In this document: piece by piece, positions 1 to 64,000 of the stretch
Layout of the letters: every line of letters starts with the position of its first letter
Position numbering within the stretch: position 1 is the stretch's first letter
Origin: Somniosus microcephalus
Lineage: Eukaryota
Reading direction: 5' to 3'
Assembly (NCBI GenBank): GCA_052327205.1
Contig: CM126215.1
Span: 2,108,001 to 2,172,000, forward strand
DNA: 64,000 nucleotides
The notes under the pieces: model-generated
Databases searched by the model: none
Told to the model about the DNA's origin: nothing
The model's input: only the letters and a program-made list of their open reading frames with translations
Made by a program: the position numbers and the translations under genes

Positions 1-173
1 CCTTCTGAATTCTATGTATTTATATATAGTTGAAAATAAATTAATGAATTAAAAAATGGAGTGGAAAAGGGATAATTATATCACCAATGCACAGTGCTAT
101 GAAACTTTACAGCACAGAGGAAGACCATTCAGCCCATCGTGCCTGCACCAGCTCTTTATTAGAGCAATCAAAA

Positions 174-1266
174 ACTAATCCCACAGCCCCGCTCTCTCCC
201 CATCGCCCTGTATCAATCTAACACTAATCCCACTGCCCCACTCTCTCCCCATCACCCTGTATCAATCTAACACTAATCCCACTGCCCCGCTCACACTAAT
301 CCCACTGCCCCGCTCTCTCCCCATCGCCCTGTATCAATCTAACACTAATCCCACTGCCCCGCTCTCTCCCCATCGCCCTGTATCAATCTAACACTAATCC
401 CACTGCCCCGCTCTCTCCCCATCGCCCTGTATCAATCTAACACTAATCCCACTGCCCCGCTCTCTCCCCATCGCCCTGTATCAATCTAACACTAATTCCA
501 CTGCCCCACTCTCTCCCCATCGCCCTGTAGCAATCTAACACTAATCCCACTGCCCCGCTCTCTCCCCATCGCCCTGTATCAATCTAACACTAATCCCACT
601 GCCCCGCTCTCTCCCCATCGCCCTGTATCAATCTAACACTAATCCCACTGCCCCGCTCTCTCCCCATCGCCCTGTATCAATCTAACACTAATCCCACTGC
701 CCCGCTCTCTCCCCATCGCCCTGTATCAATCTAACACTAATCCCACTGCCCCACTCTCTCCCCATCGCCCTGTATCAATCTAACACTAATCCCACTGCCC
801 CGCTCTCTCCCCATCACCCTGTATCAATCTAACACTAATCCCACTGCCCCACTCTCTCCCCATCGCCCTGTATCAATCTAACACTAATCCCACTGCCCCA
901 CTCTCTCCCCATCGCCCTGTATCAATCTAACACTAATCCCACTGCCCCGCTCTCTCCCCATCGTCCTGTATCAATCTAACACTAATCCCACTGCCCCGCT
1001 CTCTCCCCATCACCCTGTATCAATCCCAAACTAATCCCACTGCCCCGCTCTCTCCCCATCGCCCTGTATCAATCTAACACTAATCCCACTGCCCCACTCT
1101 CTCCCCATCGCCCTGTATCAATCTAACACTAATCCCACTGTCCCGCTCTCTCCCCATCGCCCTGTATCAATCTAACACTAATCCCACTGCCCCGCTCTCT
1201 CCCCATCGCCCTGTATCAATCTAACACTAATCCCACTGCCCCGCTCTCTCCCCATCGCCCTGTATC
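174..1266. repeat. 49-bp minisatellite, ~22 copies
   Basis: Unit actaatcccactgccccgctctctccccatcgccctgtatcaatctaac; the 49-bp period is read directly (cccactg at 301 and 350). Confidence 0.97.
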
Positions 1267-1461
1267 TTCCTTTGCTTCAAATCTTTATCCAGTTTTCCCT
1301 CAAAAGATGCAATGGTCTCTGCCTCAACCACTCCCTGTGGTAAAGCATTCCATGCTCCAACAACCCACTGTGTAAAGACATTTCACCTAACCTCTCTCCT
1401 CACTCTCTGTGACAATTTTAAATTGGTGGCCCCTCTCCACTGACTCCAACTTGTAGAAATA

Positions 1462-2060
1462 GGGGGAGAAATTCAGTATCGCCTCGTTTGGGGCGCCAAT
1501 ATCGGCCGTGCGCAAAGTTTAGCACCTGGCGCTAATTATCACCTCCGACGGCAAACTTTACTTTTATCGCCCCTGGAGGTGATTGGAGCGCTAAATCAGG
1601 CCCTTCACACCTGTCTTAAGGCAGAAAGGCCGAGGAGCGAGGCGCTACCTCAGAGCGCTGGCGAAGCTCATGTGATGTCAGTCAGCAATGGAACAGACAC
1701 ACTGGTGCCGGCCAGTTCTTAAAGGGGAGTTCTGACGAATGGTCAGCGACCTGAAACGTTAACTCTCTTTCTCTCTTCACAGATGCTGCTTGGCCTGCTG
1801 AGTTTCTCCAGCATTTTCTGTTTTTATCTTAAAGGGGAGGGTCGATCTTGCTCTCCATCCACACCCTGCTCATTGCAGCCTTGAATCTGGGCCTGGAGAG
1901 ACCTGTACATCAAATCTGCTGGAAAGAACAATGGAGAGACCCAGGGAAAGAGCTCAGAGTGCAGCCCCCACAGTCTCTTCTAAATAGATACACGAAAGGG
2001 CAAATCAAAATGAACCTGCAAAGTGCTGCTCAGTACCCAAAACTCCTTCACACAGCGTTG

Positions 2061-2098
<38 letters not shown>

Positions 2099-2465
2099 AA
2101 GGCGTGGTGCAAAAATGTCACCGACAAAAAAAGGCAGGAAGCGGTCGCCTTTAAATAGCGCTCCCCCAGTCCCTTCCCGACTGCAAAACGCTCCCCTCAA
2201 CATGTCATTGCTAGCGGCAGGCGGTAAGGCAGGGGGCACCACTCAATATCCAGTCCGGGCGCTACCGGGGCGTTGCGCACTCGACTGACGTCACAATCTG
2301 CCGGCGCAGGAGATCGTGGCGGTAGTGTTTAGCGCCGCCGCAAAATGTCTGGTTAATTTCGTGAGCGGTGCAAACATCAGCACGCACGGGCGCTAGTTGC
2401 TTTGCGCCCCATTAGCGCCCTCTTAAGGTGCTAACGGGAGGTGCAGACAGCTGAATTTTTCCCCC
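1462..2465. mobile_element. GC-rich non-autonomous DNA transposon (PIF/Harbinger-like MITE)
   Basis: TIRs GGGGGAGAAATTCAG / CTGAATTTTTCCCCC, 3-bp TSD ATA (1459-1461, 2466-2468), no transposase ORF. Confidence 0.8.
1730..1826 (+). mobile_element. Short retroposed repeat (Penelope-pLTR-like) with a hammerhead-like core, inserted in the MITE
   Basis: 13-bp TSD tcttaaaggggag (1717-1729, 1827-1839). Same family at ~3085-3160, 9333-10319, 33175-33420, 45470-45530 and 49297-49441. Confidence 0.75.
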
Positions 2466-3236
2466 ATAGTCTTTCCCTATTCACTATCAAAACCCTTCAT
2501 CATTTTGAAAACCTCTATTAAATCTCCTTACCCATCTCTGCTCCAGTGGAAATAGTCCCAGTACCTCGCGTCTCTCCTCATAACTATAATTTTCCATCCC
2601 TGGCATCATCCTGTCCATTTGGTCACGTCTTCAAAAACCTGTGTTAAACCTGACAACCCTACTTGCTTTTAACTATACTGGCGTCCCTGATTACCTCATA
2701 CATTACTACATGTTCACTCATTTTATCTCAGATTATGAATTCTAAGAGCTTGCCCATAACCAGACTAACTGGTTTATCCTTCCCTCTCCTTGAACAAAGG
2801 TGTCCAATCAGTTACTCTGCAGTCCCACAGCACAGTTTCCATATTCAAGGAGGATTGAAAGTTGTGCCAGAGCCTCTATCTCCTTTCTGCCTCCCATCAC
2901 CAGCCTGGGTTACAGCGTCAGGGCCCAGTGACTGATCCACCCTGAATTCTGCTAATCTTTCAGAATCAATTCCTTTTCTAGTTATCTTTTAAGTTTCAGT
3001 TTAGCTTTAATCTCTCTCTTTATCCCCTGAATTCCGTATATGAATGCATCCCCTTTTCACCTTTTATAGGAGTATATTTATTTTGTAACAAACAGAAAAT
3101 ACTGGCAACACTCAGCAGGTCAGGCAACATCTGTGGCGAGAACAAACAATTTATCGTTTGGAATGTGCCAGCTCTTTCTCAAAACTGGAAGCTATTACCA
3201 AGGAGCAGCGTTTAATAAGGAACAGAACAAAGGAAG

Positions 3237-3508
3237 NNNNNNNNNNNNNNNNNNNNNNNNNNNNNNNNNNNNNNNNNNNNNNNNNNNNNNNNNNNNNNNN
3301 NNNNNNNNNNNNNNNNNNNNNNNNNNNNNNNNNNNNNNNNNNNNNNNNNNNNNNNNNNNNNNNNNNNNNNNNNNNNNNNNNNNNNNNNNNNNNNNNNNNN
3401 NNNNNNNNNNNNNNNNNNNNNNNNNNNNNNNNNNNNNNNNNNNNNNNNNNNNNNNNNNNNNNNNNNNNNNNNNNNNNNNNNNNNNNNNNNNNNNNNNNNN
3501 NNNNNNNN
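3237..3508. other. Assembly gap (272 N) followed by a CA-rich microsatellite
   Basis: N run seen directly; degenerate (CA)n at 3509-3590. Confidence 0.99.
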
Positions 3509-4038
3509 ACGCACACGCGCACACACACACAGACGCACACACACGCGCACACACACACACAGACGCACATGCACACAGACGCGCACACAAATGTACACAG
3601 GAAAAGAAATAGAATGACCTGTAAAATGCTAAAGTGGAAAACGAGTTGGTGAAATGACAGAAGTGATATCAGAGTGAGATATTAGGAGGCTTAATGAGAG
3701 GAATCTACGATGCGAGACACAGAGCGTGTGTGAGCAGGTGAAGGGTTCAGGGATAGGCAGGTGAAAGGGAAGCGGGGAAAACTGGGAAAGCGGAGCAAGC
3801 TCCAGCAGCACCGAGGTCTGGTAGAAGAATAAAGCAGGTCGACTCTGAGGGTCCAGACAACCCGGTCAACACGGTGCTGCACCCCAAGCCTACACTACAG
3901 CGGTGACTACACTTCAAAATATACCAGCTGCAAAGCGCTTTGGGAAGTCCGGTGGTCATGAAAGGTGCTATATAAATGCAAGTCTGTCTGTCTTTCTTTC
4001 AAGCACCAACCTGCTCCCCCACCCAGAAACACTGGCAC

Positions 4039-4200
4039 CAATGTTCCCTTTAAGTTGCGTGGCCGCACAGCAGTCTGGAAGTCCCGCGCAGCCGGCTCAC
4101 TGGTTTTTGAATGGAAAAACCGCACATGCGCGGAAATTTGAATGGGCCGCTCAACCTGTTAAAGGGGCTGTGCACCGAAAAAAAATTAAAGGGAACATTG
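4039..4200. mobile_element. Short hAT-like MITE
   Basis: TIRs CAATGTTCCCTTTAA / TTAAAGGGAACATTG; degenerate 8-bp TSD (actggcac / gcaggcac); second copy at 38030-38174. Confidence 0.7.
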
Positions 4201-4899
4201 GCAGGCACACCTATCGCACAGGGCCAGCGCTTCCTGCAGAGAAATGGGAGCTGTAGTTAAGGCCAAAAGTTGTTTTAAGTCAATATCCATCTATCTCGTG
4301 TTTGAAGATTCCCCATTGTTGATCTGTCAATCTGTTTGCTAACTTTTCTGCTCATTTCAATTGGGCAAGACGCCTCCTTGCGTCTCTGAACTTTGACCTT
4401 TTCTGGTCCAGCACCTTGAAGTATTGAATTCAATGGTATGTTCTGGTTGGCCTGTGCTAAATTGATGTGGGGCCAGGAATGGTGTTGAAACCAGAGCATC
4501 TGCCTGGGGATGGGCGAGGAAAATCAGCTGGGTGTTTCCTTGCTGGGCCACTCTTTGCACCGGCTAGTGTCCTGTCGCACAGCAGAGGTCCGTAAACTGA
4601 CTATACGATCCCACGAACAACGACACAGGAGGGGAGGAGAAATTCAACCTTGATTCGTCTGTTTTTCAGGTTTTAAATGAGAGAAAGTTTACTTAAATGG
4701 GGCTGAGATCGCCGGTGCCCAATCTGCACCCGACCGCATTATTAGATCAGGCGACTGAAACAGGCGCAGGGCTGTTTGTTTATACAAAACCGTGTCCTGC
4801 GCTGCTTCGAGAACCCTGATAGCAAAATTGAAGTAGAGATGGCCGGGACACGTGCCACACAAGCTCTGCCCATTTGTCCTCAAAGGTACCTCCGGAGAC

Positions 4900-7800
4900 C
4901 TTTTTTAAAATTATTCGTTCCTGGGATGTGGGCGTCGCTGGCAAGGCCAGCATTTATTGCCCATCCATAATCGCCCTTGAGAAGGTGGTGGTGAGCTGCC
5001 TTCTTGAACCGCTGCAGTCCGTGTGGTGAAGGTACTCCCACAGTGCTGTTAGGGAGGGAGTTCCAGGATTTTGACCCAGCGACGATGAAGGAACGCCGAT
5101 ATATTTCCAAGTCAGGATGGTGCGTGACTTGGAGGGGAACTTGGAGGTGGTGGTGTTCCCATGCGCCTGCTGCCCTTGTCCTTCTAGGTGGAAGAGGTCG
5201 CGGGTTTGAAAGGTGCTGTTGAAGGAGCTTTGGCGAGTTGCTGCAGTGCATCTTGTAGATGGTACACACTGTAATCACGGTACGCCGGTGGTGGAGGGAG
5301 TGAATGTTTAAGGTGGTGGATGGGGTGCCAATCAAGCGGGCTGCTTTGTCCTGGATGGTCTCGAGCTTCTTGAGTGTTGTTGGAGCTGCACTCATCCGGG
5401 CACGTGGAGAGTATTCCATCACACTCCTTACTTGTGCCTTGTAGATGGTGGGAAGGTTTTGGGGAGTCAGGAGGTGAGACACTTGCCGCAGAATACCCAG
5501 CCTCTGACCTGCTCTTGTTGCCACAGTGTTTATGTGGCTGGTCCAGTTAGGTTTCTGGTCAATGGTGACCCCCAGGATGTTGATGGTGGGGGATTCGGTG
5601 ATGGTAATGCCGTTGAATGTCAAGGACCGGTGGTTAGATGCTCTCTTGTTGGAAATAGTCATTGCCTGGCACTTGTGTGGCACGAATGTTACTTGCCACT
5701 TATCAGCCCAAGTCTGAATGTTGTCCAGATCTTGCTGCATGTGGGCATGGACTGCTTCATTATCTGAGGAGTTGCAAATGGCGCTGAACACTGTGCAGCA
5801 ATCATCAGCGAACATCCCCATTTCTGACCTTATGATGGAGGGAAGGTCATTGATGAAGCAGATGAAGATGGTTGGGCCTCGGACACTGCCCTGAGGAACT
5901 CCTGCAGCGATGTTCTGGGGCTGAGATGATTGGCCTCCAACAACCACAACCATCTTCCTTTGTGCTAGGTATGACTCCAGCCAGTGGAGAGTTTTCCCCC
6001 TGATTCCCATTGACTTCAATTTTACTAGGGTGCCTTGATTGCACACTCGGTCAAATGCTGTCAAGGGCAGTCACTCTCACTTCACCTCTGGAATTCAGCT
6101 ATTTTGTCCATGTTTGGACCAAGGCTGTAATGAGGTCGGGAGCCGAGTGGTCCTGGTGGAACCCAAACTGAGCATCAGTGAGCAGGTTATTGGTGAGTAA
6201 GTGCTGCTTGATAGCACTGTCGACGATACCTTCCATCACTTTGCTGATGATTGAGAGTAGACTGATGGGGCGGTAATTGGCCGGATTGGATTTGTCCTGC
6301 TTTTTGTGGACAGGACCTACCTGGGCAGTTTTCCACATTGTCGGATAAATGCCAGTGTTGTAGCTGTAGTGGAACAGCTTGGCTAGAGGCGCGGCTAGTT
6401 CTGGAGCACAAGTCTTCAGCACGATAGCTGGGATGTTGTCGGGGCCCATAGTCTTTGCTGTATCCAGTGCACTCAGCCGATTCTTGATATCACGTGGAGT
6501 GAATCGAATTGGCTGAAAACTGGCTTCTGTGATGATGTGGACCTCAGAAGGAGGTCGAGAAGGATCATCCACTCGGCACTTCTGGCTGAAGATGGTTGCA
6601 AATGCTTCAGCCTTGTCTTTTGCACTCACGTGCTGGGCTCCACCATCATTGAGGATGGGGATATTCATGGAGCCTCCTCCTCCCATTTGTTGTTTAATGG
6701 TCCACCACCATTCACGACTGGATGTGGCAGGACCACAGAGCTTTGATCTGATCCGTTGGTTGTGGGATCGTTTAGCTCTGTCCGTAGCATGCTGCTTCCA
6801 TTGTTTAGCATACATGTAGTCCTATGTTGCAATTTTCCCAGGTTGGCACCTCATTTTTAGGTACGCCTGGTGCTGCTCCTGGCATGCTCTTCTACACTCC
6901 TTGTTGAACCAGGGTTGGTCACCTGGCTTGATGTTAATGGTAGGGTGAGGGATATACCAGGCTGTGAGATTACAGATTGTGGTGGAATACAATTCTGCTG
7001 GTGCTGATGGCCCACAACACCTCATGGATGCCCAGTTTTGAGCTGCTAGATCTGTTCTGAATCTATCCCTTTTAGCACGGTGGTAGTGCCACACAACACG
7101 ATGGAGGGTGTCCTCAGTGTGAAGACAGGACTTTGTCTCCACAATGACTGTGCGGTGGTCACTGCTACCAATACTGTCATGGACAGATGCATCTGCGACA
7201 GGTAGATTGGTGAGGATGAGGTCAAGTAGGTTTTTCCCTCGTGTTGGTTCTCTCACCACCTGTCGCAGGCCCAGACTGGCAGTTATGTCCTTCAGGACTC
7301 GGCCAGCTCGGTCAGCAGTGGTGCTACCGAGCCACTCTTGGTGATGGACATTGAAGTCCCCCACCCAGAGTACATTCTGTGCCCTTGCTACTCTCAGTGC
7401 TTCTTCCAAGTGGTGTTCAACATGGCGGAGTACTGATTCATCAGCTGAGGGAGGGCGGTAGGTGGTAATCAGCAGGAGGTTTCCTTGCCCATGCTTGATC
7501 TGATGCCGTGAGACTTCATGGAGTCCAGAGTCAATGTTGAGGACTCCCAGGGCCACTCCTTCCCGACTGTATCCCACTGTGCCGCCACCCCTGGTGGGTC
7601 TGTCCTGCCGGTGGGACAGGACCTACCCAGGGATGGTGAGGGAGGAGTCTGGGACATTGGCTGAAAGGTATGATTCTGTGAGTATGACTATGTCAGGCTG
7701 TTGCTTGACTAGTCTGTGGGACAGCTCTCCCAATTTTATCACAAGCCAGATGTTGGTGAGGAGGACTTTGCAGGGTCGACTGGGCTGGGTGAGTCTTTGT

Positions 7801-8382
7801 CGTGTCCGAAGTCGGTGCCGAGGTCGATGCCGGGTGGTCCGTCTGGTTTTATTCTTGTTATTGTTTGTTGTAACGCTTTGTTACAACTGAGTGTCTCGCT
7901 CGGCCATTTCAGAGAGCAGTTAAGAGTCAACCACATTGCTGAGGGTCTGGAGTCACATATAATATAATAATCAACTTTATTGTCATTGTTAGTGCACAAG
8001 TGCAGTACAACGAAATGTAGGCTTGCGGCTCCCGAGAGTGTACATTTTGATTAAGACATTTAACATACATTTGGCTTGTAACATAAACATAAACATAATA
8101 AAGTGCATTGGCAGATGTGCAGGCTTTAGAGTTTATTTGCAGAGCAGGCCAGACCAGGTGAGGACGGCAGATTTCCTTCCCGAAAGGACATTAGTGAACC
8201 AGATGGGTCTTTACGACAATCTGGTAGTTTCATGGTCACCATTAGCTTTTTATTCCAGATTTATTTAATGAACTGAATTTAAATTCCACATTTGCCGTGG
8301 TGGGATATGAACTCACTCCGGATCATTAGTCCAGGCCTCTGGATGACTCGTCCAGTAACATGAGCACTGTGCTGCTGTTCCC
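4900..8382 (-). mobile_element. Near full-length CR1/L2-group LINE (disrupted EN+RT ORF2, no ORF1) with a tRNA-type 5' head
   Basis: ORFs 6822-7577 (APE endonuclease: GDFN, SDH), 6099-6815 and 4880-6064 (RT: NYRPISLL, GVPQGS, FADD). The EN N-terminus (PDIVILTES) is readable near 7680-7700. The 5' ~500 bp matches the SINE at 48905-49485. Confidence 0.85.
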
Positions 8383-9076
8383 GTAAACCTCTCTCAAAAG
8401 GCAGAACCATGCTGTAAATTTTCGGAGATAGTGGAGTCGGAGTGATCAGAAGTGCTGCATCCTGGCTCCGCAAAACCACAACACAGGTGTAGCCCGGTCC
8501 CCGATTTGTCACGGACCAGCGTGCGGAGCGACTGCTCCACTGACTTGCTGCCTGTTTCAAGCCCAAGTCCAACTTCCAGCCCAGGATGCTGTTAGAAAGC
8601 GAGAGAAAACCAAGGGTACGTGCCCTTCACAAGAGAGTAAATCCACAAAAACTATCTGCAACTGGTGTGGTGGCTCCCAATAATCAAACGTTTGTGTTCA
8701 CAGTAATGCCCCTGATGCTGAGAGAAGGTAATGTTGAATTTAAATAGGTCAGTAAATGGTGAAGATTTAGTTCTGACACTTGAGTTTGTAATACTGAGTT
8801 GCGTTCTCCTTTTCCAGAAGGTGAAATTCTGGAACAATGCAGTGTGCAAATGCTTAATAGTTAAAGTACTGTAAAACGGAAGGTAAATTCACCGATCCAG
8901 GGCCCCCGGTGAGGAGCCTGGCTTGACTGGAGCATGTGATGCCGATTCTCGAACCCTCGCTCCTGTGGTGAGGTTCCCCTCCCGGGAGCAATGCATCACT
9001 GACTTACCTGTTGTATATATTGTAGTATTTACACCTACTGAAACATGTCATCATAACAAATGCTTTTTGTTGACAG

Positions 9077-9175
9077 GAAAATTTCTTCTGTTGCTACAGT
9101 CCATTAAAACAGCGTTCCCATTAGATTCCAACAATCCGTGGCTTCATGAATGTATGATTAGATTTGCAAAGTGTG
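9077..9175 (+). CDS. NAA16: NatA auxiliary subunit NAA16-type, internal exon
   Basis: ttgacag|GA AAA TTT...TGT G|gtaag, 99 bp, phase 1/1. Encodes [33 protein letters not shown], matching the recalled NAA15/16 C-terminal region. Confidence 0.92.
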
Positions 9176-9332
9176 GTAAGTACTTAAAAAAAACCTTTTT
9201 ATAAAACTCCAACATTTCTGCCAACTTGTATCCTGCTTAAACCATACTCTGAAATAAATGCACTTGATTTTCTTTTGCACTAATGTTTTATTTGTACATT
9301 TATGTTCATAATAATTCATAACGGCTTTTATA

Positions 9333-10319
9333 TAAGAGCAAAATATTGCAGATGATGGAAATCTGAAATAAAAACAGAAAATGCTGGAAATCCTCAGCAG
9401 GTCAGGCAGCATCTGTGGAGAGAGAAACAGAGTTAATGGCCCTGAAATTAGGATCGGGGGCTTGCCGCGCGTGCAAGCCCCCGATGTGCACTCACCCGGC
9501 GCGCCGACATCTGAAGCCTGGGCCTGCTTGGAATTCCTGTCACTGGCCCGGTTCAGCTGTCGGCGCGCTGTGCTTACCTGATCCAGCGGCGTAGTTAGTG
9601 CGATGTGCCGGCTGGGATCAGGTGAGCACTGTGCAGCCAATCAGGGGAGGGGAAACTTCATTCATGAGTTTGATAGTAAGAACTGTCAAACTCATGAAAA
9701 GTACGGGCGCCCAAAACACTAGTTTAACTTTAAATAAAATTTTAAAAAACATCCCAATAATTAAATAAACTATAAATAACTTTAAAAAACTATTTTAAAC
9801 AATTAATCAAATTTTTGAAAAAAATAATTTTTTTAAAAATCGGGTCTAAAACTACACTTGCCTCACAGTAAAGTCCTTAAAAACAACAAAGCTGTGGAAA
9901 AAATGTTATAATTTTAAGTAATAGACCACTTACCTTAAAGAATGAAGTCCTTACGTCTCCTTTTTACATTCGTAAAAAGGAGAGGCCCTTACACACGCGC
10001 AAACCTGTGGAAAAAAAGGAATTTCAGCGCGCACGCGCAGACTCCTGCGCGCACGCGTTCATCCCCTGAACCCCTTGGTTCAGAGGACAGAAAATGCCGG
10101 TTTTCCGCGCATGCGCTGTGCATGCTGAAATCCGGCACTTCCAACGGGCCCACGCGTGAGTGCCCCGTCTGTACTCATGCGTTGGGACCGGAATTACTGG
10201 CCCAATGTTTCAGATCAATGACCTTTCGAAAGGTCATCGACCTGAAACGTTAACTCTGTTTCTCTCTCCACAGATGCTGCCTGACCTGCTGAGTATTTCC
10301 AGCATTTTCGGCTTTTATA
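9333..10319. mobile_element. Inverted dimer of the Penelope-pLTR-like short repeat, interrupted by a MITE
   Basis: Left arm 9333-9437 plus 10204-10226 (minus) and right arm 10227-10319 (plus) meet at the palindrome gacctttcgaaaggtc. Confidence 0.75.
9438..10203. mobile_element. Harbinger-like MITE
   Basis: Imperfect TIRs GGCCCTGAAATT / AATTACTGGCCC, 3-bp TSD AAT; the host repeat is restored when it is removed. Confidence 0.7.
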
Positions 10320-11774
10320 TAAAACTGTGTCTGTTTTCATCTGTAACTGAAGTTTGTACCAAGAGCGTTTTGAATCACTTGATTGCAAGCAGAGTTTTAC
10401 AACATCAAACTGGTTACAACTTCCATCACAAGGGGCTAAATAAGAAGATAAATGTATTGTCAAATTCGCTCAAAGGAGCTGCTATTCACAGGCAGTGCCT
10501 TAGTGTAAGGGACGTACAATTATCCGCCTGGGTAAGACTGTAGTCAGCAAGTAGGCATCTATCTCCCATCACTCGCTGCCTATCCTCAGTCTGGTTTCCA
10601 GTCTTCCTCCAGCAATAAGACTACCCTTGACCAAAGGCGCTAGTGGTGCATTTTGTGACTGTGACAGAAGCATGTTACCTCTACTTGTCCTCCTCGCCCT
10701 CTCCATGGCCTTCAACACAGTGACCACTCCATTCTCCGCCATCCCATCCCCATTGCTCTATGGTCTATCTCCCTGTAACCACCCACTCATGGTTCCACTG
10801 ATTCTTGTTCCAACTCTCTTGTAGTGGCTTCTCCTCGTGCACCGGTACTTGCACCTCTGGCATGCCCCAAATTCCATTCTTGGCCCCTCTTATTGGTCAT
10901 CCGCATGCATCTCAGTGACTTTATCAGTAAACGTGGCCTCAGCCTATAACACCCAACATGCGGCCCAACCAGTCCTCGCCGGCATTTACCCTCCACACGA
11001 GCAAATAGTCTTGATCACATTGATGCACCCTGTATCCATATCGCTTCATCCCCTTGTCCTTCTTTCACCTATCCAATCTCCCCTTAAATGTTGACATAGT
11101 TTCTGTCTCAACCACTAACCCTGGAAGTGAATTCCACAGCCTCTCAAATCTCTGAAGAAATTGCTCCTGCCCTCTGTTCTAAATCTTTTACATTTACTCT
11201 TGTATCTATGGCCCCTCATTCTAGACCCTTCAACTACGAAAAACAGTCTGCTTCTTCTACCCTCTCCCATCCTTTCATAATTTTCAACACTTCTATAATA
11301 TCACTCCATAATCTGTGTTCTAATGAAAATAGACTCAATTTTCAAATCTTTCATATTTGTATTTCCTCATACAGGTCAGCATCCCAGTGAATCTGTGCTG
11401 TACCCTCCCTGAAGCCTCAATATCCTTCCTATAGTGTGGAGCCCAATACTGCACGATGCAGGCAGGCCGACAATCTCTACAAAGGTTTAGCCAGCTCAGG
11501 GCACTAAAATGGAGCCCTTGCCAGGAATCTTTCTTCTGTTAACTACCTGTTTATGGAGAAGATTTCCTACCCTCCAAGATAACTGCGCTCCTCCAATCCT
11601 GGCCTCTTGCGCATCCACGATTTCCATCGCTCCACCGTTGGCGGCTGTGTCTTCAGCTGCCTAGGCCCTAAGTTCTGGAATTCCCTCCCTAAACTCCTCC
11701 GCCGCGCTACCTCTCTCATTTCCTAGGAGCATTTCTGTAGACTGATTTCCTGAATAAAGTTTTTTTTCTTGCAG

Positions 11775-11918
11775 TATCTGATCATAGTAATCTCCCTGAA
11801 ATAGTTAACAAAGTACTAAAACAGGAGATGCATAAGCTTTTCGCTAAAAAGGACATGAAAACCTTCAATGAAGAGTTCCTCAACAGAAATGCTACCTCCA
11901 TCCGGCATCTCCTTTCAG
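11775..11918 (+). CDS. NAA16: NAA16-type internal exon
   Basis: ttcttgcag|TA TCT GAT...TCA G|gt, 144 bp, phase 1/1. Encodes VSDHSNLPEIVNKVLKQEMHKLFAKKDMKTFNEEFLNRNATSIRHLLS, closer to recalled NAA16 (RNATSLQHLLSG) than NAA15. Confidence 0.92.
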
Positions 11919-12494
11919 GTTGGTTCCTATTTGATGTTTTTCATCTCTCTGCGCTACTGAAAGTGGGAGGGGTAAGAATATATGTCATGGTGCTGTCTGT
12001 CTGCCCATGAGTGCCTAGCGTACTCCTCAGAAATGCTGCAGAAATTTCCCCTCATCTAGCAGTGAATGGCAATTGAGGCTGGTACAGTCAGTCTGGCTTA
12101 GAATCAGACCAGTGCTGGTGGTCACCTATATCATCACCTCCTCTGCCAGTATTTGTAAGAGATTTTGGGCACGCAAACATCGCTGACCAACCTCGTGGTG
12201 AGTGCTTAACGGAGGTGATTCGACAATTGATAGCCACTTGCTTCACCAAAAAAGCCAAGCAGTCAAGGTCAACAACGAGCTAAAAGGCCAAGGAAGAGGA
12301 GCTAGGCACTCCCAGCTTCAGCATTAGATTCATATGTTGAACAGAGAAAATTGGAACTGTCAAAATACGCTGCGACCAATCCTTGCGGTTGTTTGGGGTG
12401 ATGCAATACAAGAAACTTTCTGCATTACTATGGATCCATGGCTCAGTGTTGCAGGCGATGCTACAGTCAAATGTGCTACAGCTTGGAGAAGGAG

Positions 12495-13130
12495 AATCAT
12501 ACAGCACAGAAGGAGGCCATTTGACCCATCGCGCCTCTGCCAACTCTTGAAAGACCTATCCAATTAATCCCATAGCCCTGCAATCTTTCCCCTTCATGTA
12601 TTTCTCCAATTCCCTTTTGAAAGTTACTTTTGAATCTGCTTCCTCCGCCCTTTCAGATCATCATGACTCGCTGCGTAAAAACAATTCTCCTCATCTCCCC
12701 TCTGCTCCTTTTGTCAATTACCTTAAATCTGTGTCCTCTGGTTACCGACCCTCCTGCCACTGGAAACAGTTGCTCCCTATTTACTCTGTCAAAACCCTCA
12801 TAATTTTGAACACCTCTATTAAATCTCTCCTTAACCATCTCTGCTCTAAGGGAAGCAATCCCAGGTTCTCTAGTCTTTCCACATAACTGAAGTCCCTCAC
12901 CCCTGGTACCATTCTAGTAAATCTCCTCTCCAAAGCCTTGACATCCTTCCTAAAGTGCAGTGCCCAGAATTGAACACAATACTCCAGCTGAGGCCTAATC
13001 AGTGTTTTATATCGGTTTAACATCACTTCCTGGCTGTTGTACTCTCTGCCTCTATGTATAAAGCCCAGGATCCCGTCTGCTTTTTAAACAGCCTTATCAA
13101 CTTGTCCGGCCACCTTCAAAGATTTGTGTG
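12495..13130 (-). mobile_element. CR1 (HER1-like) LINE 3' fragment
   Basis: Peptides LIRPQLEYCVQFW and TRGHRFKV in ORFs 12781-13026 and 12653-12838. Confidence 0.85.
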
Positions 13131-13507
13131 GTGCAGGTTTCCAGCGACAAGGGCACTTGAATAGAACTTGTGACTCACTTCAGCAGCTTCTGATGACGAA
13201 CTCAACAGTGATATTGTCTGAAACTTGAGAGCAAGTTGGTCCGGGAACCACGGGTGGCACAAGAGAGCTCGTTTTAGAAGAGGTTGGAGGGAGAGCAGGT
13301 ATCCACACCTAACATTTGAATCAAGTTTAGTGTGAGAGTGATTGTGAGCATCTTGCATTATTCACAGAAGAAGAAAGCAAGAGTGTCACAAAACAGTGGT
13401 CAGGTTCCCGTAATAAGGTGGCGCCGTGTCTGGCGCTAATTTCTGCATCCTCCTTAAGCCAGTGGAGTGAGCCAGGCTGGATAGGGACTGCTGTGTATTA
13501 AAAATAG

Positions 13508-13955
13508 GAATGATACCAGGGCTAAAAGGGTTAAATTATGAGGACAGGTTGCGTAGACTGGGCTTGTATTCCCTCGAGTTTAGAAGATTAAGGGGTGATC
13601 TAATTGAGGTGTTTAAGATGATTAAAGGAGTTGATCGGGTCGATAGAGGGAAACTATTTCCTCTGGTGGGGAGTCCAGAACAAAAGGGGGCAGAACCTTA
13701 AAAGTTCAGGGGTGATGTCCGGAAGCACTTCTTCACACAAAGGGTGGTGGAAATCTGGAACTCTCCCCCAAAGAGCTGTTGAGGCTGGGGGTCAATTGAA
13801 AATTTCAAAACAGTGATTGATAGATTTTTGTTAGGAAGTGTGTTCAGGGTTATGGCACCAAGGCGGATAGATGGAGTTAAGATACAGATCAGCTATGATC
13901 TAATTGAATGGTGGAACAGGCTCGAGCGGCTAAATGACCTACTCCTGTTTCTGTG
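13508..13955 (+). mobile_element. CR1 LINE 3' fragment
   Basis: YEDRLRRLGLYSLEFRRLRGDLIEVFKM followed by a CR1-type tail. Confidence 0.85.
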
Positions 13956-14148
13956 TCTGGTGTTATCTCAGAAATGTTGTCCAGTGATCCCTTTAATCCT
14001 GTTACTGTGCATCAGGGTTAGAAAAGAAAACATATAAAGGAGATCAGCAGGCTCTGTGTTATCACCATCTTTAACAATCAGTGCTCCCTTATCTTCTTGG
14101 AAGGAGCCAGGCACAGAACTGCTATCCTGCACTGAGCCATGGATCTAC

Positions 14149-17100
14149 TGTTGAGTCTGTGTTTCCAAATGTAGTTATGCTGAATAACTGGACACAGACT
14201 ACAGAAATAATTAAACAGGTCTTTAGTAATTGAGGGTCAGGGCTGAACTGGAATACACTTTGCTCCACAGGGTTTATGTACAGGAGCCATCAAAAAGTAG
14301 TCCATCACCTTAAGGTATCCTCTTAAGGTGGTACAGGTTACATACACTACAATTCCTCCCCTTTTAGCTTAACAGTGTACACCCCAATTTAAACATTACA
14401 TGGATAACATATATACAACTTTCACACAAAACTGTTCAAAGATTCAGTCTCTGAGGAGGCCTCCTGATCCGGGCCGGATAACGCCTTTCAGGGGTCTCTG
14501 GTTCTCGTTGCTGGGGTGACTCATCCATGTGATCTCCTATGGATTGAACATCATCATGTACGTTCGAGTCTGAGGTAGATGCTACAGGCTCAATAACTTC
14601 TTCAACTGGTGTCTCTGCCGTAGACATGGGGTCGACCCTTGTTCTCGATTCCACAAGTTGGTCAGCATGACGTCGTATTACGTTCTCTCCAACGTCTACC
14701 GTGTACATCAAGGGTCCTTGTCGGGCACGAATTGTTCCGGATTGCCATTTATCATTCCTATAGTCCCTGGCCAACACTGGTTGTCCTATTTCGAAACTCC
14801 GAGTGGCCTTGTTATTTACGTGCTGGAATTGCTTGTTTTCGACTTCCCTACGCACATTGGGTTTTAACAAATCCAACCGGGACCGCAACCTCCTGTTATA
14901 GAACATTATGGCAGGGCTTTGATTTGTCACTGCATGCGTGGCGTTTCGATATGCCATCAGGAAATTGTCCACCTTGTGTTGTAGTGGAATATGGTCTTCG
15001 CTCATGGCCTTTATCGCCTTTTTGAACGTTTGTACAAATCTCTCAGCCAACCCATTTGTAGCCGGATGATATGGGGCAGATGTATAGTGTTTCACCCCAT
15101 TCTTTTTCATGAATTTCTGGAATTCTTCTGACACGAACTGTGGTCCGTTGTCTGAACATATTTGTTCCAGCAACCCATTCCTTGCAAATAATGGTTCTTA
15201 GAACTGCGATCGTCTTTTCAGAGGTAGTGGTCGACATCTTAATCACTTCAGGCCATTTAGAATGTGCGTCTACTGCTATCAAAAACATGGAATCCATGAA
15301 TGGACCTGCAAAGTCGATATGCACACGTTGCCATGGGGTTGAAGGCCATTCCCATGGATGCAGTGGTGCAATTGGAGGTGCGTTTTGAACTTTTTGGCAC
15401 CCTGAGCAGCTTTTAGTCAGATCCTCTATTTGTTTGTCGATACCTGACCACCACACATAAGCCCTAGCAAGGCTTTTCATCTTGACTCCCCCCAGATGAC
15501 CTTCATGCAATTCCTTCAGAACTCTCTCCCTTAATTTAGGAGGAATAATCACCCTTGTTCCATACATCAATGTTCCTTGACAGACGGACAGCTGTTCTCG
15601 TCTGGCTGAGAATGCTGGTAACAGTGGGTCACCATGTGCTGGCCATCCCTTCACTGTCAAATCGTAGACCCGAGACAGTGTCGGGTCATTTCGGGTCTCT
15701 CTCTCAATACCTGCATTGGTGACTGGTAAGCATTCGATGATGGTCGAGTGAAATATCTCGACAGGGTCAACTACCGGTGCCTCTTCCACTGTAGGTAGTG
15801 GCAGGCGCGACAGCCCATCAGCATTACCATGTTGCTTTGTACCTTTGAATTCGATATCATATTGATGTGCCCCTAGGAAAAGGGACCATCTCTGAAGCCT
15901 CTGCGCCGTCATAACCGGAACACCCTTCTTAGGGTTAAAAATGGAAACCAACGGCTGGTGATCTGTCAGCAGCGTAAACTTTTGGCCTTGCAGGTAATGG
16001 TTAAATTTCTTAACTCCCCACACGAGGCTGAGAGCCTCCCTATCTATCTGAGCATAGTTGCGCTCTGCGGAGGTCAATGATCTGGATGCGAACGCGACTG
16101 GCCTTTCCAAGCCATTTGGAAACTTATGTGAGAGCACTGCCCCGATACCATATGGAGAAGCATCACAAGCTAAGCGAATAGGCAGCGTTGGGTTAAAGTG
16201 AGCCAACACTTCCTTAGAGGTGATCAGTGCCTTGCTTTTTTGAAAAGCCCGCTTACAATCATCGCTCCACTTCCATGGTATTCCCATTTGCAAAAGAGTG
16301 TTCAGCGGGTGTAACACCGTGGATAAATTTGGAAGAAACTTGTGGTAATAGTTAACCAACCCAAGGAACGACCTCAACTGGGATACATTTTCCGGAGCGG
16401 GAGCTTTCACAACAGCTTCGATCTTGTCAGGTGACTTATGGAGCCCCTCCTGGTCAATGACGTGGCCGCAGTACGAGATTCGCTTTTGAAAGAACTCACA
16501 TTTCTGGCGATTAACTCTGAGCCCATATTCTTTCAATCTGGTGAGCACCTGCTCCAAATTCGCAAGGTGATCCTTATCATCATCTCCTGTAATCAGAATG
16601 TCGTCCAGGTAGCATTGTATGCCTGGAATTCCCTGCAATACCTGCTCCATGGCCCTTTGCCAAATCGCTGGAGCCGATGCCACTCCAAAAACTAGTCTAT
16701 TATACCGATATAAGCCCTTATGTGTGTTGATCGTGAGATACTGGCGTGACGCTTCATCAACTTCCATCTGTAGGTATGCCTGCGCCAGGTCTATCTTGGT
16801 GAAGTGTTTCCCGCCAGACAGCGAAGCGAAGATATCTTCAATCCGCGGAAGCAGATATTGCACCGTGTGAAGAACCGGATTAACAGTGATCTTGAAATCG
16901 CCACAGATGCGAACCTTCCCAGGTTCCCCCGACTTGTTGCTCAACGAACGCTTCATGACAGGAACAATGGGTGTGGCCCATTCGCTCCAGTCCACCTTTG
17001 ACAGTACTCCTGAACGTTCTAGCCCTTCCAGCTCTGCTTCCACAGCAGGTCGTATCGCATAAGGTACCGGTCTGGCTTTAAAAAATTTTGGGTTTGCATG

Positions 17101-19199
17101 TTCTTCAACCTTGATGTTTGCCGTAATTCCTTTCAGTGTTCCCAGTCCCTGTTGGAACACCTCCTTAGCATCGTCCAATATTTTGGACAGTCATTTAGGT
17201 TTGACGTCGTCCTCTTTACAGGAATCTACAGTCAGTGCTTGTATGGAATGCCAGTCCACATTTATTCTCCGGATCCATTCCCGTCCCTGTAGTGGCGGAC
17301 CTCCATCAGGTAACACATACAAGTCCATTTCCTGACTTTCTTTACCATTGTAGACCACATTTACTTTTATCTTTCCAATGGGGTATACTATTTGCCCCGT
17401 GTATGTTTTCAATACAATCTCCGTATCCCTCAGGGGAATGTGCGAGAATAACCTTTTGTAATCTTGCTTATTCATGACTGTCAATGCCGATCCAGTGTCC
17501 AATTCCATCTTCACTTGGACTCCTGCTATCCGAAGCATGACCCAGATAGTTTGGTGGTCTGCTGTGTTACCCACATTATGTATTTTTAGACAACCCAGTT
17601 CCTTACTGCTGGAGTCTGAATCCATCTTCTGTTCATCCGAACTGTTCTCTGTCACCTTGTGTACTTTTTTGTACTTCTCCTGCGGCGACTTTTTGCTGCT
17701 GGTCTTCTTTCCTGACCGGCATACTCTCGCTATGTGACCAAGTTTGCCACATTGCCTGCATTCTTTATCTTTGAACCAGCACTGGTTCTGGTCATGTGTT
17801 GTCCTTCCGCAACGATAGCACTTTACTGCGCCCAATGCCATTTCATTGGTGCTGAATTCCAATGGCCTTTGCTGTATCTCTGCAGCACCTCGTGCTGCTG
17901 CCTTGTGCGATGCTGCAATGCTGAAAGCTTTGTCCAGCGTAAGATCCTTTTCCTCTAGCAGTCGCTTCTGGGTTCCTTCCCGTAGGAGCCCACACACAAA
18001 CTTATCTCTCAGTGCGTCTGCTAGTCCTGTACCGAACTGACAGTACTTTGATAACTTGCGCAGTTCGATTAAGAATTCAGCGTTGCTTTCCTCTTTAAGT
18101 TGGATTCTTTTGTAGAATTTAAATCGTTCCGCTATCAGCAGCGGCGTGGGGTTTAAATGCTCTTGCAGGATAGTAACAATATCCGCGAAACTCTTTCCTA
18201 CCGGTTTATCTGGTGTTACAAGGTTCCTTAATAACCCATACGTCTTCGCACCCATCGAGTTTAATAGGGTTAGTGCTTTCTTATCCTCCGGTACCTCATT
18301 CGTTGTACAGTAAACTTCGACGCGTTCCACATAAGTGGCCCAATCTTCCACATCGCTATCAAAAGCAGTGATGTTACCCGTTTTTGGCATCCTTGTTGAG
18401 TTTCCTTTCCTTCGGATATGATTATTATTTTATTTTATTTTTTTCAAAATGGCGGCTTCCCGCGCTTGGCGGCTTTTCCCGAGCTTGTCTTCTTCCCCCG
18501 CCGACTCAAAATGGCGATTACCGCGCTGTTGCCGTTCTCGCCTCCCAGCGGTCCTTTATTTTCCCCTACGCTGCTGCTCTTGTTCCCCGCCGCTCCCGTG
18601 GTCCTTGTGGACATAAACGCTTTTCTGGCTGCTGCGCGTCTCTGCCCCGATTGCAGTCCGGCCCCTGACACCGGCTGCGGTCATGTTCTCCGCCCTTTTC
18701 GTCGTTTCCCTCCCCTTCTCTTACTGGCAACTCGGCCGACTTCCCCCCCGTGCCGCTCGATCGGGCTTACCCGCCGCTGTCGTCGAAGGGATGTTCACTG
18801 ATGTTTAACTTCGTGGCCAGAAACCAACCCGGGTTCCCGATTGCCTCCCGTGCTATGCAGTGCCCAGCAGGATGTTGAGGGTGGATGTCCTTGATCGACG
18901 CCCGTTTCAGAGGCGAAGCTTCCTTTGATGCAACTGCCGCTAGGTAAGATCAGACTCGTCGCCACTGTTGAGTCTGTGTTTCCAAATGTAGTTATGCTGA
19001 ATAACTGGACACAGACTACAGAAATAATTAAACAGGTCTTTAGTAATTGAGGGTCAGGGCTGAACTGGAATACACTTTGCTCCACAGGGTTTATATACCG
19101 GTGTGGTCACCACCGGTACTACAATGTACAGGAGCCATCAAAAAGTAGTCCATCACCTTAAGGAATCCTCTTAAGGTGGTACAGGTTACATACACTACA
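14149..19199 (-). mobile_element. Full-length Gypsy (Mag-like) LTR retrotransposon, inactivated
   Basis: TG..CA LTRs 18966-19199 (5') and 14149-14351 (3'); TSD TCTAC; PBS TGGCGACGAG (tRNA-Ser type); PPT at 14352-14366. Confidence 0.97.
14436..18390 (-). pseudogene. Disrupted gag-pol polyprotein
   Basis: Two CCHC knuckles, protease LDTG, RT YLDD, RNase H and integrase DDE. In-frame TGA at 17191-17193 (the related element has CGA at the equivalent position) and a frameshift near 15185. Confidence 0.93.
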
Positions 19200-19799
19200 T
19201 CTACAGTAAACAGACTTGAAAACCAAGTATTTAGGTTGGCGTTGAAGCCAAGTACACAGTAGTTCTGTGAAGGTAGGGACCGTTATGTGCTGTATCAACA
19301 AGCAATTGTGATTCATTCAGATAGGGCACTGGTGCAAGTCAAATTCTGCAGGTTTGTGAGCTCATTAATTGGCAAGAGGTCAGAACAAGTGGTTGAGGTC
19401 TCCAACATAAATGGAATCTCCATCAGAGGCTGCCATTTTATATCTTCGATAAATAGGCTATCTAGAGAAAGCTCATGGCTACATTCCAGAATGACCTTCA
19501 AGGAGATCTACTCTGGATTGCACAATGTCACTGGATTATCTGTCACTGCCTGGTGGGTAACATTTCTGTATGCCTTTCCATTTCCCCTTAATAGTATAGA
19601 TCTCTCGCAAGATTTAAATAGGGGAAAAGATGGTCATTCTTATTAAATCTCCACCCCCAGTGGCAGAGGAAGACCTTCCTCTCTGATCACCAAACCTTCA
19701 ACATCAGCCAGCCCATCATGATCCTTGATGGGAAGACTATACTGCGTCAGACGAGCATGTAGAAAGGGCTCTAGAATCTAAGTTCCAGTGGTCAGTTGT

Positions 19800-21300
19800 G
19801 ACAACAACTTATGTTTATATAGTGCCTTTAACATAGTAAAACGTCCAAGGTGCTTCACAGGAGTATTATCAAACAAAATTTACACCGAGCCACATAAAGA
19901 GACATTGGGACTGATGACTAAAAGCTTGGTCAAAGAGGTCGGTTTTAAGGAGCATCTTAAAGGCGGATGGAGAGGCGAAGAGGTTTACGGAGGGAATTCC
20001 AGAGCTTGGGGCCTAGGCAGCTGAAGGCACGGCCATCAATGGTGGAGCGATTAAAATCGGGGATGTGCAAGAGGATAGAATTGAAAGATTCAGAGATCTC
20101 GGAGGGTTGTAGGGCTGGAGGAGGTTACAGAGATAGGGAGGGGCGAGGCCATGGAGAGATTTGAAAACAAGGATAAGAATGTTAAAATCGAGGTGTTGCC
20201 GGACTGGGAGCCAATGTAGGTCAGCGAGCACAGGGGGTGATGGGTGAACCGGACTTGGTGCGAGTCAGGACACGGGGCAGTGAGCACAGGGGGTGATGGG
20301 TGAACGGGACGGGGCGAGTTAGGACACGGGGCAGTGAGCACAGGAGGTGATGGGTGAACGGGGCTGGGTGTGAGTTAGGACACGGGGCAGTGAGCACGGG
20401 GTGATGGGTGAACGGGACTGGGTGTGAGTTAGGACACGGGGCAGTGAGCACAGGGGGAGATGGGTGAACGGGACTGGGTGTGAGTTAGGACACGTGGCAG
20501 TGAGCACAGGGGGTGATGGGTGAATGGGACTGGGTGTGAGTTAGGACACGGGGCAGTGAGCACAGGGGGTGATGGGTGAACGGGACTGGGTGTGAGTTAG
20601 GACACGGGGCAGTGAGCACAGGGGGTGATGGGTGAACGGGACTTGGTGCGAGTTAGGACACGGGGCAGTGAGCACAGGGGGTGATGGGTGAACGGGACTG
20701 GGTGTGAGTTAGGACACGGGGCAGTGAGCACAGGGGGTGATGGGTGAACGGGACTGGGTGTGAGTTAGGACACGGGGCAGTGAGCACAGGGGGTGATGGG
20801 TGAACAGGACTTGGTGCGAGTTAGGACACGGGGCAGTGAGCACAGGGGGTGATGGGTGAACGGGACTGGGTGTGAGTTAGGACACGGGGCAGTGAGCACA
20901 GGGGGTGATGGGTGAGCGGGACTGGGTGTGAGTTAGGACATGGGGCAGTGAGCACAGGGGGTGATGGGTGAACGGGACTTGGTGCGAGTTAGGACACGGG
21001 GCAGTGAGCACAGGGGGTGATGGGTGAACGGGACTGGGTGTGAGTTAGGACACGGGCAGCAGAGTTTTGGATGAGCTCCAGTTTACGGAGGAGGAAGATG
21101 GGAGGTCGGCCAGGAGAGCGTTGGAATAGTCAAGTCTCGAGGTAACAAAGGCCTGGATGAGGGTTTCAGCAGTAGATGAGCCGAGGCAGAGGCGGACTCA
21201 GGTGATGTTACAGAGGTGGAAGAAGGTGGTTTTGGTGATGTAGCAGATATGTGGTCGGAAGCTCATCTCGGGGTCAAATATGACCCCAAGGTTGCGAACG
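19800..21300 (-). mobile_element. L2-type LINE 3' fragment containing a tandem expansion
   Basis: LADLHWLPVRQ..ILILVFKSLHGLAPPYL (ORF 20013-20231) and an L2 tail at ~19800. Confidence 0.85.
20222..21058. repeat. 56-bp minisatellite, ~15 copies
   Basis: Unit tgggtgaacgggactgggtgtgagttaggacacggggcagtgagcacagggggtga. Confidence 0.96.
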
Positions 21301-22208
21301 GACATTACTTCTAGGAAAACTTTGACTTTGAAGATGTACAATGCCAAATGGAAATGAGTCCACCAGTGACACAATCATAACTTTACTATACCAGGGTATG
21401 ACGTACCAGCAATCTTAACCTATGTCCACATGCTGCTGGATCAGACACCGAGTCTGCTGTCACTTCTTGTTGCTGCTATGCTGCTGATTGCAGGATAGCA
21501 GCATGGTGTACAAAAGATTGTTGGAATATGAGTTTAGTTTCCAGTTTGTTCCTACGTGGGACTTGCACCTAACCTGAGTTAGTTAGGCAAAGCTTGTTTC
21601 TGGATTTCTCATGTCTTAGGAAATCAAAATGTCAAATTTTTATCTATCTCAAGTTTCTTCTGTTAAAAAGAAGTATCACTAAGTTGGGCACCGGATATTC
21701 AGTTTGCATGCAGAAAGGATGATGAGTCCAAGCAATTTGCTTCCTTTGAAAGCAAGACTTCAAACTCAACTAAATAAAGGCTGGCAAATTGAATAATGCA
21801 GTGCATCTCCTTGAGTTGTTCCCTGGTCGGGTGAGTTCAGTTGGAGAAATTGAGAACTCAATCTCCTTGTGTTGTGGCTCCTTGGGGCCGATGTGCAGGA
21901 TTTCTCTTGAGCACAAGACAGCAAACTTGCTTATCATACAGTGGCTCAAGGTGACGTTCTGATGATGTTGAACCGCAAGTTACCTCAAGTAGCTGGTCCT
22001 CCGAACCTCGCTGTTCACGACTCCAATTTGTACGCGCCGGTTGGGTGAGTGAGGGAGAATGTGAAAATTCCTGAAATGACTGCTGCCAAACACTTGATCC
22101 ATTCACCAGCATTCCTCTGTCCACTGTTAGTGCAGGTGTGAACCCGTCTATTTTATACAGATTAAAGCCTCCGTTAAAACAGTTAAACACTCCTGCACTA
22201 CGACTGAC

Positions 22209-25200
22209 TGTGATGAAATATTCCATTCATCACTGCCTGTGACTGTGGTTGGTTTCAGGTTTCCCCTCACCATTGTATTGCCTGTGACTGTGGTTGGTTT
22301 CAGGTTTCTCCTCACCATTGTTTTGTATATTGGAATGTATGGAATGTGTTGTGTGTAGGGCTCCGCCCATACCTGGCCTTTATGTAAGCCAGCTCAGTCT
22401 GGCCTCATATCCAGTACTGCAGAGCTCCAGATGGAAGATACCTCTCTCCACTGCGTGTTATCTTCTAAGTTAATAAAAGCCTTGTTTTGTTCCGCCAACA
22501 TCGAGTCTCGGGATTATTGAGGCACATCAATTTTATTAACTTATTTTTCAACACAATGGATCAACTCCTGAAACCCGAACGTTTGGATTTGGATCAGCAT
22601 GCTCCGGACGCATCAGCACGCTTCGGACACTGGTTTATGTGTATGGAATTCTTCCTGGACAATTCCGCAGCCGTCAAAGACGCTACGGACGCTGCGAGTA
22701 TGAAACTCGGAATTCTGCGGAATTGGGTAAGCCACCGGGTTTACCCCCTCATCCAAGACGCCGACACGTACCTGGCCGCCTGCGACATCTTAAAGGCGCA
22801 TTACCAGCAGCCTACGAATGAGGTGTATGCTAGGCACCTGCTCGCCACTCGCGCACAGCGACCTGGGGAATCGGTGGAGGAGTTCCTAGGCACCCTGAAA
22901 ATGCTTGGCAAAGACTGCAAGTGCCGAGATGTAAAAGCCGCAGTGTACACCGACGAGCTTGTTCACGATGCCTTTATCACAGGCCTCAGCTCCACTTACA
23001 TCCGGCAAAGACTGCTGGAAAAAACGGGATTGGACCTGAAACCGGCTGTGGACACCGCGCGATCCCTGGATGTGGCCCAGAGAAACTCGGACGCCTACTC
23101 TTCAGCCCGCGCCGTCCACGCCGCCACGTGTGCACCAAGGGCGCCGCCATCTTGGAAGGCATCTTCCCCGCCCGGCAGCCCGACACCGTCGGGGCCCCGC
23201 TCTCCCCCCAGAAGCCCTACGACAGCCGCGACGCGTCGGGGACCCAACTGCTACTTCTGCGGGCAGCCAAAGCACACCAGAAACCTGTGCCCGGCGAAAG
23301 GCACCACCTGCTTTAAGTGCGGTAAGAAGGGGCACTTCGGGAAGGTGTGCAGAGGGAACCCCGCCGGAAAACCAAAACCCGCCACCGCCGTGTGTGCGCC
23401 GTGGGAGCGGCCATCTTGGATGCCACCTTGCCCGACCTCGTGGGGTCCGCCATCTTGTGAGCAGACAGCGTGGACGCCACCTTGTCTCGATCAGGGCCCT
23501 ACAGTGGCATCGGTCACAGTGGACCAGACCAGGCCCCACCCGCTATCCAAATCAATGGTGGACATCGAGGTAAACGGGTGCGGGGTTAAATGTTTAATTG
23601 ACAGTGGAAGCACGGAGAGTTTTATCCACCCTGAACTGGCACAACAACTCTCCCTAAAGGTGGTCCCTACTCGGGGTACCATCTCTATGGCTGATAAAAC
23701 CCAGACATCGACCATTCTGGGTTACTGCACGGTACAATTGTCCGTTAACGGGACTGTATACGATAATTTTAAAGTATTAATCATGAAGAATCTATGCGCG
23801 AGCGTGATCTTGGGCCTGGATTTCCAGTGCAACCACCAAAGCATCACGCTCAAGTACGGTGGGTCCCAGCCGCCCCTCACAGTGTGCGGCCTGGCTAGCC
23901 TGAAGGTAAAGCCGCCTTCGCTATTCGCGAACCTTACCCCTAACTGCCGGCCAATAGCGACCAAAAGCAGGAGGTACAGCTGGGAGGATAGGCGGTTTAT
24001 CGCGACCGAGGTAGACAGGCTCCTGAAAGAGCGCATTATTGAATGCAGCAATAGCCCGTGGCGCGCCCAAGTGGTGGTGGTAAGGGGTAGCGAGAAGAAA
24101 CGGATGGTGATCGACTATAGCCAAACGATCAACAGGTACACCCAACTAGACGCCTACCCGCTACCCCGCATATCAGAAATGGTGAACCAAATCGCCCAAT
24201 ACCGGGTGTTCTCCACCATCGACCTCAAGTCAGCGTACCACCAGCTCCCTATCAGACCAGAGGACCGCCCGTACACCGCCTTCGAGGCGAACGGACGCCT
24301 CTACCAATTCCTCAGAGTCCCCTTTGGGGTGACGAATGGGGTCTCGGTCTTCCAGAGGGAGATGGATCGCATGGTCGATGACCACCACTTGCAGGCAACC
24401 TTCCCCTACCTCGACAACGTCACCATCTGCGGTCACAACCAGCAGGATCACGACTCGAACCTCGAGAGGTTCCTGAAAACTGCACAAAAACTCAACCTCA
24501 CCTACAACGAGGACAAGTGCGTTTTCAACACCACGCGCCTCTGCATACTAGGCAGCGTGGTGAAGAATGGAGAAATCGGACCAGACCCCGACCGATTGCG
24601 CCCCCTACGGGAGCTGCCCCTGCCCAACACTCCCAAAGCCCTGAAAAGGTGCCTGGGGTTATTTTCTTATTATTCCCAATGGGTCCCCAACTACTCCGAC
24701 AAAGCCCGCCCCCTCTTGAAAGCATCCTCTTTTCCGCTCTCTGCTGAGGCCCACGCCGCCTTCAAAAGCATTAAGCAGGATATTGAGTAGGCCACGCTAC
24801 AGGCAGTGGACGAGAACACTCCATTTCAAGTGGAAAGTGATGCGTCTGACTTTGCCTTGGCGGCCACCCTCAACCAGGCGGGGCGGCCCGTAGCTTTCTT
24901 CTCGAGGACCCTCCAAGGGCCCGAGCTCAGACACTCCTCCGTGGAAAAGGAGGCCCAAGCCATCGTGGAGGCAGTGCGCCACTGGCGCCACTACCTAGCC
25001 GGCAAACGCTTCACCCTACTTACCGACCAGCGGTCGGTAGCGTTTATGTTCAATAATAAACAGAGGGGGAAGATCAAAAATGATAAGATTCTTAGGTGGC
25101 GGATCGAGCTCTCCACCTTCGAGTATGACATCATTTACCGGCCAGGGGCCCTTAACGAATCCCCAGATGCCCTCTCACGAGGGATGTGTGCCAGCGCCAC

Positions 25201-26651
25201 CGGGGATCGGCTACAGACCCTCCACAACGACCTCTGCCACCCAGGGGTCACGCGGCTGTTCCACTTCATAAAGTCCCGCAACTTACCCTACTCGATTGAG
25301 GAAGTTCGGTCTCTGACCAGGAACTGCCGCACTTGCGCTGAGTGCAAGCCTCGGTTCTACCACCCTGATAGAGCCCACTTAATCAAAGCTACACGGCCCT
25401 TTGAGCGGCTCAGCTTAGATTTCAAGGGCCCCCTCCCGTCCGTCGACCGCAATGTTTACTTCCTGAACATTGTGGACGAATACTCCCGGTTCCCATTCGC
25501 CTTCCCCTGCCCAGACATGACCAGCGCCACGGTCATTAAATGCCTCAACAGCCTGTTCTGCCTGTTCGGTATGCCGAGCTACATTCACACGGATAGGGGG
25601 GCGTCCTTCATGAGTGAAGAGCTACGCCAGTACATGCTGTCCAGGGGTATTGCCACGAGCCGTACCACCAGCTACAACCCCCGGGGTAACGGTCAAGTGG
25701 AGCGAGAGAACGGGACAGTATGGAAAGCAGTCACTCTAGCTCTAAGGACCAAGGGCCTCCCTATCTCCCGCTGGCAGGAAGTCCTCTCGGATGTGCTCCA
25801 TTCGATACGGTCGCTATTGTGTACTGCCACTAATGCCACGCCTCATGAACGAATGTTTAGCTTTCCCCGGAAATCCACCTCAGGCGTATCCATGCCGTCA
25901 TGGCTCTCCACCCCAGGTCCGGTATTCGTGCGAAGGCATGTGAGGGGCCATAAGACGGACCCTCTCGTGGAGCCAGTGCACCTACTCCACGCCAACCCCC
26001 AATACGCGTATGTCCGGCACGCCGACGGAAGGGAGGACACCGTGTCAATAAAAGACGTCGCCCCAGCCGGTAACGACAACAACCACGGCAATAGCAGCAG
26101 CAACGACCACAGCAACTCTTACCCACCCACTACTCTTTCATCACCCCCGGAAGAACATCGACCAACGGCACCCCCACCAACTACCCCTTCAACAACCCTG
26201 GCGGCACCCCCGGCAGAGACCCAGGAGGCCACCGGGGACACCCAGCCGACACCCGCGACACCACAACAGCCACGTCGGTCGCAGAGGACTACCAAACCCC
26301 CGAACAGACTAAATCTATAGAAGGGGTGAATGTGATGAAATATTCCATTCATCACTGCCTGTGACTGTGGTTGGTTTCAGGTTTCCCCTCACTATTGTAT
26401 TGCCTGTGACTGTGGTTGGTTTCAGGTTTCTCCTCACCATTGTATTGTATATTGGAATGTATGGAATGTGTTGTGTGTAGGGCTCCGCCCATACCTGGCC
26501 TCTATGTAAGCCAGCTCAGTCTGGCCTCATATCCAGTACTGCAGAGCTCCAGATGGAAGATACCTCTCTCCACTGCGTGTTATCTTCTAAGTTAATAAAA
26601 GCCTTGTTTTGTTCCGCCAACATCGAGTCTCGGGATTATTGAGGCACATCA
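22209..26651 (+). mobile_element. Full-length Gypsy-type LTR retrotransposon of a different lineage, no tRNA PBS
   Basis: 321-bp LTRs 22209-22529 and 26331-26651 (3 substitutions by eye); TSD CTGAC; PPT agaaggggtgaa; each LTR has an internal ~45-bp tandem duplication. Confidence 0.97.
22556..26320 (+). pseudogene. Gag-pol with a single in-frame TAG (24788-24790) between RT and RNase H
   Basis: Two CCHC knuckles, protease IDSG, RT YLDN, RNase H (DAS/EKE/TD/DALSR), integrase HHCC+DDE. ORFs 22487-24790 and 24806-26320 share one frame. Confidence 0.9.
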
Positions 26652-27039
26652 CTGACAACAGTAATTTATAAGGTAGAGCCGCCTTCCTATTGAGAGAAAT
26701 TCAGCCTCCACGTACATGGCTCCTCTTGACCTGCCCATCCACCTTCTGACCGCGACTGACTTAAACTCTTGGAGCTTCTAGTTAACAATTGCCGCACTCC
26801 TGATCTGTTGTGTTTCTACCCCAGGTAGACAGCTGAAGATTTCCCCAAGAACAGGACTGTTTTACACTATAATAGGGGACGGTCTCTTGATTATACAGGC
26901 TACAACGTTTCTTAAAGGGACAGTGTACCAGATGATTCTATCCAAACCCCCAGCTGAGAGGTAAACGTTCCTATTTGCGAATAGAGATTGAGGTTTAGAG
27001 TATAGGCCTGTCTACAATAAATAAGCTTTCTTTGTGAAT

Positions 27040-27460
27040 CACATAAGTGGATAGACTGGAGAAGCTGGGGTTGTTCTCCTTAGAGCAGAGAAGGTAGAGA
27101 GGAGATTTGATAGAGGTGTTCAAGATCATGAGGGGTCTGGACAGAGTAGATAGAGAGAAACTGTTCCCATTGGCGGAAGGGTCGAGAACCAGAGGACACA
27201 GATTTAAGGTGATTGGCAGAAGATCCAAAGGCGACATGAGGAAAAACTTTTTTACGCAGCGAGTGGTTAGGATCTGGAATGCACTGCCTGAAAGGGTGGC
27301 GGAGGCAGATTCAATCGTGGTTTTCAAAAGGGAATTGGATAAGTATCTGAAGGAAAAAAATGTGCAGGGCTCCGGGGAAAGGGCGGGGGAGTGGGACTAG
27401 CTGAAGTGCTCGTGCAGAGAGTCGGCACAGGCTCCTACTGTGCTGTAACCATTCTGTGTT
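27040..27460 (+). mobile_element. CR1 LINE 3' fragment
   Basis: DLIEVFKIMRGLDRVD..TRGHRFKV..FFTQRVVRIWNALP. Confidence 0.85.
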
Positions 27461-27849
27461 TCTAAGCAGCCATGTTTCTTTTTCTTCAAACCTTGAAAGA
27501 GATTTCAATAATATTGACTGCATAAAAACCCCAATTGGTGAGGGGGCCAGGTGTTGGTGTTCCTATCTCTCTCAAAAAAACCTGAACTTGAATTTCCACA
27601 ATAGGCCCGCATTGTTAGGGATTCCTGTTACTTTTAGTAGGCACACACTTAATGTGTTCATGAGACATTATTTTAATGCATGTGCAAACCTGCTTATATT
27701 AAATGGGGTAACGTATCTGTTAAACTAGTGGGCAGGGAAATGTTGTTCGAAAGCATTAATATCACCTGATAGTATCTGCTAATATCACTTACGTCAGGGC
27801 TGTAGTGGAGTCCTTTCGGATTGGAGCATGATCAGAAATCAGCCTACTA

Positions 27850-30800
27850 ATTTTTTTATATTCGTTCATGGGATGTGGGCGTCGCCGACAAGGCCAGCAT
27901 TTATTGCCCATCCCTAATTGCCCTCGAGAAGGTGGTGGTGAGCCGCCTCTTTGAACCGCTGCAGTCCGTGTGGTGAAGGTGCTCCCACAGTGCTGTTAGG
28001 GAGGGGGTTCCAGGATTTTGACCCAGCGACAATGAAGGATCGGCCGATATACTTCCAAGTCAGGATGGTGTGTGACTTGGAGGGAAACTTAGAGGTGGTG
28101 GTGTTCCCATGCGCCTGCTGCCCTTGTCCTTCTAGGTGGAAGAGGTCGCGGGTTTGGAAGGTACTGCCGAAGAAGCCTTGGCGAGTTGCTGCAGTGCATC
28201 TTGTAGATGGTACACACTGCAGCCATGGTGCACCGGTGATGGAGGGAGTGAATGTTTAAGGTGGTGGATGGGGTGCCGATCAAGCGGGCTGCTTTGTCCT
28301 GGATGGTGTCGAGTTTCTTGTATTGTTGGAGCTGCACTCATCCAGGCAAGTGCAGAGTATTCCATCACACTCCTTACTTGTGCCTTGTAGATGGTAGATA
28401 GGCTTTGGGGAGTCAGGAGGTGAGACACGCGTCACAGAATACCTAGCCTCTGACCTGCTCTTGTTGCCACAGTATTGATGTGGCTGGTCCAGTTAAGTCA
28501 ATGGTGACCCCTAGGATGATGGTGGGGGATTCGGCGATGGGAATGCCAAAGGAGGACAAAGGGATTAATTAAGAAGGGGAAAATAGAATATGAGAGTAAG
28601 CTTGCAGGGAACATAAAAACTGACTGTAAAAGCTTTTATAGATATGTGAAGAGAAAAAGATTGATGAAGTCAAGCATAGGTCCTTTGCTGTCAGAATCAG
28701 GGGAATTTATAAAGGGGAACAAAGAAATGGCAGACCAATTAAATACATATTTTGGTTCTGTCTTCACAAAGGAGGACACAAATAACCTCCCAGAGATGTC
28801 GGGAACATAGGGTCTGATGAAAGGGAGGAACTGAAATAAATCAGTATTTGTAGGGAAATGGTGTTAGGGAAATTGACGGGATTGAAGGCCGATAAATCCC
28901 CAGGGCCTGATAATCTACATCCTAGGGTACTTAAGGAAGTGGCCCTAGAAATAGTAGATGCATTGCTGATCATCTTCCAGCATTCAATGGAATCTGGAAC
29001 AGTACCCATGGATTGGAGGGTAGCTAATGTTACCCACTATTCAAAAAAGGTGGTAGAGAGAAAACGGGGAATTACAGACCGATAAGCCTGACATCGGTAG
29101 TGGGGAAAATGCTAGAGTCCATTATAAAAGATGTAATAGCAGAGCACTTGGAAAACAGTGACAGGATCTGACAAAGTCAACATGGATTTACAAAAGATAA
29201 ATCGTGCTTGACTAATCTACTGGAATTTTTTGAGGATGTAACTGGTAAAATAGATAAGGGAGAACCAGTGGATGTGGTGTATTTGGACTTTCAAAAGGCT
29301 TTCAATAAGGTCCCGCATAAGAGATTAGCGTGTAAAGTTAAGGCACATGGGATTGGGGGTAAGGTATTGACTTGGATAGAGAACTGGTTGGCAGACAGAA
29401 AGCAAAGAGTTGGAATAAACGGGTCTTTTTCCGAGTGGCAGGCAGTGACTAGTGGGGTACCGCAGGGATCGGTCCTTGGACCCCAGCTATTCACAATATA
29501 TATTAATGATCTAGACAAGGGAGCTAGATGTAATATCTCCAAGTTTGTAGACGACACAAAGCTGGGTGGGCGTGTGTGCTGTGAGGAGGATGCTGAGAAA
29601 CTCCAGGATGATTTGGACAGGTTGGGTGATTGGGCAGGAGCATGGCAGATGCAATATAACATGGATAAATGCGAGGTTATCCACTTTGGTGTCAAAAACA
29701 GGAAGGCAGATTATTATCTGAATGGCAATAGATTGGGAGAAGGGGAAGTGCAACGAGACCTGGGTGTCCTTGTGCACCAGTCGCTGAAGGTAAGCATGCA
29801 GGTGCAGCAGGCGGTTAAGAAGGCAAATGGTATGTTGGCCTTCGTAGCGAGAGGGTTTGAGTACAGGAACAAGGATGTCTTGCTGCAGTTGTACAGGGCC
29901 TTGGTGAGACCACATCTTGAGTATTGTGTGCAGTTTTGGTCGCCTTATCTGAGGAAGGATATTCTTGCCATGGAAGGAGTTCAGCGAAGATTCACCAGGC
30001 TGATACCTGGGATGGCAGGAATGACATATGAGGAGAGATTGGGTCGATCGGGCTTATACTCGCTGGAGTTTAGAAGAATGAGAGGGGATCTCATTGAAAC
30101 TTATAAAATTCTGAAAGGACTGGACAGACTAGATGCAGGAAGGATGTTCCCGATGGTTGGGTAGTCCAGAACCAGGGGACACAGTCTAAGGATAAGGGGT
30201 AAGCCATTTAGGACAGAAATTAGGAGGAATTTCTTCACCCAGAGAGTGGTGAACCTGTGGAATTCTCTACCACAGAAGGCAGTAGAGGCCAATTCATTAA
30301 ATATATTCAGGAAGGAGTTGGATATACTTCTTAAGGCTAAAGGGATCAAGGGATATGGGGAGAAAGCAGGGACAGGGTACTGAACTTGGATGATCAGCCA
30401 TGACCGCATTGAATGGCGGAACAGGCTCAAGGGGCCGAATGGCCTACTCCTGCTCCTATCTTCTATGTTTCTATGAATGTCAAGGGGCAGTGTTTAGACT
30501 CTCGCTTGTTGGAGATAGTCATTGCCTGGCACTTGTGTGCCACTTATCAGTCCAAGCCTGAACGTTGTCCAGGTCTTGTTGCATGCGGGCATGGACTGCT
30601 TCATTATCTGAGGAGTTGTGACTGGCACTGAACACTGTGCAGTCATCAGCGAACATCCCCATTTCTGACTTTATGTTGGAGGGAAGGTCATTGATGAAGC
30701 AGCTGAAAATGGTTGGGCCTAGGACACTGCCCTGAGGAACTCCTGCAGCGATGTCCTGGGGCTGTGATGATAGACCTTTAATCGCTGCAACCGTCTTCCT

Positions 30801-31690
30801 TTGTGCTAAGTATGACTCCAGCCAGTGGAGCATTTTCCCCCCGATTCCCATTGACTTCAGTTTTACTAGGGCTCCTTGATGTCACACCCGGTCAAATGCT
30901 GCCTTGATGTCAAGGGCAGTCACTCTCACCTCACCTCTGGAATTCAGCTCCTTTGTCCATGTTTGGACCAAGACTGTAATGAGGTCGGCAGATGAGTGGT
31001 CTTGGCGGAACCCAAACTGAGCATCAGTGAGCAGGCTATTGGTGAGTAATTGCTGCTTGATAGCACTGTCGATGACACCTTCCATCACTTTGCTGATGAT
31101 TGGGAGTAGACTGATGGGGCGGTAATTGGCCGGATTGGATTTGTCCTGCTTTTTGTGGACAGGACATACCTGGGCAGTTTTCCACATTGTCGGATAGATG
31201 CCAGTGTTGTAGCTGTACTGGAACAGCTTGGCTAGAGGCATGGCTAGTTCTGGAGCACAAGACTTCAGCATAATAGCCGGGATGTTGTCGGGGCCCATAT
31301 CCTTTGCCGTATCCAGTGCGCTCAGCCGTTTCTTGATATCATATGGAGTGAATCGAATTGGCTGAAGACTGGCTTCTGTGATGGTGGGGACCTCGGGAGG
31401 AGGCCGAGATGGATCATCCACTCGGCACTTCTGGCTGAAGATGGTTGCAAACGCTTCAGCCTTGTCTTTTGCACTCACGTGCTGGACAGTGGAGAGTATT
31501 CCATCACACTCCTTACTTGTGCCTTGTAGATGGTGGAAAGGCTTTGGGGAGTCGGGAGGTGAGCCACTCGCCGCAGAATATCTAGTGTCTGACCTACTCT
31601 TGTTGCCACAGTATTTATGTAGCTGGTCCAGTTAAGTTTCTGGTCAATGGTGACCCCCAGAATGTTGATGGTGGGGGATTCGGTGATGGT
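27850..31690 (-). mobile_element. 5'-truncated and rearranged copy of the 4900-8382 LINE family, split by a nested CR1
   Basis: ORFs 30882-31478 and 30519-30851 are close to 6099-6815 and 4880-6064; same 3' tail at ~27860; an extra duplicated piece at 31485-31690. Confidence 0.88.
28547..30473 (+). mobile_element. 5'-truncated CR1 (HER1-like) LINE nested in another LINE
   Basis: ORF 29208-30164 with VVYLDFQKAF, GVPQGSVLGP and FVDDTK; ttctatg-type tail. Confidence 0.92.
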
Positions 31691-31692
31691 GC

Positions 31693-32005
31693 AGCAACAA
31701 CAACTTGTATTTATATAGCGCCTTTGACGTAGTAAAATGTCCCAAAGCACTTCACACGTGTATTAAAAGACAACAAAACTTGATACCGAGCCACATAAGG
31801 AGAAATTAGGGAAGTTTGGTCAAAGAGGTAGGTTTTAAGGAGCGTCTTAAAGGAGTAAAGAGAGGTGGCGAGGCGGAGAGGTTTAGGCAGGGAGTTCCAG
31901 AGCTTAGGGCCCAGGCAACAGAAGGCACGGCCACCAATGGTGGAGCGATTATAATCAGGGATGCTCAAGAGGGCAGAATTAGAGGAGCGCAGATATCTCG
32001 GGGGG
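31693..32005 (-). mobile_element. L2-type 3' fragment
   Basis: GGRAFCCLGPKLWNSLP..FKTLLKTYLFDQ; similar copy at 50807-51170. Confidence 0.8.
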
Positions 32006-32341
32006 TAAAGATGTGGTGAATCCTAATTTGAGGTATAGATGTTCAGTCTGGATATTGCTTTCCCCAGCCGAGGTACCTTTAACCATGAAATCTACCAGCA
32101 GGGTCTAGTGTCACTGCTCATCCGGGAGGATAGTCCGTGATGGATCAGAATGGCTACATCCCTTTTACAAGAAGAGGAGGCGGATGCCACCCACTCAATC
32201 TCTGCGAAGACACTCGCTCTCCGTGAGGTGAGATTTTTGCAGGAGGGCAATTTGGCAACAACCAATATTCTTTAGCAGGGATCAGTTAGTTTTTCCTTTT
32301 TATACGATGGATGACCCCGTCTACGTGAAGAGACAGTCTTA

Positions 32342-33044
32342 GGGCTAAAAATTCAGTTTGGGGCGCCAAGCTCGCCTGGGCGCCGGAATTACCGCTGCGC
32401 GCGGAGCCACTTGTGCCATCGGGATATTCAGTTTCAGCGCCCCAAATGGAAGCCGGCCGCTAAACAAGGCTTTCGGCGCCCTGCTTGGGGCGCTGAAACT
32501 GAATATCGGCGCGCAAAGTGCCGCAGCGCCACCCGCTGCGGCACGGCAGGCTGCGGTACTGCAGGCCTTCCTCTCACTCTTAAGGGGGAGGTGCCTGCAA
32601 CAGCGCGATCCCCGCTCGCGAGTGCCGGCAAATGAGCCCGGCACCAAGGAGAAGTGCCGGGCTCTTGGGAAACAGCCGGCAATGCCGCGGGGCGGGGTGG
32701 GTGTAGGAGGCCGGGGACGGAGGTGCTGGCAGGCGGCCGCCGAAAAAGCGGCCGGCCGCACCTCCACCTTAACTCGCCCCACTACCGCCACAGGTAGGCC
32801 CCTGTGTACCGGTCGCTATTTGCGGCCGGCGCGGAAGAGGCGGGCGCGACCTAATATGGCGCTCGGGGCGGTAGCGGGGCGCTGCGCACACCGATGACGT
32901 CATCGGTGGCGGCGCAGCGCTACAGGCTAACGCCGCCATTAGCGCCCCGCTAAATATCGCGGTGGTTGTGGCCAGTGGCGCTAAAGCCTCTGAGTGGCCT
33001 CTTTGGGCGCAAACTGGTGGCGCAAGCAACTGAATTTCTAGGCC
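32342..33044. mobile_element. PIF/Harbinger-like MITE (CpG-rich)
   Basis: TIRs GGGCTAAAAATTCAG / CTGAATTTCTAGGCC; TSD TTA; related to 1462-2465. Confidence 0.85.
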
Positions 33045-33174
33045 TTAGTGTTTTGCCATCTTCATCTGGAACTTTTCCTCAGATTCGAAACCTATTTTAC
33101 CGAAGACGCCCAGAATGCTGCAGAAGCTTCAGTTTGGTTAACGGTGGGGGGAGGGGAGAAAGACATCGATCAAA

Positions 33175-33420
33175 TAAAAAGATGATAGCAAAATACTGCG
33201 GATGCTGGAAATCTGAAATAACAACAGAAAACGCTGGAAAAACGCAGCAGGCCAGGCAGCATCTGTGGAGAGAGAAACAGAGTTAACGTTTCAGGTTGAA
33301 GACCCTTCGTCAGAACTGGAAAAAAAGCAGGAAAAGGGATCGATTTTAAAGCAAGTGGGGGCTGGAAAAGGGGGAGGGGATGAAAGAACAAAAGGGACGG
33401 TCAGAGATAGGATAGAAAGC
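33175..33420 (-). mobile_element. Penelope-pLTR-like short repeat with a hammerhead-like core
   Basis: Minus strand reads cagttCTGACGAagggtcttcaacctGAAACgttaactc, followed by the family 3' segment. Confidence 0.75.
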
Positions 33421-33439
33421 AGGAGAGATAAAGAGAGAT

Positions 33440-34258
33440 AAATGCTATCATTACGAAGCCCTGAAATGCCAAGAGAGGACCATAAAGAAGAATACCCTCA
33501 GTCAACTAGTCCTGGGACTCAGTGAAGTAACTCCTAACACTACTAACAATAACCAGCCCCAGGACAGTGACAGCGTAACACAAAGAATTCGACCCAACAC
33601 AATCGTCGCTAAGCAAAAGGAAAAATATCTGTCATATTGGGCAGAAACAACAAAAACCCAAAGCAAACTCAATTGCTACTTGGCCCTAAACAGACAATAC
33701 AACATGACTGATTACCTGACCATGGTAAAGGATAGCAAACTGAGAAAAACTTTGACAATGTACAGACTTAGTGAACATAACCTGGCGATCGAAAAAGGTA
33801 GACACAGGCAGACCCGGCTACCAAGAGAGGACAGGATATGCTCTCACTGCAGTCAGGGAGTGGTGGAGACAGAGATGCACTTCCTCACAGCTTGTAGAAA
33901 ATATCAGGGCATAAGGGAGAATTTCTACCCAAAATTCACAAAAATATGCCCGGAATTCAGAAATTTGAATGACGACCAAAAACTCCCATACCTACTAGGG
34001 GAAGAGAGAAATTGTGTAACACTAGCGGCACACTATGTTACAGCTTGCCATAAACAGAGGGACAACCACTAAATATAAGAAAAGAGTATATATAAATTAT
34101 ATGAAAGTATATTTATACACTCAGGGATATATCTGTTTATACACTGTATGGATAGATCTGTATTTTTGTGAACAAACATGAATGTTTTTCGATGCTTTGG
34201 CAACATAAGATGTAACTTGTCATGCCAATAAAGCGATTTGAATTGAATTGAATTGAAT
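33440..34258 (+). mobile_element. 5'-truncated RTE-X-like LINE
   Basis: RLSEHNLAIEKGR..CSHC..ETEMHFLTAC C-terminus; (TTGAA)n tail; TSD taaagagagat; same family as 46337-48147. Confidence 0.8.
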
Positions 34259-35009
34259 TAAAGAGAGATTGAGAGAGATTCAAGGAACAAAGGCTGGCTC
34301 TGGATGAAGTGTGAATGGCCCTGACAGAATGAAGGACAGCTGCCGTGTGGGAGGGACGAAAAAAAGCCCAGACGAGGTGTCTTTCAAAAGTAAACAAACA
34401 GCCAGGATGTGCCTCCAGCTGAATCATTGAGGGGAGATTGAGTCTGTGTGCTACCTGTAGCAAACGTGTGAACATTCTAAACGCTACAAGTCACGTACAA
34501 AAGATGCTGGAGGTCTGAGAGCTGAAGTACCAGAGCAAGAAGACATCACCAGAATGGCTGTGAAGGTGGCAACTCATTCCAGTGCCAACAGAAACTCTCG
34601 TCCTCACTCTCCTTTGGCAACTAACAAGGGTCCAGCAAGAGTGCACCGCTCCCTTCTCTTCCTCCTCTCCCTCCTTCTAGAGCCTGCACTGCTCTTCCAC
34701 CCAACCCTCTGTTCCTCTCTCTTAACCCCCCCCCCCATCGCTCACATCGTCCCCTTTCCAATTTCAAAAGGACAAGCAGTCATGGATTAAAGATTAAATA
34801 CTGGAAAATTCCAGGCTTCACTAAAGAATTGAAGATTACATTAGCTGTAATATGCAGAGCCAGCGGGGATCACATTGCACAAGGTCGTTCAGCCATGAGA
34901 TGGCTGTAGATTTAGGCAGTGAATACACTAGCATCCATGATTTATTTTGTCGAGTTTAGAGCTCTGCTTGTAGTTATCCACGGGGTGACACAGCTCACCA
35001 CTCCCAAGT

Positions 35010-37122
35010 GATTGTGAGCCACAGGAACACGCTGATTGTGAACCACAGGAACACACTGGTTGTGAAACCACAGGAACACGCTGATTGTGAAACCACAGGA
35101 ACACACTGGTTGTGAAACCACAGGAACACGCTGATTGTGAAACCACAGGAACACGCTGGTTGTGAAACCACAGGAACACGCTGATTGTGAAACCACAGGA
35201 ACACACTGGTTGTGAAACCACAGGAACACGCTGATTGTGAAACCACAGGAACACACTGGTTGTGAACCACAGGAACACGCTGCTTGTGAAACCACAGGAA
35301 CACGCTGATTGTGAAACCACAGGAACACACTGGTTGTGAACCACAGGAACACGCTGATTGTGAAACCACAGGAACACGCTGGTTGTGAAACCACAGGAAC
35401 ACGCTGATTGTGAAACCACAGGAACACACTGGTTGTGAAACCACAGGAACACGCTGATTGTGAAACCACAGGAACACGCTGGTTGTGAAACCACAGGAAC
35501 ACGGTGATTGTGAAACCACAGGAACACACTGGTTGTGAAACCACAGGAACATGCTGATTGTGAAACCACAGGAACACGCTGGTTGTGAAACCACAGGAAC
35601 ACGCTGGTTGTGAGCCACAGGAACACGCTGGTTGTGAGCCACAGGAACACGCTGGGTGTGAAACCACAGGAACACGCTGGTTGTGAGCCACAGGAACACG
35701 CTGATTGTGAAACCACAGGAACACGCTGATTGTGAGCCACAGGAACGCACTGGTTGTGAGCCACAGGAACACGCTGGTTGTGAGCCACAGGAACACGCTG
35801 GTTGTGAGCCACAGGAACACGCTGGTTGTGAGCCACAGGAACACGCTGGTTGTGAGCCACAGGAACACGCTGGTTGTGAGCCACAGGAACACGCTGGTTG
35901 TGAGCCACAGGAACACACTGGTTGTGAAACCACAGGAACACACTGGTTGTGAGCCACAGGAACACGCTGGTTGTGAGCCACAGGAAGACGCTGATTGTGA
36001 GCCACAGGAACACGCTGGTTGTGAGCCACAGGAACACGCTGGTTGTGAGCCACAGGAACACACTGGTTGTGAAACCACAGGAACACACTGGTTGTGAGCC
36101 ACAGGAACACGCTGATTGTGAGCCACAGGAACACGCTGGTTGTGAGCCACAGGAACACGCTGATTGTGAAACCGCAGGAACACACTGGTTGTGAAACCAC
36201 AGGAACACGCTGATTGTGAAACCACAGGAACACGCTGGTTGTGAAACCACAGGAACACGGTGATTGTGAAACCACAGGAACACACTGGTTGTGAAACCAC
36301 AGGAACATGCTGATTGTGAAACCACAGGAACACGCTGGTTGTGAAACCACAGGAACACGCTGGTTGTGAGCCACAGGAACACGCTGGTTGTGAGCCACAG
36401 GAACACGCTGGGTGTGAAACCACAGGAACACGCTGGTTGTGAGCCACAGGAACACGCTGATTGTGAAACCACAGGAACACGCTGATTGTGAGCCACAGGA
36501 ACGCACTGGTTGTGAGCCACAGGAACACGCTGGTTGTGAGCCACAGGAACACGCTGGTTGTGAGCCACAGGAACACACTGGTTGTGAGCCACAGGAACAC
36601 GCTGGTTGTGAGCCACAGGAACACGCTGGTTGTGAGCCACAGGAACACGCTGGTTGTGAGCCACAGGAACACGCTGGTTGTGAGCCACAGGAACACACTG
36701 GTTGTGAAACCACAGGAACACACCGGTTGTGAGCCACAGGAACACACTGGTTGTGAGCCACAGGAACACGCTGGTTGTGAGCCACAGGAACACACTGGTT
36801 GTGAAACCACAGGAACACACTGGTTGTGAGCCACAGGAACACGCTGGTTGTGAGCCACAGGAAGACGCTGATTGTGAGCCACAGGAACACGCTGGTTGTG
36901 AGCCACAGGAACACGCTGGTTGTGAGCCACAGGAACACACTGGTTGTGAAACCACAGGAACACACTGGTTGTGAGCCACAGGAACACGCTGATTGTGAGC
37001 CACAGGAACACGCTGGTTGTGAGCCACAGGAACACGCTGGTTGTGAGCCACAGGAACACACTGGTCGTGAAACCACAGGAACACACTGGTTGTGAGCCAC
37101 AGGAACACGCTGGTTGTGAAAC
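35010..37122. repeat. 24/25-bp minisatellite (~85 units) with higher-order duplication
   Basis: Unit gtga(g/aa)ccacaggaacac(g/a)ctg(g/a)tt; rare variants recur at 756-bp spacing. Confidence 0.97.
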
Positions 37123-37514
37123 CTTTAATAGGCAGGCGCACCGAGAGGGGTTTCTTTTCCTTTTGGAGACCATGTCTAAGGAAGGAAATGTCTGAAATCA
37201 AAGTTCAATCTGACCAAATGTTAGTATCAATTTAACTAAGGAATTTGATTTCAACGACCTTTCATTGTTCCATGTAATTCGTACGATGCTTGGGTTTTTC
37301 CCTCTGTCCTTGGACTCGTGGAATGCCTTTCACTGACAGTTTACATCAGTGGGAAAGAATTCAGAATTTTCAATATTTCATTTTCTCTCCTTTCCAGATG
37401 AGGTAGTTTGTGATTGCTGATCGTTTTCCTCACAATACACATGCAAGCTGGCACAGTTGTGGGGCGATGGAAGTGAGGATGGGGGATACACAGGTTCAAC
37501 TAATGCCCTTCAGG

Positions 37515-37705
37515 GACGGAAACCCGCCATCCTTACCTGGTCTGGCCTATAGTTGACTCCAGTCCCACACCAACCCACTCTTAACTGCCCTCTGGAGTAG
37601 CCCAGCAAGCCACTCCGCTGTATTAAACCACCTCAGGGCAACTAGGGGTAAGCAATAAATGCCGGCCTTGCCAGCGACCCCCCCCCCCCCACATCTCAAG
37701 ACTGA
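37515..37705 (+). mobile_element. 5'-truncated SINE (body plus LINE-derived tail)
   Basis: ccttacctggtctggcct..ctcttaactgccctct matches the reverse complement of the LINE head; gcaataaatgccggccttgccagcgac matches the LINE 3' tail. Confidence 0.7.
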
Positions 37706-38029
37706 GTGAAAAAGGCTGGAATCAGAGCAATGGCGAGGGGTTGTAGGGCGGGAGGAGGTTGCAAAGATAGGGAATCACAATGCCTCAAGTTGATTACTAT
37801 ATGTACGAATGAAAGAGGAGATCTGTCTATAATGAGAGGTAGCATTTCTCCCAGTATTTTGTCATGTCTAAAAAGTCAATCTGTGCCACCTGAACATACT
37901 CCTCAAAAAGGTCAGGATGGTGAACCTGCAACTTCTACCTACTCTCCAACTCCCCGAAAATTGGCCTCTGGAGCCAAACCAGCAGCTCACGATGAGGATG
38001 TGGAATAAGTTTACTGGAATAACCCCGAG

Positions 38030-38174
38030 CAATGTTCCCTTTAGCGCTCTGCAGCTCCCACGCAGCCGCTTTACTGGCTTTTAAATAGGAAAAATTGCGC
38101 ACGCGTGGTATTTTGAATGGGCCGTGCAGCCCCTTAAAGGGGCTGGCACCCAAAAAAAGATTAAGGGAACATTG
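38030..38174. mobile_element. Short hAT-like MITE, second copy
   Basis: TIRs CAATGTTCCCTT / AAGGGAACATTG; internal similarity to 4039-4200; no clear TSD. Confidence 0.65.
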
Positions 38175-39003
38175 TCAACCGTATTTGTTAACTGAAAAAG
38201 AACCAGAGACGACATGTGGAAAAACTTCTTTACACAACGAGTGATTAGGATTTGGAATGCGTAGCCTGATGGTGGAAACAGCTTCAATAGTAGCCTTCAA
38301 AATGAGAATTGGATAAGTACTTGGAGAAAAAATTGCAGTGTTTTGGGGAAGAGCGGGGGAGTGAGGCTAACTGGATTGCTTTTAGAAAAAGCCGCTGCAG
38401 CCCCGAATGGCCTCCTCCTATGCTGAGCTATTCTATGATTCTATAAGTGATATTTTCTAAACTACTGGAGCATCTTCATATCCTGAAGGATCCCAACGCC
38501 CCATTTTATAACCACACTCTACTAACTCACTATAATTAGCGTAACAGATTGTCCTTCACCTTCATGCTTACGTGACCTTCCATTTGGTTAACTCACACTT
38601 TCATATTTTGTGTTCGAGAAGCTCTGGAGTACCACAATGCTCATCTTATATACACAACTAAAGACTCCATCTTTCAAGGTGAACAGTGTGTAGGAGGAAG
38701 GACAGTAACTTCAACTGGGCCTGTTGTATCTGTGAAAGATGCAGGAGAGCTTTGCCAAGATCTAGATACGAGATGTATTTTAATGTACAGCAATAATAAA
38801 TGGCGATTTGTTGAAGTATGAATACTCCTGTTCTGGGTGGAAGTAAAGGTGAGAAAGCCAGAGCAAGTACAAAGACCACCCGAAGACTGGGCTTTGCCAG
38901 CCCCCTCAGGACTGTCGTGTGCCCTCCATTCTTTACACAGAAGTACGGTTTGATGCAGGTCATAATCCGCAAGGAAAATTAAGTGTTTCTCTTTAATTTT
39001 CAG

Positions 39004-39101
39004 GTGCTAAGATGATGTATTTCCTGGGTAATTCGAGGCAGGAAAAATCACTTTCTGTTGCTACTAGACTGGATAGGACAATGAAAGACAGAGATGTGAA
39101 G
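39004..39101 (+). CDS. NAA16: NAA16-type penultimate coding exon
   Basis: ttttcag|GT GCT AAG ATG ATG...GTG AAG|gtaac, 98 bp, phase 1/0. Encodes GAKMMYFLGNSRQEKSLSVATRLDRTMKDRDVK. Confidence 0.92.
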
Positions 39102-39705
39102 GTAACTCTGAATAGCTGAGTGAGCAATACTTTAAATAGTGAAGTCAAATGGTAGAACGTAACTGCATTGTACGATTCCCCAAATAGTAAGTTTCCAATC
39201 CCAACAAAGTCAGTGTTTCCTCCGTGGGAGGGAGAGAAATTTGGGTAACGAGGAAGTGGATGGTACCCTGGGTGGTAAATCATTGCCTTTAGCATTCCCG
39301 ACACAGATGCCAAAGAGCCGGGGGTGCATATCGGGAACATTGACACCAACGGGAGTGTCTATCGGGCATACGGACACACGTTAGGAGTGTCTATCAGGAA
39401 TCTGGAGATCCGCTGGGTGCAGTAAAGACAAAATAAAACTGTGACAAAGCACAGCATCAACAGAGATCTGAAAGCAAATTGCCTGTCGACTCTCTTCATT
39501 GATGGGAGAGGTGTTTCATGGGAAAGAGGCAAAAGATAAGAGAAAAATAAGCTTTTCGATTCTTTTCCATTTTTAGACAATACACTTTTCATTTGAGTGT
39601 TTGTTGGATGGTAGTTTAGCTCCTTCTGTTTAACTCACCTGTATTTATGACCACAAAATTGCGTCTTTAATTCTGAATTTTGTTTTGTGCTAGTTCTGCT
39701 GGCAG

Positions 39706-39906
39706 ACTTGCACTAAGGTTCTGGAGGCACTACTTGGTGGGAGCTTTGGAAGTTGTAATTGTCAGTCAGACGAGTACCGGGCAGCATGCCACAGACTCTT
39801 TCCCCTCGCAGCCTCTGCCATGCCTGCAACAAATGAAGACAGAAATGTCACTGCATCTGTGCTGAATGCTGCTGTCAATCATGAGACACTGTCCAATGAG
39901 ATTTGA
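39706..39906 (+). CDS. NAA16: NAA16-type terminal coding exon
   Basis: ggcag|ACT TGC...GAG ATT TGA. Encodes TCTKVLEALLGGSFGSCNCQSDEYRAACHRLFP...ETLSNEI*; NAA15/16 end in NEI as recalled. Confidence 0.9.
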   Translation, partial: TCTKVLEALLGGSFGSCNCQSDEYRAACHRLFPLAASAMPATNEDRNVTASVLNAAVNHETLSNEI

Positions 39907-40112
39907 GGAGACTGTACTCGTATCAAAGTGAGCTGCCAATGGCTGAGCCTGTGGCTCCTTCGATACTCGATCAAGATCATTCAGCAATTGAACATCTGGC
40001 AGGGTCAAAGGGAGTGGAAATCAAGGGGCAGAGCATTGTGACTGAATTACATTAATTTTCACTGAGGATGCCATTCTTAAAAGAAACGTTACCTAAATGA
40101 ATCTGTCATGTT

Positions 40113-43100
40113 TGTTGTGTATGTACCTTTAAGAGAATAACTGGTCTCAGACTGCAATACCGGCAGTGACCACCCCTGTATAAAAGGCGCTAGAGAGCCT
40201 CTGTTGGTTAGTTTCGTTTATGCCTTTCACCAGTAAAGACTTGTTTGTTTCTCTCCTGCTAGTCCGTGTCTCAATCATTCACGGACTTAACACTGGCGAC
40301 GAGTTAGAAAGAACTTACTTGCAACTCAGCAGCAGCTCCGACGACGTTGAAGGTCGGAAGAAGAAAAAAAAAAAAAATAGAGTCCATTGAAACTCGAGGA
40401 ACGGGCGTCGACCGTCAATCATCGGGTTCAAGGCTTTGCAGGAGCGACTTTCCAGAGCCAGGCTGGGTTCCTCGGTCCGTGGTTTCCCAGCTAATCGGGC
40501 TGGTGGCAGGTAGTGCTCTGATCCTTCCTGGGCTGCAACGGGGCCGGGCAGCGAGTCGGGAAGCAAGGAGAGAGAGAGAGGGTGGAGCATACAGGGCGCG
40601 GCCGGGGTTTCGAAGCTGGGCAGCGTTCGGACCTCAGAAGAGGGAAGGAAGTGTCCCAGAGGGTCCGCTCCACGACGGGAAAATAATAAAAGAAAAAGAA
40701 TACGCGCAAGAAACCGTGGAAAGCAGCGCTAACAACAGCGGGGAAGAAGGAAAAGCACGGGAGGCACCATTTTGTTAAATCAGAGAAGAAGGCAAAGCGC
40801 AGGAGGCGCCATTTTAGATTTGCAAGATGCCGAAGACTGGCTGTATCACTGCTTTTGATAATACATTAGAGGACTGGACCACGTATGTGGAAAGAGTCGA
40901 GGTATATTTCGAGGCAAATGAAATAGCGGAGGGGAAAAAGGCATCAATATTGCTAAACGTAATGGGCGCTAGAACGTACGGCCTATTGCGGGATCTGATT
41001 ACTCCAGCCAAACCGAAGGCGAAGAGTTTTAACAAAATTGTTGCTGTTCTACAGAAGCACTTAAACCCTGCACCGCTGTTGGTAGCAGAAAGATTTAAAT
41101 TCCACAGGAGAACTCAGCACAAAGATGAGAGCAATGCTGAGTATCTTACGGAACTACGCAAGCTATCAAAGCACTGCCAGTTCAGAGCAGGACTGGCAGA
41201 TACCCTACGGGACAAATTTGTCTGTGGACTCCTGAGTGAAGGAACACAGAAGAAGTTACTCGCAGAAAAAGAGCTGACGCTAGATAAGGCTTTCAGCGTG
41301 GCAGTATTATATGAAGCAGCAGCCAGGGGAGCTGCAGAAATTCAACAAAAACCACAGGAATACAGCACCCACGAAATGACACGGGGATTTGCAAAATGTT
41401 ATCGCTGCGGCAGAACTAACCATGACCAGAAGGACTGCTGGTCCAAAGACAAAATATGCAGACAATGCGGGAAGATTGGACACATTGCACGAGTTTGTAG
41501 GTCTGAGAAGAAGACCAGCAACAACATAAAGGCTACTAAGGAACCGTACAAGAAAGTACAAAAGATGACGGACAGTAGTTCCGAAGACCAGATGAGCGAT
41601 AGTGAATCCGAGAACAGGAGATTAAGCTGTCTCAAACTTCACAATGTAATCGCAAAAGAGGATCACCGAACCATTTGGGTCACCCTCACGATAGCAGGGT
41701 CCCAAGTTAAAATGGAATTGGATACAGGATCAGCGCTAACCGTCATGAATCGACGAGACTATGGGCGGCTATTTTCACACATACCCTTGAGAGAGACATC
41801 CATCGTCTTGACGACGTATACGGGGCAAAAAGTATACCCCAGAGGAAAAATAAGGGTGCCTGTCGAATACAATGGCAAGAAAATACGGAAATTGTATCTC
41901 TACATACTGCCAAATGGTGGACCACCGTTATTGGGACGGGAATGGATCAGGAAGATAAACTTAGATTGGCATTCCATTCATGCAATGACGGTGGACGGTA
42001 AAAAAGATGAAGACGTCACTCCTGGACGATTGTCAACAATCTTAGCTAACGCCAAAGAGGTATTTCAACAAGAACTGGGCACGCTTAAAGGCGTAACCGC
42101 CTCGTTAAAAATAGAAGAGAATGCAGTTCCCAAGTTTTTCAAAGCGAGACCGGTACCATATGCAATTCGTCCAGCCGGCGAGGCAGAGCTGGAGAATCTG
42201 GAGAAGGCGGGCGTGTTGTCTAAGGTCGACTGGAGCGAGTGGGCGACACCCATCGTTCCTGTCATGAAAAAAACGTTAAGCAATAAGTCCGGAGAGCCAA
42301 GGAAGATTCGCATCTGTGGGGATTTCAAGGTGACGGTGAACCCTGTCCTTCACACAGTACAATATCCTCTTCCAAGGATAGAAGACATCTTCGCCTCACT
42401 GTCTGGAGGGAAGCGTTTTACAAAAATTGACCTAGCACAAGCATATTTGCAGATGGAGGTTGAAGAGTCCTCTAGGAAGTATCTCACGATAAACACTCAC
42501 AAAGGTCTTTACCAATATCATCGATTGGTATTCGGAGTAGCATTGGCTCCGGCGATATGGCAAAGAGCGATGGAACAAGTCCTGCAAGGGATTCCGGGGA
42601 CTCAGTGTTACTCGGACGACATCCTTGTAACAGGTGAAGATGACAGTGAACACCTTAACAACCTAGAACAGGTGCTCACTAGACTACGGGAACATGGGCT
42701 GCGAGCCAACCGCCCCAAGTGCGAATTTTTAAAGAAACAGATATCGTATTGTGGCCACGTGATTGATGAAGAGGGGTTACATAAGTCCCCTGACAAAATT
42801 GAAGCGGTTGTTAAGGCCCCAGCGCCTGAAAATGTGTCGCAACTGAGGTCATTCCTCGGGTTGGTGAATTACTATCATAAGTTTTTGCCGAATTTGTCGA
42901 CAATTCTGCATCCACTGAACGCCCTGCTACGAACGGGGGTAGCATGGAAATGGAGCGATGATTGTAAATGTGCTTTTCAGAAGAGTAAGGACTTAATCAC
43001 TTCAAAGGAAGTATTGGCTCACTACAACCCAGCACTGCCAATCAGGCTGGCGTGTGATGCGTCTCCCTACGGCATTGGGGCGGTACTGTCACATAAATTC

Positions 43101-45072
43101 CTTGATGGTTTGGAGAGGCCGATAGCTTTTGCGTCACGCTCGTTAACTTCTGCCGAGCGTAACTACGCCCAGATTGACAGAGAGGCCCTCAGCCTAGTGT
43201 GGGGGGTGAAGAAGTTCAATCACTATCTGCACGGTCAAAAATTTACTCTACTAACCGATCATCAACCTCTTGTCTCCATTTTCAACCCTCAGAAGGGCGT
43301 ACCGATAATGACAGCACAACGGCTGCAGAGATGGTCCCTTTTCCTAGGGGCACACCAATATGACATCGAGTACAGGGGAACTAAACAGCATGGAAATGCT
43401 GATGGATTGTCACGTCTACCGTTGCCGACGGTGGAAGAAGAAGACCTTGCAGTGGATCCAATGGAGTTATTCCACTCGACCATAGTCGAATGTCTCCCTG
43501 TGACGAATGCACACATAGAAAAGGAAACACGGAATGACCCGACACTATCACGGGTCTATGATTTAACGGTGAAGGGATGGCCAGCACATGGCGAACCACT
43601 GCTGCCAGCATTTTCGTCAAGAAGAGAACAGCTGTCAGTGTGCAGAGGAACCTTGATGTGTGGATCCAGAGTAGTAATTCCACCTAAGTTGATGGATAGA
43701 GTGCTCAATGAGCTTCATGAGGGTCATCTGGGTGGGGTAAAAATGAAGAGCTTAGCCAGAGCGTTTGTGTGGTGGCCGGGAATCGATAGAGAAATCGAAG
43801 AGATGACCAAGAGCTGTGCAGGATGCCAGAAGGTCCAAAACGCCCCACCACAAGCTCCTCTGCATCCATGGGAGTGGCCCTCATCTCCATGGCAAAGGGT
43901 GCACATTGATTTTGCTGGTCCCTTCATGGACTCGATGTTTTTAATTGCGGTGGATGCACATTCAAAGTGGCCAGAGGTAATAAAAATGTCCTCAACCACC
44001 ACGGAAAAAACTATCGCAGTTTTACGAACCATATTCGCCAGGAATGGGCTGCCTGAACAGATTTGCTCTGACAATGGACCACAGTTTGTGTCTGAAGATT
44101 TCCGGAGGTTCTTAAAGAACAATGGTGTTAAGCATTATACATCTGCCCCATATCATCCAGCCACTAATGGATTGGCCGAGAGGTTTGTCCAAACATTCAA
44201 GAAGGCTATCAAGGCAATGTGTAATGAAGATATACCCCTACAACACAAGGTGGACAACTTCTTGTTTGCCTACCGGAATGCGACACATGCGGTTACCAAC
44301 CAAACTCCAGCCATGATGTTCTTCAATCGAAGACTACGATGCCGCTTGGATTTGGTTAAGCCAAACGTCCGAAGAGATGTGGCGAACAGGCAGTTTCAGA
44401 ATATGAATGAAAGGCCGACCAGGAGTTTTAAGATAGGTCAACCAGTTTTGGCCCGGGACTGCCGCACTGAGAAATGGCAGCCAGGAACGATTTGTACACG
44501 ACAAGGACCTCTCATGTATACCGTGGACGTTGGGGAGAGCATTGTAAGACGCCATGCTGACCAGATTCTAGAGTCACTGGAAAACGTCAACTCCACACCA
44601 CGATCTGATACACCTGGTAATGAAATCGACGTTTCAATTGCAGCTACCGCAGAACCGGTAATATTGGAAGCAGATGAACCAAACAACGACATTGATTTCG
44701 ACTCAACATTGCCAGAAGAACCTGATACTCCAAAGAGGCGTTATCCCGACAGAATCAGGAAGCCTCCTCAAAGACTGAACTTATAATTGCTTAAACTTAG
44801 CCAATGTATCTAGCAACAGTAATTGTGATTGTAATTCGTTATCATTAGTGTTAAATGAATGTTATGTACTGTTTATCTAAAAGGGGAGGAATTGTTGTGT
44901 ATGTACCTTTAAGAGAATAACTGGTCTCAGACTGCAATACCGGCAGTGACCGCCCCTGTATAAAAGACGCTAGAGAGCCTCTGTTGGTTAGTTTCGTTTA
45001 TGCCTTTCACCAGTAAAGACTTGTTTGTTTCTCTCCTGCTAGTCCGTGTCTCAATCATTCACGGACTTAACA
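40113..45072 (+). mobile_element. Full-length young Gypsy (Mag-like) LTR retrotransposon
   Basis: 180-bp LTRs 40113-40292 and 44893-45072 (2 substitutions); TSD ATGTT; PBS TGGCGACGAG at 40294; PPT aaaaggggaggaat. Confidence 0.98.
40827..44786 (+). CDS. Uninterrupted Gag-Pol polyprotein, 1319 aa
   Basis: Two CCHC knuckles, protease LDTG, RT (YSDD variant), RNase H, integrase HHCC/DDE; colinear with 14436-18390. Confidence 0.95.
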   Translation: MPKTGCITAFDNTLEDWTTYVERVEVYFEANEIAEGKKASILLNVMGARTYGLLRDLITPAKPKAKSFNKIVAVLQKHLNPAPLLVAERFKFHRRTQHKDESNAEYLTELRKLSKHCQFRAGLADTLRDKFVCGLLSEGTQKKLLAEKELTLDKAFSVAVLYEAAARGAAEIQQKPQEYSTHEMTRGFAKCYRCGRTNHDQKDCWSKDKICRQCGKIGHIARVCRSEKKTSNNIKATKEPYKKVQKMTDSSSEDQMSDSESENRRLSCLKLHNVIAKEDHRTIWVTLTIAGSQVKMELDTGSALTVMNRRDYGRLFSHIPLRETSIVLTTYTGQKVYPRGKIRVPVEYNGKKIRKLYLYILPNGGPPLLGREWIRKINLDWHSIHAMTVDGKKDEDVTPGRLSTILANAKEVFQQELGTLKGVTASLKIEENAVPKFFKARPVPYAIRPAGEAELENLEKAGVLSKVDWSEWATPIVPVMKKTLSNKSGEPRKIRICGDFKVTVNPVLHTVQYPLPRIEDIFASLSGGKRFTKIDLAQAYLQMEVEESSRKYLTINTHKGLYQYHRLVFGVALAPAIWQRAMEQVLQGIPGTQCYSDDILVTGEDDSEHLNNLEQVLTRLREHGLRANRPKCEFLKKQISYCGHVIDEEGLHKSPDKIEAVVKAPAPENVSQLRSFLGLVNYYHKFLPNLSTILHPLNALLRTGVAWKWSDDCKCAFQKSKDLITSKEVLAHYNPALPIRLACDASPYGIGAVLSHKFLDGLERPIAFASRSLTSAERNYAQIDREALSLVWGVKKFNHYLHGQKFTLLTDHQPLVSIFNPQKGVPIMTAQRLQRWSLFLGAHQYDIEYRGTKQHGNADGLSRLPLPTVEEEDLAVDPMELFHSTIVECLPVTNAHIEKETRNDPTLSRVYDLTVKGWPAHGEPLLPAFSSRREQLSVCRGTLMCGSRVVIPPKLMDRVLNELHEGHLGGVKMKSLARAFVWWPGIDREIEEMTKSCAGCQKVQNAPPQAPLHPWEWPSSPWQRVHIDFAGPFMDSMFLIAVDAHSKWPEVIKMSSTTTEKTIAVLRTIFARNGLPEQICSDNGPQFVSEDFRRFLKNNGVKHYTSAPYHPATNGLAERFVQTFKKAIKAMCNEDIPLQHKVDNFLFAYRNATHAVTNQTPAMMFFNRRLRCRLDLVKPNVRRDVANRQFQNMNERPTRSFKIGQPVLARDCRTEKWQPGTICTRQGPLMYTVDVGESIVRRHADQILESLENVNSTPRSDTPGNEIDVSIAATAEPVILEADEPNNDIDFDSTLPEEPDTPKRRYPDRIRKPPQRLNL

Positions 45073-46336
45073 ATGTTTATATCTGTGCATTTTGAAGATG
45101 TTTTAACAAAAGTCTTCCCAACAAATATAATGGACATGATATGTACCCAAGAACCTAGATGTCGCCCTGCCTCTGAGCTGAAGTAAATGTGGTTATCCCA
45201 GTTTTGTAAGTGACTGCCAAAATTGAACATGTTCTGAAGACAAGCCTTCGATTTGCATTTTGTGCTTAAATTGTCCCTTTTCCCTTTCTACCCCCTTTCC
45301 CTTCCTTCCCTTTTCCCTTTTGACCCCTTTTTTCCCCCTCTTTCCCCATCCACCACATTTTGCCAGCAGTTTTTTAAGCTGTATGCTAAGGAATATGATC
45401 CTAATTTTGCATCATTTGTCAGTTTCTCCTTTCGATATATCAGGTTCCAGAGGATCGAGGAACAAAGTGGCAAATGCTGGAACTGCAGCAGGTCAGTCAG
45501 CACTGGAAAGGGGTGAGGCAGGTTAACGATGATCTGAAGTTTCCTAGGGGGGGCAGAGGGAGGGAGAATGTGAATGTTATTAATTACCTGTTTTAAAACC
45601 TGTTACAATGAACAAAAAGGCAAGATGTTGAAAGTTTGTCAGTTAACTTGAATCTTAATGCACTGCCCCCCACTCTGTACAGATACTGTTAAATGCACTG
45701 CCCCCCACTCTGTACAGATACAGTCTACAGTTAAATTATTTAGGAGTTTGAATTAAGCAATTTAAATAAAACAGCACAGGAGGCTTTTTTTTACACAAAT
45801 TCAATTCAAGTTAGCATAATGAAAATGAAGCAACTGTGAATGAAGACTGGACTGTACAGATATTTCTACAATGACGGGACAGTTTGTTAAGAAGCTGAGG
45901 CACCAATTTCAAACGAGCTGAATTGTTGGTTTGTTTTTAAAAGCGTGCGATATTACGCAAATTATGAAGATGATCAATGAGCTGTGTGATTGCTTGCCAT
46001 CAAATCCTTTGGAAAACTGGTTTGGTTGGAAGGGAACAGTGCTGGAAATAGCAATAGTTGTACAGTGGTAAAAAAAAATATTTATCAGAGATGATGCCAA
46101 TCATTTGGGTTCAAAGTTAAACTATCATGGATTTTATTGTACCAGTGCGTGAACCAAAACTGAATGGTAATTAAGCAATATTTTTGTATGGTTTATGTGA
46201 CCAGTTTGATTCCCAGCTCAGTACCCAGCTCCTTGGTCCTGACTGACTATAAAGAGTTGAATTTTCTGTTTGTGCGCTCCTGCTGGGGAAACGCACATCA
46301 GGAAATGTCACCAGAGCCTCATCAAACACACAGACT

Positions 46337-48147
46337 TTCAATTCACAATTCACAATTCAAATCGCTTTATTGGCATGATAAGTTACATCTTATGTTGCCA
46401 AAGCATCAAAATACATTTATGGTTTAGCACATAAACGCAGTTCTATTCATACAGTGTATAAACAGGTATATCCCTGAGTGTATAAATATACATTCGCATT
46501 GTTTATATATATTTTTTTCTTAGTTTACTGGTTGTCCCTCTGTTCATGGCAAGCTGTAACATAGTGTGCCGCCAATGTTATACAGCTTCTCTCCTCTCCC
46601 AGTAGGAATGGGAGTTTTTGGTTGTCATTCAGATTTCTGAAATCAGGGCATATTTGTGAGAATTTTTGGTAGAAATTCTCCCTGATGCCCTGATATTTTC
46701 CACAAGCTGTGAGGAAGTGCATCTCTGTCTCCACCACTCCCTGACTGCAGTGAGAGCATATCCTGTCCTCTCTTGGCAGCCTGGTCTGCCTGTGTCTGCC
46801 TTTTTCGATCGCTAGGCTATGTTCGCTAAGTCTGTACCTTGTCAAGGTTCTTCTCAGTTTGTTATCCTTTACCATGGTCAGGTAATCAGCTATGTTGTAT
46901 CGTCTGTTTAGGGCCAAGTAGCAATTGAGTTTGCTTTGGGTTTTTGTTGTTTCTGCCCAATATGTCAGATATTTTTCCTTTTGCTTAGCGACGATTGTGT
47001 TGGGTCGAATTCTTTGTGTTACCCTGTCACTGTCCTGGGGCTGGTTATTGTTAGTATTGTTAGTAGTTACTTCACTGAGTCCCAGGACTAGTTGACTGAG
47101 GGTATTCTTCTTTATGGTCAGCTCTTGGCATTTCAGGGCGTCGTAGTGATAGCATTGGGGATTGCTCATTTGTAGGTGATTCCAAAATTTGGTGGCTCTT
47201 TTTTGGATAGTGATTATTAATGGATATTGGCCTAGTTCCGCCCTGCATGCATTGTTTACTGTTTTCCTTTGAGTCCAGAGGATACTTTTACAGAATTCTG
47301 CATGTAGGATCTCAATTGGGTGTTTGTCCCATTTTGCAAATTCTTGTTGAGTTAGCGGTCCCCATACCTCACTGCCATAGAGTGCAATTGGTTCAATTAC
47401 TGATTTGAAAATTTTGAGCCAAATGCTAATTGGGATTTCTATTTGGATTGATTTTTTGATGGCATAGAAAGCCCTTCTTGCTTTCTCTTTCAGTTCATTC
47501 ACAGCCAGTTTGAAGTTTCCCGTAGAACTGATTTTTAAGCCCAAGTATGTGTAGTTAGTGGTTTGTTCAATTTTGGTTGTTCCTACTGTGAAATTTATTT
47601 TGGGTCCCTGATGTTTGGATCTTTGCTGGAACACAAGGACTTTGGTTTTTTGGGGATTTATTGTCAGGGCCCAAGTCTGGCAGTACGACTCCAGCAGGTC
47701 CAGGTTTTGCTGTAGCCCCTCTTTAGTAGGTGACAGCAGAACCAGGTCGTCTGCATAGAGGAGGAATTTAACCTTGGATTCATATAGGGTGAGGCCGGGT
47801 GCTGTAGATTGTTCAAGTAGTTTTGCCAATCCATTTATGTAAATATTAAAGAGTGTCGGTGAGATTGGCGAGCCCTGCGTCACCCCCCGCCCCTGTGGGA
47901 AGTATTTTGTTTGTTTGTCTCCAATTTTAACTGCACATTTGTTGTTTGTATACATTGATTTAATTACATCATATGTTTTCCCTCCTACCCCACTTTCGAT
48001 AAGTTTCAGGAATAAACCGTCATGCCAGATGGAGTCGAAAGCCTTCTGGAAATCTACAAAGCATGCGTAGATTTTGCTTTTGTTATGGTGAACGTGTTTG
48101 TCAATTAGGGTCTGTAGGGTGAAGATATGATCGGATGTTCTATAGTT
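46337..48147 (-). mobile_element. 5'-truncated RTE-X-like LINE
   Basis: ORF 46525-47955 with GVTQG, YADD and a C-terminal zinc knuckle; TTGAA-type tail at 46337-46361. Confidence 0.85.
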
Positions 48148-48904
48148 TCCCTTGTTTGTCTGAAGGAGGGGGGGAAAGTGGCTGGGGCGGGACTCTGGTC
48201 TCCAGCGGATCTCTGCAGTGGTTGATCAAGAGGTGTAATGCTGTTTGCAAGGCCCTAGCCTGCATAATGAGGAAGTGGTGAGAGACATCTTATTGAAAAA
48301 GTATTAAACCTCCCTAAAGTTCTGGGGTGTACATCTGTGGGTTTCTTCCCACAACCCTCACTCTTGTCACACTCTCAGCAGGGAGCCTGGGTCAGAGAGA
48401 AGACTACACTAGCTGCAGGCTTCTCAGCTGTGTTCCCTTCGAGTGCAGCTCCCCACTGGGAGTGTGAGATTGGTGCCTTTATCCTCTTGTGTTGACGTTC
48501 GGGATCTTTTTAACCGCATAGCAAAAGGGAATTGTTTTGAGGTTCACTGAAAATCTGGGTTTTACAAAGGTTCTGAAACAATTAGAAGCAGGCTTGAGGC
48601 CTATCCATATCCATAATAAAACTCTTTAATGTTATGTTTTACTCTTAATTCAGTTAATCATAGAGGTAGTAGCTAATAAGTGACAGGTTCTGTGACTAGT
48701 ACATGGGGAAGGATTGCTTTTATGAAGTTCTCTTCTCACCTACACTTCAACTTCCCAACCCTCATCATCTGTGCCCCTGAAAACAATTCTAAGTCACTGT
48801 AAAATGCCAACTTACGGAATGCATTAATAAATTATTTTGTACAGAAACTGTTCTGAGAGATTCTCTCCTAAGTTGTATCTGTTTGTGTGCACATGTGTAT
48901 TTTT

Positions 48905-49485
48905 AAAATTGATTCTCAGGATGTGGGCATCACTGGCAAAGCCGACATTTATTGTCCATCCTTAGATGTGCTGAGAAGCTGGTGGTGGTTGTGGTGGGGC
49001 CTTCTCCTTCAACCACTGCAGTCTCTTGTTCTTTGTAGTGGTTTGATACAACCGAGTGGCTAGCGGCCATATCAGAGGGCAGTTAAAAGTCCGCCACGCT
49101 GATGTGGAACCGGAGTCGTGAATAGGCCCAGACCAATTGGGTTTTTACGACAGTCCAACAGCTTCACGGTCACTTTACTGGTGCCAGCTTTTTATTCCCA
49201 GATTTTTTAAACTAAATTCACATTCTCAATCTGGCATGGTGGAATTTGAACTAGCATTCCCTAGATTATTAGTCCAGCCCTCTGGATTACCAGTAATACA
49301 AAAGCAAAATGCTGCGGAGGCAGGAAATCTGAAATAAAAACAGAAAATGCTGGAAAATTCTCAGCAGGACAGGCAGCTTCTGTGGAGAGAGAAACAGAGT
49401 TAACGAAGGTCATCGACCTGAAACGTTAACTATCATCAGAACTGGATTACCAGCCCAGTAATATAACCACTACACTACCATACCC
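48905..49485 (-). mobile_element. tRNA-headed SINE with LINE tail, interrupted by a short Penelope-like repeat (49297-49441)
   Basis: A-box-like TAGTGTAGTGG (49467-49477) and B-box GTTCAAATTCC (49241-49251). Body matches 7870-8382; tail matches 4900-5020. Confidence 0.75.
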
Positions 49486-49649
49486 AATGACATATGTATA
49501 CATATATATATTTTAAAATATTGTACAGATTTTGTTACCGTGAATTTTTGGTCAGGCTTTTCCATCAACATTGCCCATTAAAAATTGCTATGTCAACATT
49601 TCTGGGATCTTACTTGACCTGAACCTCAACAGTGGGCCAGGCTGCTTCA

Positions 49650-50275
49650 GGTTAGCAAGGCCATAAAAGTAGCAAACACAGCAATGGGGTTCGTTTCTAG
49701 AGGAATAGAATTCAAAAGCAGAGAAGTTATGTTAAACTTATATAGAATCTTTGTTAGGCCACACTTGAGTGTGAACAATTCTGGTCTCCTTTATCACAGA
49801 AAGGATATCGAAGCACTGGAGAAGGTGCAAAAAAGATTTCTACAGATGATGCCAGAACTGAGAGGGTATAACTGTCAGGAAAGACTGAACAGGCTGGAAC
49901 CCTTTACTGTCGAAAAGAGAAGACCGAGAGGTGACCCGCTAGAGGTCTTTAAAATTCTGAAGGGGTTTGACAGGGTAAACGTTGAGATTACTCTACTCGG
50001 GGAGTTCAGAACTAGGGGCCATAAATATAAGATAGTGACAAATAAATCCAACAAGTAATTCAGGAGAAACTTCTGAACTCACTACTACAGGGAGTGGTCG
50101 AGGCAAGTAGCATAGGTGCATTTCAGGGGATAAGTACATGAAGGAGAAAGGAATAGAAGGATATGCTGATAGGATGAGATGAAGTAGGGTGGGAGGAGGC
50201 TGGTGTGGAGCAGAAACACCGACATAGACCAGTTGGGCCGAATGGCCTGTTTCTGTGTTTTGGATTCTATGTAAT
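49650..50275 (+). mobile_element. Degraded CR1 3' fragment
   Basis: ORF 49684-50058 resembles a CR1 ORF2 C-terminus. Confidence 0.8.
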
Positions 50276-50806
50276 TCCTGCTGGACTTAGCCTCAGATGT
50301 AGAAGGAAGGTGAAAAGACCGTTCAGATTTAACTGGTGCTGAATGTATAGAATGGGCTTCCAATGGAGGGGCTGGGAGCTGATTGTATCAGCAAATTAGA
50401 GAGAGAGTTGGATAAGAACCCAGAGAAACACTGATAAAGGGATAGGAGTGGGATTGTGGGATGATATCTACCGATTGGGGATTCCCACCACTATCTCTCT
50501 AGTCTATCTGTGACAGCTGATCGCAACTGGACTATACAGAACAAGAGGGCTAGAACCTGAACTCTCCCCCCCTCTGTGTGACACTGGGTGAGGTCAGTTA
50601 ACTCTGCAGAGACCAGGGATGAAAGCTGGACCCTTGTTGCTCCAGATGAGCTTGGAGTAGGCCTTCTCTATGGGCCCCACTTTCTGTAATTGCAATGGTA
50701 AATGTTTTGCTACAGTTACTTCCCTGATCACCTGCTAAAGCTTGGTGAGTAATTGGTGCACCTGGTATGGAATTAACCCATCCTGTTCAGGAAGGGCCTT
50801 GGTTCC

Positions 50807-51170
50807 AAACAACAACTTGTATTTATATAGCGCCTTTAATGAAGTAAAACTTCCCAAGGCGCTGCACAGGAGTATTTTAAGACAAGAAATTTGACACCGA
50901 TCCACATAAAGAGAAATTAGGGCAGGTAACCAAAAGCTTGGTCAAAGAGTGTCTTAAAGGAGGAAAGAGAGGTAGCAAGGCGGACAGGTTTAGGCAGGGA
51001 ATTCCAGAGCTTAGGGTCTAGGCAACAGAAGGCACGGCCACCAATGGTGGAGCGATTATAATCAGGGATGCTCAAGAGGGCGAAATTAGAGGAGCGCAGA
51101 TATCTTGGGGGTTGTGGGACTGAAGGAGATTACAGAGATAGGAAGGGACGAGGCCATGGAGGGATTTGAA
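50807..51170 (-). mobile_element. L2-type 3' fragment
   Basis: Tail aacaacttgtatttatatagcgcc; close to 31693-32005. Confidence 0.8.
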
Positions 51171-51286
51171 AACTAGTCTATGCAAAGCTATCTGGTCCTA
51201 CTTGGGCCAGCCACTGGCATTTTGCTTTAGCACCCTGAACAAGGGACGGAAAGAAAAAAAATCAACCAGGGTTTCCCCGGCTGGAG

Positions 51287-51670
51287 AAAGAACTTGCATT
51301 TATATAGCGCCTTTCACAACCTCAGGACTGTCAAATGCTTCACGGCCAATGTAGTGCTTTTGAAGCGTAGTCACTCACTGTTGTAGGAAATGCAGCAGCC
51401 AAGTTGCACACAGCAAGGTCATTGGTTGAGGGATAATATTGACCAGGACACAGAGAATTTCCCCGCTCTTCTTCGAAATAGTGCCATGGGATCTTTTACA
51501 TCCACCTGAGCGGGCGGATGGGACCTCGGTTTAATGTCTCATCTGAAAGACTGCACCTCCGACAGTGCGGCGCTGACTTGTCGGCCTAGATTATGTGCTC
51601 AAGTCTCCAGTGTGGGGTTTTGGCCCACAACATTCTGGATTTAGGAACAAGTGTGCTAACCCTGAGCAAC
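51287..51670 (-). mobile_element. L2-tailed SINE (possibly DeuSINE-type)
   Basis: Begins with the L2-like tail aacttgcatttatatagcgcc followed by a non-coding SINE-like body; family name recalled, not verified. Confidence 0.5.
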
Positions 51671-51812
51671 ATCTGATCATTTTATTGTAATCACTGGTGA
51701 AACACGATCCCTTTGGCACTGGGTGAGAACAGATTCTAGCTCAGCTGTGATGACCAACAACAGCTGCATTTATTTAGCATCTTTACTGTAGAAAAACGTC
51801 CCAGCTATGTCT

Positions 51813-53220
51813 AGTCCACAAAAAGCAGGACAAATCCAATCCGACCAATTACCGCCCCATCAGTCTCCTCTCAATCAGCAAAGTGATGGAAGGTGTCGTC
51901 GACAGTGCTATCAAGCGGCAATTACTCACCAATAACCTGCTCACTGATGCCCAGTTTGGGTTCCACCAAGATCACTCGGCTCCCGACCTCATTACTGCCT
52001 TGGTCCAAACATGGACAAAGGAGCTGAATTCCAGAGGTGAGGTGAGAGTGACTGCCCTTGACATCAAGGCAGTATTTGACCAAGTGTGGCATCAAGGAGC
52101 CCTAGTAAAACTGAAGTCAATGGGAATCGGGGGGGAAACTCTCCACTGGCTGGAGTAATACCTAGCACAAAAGAAGATGGTTGTGGTGGTTGGAAGCCAA
52201 TCATCTCAGCCCCAGGACATCGCTGCAGGAGTTCCTCAAGGCAGTGTCCTAGGCCCAACCATCTTCATCAATGACCTTCCCTCCAGCATCAGGTCAGAAA
52301 TGGGAATGTTCGCTGATGACTGCACAGTGTTCAGTGCCATTCACAACTCCTCAGATAATGAAGCAGTCCATGCCTGCATGCAAGAAGACCTGAACAACAT
52401 TCAGACTTGGGCTGATAAGTGGCAGGTAACATTTGTACAACCACACAACTGCCAAGCAATAACTATCTCCAACAAGCGAGGATCTAACCACCGCCCCTTG
52501 ACATTCAACGGCATTACCATCGCCAAATCCCCCACCATCAACATCCTGGGGATCATCATTGACCAGAAACTTAACTGGAGCAGCCACATAAATATTGTGG
52601 CAACGAGAGCAGGTCAGAGGCTGGGTATTCTGCGGCGAATGTCTCACCTCCTGACTCCCCAAAGCCTTCCCACCATCTACAAGGCACAAGTAAGGAGTGT
52701 GATGGAATACTCTCCACTTGCCTGGATGAGTGCAGCTCCAACAACACTCAGGAAGCTCGAGACCATCCAGGACAAAGCAGCCCGCTTGATTGGCACCCCA
52801 TCCACCACCTTAAACATTCACTCCCTCCACCACCAGCGCACCATGGCTGCAGTGTGTACCATCTACAAGATGCACTGCAGCAACTCGCCAAGGCTCTTTC
52901 GGCAGCACCTGCCAAACCCGTGACCTCTTCCACCTAGAAGGACAAGGGCAGCAGGTGCATGGGAACACCACCACCTCCAAGTTCCCCTCCAAGTCACACA
53001 CCATCCTGACTTAGAAGTATATCGCCGTTCCTTCATCGTCGCTGGGTCAAAATCCTGGAACTTCCTCCCTCCCTAACAGCACTGCGGGAGCACCTTCACC
53101 ATACGGACTGCAGTGGTTCAAGAAGGCAGCTCACCACCACCTTCTCAAGGGCAATTATGGATGGGCAATAAATGCTGGCCTTGCCAGCGACGCCCACATC
53201 CCATGAACAAATTTTTTTTT
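51813..53220 (+). mobile_element. 5'-truncated copy of the 4900-8382 LINE family
   Basis: ORFs 51883-52158 and 52177-52923 (GVPQGSVLGP, FADD); family tail at 53160-53220. Confidence 0.9.
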
Positions 53221-53269
53221 AAATGTGCGTCGAGTCAAAGGAGCAGATATTGACGGGGGTAATGAAAAC

Positions 53270-54520
53270 CGTAGTCAAAAAGGTGAGTTTTAAGAGGGTT
53301 GTAATAAGGTGAGGGAGGCAGAAGGCTTTAGGGAGGGAATTCAAGTGCGTGGGGCTTAAGTGGTTGAAGGCACAGCCACCAATGGTATGTGCAAGGGGGG
53401 GATGTGCAAGAGGCCAGAGTCAGAGGAACGGAGAAGTTGGAGGGCGTTACAGAGATGGGGAAGGGTGAGGAACATAGGGACAGGAGGAGGCCATTTAGCT
53501 CCTTGAGCCTGTTCCGTCATTCAATGAGATCATGGCTGACCTGTGACCTAACTCCATATACCTGCTTTTGCCCCATACCCCTTAATACCTTTGGTTAACA
53601 AAATCTATCAGTCTCAGATTGAAAATTAACAATTGACCCAACATCAACTGCTATTTGCAGAAGAGTTCCAAACCTCTCCCACTCTGTGTGTAGAAGTGTT
53701 TCCTAACTTCACCCCTGAAAGGTCTGGCTCTAATTTTTAGGCAATGCCCCCAGTCCTAGATTCCCCAACCTGCGGAAATAGTTTATCTCTATCTACCCTA
53801 TCCGTTCCACTTACTATCTTGAAAACTTTGATCAGATCACCCCTTCACCTTCTAAATTCCAGGGAATACAACCCTAGTTTGTGTAATCTCTCCTCGTAAT
53901 TTAACCCTTAAGAGTCCAGGTATCATTCTGGTAAATCTGCACTGTCCTCCCAAGGCAATGTATCCTACCTGAGGTGTGGTGCCCAGAACTGAACACAATA
54001 CTCCAGGTGTGGTCTAACCAGGGTTTGTATAGCTGCAGCATAACTTCTACAGGAACGGATTTAAACACAAGGATGAAAATTGAAAATGTTGGGAGTCCAG
54101 GAGCCAATGCAGGTCAACAAGGAGAGGGGTGATGGGTGAACAGGACTGGTGAGTGAGAGGATACAGGCAGCAGAGTTTGGGATGGATTTAAGTTTAGAGA
54201 TCATGGAGCATGGGAGGTCGGCCAGGAGAGCATTGGCATTGTCGAGTCTGGAGGTGACAAAAGCCTGGGTGAGGATTTCAGCAGTGGCTGGGCTGGAGCG
54301 GGGGAAGGGGGGCAGAGCACAGGCGATGTCACTGAGGTGGAACTAAGCAGTCTTTATGATGGAGCGGAAATGGCGTCGGGAGCGCAGCTCAAAGCAGAAC
54401 AGAGAGGTTGCGATCAGTCTGGTCAGGCAGAGGAATAGAATCGGTGGCTAGGGTACGGAGTTTGCGGACGAGGGCTGAAGACAATGGCTGTTGATCTGAA
54501 TAGTTTGGTTCAATAATTAT
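53270..54520 (-). mobile_element. Old L2 fragment interrupted by a CR1 fragment (53470-54050)
   Basis: 53270-53470 plus 54050-54520 resemble 19900-21300; the middle resembles CR1 3' ends in minus orientation. Confidence 0.65.
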
Positions 54521-55287
54521 CTTGGTTGACCCTTGAAAAATAGAGACTTGTGCAGGGTCCCATACCCCAGCAAAAACCAGAGGCTTCAGGGGGAAGGAAC
54601 ACACTCACCCCATAACCTTTATTCAAATGAGTACGGTGCAGGATTGTTCTACACATAAATCGATGTATAATTACAGTGCAGGTTTCCTGTGACATTGAAA
54701 TGTTTCTCTATGTCACAGATTAAACTGACTACAAGTAGCAGGAGGTGAGGTTCAATCCAGACACAACACAGGAGTTCTGTTATTTATAAAATGCACTGTG
54801 CAGATTTTATCTGTTTATGTTAACAGTTCATCTCATTACACAGAAGAAATTTGACAGTAAAAGTTTATTTTGAGATTTATTGTAAACCAAGTCAAAATGA
54901 GCCTCCAATTACAATCGTAACTTTACATCAAATTCCACACCAGCTACTTGGTGTCCGGCCCTTGCAGACACCCAGTGAATCACAAATGAACATGTTTGAG
55001 CGCCAGGATCACGCAGGATATTCTTAATCTGCTCCACAGGTGATCATTCAAATGAACGAGGTTCAACAAACAAAACTACAGTGAAGTCAGCTGGAAAACT
55101 CGAACATTTTCACTCTCTGCCCATCTGGATTTAAAGACTAAATTCAGGTTTACACTGTTCACCTGAAAACAAAAGCATAAAAGTGTTAGAAGGACATTTA
55201 TTGTGGGGAGGGAAACTAACATTTAAACATTGCTAAAAGGGGGAGAAAAGTAACCGAATTAAAAGCAACTCCATCTGGGGAAAGATC

Positions 55288-56087
55288 TTATCGACAACCA
55301 CACTCATCCACCACCATGTCTTCGTAATGTCTCAAAACCACATTGTCATTGTTATCGTAATAGAGCATGGAAATAGGCGAGAGTTTAATGGGGACACAGC
55401 AGGGCTGGGGAGTGTGGCCAGGGTCGGTGGCGTGCACCAGTGTTTGCAGAATGGCGTGGTTGGTGCCGTTCAGGCTCTCGCTCAGGGGGTAAGGGCACTC
55501 CCCGTGGCAATAGTTGGCCATGTAGCTCTGGGGGGCGATGATCCAGTGTTGCCAGCCCACGTCCTTGAACTGGATGTGGAGCCTCCTCCGTTTGCAGACC
55601 CGGCTGAATGCGAGCGGCAGCTGAAAGGAGCTCCTCTTCCTCCTGGACGCTTTGCATTTCTCCCGATTCAGGGTCACCACCAACAGGGAGACGCGCAGAT
55701 CCCGGGCAATCCGTGCACAAGCTGGGCTCGGCTCCTGGGGACCCTCCGCCCAGGCGCTGCCCATTTCCAGCATTGCCCCCAGGTTGCTGGACTGGTGTCT
55801 CCAGTACCTGGAGATCTGAGTCAGGTTGAAGTAAAGGGAGCTGTGCACAGACTGGAAGGACTGCCAGGCGATGAGTTGCTGCTTGGAGCTGGGGGTCTCA
55901 CCCACCGTCCAGATGGACAGGGTGCAGGTTGCTGCTGCCCCAGGGAGCGGGTAGGGGTCCCCGAGGAGGGTGAGCTCCAGCTGGGCCAGGGTCAGCTCCT
56001 CCACTTCTTCCAGCACCGACAGGTTGAAGTAGAGTCGCTTCCGCACACACAGCCGAGGCTGGGATCCCAGCCCAGGAATTGGGCTAC
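55288..56087 (-). CDS. Vg1/GDF1/GDF3-family TGF-beta ligand, exon 2 (prodomain end, furin site, mature domain)
   Basis: Acceptor ttttgccag|GT; RRKR site; 7-Cys knot ending [17 protein letters not shown]; PxLLVVTLN-like prodomain motif (VSLLVVTLN). Confidence 0.96.
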
Positions 56088-56159
56088 CTGGCAAAAGAGA
56101 AGGTCAAAGAGTAACCATCAGAACAACTGGGCAATGGGACAGGTCAATACAGCCCAGGG

Positions 56160-57484
56160 CTCCCAGACTGAGCACCCCCCAGGAAAGGAGGGCCCCAGAC
56201 TGACCACCCCCCAGGAAAGGAGGCCCCAGACTGACCACCCCCCAGGAAAGGAGGGCCCAGACTGACCACCCCCCAGGAAAGGAGGGCCCCAGACTGACCA
56301 CCCCCCAGGAAAGGGGGCCCCAGACTGACCACCCCCCAGGAAAGGAGGCCCCCAGACTGACCACCCCCCAGGAAAGGGGGGCCCCAAACTGACCACCCCC
56401 CAGGAAAGGAGGGCCCCAGACTGACCACCCCCCAGGAAAGGAGGGCCCCAGACTGACCACCCCCCAGGAAAGGAGGCCCCAGACTGACCACCCCCCAGGA
56501 AAGAAGGCCCCAGACTGACCACCCCCCAGGAAAGGAGGCCCCAGACTGGCCACCCCCCAGGAAAGGAGGCCCCCAGACTGACCACCCCCCAGGAAAGGAG
56601 GGCCCAGACTGACCACCCCCCAAGAAAGGAGGCCCCAGACTGACCACCCCCCAGGAAAGGGGGGCCCCAGACTGACCACCCCCAGGAAAGGAGGGCCCAG
56701 ACTGACCACCCCCCAAGAAAGGAGGCCCCAGACTGACCACCCCCCAGGAAAGGGGCCCCCAGACTGACCACCCCCCAGGAAAGGGGGGCCCCAGACTGAC
56801 CACCCCCCAGGAAAGGGGGCCCCAGACTGACCACCCCCAGGAAAGGAGGGCCCAGACTGACCACCCCCCAGGAAAGGAGGCCCCAGACTGACCACCCCCC
56901 AGGAAAGGAGGGCCCAGACTGAGCACCCCCCAGGAAAGGAGGCCCCAGACTGACCACCCCCCAGGAAAGGAGGCCCCAGACTGACCACCCCCCAGGAAAG
57001 GAGGCCCCAGACTGACCACCCCCCAGGAAAGGAGGCCCCAGACTGACCACCCCCCAGGAAAGGAGGGCCCAGACTGACCACCCCCCAGGAAAGGGGGCCC
57101 CAGACTGACCACCCCCCAGGAAAGGGGGCCCCAGACTGACCACCCCCCCAGGAAAGGGGGCCCCAGACTGACCACCCCCCAGGAAAGGGGGCCACAGACT
57201 GACCACCCCCCAGGAAAGGAGGGCCCCAGACTGACCACCCCCCAGGAAAGGGGGCCCCAGACTGACCACCCCCCAGGAAAGGGGGCCCCAAACTGACCAC
57301 CCCCCAGGAAAGGGGGCCCCAGACTGACCACCCCCCAGGAAAGAGGGCCCCAGACTGACCACCCCCCAGGAAAGGAGGGCCCCAGACTGACCACCCCCCA
57401 GGAAAGGAGGGCCCCAGACTGACCACCCCCCAGGAAAGGAGGGCCCCAGACTGACCACCCCCCAGGAAAGGAGGGCCCCAGGAA
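56160..57484. repeat. 31-33-bp minisatellite (~41 copies) in the Vg1 intron
   Basis: Unit ccccagactgaccaccccccaggaaagg(a/g)gg; G-rich on the gene's sense strand. Confidence 0.97.
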
Positions 57485-58902
57485 AGTGAGGCCCCCAAAT
57501 TCCACCCTCCCAATAGAGGACCAGTTAGACAACAATTAAAGTCCCGAACGGATTTACAAATCATCTGAACTCCTCTCCGACCAATTGCACCCCGAGCGTC
57601 CCGCCGGTTGTACAGGACAGGAGAGCTGCGGCTCCTTGAAGGGTTTCAGCTGCCATTATTACAGTATTACATGGAATGTACAGCACAGAAACAGGCCATT
57701 TGGCTCCATTCTGAAGTTCATGCTCCACTCGAGCCTCCTCCCACCCTGCTTCATCTCACACTAGCAACGTATCCTTGTTTTCCTTTCTCCCTCATGTGCT
57801 TATCTCACTTCCCCTTAAAGCAGGCGGACCATAAGTCCCTGTTTTCCGGAGGTAGTGTGTCCCCGGGCAAACAACGTCCCTGCAAGAGTGCTCGATTCAG
57901 GAAACTTGCCCCTGAATAGAGCCAAATTCATTGGTCCGCTGGTCAGGAGTTGGATTTTAATTTTATTTTTGGATAAACTGGAAAATTTCAATCTCTGCCT
58001 TTTAAACACGAATGTACAGAAATCCGGTTCTCATCCGGTTCACGCCCGGTTTGAGCTCAGGAACGGATTCCAGGAGCCGGCTGAACGGAGGCGACAATGG
58101 CGGCCCCGCCTTCCCACAATGCAGCGCGGTGGAGAAAAGGCCCCATCGAGAGTCGGGCCGCGCTGCACTCTGCGGGATTGAGTCACATGACCCCGTGTTT
58201 CGGCCAATAGTGACTGGCCGGAGGGCGGAACCTTTAAAATGCGCGGGCGAAGCCGAGGGCACGGCGAGAGTCGGTGGGCGAGTGGATTTACTTTACCTCA
58301 GAGATCAGCATGGTGCATTGTGTTTTTTTTAATGAATAAAGCAAGCTCTAAATTCTCCCACCGGGAAGAGATTTCTGAAACCGACTGAGACACAGGGTGT
58401 TTCATACCTTATATGGAAAATCTCAGTCTGTTTGGAACAGATTTGAAACTGGGAAATTACAAGTTCGGGTATTGGGGATGGGCACAGACACGACAGCACT
58501 GTTACCAGAACACACACAAGATTCCAGATTCGGTGTAAGGTGAAAACGGCCTCGTCTCTACACGTAGTCCATTGGCAGAAACAACAAAGTCGTCTTGAAA
58601 CGCGTCCTGGCTACTCAGCTGTGATCCTACCCTGTGTGTCCCAGGATTCGCTTTAGAAAATATTTTAAATGTGTCCATACTCTTCGCCTCAACCACTCCC
58701 TGTGGTAGCGAGTTCCACATTCTCACCACTCTCTGGGTAAAGAGTCCCCCCTCCCCCAGCGCTCCCCCTCCCCCAGGGCTCCCCACACTCCCCCTCCCCA
58801 CGATCCCACCTCCTTCCCCCCCCAGGGCTCCCCCTCTCCACGATCCCACCTCCCCCTCCCCCAGGGCTCCCCACACTCCCACATTAGGAAAGGGTCACTT
58901 AC

Positions 58903-59188
58903 CCAGATCGGGCAGGTGACGGAGAGTGTCTCCATCCACCCCCAGCTCATCCACCCTGCACACGTCATCTCCAGGGTCTCCCTGGGTGAGGGGCCTGGTC
59001 CTCCTCTGGAACATCTTCCATAACCGAACCGGGACAGGCCTGGGATCGGAGGGCTGGGGCCTGCTCGATAAACCCAGTGCTTTTAAAAAGGCCTTTTCCT
59101 GAACCTGGGGCCCCTGCAGCTCACACAGACTGACGGGGCAAAAGGAAATCACTGCTAAACATGTAGCGAGCTGAGCCAGAGGAGCCAT
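58903..59188 (-). CDS. Vg1/GDF1/GDF3-family ligand, exon 1 (signal peptide and prodomain start)
   Basis: ATG at 59188; hydrophobic leader; FLKALGLS..PVP..LWKMF..CRVDELGVDGD..LPDLG; phase-1 donor G|gtaagt joins exon 2 in frame (361 aa total). Confidence 0.95.
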
Positions 59189-59289
59189 CGCTGGCCCCGG
59201 CACCAAGAGATGAGGAGTAATAATGGGCAGTGAGAGGCCTGGGCCTTGGCCCAGCTCCTGTTACAGCCTGGGATCAGCCTCAACAACCC

Positions 59290-59605
59290 TGCTGATTGGT
59301 GATTAAAGCTTTCTCTCTCTCTCTCTCTCTCTGCAATTACCATTTCAATAGCGAGCTCCCGGGGGCAGCCTCACATTCTGGGGGCGGGGGATTGGGAAGC
59401 AGGGAGTCTCCCCCTCCCTCAACCAGATGGGATCCTGACTGCTGGGTGTCCCTGAGATTGAATGTCTGAAATCAGCTTCCAACACACATCAATTCTCACC
59501 TGTTGATTGGCTTTAGTGGCACTTCAAAGGGGCTGAATGATGATGTTTGCATCTGAAAGGAACTCTCTATCTACCCCAGACAGTTGCTGATGGTCACTCT
59601 TAGCC
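59290..59605 (-). promoter_or_regulatory. Putative proximal promoter of the Vg1-family gene (left arm of the inverted repeat)
   Basis: CCAAT motifs (~59294, 59391, 59506), GC box 59381-59389, (GA)n tract, TCF/LEF-like CTTTGAA 59523-59529; directly upstream of the ATG. Confidence 0.6.
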
Positions 59606-59732
59606 TCCTCTTAAACTCAGACACCTATTGATTACTGTGGAGCCTCACAGATTGAAGTGTGTATTCCTGTAAATCTGGAGAAACAGACAGCAGAAATTGG
59701 GCTGTCAGCAGCAATATAGAATCAAACTTTGG

Positions 59733-62700
59733 TCGCCGCCTCCATGGGGTCGGAGTCGCCATAAACAATGAGCGAGTTGAACATCTCAGAGACTCCCCTT
59801 GTGGAATAAATGAATGCCTCATGACTCTACGGCTCCCCCCAGCCCGGAACCAGTGCGTTACGGCCATCAGTACGTACGCCCCAACACTAGAAGCCACAGA
59901 CGAGACCAAAGGAGAATTCTACTCCAGCCTCGTACAATCCCTGTCCCGAGTCCCAACGGGCGACAAGCTGATCCTCCTTGGCGACTTTGACGCCACAGTT
60001 GGAAAGGACACAGACCTCTGGGGAGGTGTGATCGGCAGAGAGGGGGTAGGGAAAGTCAACTCCAACGGTACCCTCCTCCTGTCGAAATGCTTAGAACATG
60101 GCCTTGTCATAACCAACACCTTGTTCCGTCAGAGAGACAAGTACAAGGTTTCATGGCAACACCCTCGCTCCAAGCACTGGCATCTGCTGGACTATGTCAT
60201 CGTCCGAGCGAGGGACCGCAAGGACGTCCGCATCACCCGCGCCATGACGGGAGCTGATGACTGCTGGACAGACCACCGCCTAATCCACTCTGTCATCTCC
60301 ATCAATGTAACCTCAAATCAGCGGCGGCAACAGAAACAATGCCGCAGGAAAATTAACGCTGGAGCACTCAAAGACCCTGCTAAGAAAGCCCTATTCAGCC
60401 TGCGCCTCACAAACAATCTGATGACTCCCAGTGATTCAGAGACACAGAGTGTCCACAGCGCCTGGTCTGCATTCAAGACCTCCATAATCGGCACCTGTGA
60501 AGAGACGCTCGGCCACTCGACCAGGAAACACTAAGACTGGTCCAACGAGAATGACCAAAAGATCCAGGAGCTAACAAGCCGCAAGCGCAAGGCATTCCTG
60601 ATCTGGAAACAGCAACAGAACTCGAGAGCAAGAAAGCAGTTCTACAGACGCCTGAAGGCAGAGGTCCAACAAAAAACTCGTGACCTAAAGAACAGATGGT
60701 GGGTGGAGAAAGTGCAGGAGATCCAGCAGCTAGCCGACAACCACGACGTGCGTGGATTCTTTAGCGCAGTCAAGACCATCTACAGCCCAAGCACCCAAGG
60801 TCCTACCCCACTGCCAGCCAAGAACGGAGAGGTACTCATCAAGGACAGGGAGGCAGTCAGTGCCCGCTGGAAGGAGCATTTCAAAGATCTCCTTAACCGA
60901 AACTCTGTCTTCAATGCGAGTGTCCTCAACTCCATCCCGCAGCATGCTACCCGCCACCATCTCAGCACAACCCCAGCCCAGCATGAGGTTGAAAAGGCCA
61001 TCCGACAACTGAAGAACAACAAGGCCTCAGGAGCAGATGGAATCCCTGCTGAGGCACTAAAGCATGGTGGAGAAACACCACTGGCGCGAATTCATGAACT
61101 CATTTCTCTTATCTGGAAGGAGGAGAGCATGCCAGGGGATCTCAGAGACGCCGTAATTGTGACCATCTTCAGGAAAGGTGACAAGTCCGATTGCAGTAAT
61201 TACAGGGGAGTTTCCCTGCTGTCTGCCACAGGGAAAGTCATCGCAAGAATCCTCCTCAATCGCCTTTTCCCAGTGGCCGAAGAGCTCCTCCCAAAGCCGC
61301 AATGCGGATTCCGCCCACTAAGGGGCACAATGGACATGATCTTCGCCACGCGTCAATTACAAGAGAAATGCAGGGAACAGCACCAACCGCTGTACATGGC
61401 CGCCTTTGACCTCACAAAGGTCTTCGACGCGGTTAACCGTGAGGTATTATGGAGTGTCCTCCTCAAATTCGGCTGCCCTCAGAAGTTTGTCACCATCCTC
61501 CGCCTGCTTCACGATGACATGCAAGCCGTGATCCTGACCAACGGTTCCACCACAGACCCAATTCACATACGAACCGGGGTCAAGCAAGGCTGTGTCATCG
61601 CACCAACGCTCTTCTCGATCTTCCTTGCTGCAATGCTCCATCTCACCCTCAGTAAGTTCCCCGCTGGAGTGGAGCTAATTTACAGAACAAACGGGAAACT
61701 GTTCAACCTCCGTCGCCTCCAGTCCAGATCCAAGGTCATCTCATCCTCTGTCGTCGAATTACAGTATGCAGACGACGCTTGCGTCTGCGCACACTCGGAG
61801 GTCGAACTCCAAACCATCGTCAACACCTTCACCGAAGCGTACGAGAGCATGGGCCTTACACTAAACATCCATAAGACAAAGGTCCTCTACCAACCTGCCC
61901 CCGCCACACAGTACTGCCCCCCAATTATCAAAATCCACGAGAAGGCCTTGGACAACGTAGACCACTTTCCATACCTCGGAAGCCTACTGTCAACAAGGGC
62001 AGACAAAGTCCAACACCACCTTCAGTGTGCCAGTGCAGCCTTCGGTCGCCTGAGGAAGAGAGTGTTTGAAGACCAGGACCTCAAACCCGGCACTGAGCTC
62101 ATGGTCTACAGAGCAGCAGTGATATCCGCCCTGCTGTATGCTTCAGAGACATGGACCATATACAGCAGGCACCTCAAAGCACTGGAGAGGTACCACCAAT
62201 GCTGCCTCCGCAAGATCCTGCAAATCCATTGGCAGGATAGGCGCACCAACGTCAGTGTTCTCGCTCAGGCCAGCATCCCCAGCATCGAAGCTTTGACCAC
62301 ACTCAATCAGCTCCGATGGGCGGGTCACATTGTCCGCATGCCCAATACGAGACTCCCAAAACAAGTGCTCTACTTGGAGCTCCGACACAGCAAGAGAGCC
62401 CCAGGTGGGAAGAGGAAACGCTTCAAGGACACCCTCAAAGCCTCCTTGAAAAAGTGCAACATCCCCACTGATACCTGGGAATCCCTGGCCCAAGACCGCA
62501 CAAAGTGGAGGAGAAGCAGCCAGGAAGGCGCCGAACACCTCGAGTCTCTTCGCCGGGAGTAAGCGGAAGCCAAGCGCAAGGAGCGCACGTCAACCCAAGC
62601 ACCCCACCCACCCACCCCTTCAACCACCGTCTGCCCCACCTGTGACAGAGACTGTAGGTCCCGCATTGGGCTCATCAGTCACCCGAGAACTCATTTTTAG

Positions 62701-62747
62701 TGTGGAAGCAAGTCATCCTCGGTTCCGAGGGACTGCCTAAGAAGAAG
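59733..62747 (+). mobile_element. 5'-truncated RTE-clade (BovB-like) LINE
   Basis: EN (YAPT, LGDF, TDH) and RT (GVKQG, YADD) in one frame with stops at 60532 and 62560; aagaagaag tail; 15-bp TSD agaatcaaactttgg. Confidence 0.95.
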
Positions 62748-62764
62748 AGAATCAAACTTTGGAC

Positions 62765-63630
62765 CCAAGAAAGATCGATCAGAGAAATTTCTAAATGGTG
62801 AGAAGCTGGGAACTGTGGAGGAGCTGAGAAATTGAGGGGCCCAAATACAGAAATCAGTAAAAACTAGTGGACATAGAAACATAGACGATAGGAGCAGGAG
62901 TTGGCCATTCGGCCCCTCGAGCCTGTTCTGCCATTCAATGCGATCATGGCTGATCATCCAAATTCAGTACCCTGTCCCTGCCTTCTCCCCATATCCCTTG
63001 ATCCCTGTAGCCTTAAGAAATATATCCAACTCCTTCTTGAATATATAGACAGGTAGAAAAAAAAATTGTTGGCCTTTATCCCAAGGGGACTTGAATTCAA
63101 AGGGGTGGAGGTGATGTGACAGTTGTATAAATCTCTGGTCAGACCCCACCTGGACACTGTGTTCAGTTCTGGGCCCCGCCCCTCAGGAAGGGTATATCGG
63201 CCTCGGAGGGGGGGGCAGCACCGAGTCACCAGAATCACACCAGGGCTACAAGGGTTAAATTACGAGGACAGGTTGCAGAGACTGGGCTTGTGTTCCCTCG
63301 AGTTTAGAAGATTAAGGGGTGATCTGATCGAGGTGTTTAAGATGATTAAAGGAGTTGATCGGGTGGAGAGAGAGAAACTATTTCCTCTGGTGGGGGGAGT
63401 CCAGAACAAGGGGGCAGAACCTTAAAATTAGAGCCAGGCCGTTCAGGGGTGATGTCAGGAAGCACTTCTTCACACAAAGGGTGCTGGAAATCTGGAACTC
63501 CCTCCCCCAAAAAACTGTTGAAAATTTCAAAACTGAGATTGATAGGTTTTTGTTGGGTGAGGAACCAAGGCGGGAGGATGGAGATGATACAGATCAGCTA
63601 TGATCTAATTAAATGGCAGAAAGGGCTCGA
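62765..63630 (+). mobile_element. CR1 fragment with a nested inverted CR1 tail (62871-63050)
   Basis: ORF 63123-63425: YKSLVRPHL..SLEFRRLRGDLIEVFKM. Confidence 0.8.
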
Positions 63631-63715
63631 CTCTCCTCCAAATAAACTTGATTGGAGACAATATCAATGTAAAGTTTGGGGGTTTGAAGTTTGTGAGGCC
63701 CCAGTTCTAGTCGGT

Positions 63716-64000
63716 GCTAACAGTGCCCATCAGCAACTGTCTGGGGTAGATAGAGAGTTCCTTTCAGATGCAAACATCATCATTCAGCCCCTTTGAAGTG
63801 CCACTAAAGACAATCAACAGGTGAGAATTGATGTGTGTTGGAAGCTGATTTCAGACATTCAATCTCAGGGGCACCCAGCAGTCAGGATGCCATCTGGTTG
63901 AGGGAGGGGGGGGACTCCCTGCTTCCCAATCCCCCGCCCCCAAAATGTGAGGCTGCCCCCGGGAGCTCGCTATTGAAATGGTAATTGCAGAGTGAGAGAG
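63716..64000 (+). repeat. Inverted copy of the Vg1 upstream region 59321-59605, running off the window end
   Basis: Reverse complement aligns with about 6 substitutions and 1 indel over the ~273-bp core, by manual comparison. Confidence 0.95.

Follow-up and report, generated by a model that had tools for sequence, protein, structure and literature searches.

Vg1 (GDF1/3) is the heterodimer partner required by Nodal (10.1101/483974), and in the diencephalon of the catshark it is restricted to the left side (PMC8569936). Cartilaginous fishes have been treated as having a single copy (PMC6134012; 10.1101/483974). Elsewhere, the single ancestral gene underwent lineage-specific duplications, giving Vg1 and derriere in anurans (tandem) and GDF1 and GDF3 in mammals (translocated), pairs that diverged long ago (PMC6134012). 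In amphioxus, a duplicated Gdf1/3-like gene lies head to head with Lefty across about 4 kb of intergenic DNA that serves as a shared enhancer (PMC10794066). Chondrichthyans, rays included, have a linked pair of Nodal-pathway TGF-β ligands, LeftyA and LeftyB, which are separated by 60 kb, one of them lying inside Sde2. The Lefty copies group once each within sharks, rays and chimaeras, which was read as gene conversion or repeated duplication (PMC12344233). The palindromes of mammalian X and Y chromosomes have inverted, gene-bearing arms of 8–140 kb, up to 99.99% identical, around an unstable spacer of 77 bp to 358 kb; the arms diverge less within than between species, and the genes are mostly testis-biased (PMC8327919). 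No report of two shark Vg1 copies was found in titles, abstract openings and passages of the openly available literature.

Here, we describe a Vg1 locus in a 64,000-nucleotide stretch of the Somniosus microcephalus genome (the window), and suggest that sharks probably have an overlooked Vg1 pair whose copies keep overwriting each other. Like the frog and mammalian pairs, it would be a lineage-specific duplication of GDF1/3, but the shark twins are nearly identical in protein. Like the Lefty pair, its copies group by lineage; the Vg1 twins, however, group per species, were found in sharks only, and would here lie about 4.9 kb apart, head to head. The amphioxus layout is similar, except that the partner here would be a second Vg1; with a spacer made up nearly entirely of retroelements, either copy would have to draw on the arm next to it or on enhancers further away. 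As in the X/Y palindromes, inverted arms surround a spacer, which at 4.1 kb is within the described range, and the twins differ less within than between species. This palindrome layout is visible for 285 bp and would extend beyond it. The identity of 96.8% applies to the innermost 285 columns and falls short of the >99% of sex-chromosome palindromes, and Vg1 is an early-patterning ligand. We do not file the Vg1 arms as an X/Y-type palindrome, although they may work in a similar way; Vg1 is not mentioned in the available passages of a shark sex-chromosome preprint.

The Vg1 Gene and Its Inverted 5′ Flank

The window contains an intact two-exon Vg1/GDF1/3 gene on the - strand (Table 1). The spliced open reading frame encodes 361 amino acids without internal stops, and the mature domain, 114 residues with seven cysteines, lies behind an RXXR site, so that the gene has the seven-cysteine TGF-β domain, cleavage site and two coding exons by which GDF1/3 genes are recognized. 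Exon 2 matches Pfam TGF_beta (E = 2e-38) and is 91% identical to a Heptranchias DVR-1-like protein. The best named matches of the gene are elasmobranch DVR-1/derriere-like proteins (79–91%), and it falls inside the elasmobranch clade with support of 100/100 in a GDF1/3 tree without the BMP2 outgroup. There was no second TGF-β-like sequence in the 54 kb downstream of Vg1 within the window, and a scan of 16 window frames did not reveal any neighbouring gene. Non-tetrapod GDF1/3 is syntenic with BMP2, FERMT1, LRRN4 and CRLS1; CERS1 was dropped as a candidate neighbour because its linkage is tetrapod-specific (PMC6134012).

Table 1. Features of the Vg1 locus, in window coordinates.
Feature	Position	Strand	Remarks
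Probable Vg1 3′ UTR	54623..55287	-	Candidate AATAAA signals at 55202, 54881, 54869 and 54623 (5′ base on - strand)
Vg1/GDF1/3 exon 2, coding part	55288..56087	-	Remaining prodomain, RRKR cleavage site, mature domain, stop
Vg1 intron 1	56088..58902	-	GT..AG boundaries
Minisatellite in intron 1	56156-57481		31 bp x 42
CpG-rich island in intron 1	about 57800-58450		
Vg1 exon 1, coding part	58903..59188	-	ATG at 59188
5′ flank/leader, arm to ATG	59189..59320	-	Kept in Heptranchias (tblastn, P0121 residues 1-90)
Left arm, putative proximal promoter	59321..59604	-	Candidate motif matches: CCAAT 59395, GC box 59388, TCF-like 59530, FoxH1-like 59508, Sox-Oct-like 59349; upstream ATG 59343; start of (GA)n
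Single-copy spacer DNA, left	59605..59717	.	113 bp
Non-LTR retrotransposon	59718..62762	+	Near-intact ORF, one premature stop at 60532
Target-site duplication of retrotransposon	59718-59732 and 62748-62762		15 bp
Nested LINE 3′ fragments, both strands	62763..63630	.	
Single-copy spacer DNA, right	63631..63715	.	85 bp
Right arm, inverted copy of putative promoter	63716..64000	+	Cut by window end

The two arms are reverse complements of each other, with 96.8% identity and E = 1e-132 by self-BLAST and alignment (285 columns, eight substitutions and one single-base gap). This agrees with an earlier note on this DNA, which gave about 97% and placed the inner end of the left arm at 59605, one base off; the distance of 133 bp from the left arm to the Vg1 ATG was also as it had reported. 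The match runs as far as the last base of the window, as the note had said, though the final ≈13 matched bases are (GA)n microsatellite while the preceding 272 columns are unique sequence, so that simple sequence accounts for part of the match "still running" at base 64000. Towards the inner edge, a stretch of 83 identical columns gives way to two mismatches in 11 and then to six in 13; in an ungapped scan, the edge frays to 59617/63703, where 7 of the 13 extra bases match (counted by eye).

The outer 23 bp of the arm run unbroken into Vg1 5′ sequence that is kept in Heptranchias. When the outer end of the arm and the adjoining flank were compared with the 5′ extension of the Heptranchias Vg1 model, 30 of 34 codons were identical. 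This continuity, together with the presence of only two copies in the window, supports the arm being flanking DNA of Vg1 rather than a transposon. P0121 was the only one of 15 chondrichthyan models whose N-terminus extended into the arm; two ray models matched the flank outside it. The flank between arm and ATG is single-copy within the window; its mirror copy would be expected at about 64001–64132, followed by a twin ATG near 64133, a position that a difference in microsatellite length would shift. One CCAAT (59510/63810) is not the same in the right arm as in the left, and in the right arm a stop interrupts the frame of the upstream ATG; the remaining motif matches are present in both arms; these are matches, counted without a shuffle control, to patterns that we take to represent the respective binding sites. 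The earlier interpretation of the locus is thus supported for the + arm, a duplicated Vg1 5′ flank, while a twin gene beyond 64000 is what we infer.

The Spacer between the Arms

The spacer is ≈4.1 kb long, or about 1.1 kb without the retrotransposon. The reverse transcriptase of this element matches Pfam RVT_1 (E = 2.5e-36), and we take the element to be RTE-like. Positions 62790–63630 match LINE-type repeats elsewhere in the window, presumably of CR1 type. The description of the spacer as mostly retroelement with a 15-bp target-site duplication, leaving ≈200 bp of unique DNA, was therefore accurate. The single-copy parts on the left and right displayed no homology to each other above shuffled sequence (74–190 of 500 shuffles reached the score). 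The only N gap in the window is at 3237–3508, so the spacer itself has none.

Twin Vg1 Models in Other Sharks

Two Vg1 models were found in 6 of the 12 shark species covered (four firm and two weaker cases) compared to none of nine rays and skates (Fisher p = 0.017), a contrast that overstates independence, since four of the six twin species are closely related. In the firm cases, both models are on one chromosome-length contig: Heptranchias (XP_067848366/7), Hemiscyllium (XP_060689230/1), Chiloscyllium punctatum (XP_072440496/7) and C. plagiosum (XP_043557483, XP_043557432). The weaker cases are Pristiophorus, with two UniRef entries, and Stegostoma, in which two differently named accessions have an identical sequence. 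These species represent Orectolobiformes, Hexanchiformes and Pristiophoriformes, and both shark superorders. The twins differ by 0–6 residues (98–100% protein identity), with scattered substitutions in 2/303, 3/364, 6/364 and 3/246 positions; the C. plagiosum chromosomal pair has one substitution and one indel in 133. Named isoforms of five batoid species have no substitutions in the shared exon. The pairs in Hemiscyllium and C. punctatum are full-length, at 364 residues each, and both Heptranchias models have a complete exon 2, whereas the Pristiophorus entry P0010 lacks four mature-domain residues and C. plagiosum P0173 is truncated. An argument against the twins being alleles is that the reference for Hemiscyllium represents the paternal haplotype, after trio binning and purging (PMC10587355).

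The other six sharks (Heterodontus, Carcharodon, Cetorhinus, Mustelus and two Scyliorhinus) have one model each, which calls for losses, assembly collapse or separate origins. Searches for longer Vg1 forms (four matches, none chondrichthyan) and shorter forms (14 matches, including one named shark exon-1 fragment) did not turn up a further, hidden copy in the sharks with a single model, although both are weak negatives; Rhincodon had no entry among the homologue search matches. The twin models lend good, if indirect, support to a second Vg1 gene of nearly the same sequence, which in the present genome would lie beyond base 64000. The twins elsewhere may share the origin and orientation of this locus and may thereby be linked to its inverted repeat.

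Four of five twin pairs form species clades with bootstrap values of 97–100, and a clade of one copy per species, as expected of unconverted ancient paralogues, was rejected (p-AU = 1.5e-36). Hemiscyllium and C. punctatum share an L in their second copies at a single prodomain site, position 198, and pairing of copies between these two species was not rejected (p-AU = 0.054). The twins resemble bi-gene clusters of the Lefty type in having linked paralogues in several related sharks that group by species, not by locus. Because they occur in three shark orders, about six separate duplications would be needed without conversion.

Discussion

We consider the chances slightly better than even that an old shark Vg1 duplication, head-to-head in this genome, has been homogenised by gene conversion. 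The window would then end at the centre of the inverted duplication, with the visible copy transcribed to the left and a second, complete copy to the right, starting from the right arm. The two would stand back to back on either side of the spacer, and each would have a proximal promoter of ≈285 bp to itself. The duplication would date from early shark history, or have arisen independently in two lineages of sharks. During the repair of double-strand breaks, the arms may pair on the same chromosome, and gene conversion without crossover would hold both genes nearly identical within each species, while the spacer, outside the paired region, would collect retroelements and set the edge of homogenisation. 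The likely effect would be to double, redundantly, the amount of a single Vg1 ligand available to Nodal–Vg1 heterodimers, in contrast to the two diverged ligands of frogs and mammals.

The earlier note had left open whether the pair was recent or homogenised; the pattern across species appears to favour an old, homogenised pair, as does an arm divergence of 2.9%, which is not small for a shark. A full inverted twin might instead be specific to this lineage, the twins of other sharks being separate, fairly young duplications, with no long-term conversion, at a locus prone to duplicate. This is unlikely, but a serious contender: it predicts species-level grouping equally well, half of the sharks have a single copy, and frogs, mammals and amphioxus each acquired a GDF1/3 duplication of their own (PMC6134012; PMC10794066). 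However, three of the roughly six shark events would fall in one family, Hemiscylliidae, with none in nine batoids, and the L at position 198 points, weakly, the other way. We find it distinctly less probable that only the promoter, or the promoter and exon 1, is duplicated here, or that the twin is a pseudogene, leaving the right arm to drive nothing or a non-coding transcript. The visible sequence does stop at 64000, the altered CCAAT and the upstream-frame stop are in the right arm, and some twin models elsewhere are truncated or have deletions; set against this are the full-length pairs in Hemiscyllium and C. punctatum, the complete exon 2 in both Heptranchias models, and the motif matches otherwise kept in both arms.

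Near-identical duplicates are a known assembly error, and scaffolds of 5.4 kb and 4.6 kb hold, respectively, a copy from C. plagiosum and an exon-1 fragment from C. punctatum. A chimeric fold-back read, or the placing of another haplotype beside the first, is nevertheless very improbable as the source of this repeat. Fold-backs give arms of near-100% identity with little spacer, whereas these arms differ at nine places and enclose 4.1 kb of non-mirrored, biologically ordered sequence with an intact target-site duplication and no N. Eight substitutions in 284 positions are also improbable for alleles (p = 1.6e-7 at a π of 0.002 and 0.009 at a π of 0.01, with π from another shark). Least probable of all, even in a repeat-rich window, is an origin of the arm as a dispersed repeat, or as a DNA transposon's terminal inverted repeat, that flanks Vg1 by chance. 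The arm occurs only twice in the 64 kb (word size 7), where common repeats recur, and is continuous with Vg1 sequence kept in another shark order, which supports the earlier reading of it as duplicated Vg1 flank. There is no Rfam match in 54000–64000, the tested spacer frames gave reverse transcriptase but no transposase, and the arm lacks, within the window, the many copies that the terminal repeats of a TIR transposon or MITE would have.

The old, homogenised pair can be taken further, tentatively and with less than even confidence, to a compact head-to-head pair that predates the galeomorph–squalomorph split, more than 200 million years ago, and has been kept near-identical in every lineage by arm-to-arm conversion. 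If so, it would be among the oldest gene palindromes known, and probably autosomal. It would also represent a third vertebrate route of GDF1/3 duplication, a fixed double dose without divergence, and sharks with a single copy would either have lost the other or have it collapsed in their assemblies. Nodal signalling would then have both an activator and, in the Lefty pair, the inhibitor as duplicates linked by conversion, suggesting selection for dosage balance. Even without such an age, a shark pair would be another vertebrate GDF1/3 duplication, different in kind, and would extend the shark Lefty conversion pattern to Lefty's pathway partner. A conversion of the 2.9% arm divergence to about 2e7 generations, using the epaulette rate, was discarded as too rate-dependent for a date. 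A practical point is that two Vg1 copies have to be taken into account when probes, knock-outs or read mapping are planned for model sharks such as the epaulette and bamboo sharks.

Results

The joined Vg1 exons encode a protein with an RRKR site and a seven-cysteine mature domain, which gave a Pfam TGF_beta match. A protein search with exon 2 returned 643 matches; among the 120 listed, elasmobranch DVR-1 proteins ranked best, the closest being Heptranchias (91%) and Heterodontus (90%), and none was identical. Together with the protein tree described below, these matches point to a shark as the source, though the tree does not single out its order. No second TGF-beta-like sequence was found in the window.

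The earlier note had described the region upstream of Vg1 as duplicated in inverted orientation. Self-comparison of the window confirmed the inverted duplication, with an arm alignment that contains eight substitutions and one gap and extends to the window's last base. The Jukes-Cantor distance between the arms is 2.9% (for the uncorrected fraction, 95% interval 1.2-5.5%). The outermost matched bases of the right arm lie within a (GA)n tract, while at the inner end identity decays across ≈25 bp, and no further homology between left and right spacer DNA was found inward of the arms. At word size 7, the window held no other copies of the arm, the flank 59189-59320 or either single-copy spacer piece. 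These two pieces amount to 113 and 85 bp, the spacer being ≈95% retroelement.

Features of the window (window coordinates)
Feature	Position	Strand	Remarks
Vg1 exon 1	59188-58903	-	GT-AG splice to exon 2
Vg1 exon 2	56087-55288	-	Exons joined: 361 codons, stop-free
Intron 1 minisatellite	56156-57481		31-bp unit, 42 copies; strong strand asymmetry
Intron 1 CpG-rich island	57800-58450		Observed/expected 0.91
Island motifs	CCAAT 58204, GGGCGG 58223, TGAGTCA 58179	+	One CCAAT on -
Inverted pair	59321-59604 / 63716-64000		96.8% identity, 285 columns, E 1e-132
Upstream ATG, separated from main ATG by (GA)n	59343-59188; right arm 63978-63995
Reverse-transcriptase element	In spacer		15-bp flanking direct repeats; 1 premature stop
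LINE fragments	In spacer		Recur elsewhere in window
N run	3237-3508		Sole run in window
Other arrays	293-1266, 20222-21056, 35012-37119		Besides intron 1
LTR retrotransposon	22205-26651		325-bp LTRs, 98.8% identical
GC- and CpG-rich element	32341-33044		Imperfect inverted ends (self-matches 32423-32507)
184-bp direct repeat	40112-40295 / 44892-45075		98.4%; flanks long LINE-like frame 40818-44786

The Heptranchias Vg1 model P0121 opens with an upstream ATG; the first 34 of its residues align with 59343-59242 (30/34 identical) and residues 35-90 run on into exon 1. Since this match begins 23 bp within the left arm, the outer end of the arm, at least, is Vg1 5' sequence conserved across shark orders; the right arm carries the same start at 63978. 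The upstream ATG is in frame in one Heptranchias model; in the window it opens a different frame, which overlaps the main start, and the frame from its right-arm counterpart stops at codon 6. The two copies could thus differ in translational control, if the upstream ATG region is transcribed. Both arms also match CCAAT, GC-box, TCF-like, FoxH1-like and Sox-Oct-like patterns; these matches come from an uncontrolled scan and serve as leads only.

To compare Vg1 models, we examined the clusters that contain 10 proteins out of the 11 best chondrichthyan matches, and those of 10 further proteins; together they represent 12 shark species. Two distinct models lie on one chromosome-length contig in 4 of the 12. 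Those of Heptranchias perlo, Hemiscyllium ocellatum and Chiloscyllium punctatum have consecutive accessions, which in RefSeq practice denote adjacent genes, and carry no isoform label. In C. plagiosum one of the two is truncated (P0173), and a third model, on a 5.4-kb scaffold, has an inserted residue in common with it. Two UniRef entries, which give no contig, represent Pristiophorus japonicus; in the weakest case, Stegostoma tigrinum, a single sequence appears under two names with consecutive accessions. Six species (Heterodontus, two lamniforms and three carcharhiniforms) have one RefSeq model each. Neither Callorhinchus, whose two models differ in source, nor S. canicula, where a RefSeq model and a cDNA differ by one residue, was counted among the twins. 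Cluster look-ups gave twins in none of nine batoid species (15 of 28 members listed for the skate cluster, including all four named).

Where the members of a pair differ, they do so by scattered substitutions, which splicing at a single locus could not produce; in contrast, named isoforms in five batoids have an identical shared exon. The epaulette reference assembly, from which we assume the RefSeq models derive, is described as a purged, trio-binned paternal haplotype (PMC10587355).

The Pristiophorus model P0010 lacks a start Met and four residues of the mature domain, including two cysteines, which points either to a gene copy in decay or to an error in the model. The single models of Cetorhinus, Carcharodon and S. 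torazame (P0003, P0122, P0123) are named "DVR-1-like", as are most twins, while ray models are named "DVR-1"; the name may hint at a second copy that is unannotated or collapsed.

In a 30-protein tree (P0173, P0005, P0008 and surplus isoforms excluded; C. plagiosum represented by its complete model on the chromosome and by the unplaced model), four of five twin pairs formed species clades, with supports of 100/99, 100/100, 97/90 and 97/89; the Hemiscyllium pair was not resolved as a clade. In the 246 columns shared, 1-3 residues separate twins, 34-35 separate Heptranchias from Pristiophorus, and 52-62 separate orectolobiforms from these two. Forcing one copy per species into one group cost 420 log-likelihood units (p-AU 1.5e-36), and of the cross-species groupings within Hemiscylliidae one was rejected (p 0.010) and the other was not (p 0.054). 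These AU tests used 27 rows, three bony-fish rows being dropped, and groups chosen after the first tree had been seen.

Discussion

The grouping of pairs by species, together with the AU rejection, rules out old paralogues that evolved separately. The twins are either young, with about six origins, or old and homogenised, and within Orectolobiformes, at the least, parsimony favours the latter. Galeomorph and squalomorph twins may or may not go back to a common origin, as a single copy is seen in Heterodontus, the two lamniforms and the three carcharhiniforms. In the window, the arm difference exceeds the allelic expectation (p 1.6e-7 at pi 0.002, the reported epaulette shark diversity), and at 7e-10 per generation the divergence would not be young. 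Taking the old and the young reading together, an intact twin probably lies past the window; that the pair is old and converted is the reading towards which we lean, by a modest preference.

Cited numbers aside, we infer the mechanism, the edge effect and the readings on enhancers and dosage. The inverted arms of mammalian palindromes pair within a single chromatid, and conversion follows when one arm is repaired from the other (PMC8327919). The Vg1 arms, with their short spacer, would likewise align within a chromatid, repair templated by the other arm leading to conversion. Mammalian palindrome spacers are unstable and poorly conserved, which fits the retroelement-rich spacer here. Conversion would be expected to weaken toward the arm edge; this would account for the 96.8% identity and frayed promoter border here against 98-100% twin protein identity elsewhere. 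X/Y-type palindromes require >99% arm identity, and the visible arm falls below this, so we do not class it with them.

Amphioxus Gdf1/3-like and Lefty share an intergenic enhancer (PMC10794066), whereas the Vg1 copies could share little of the kind, because only ≈200 bp of single-copy DNA separates them. Equal promoters and equal proteins would point to a dosage or back-up role.

Chondrichthyans have been stated to have a single GDF1/3 (PMC6134012, 10.1101/483974), the chondrichthyan in the synteny analysis of the latter being elephant fish; a shark Vg1 pair contradicts this count for a ligand central to axis patterning. Linked duplicates that evolve in concert are an already known kind of system, and conversion-like Lefty pairs are described in sharks, rays and chimaeras (PMC12344233), the portions covered making no mention of a Vg1 pair. 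The shark Vg1 pair appears to be unreported, none having been listed in a search of openly accessible literature.

Other features of the window

The LTR retrotransposon has protease, RT, RNase H and integrase domains, with one stop between the two frames, and the GC-rich element appears MITE-like by eye. The intron 1 CpG island, of which the window holds no further copy, is possibly an intronic or antisense promoter, and ray isoforms starting at exon 2 hint at an alternative first exon. The presence and length of the intron 1 minisatellite in the twin would mark conversion.
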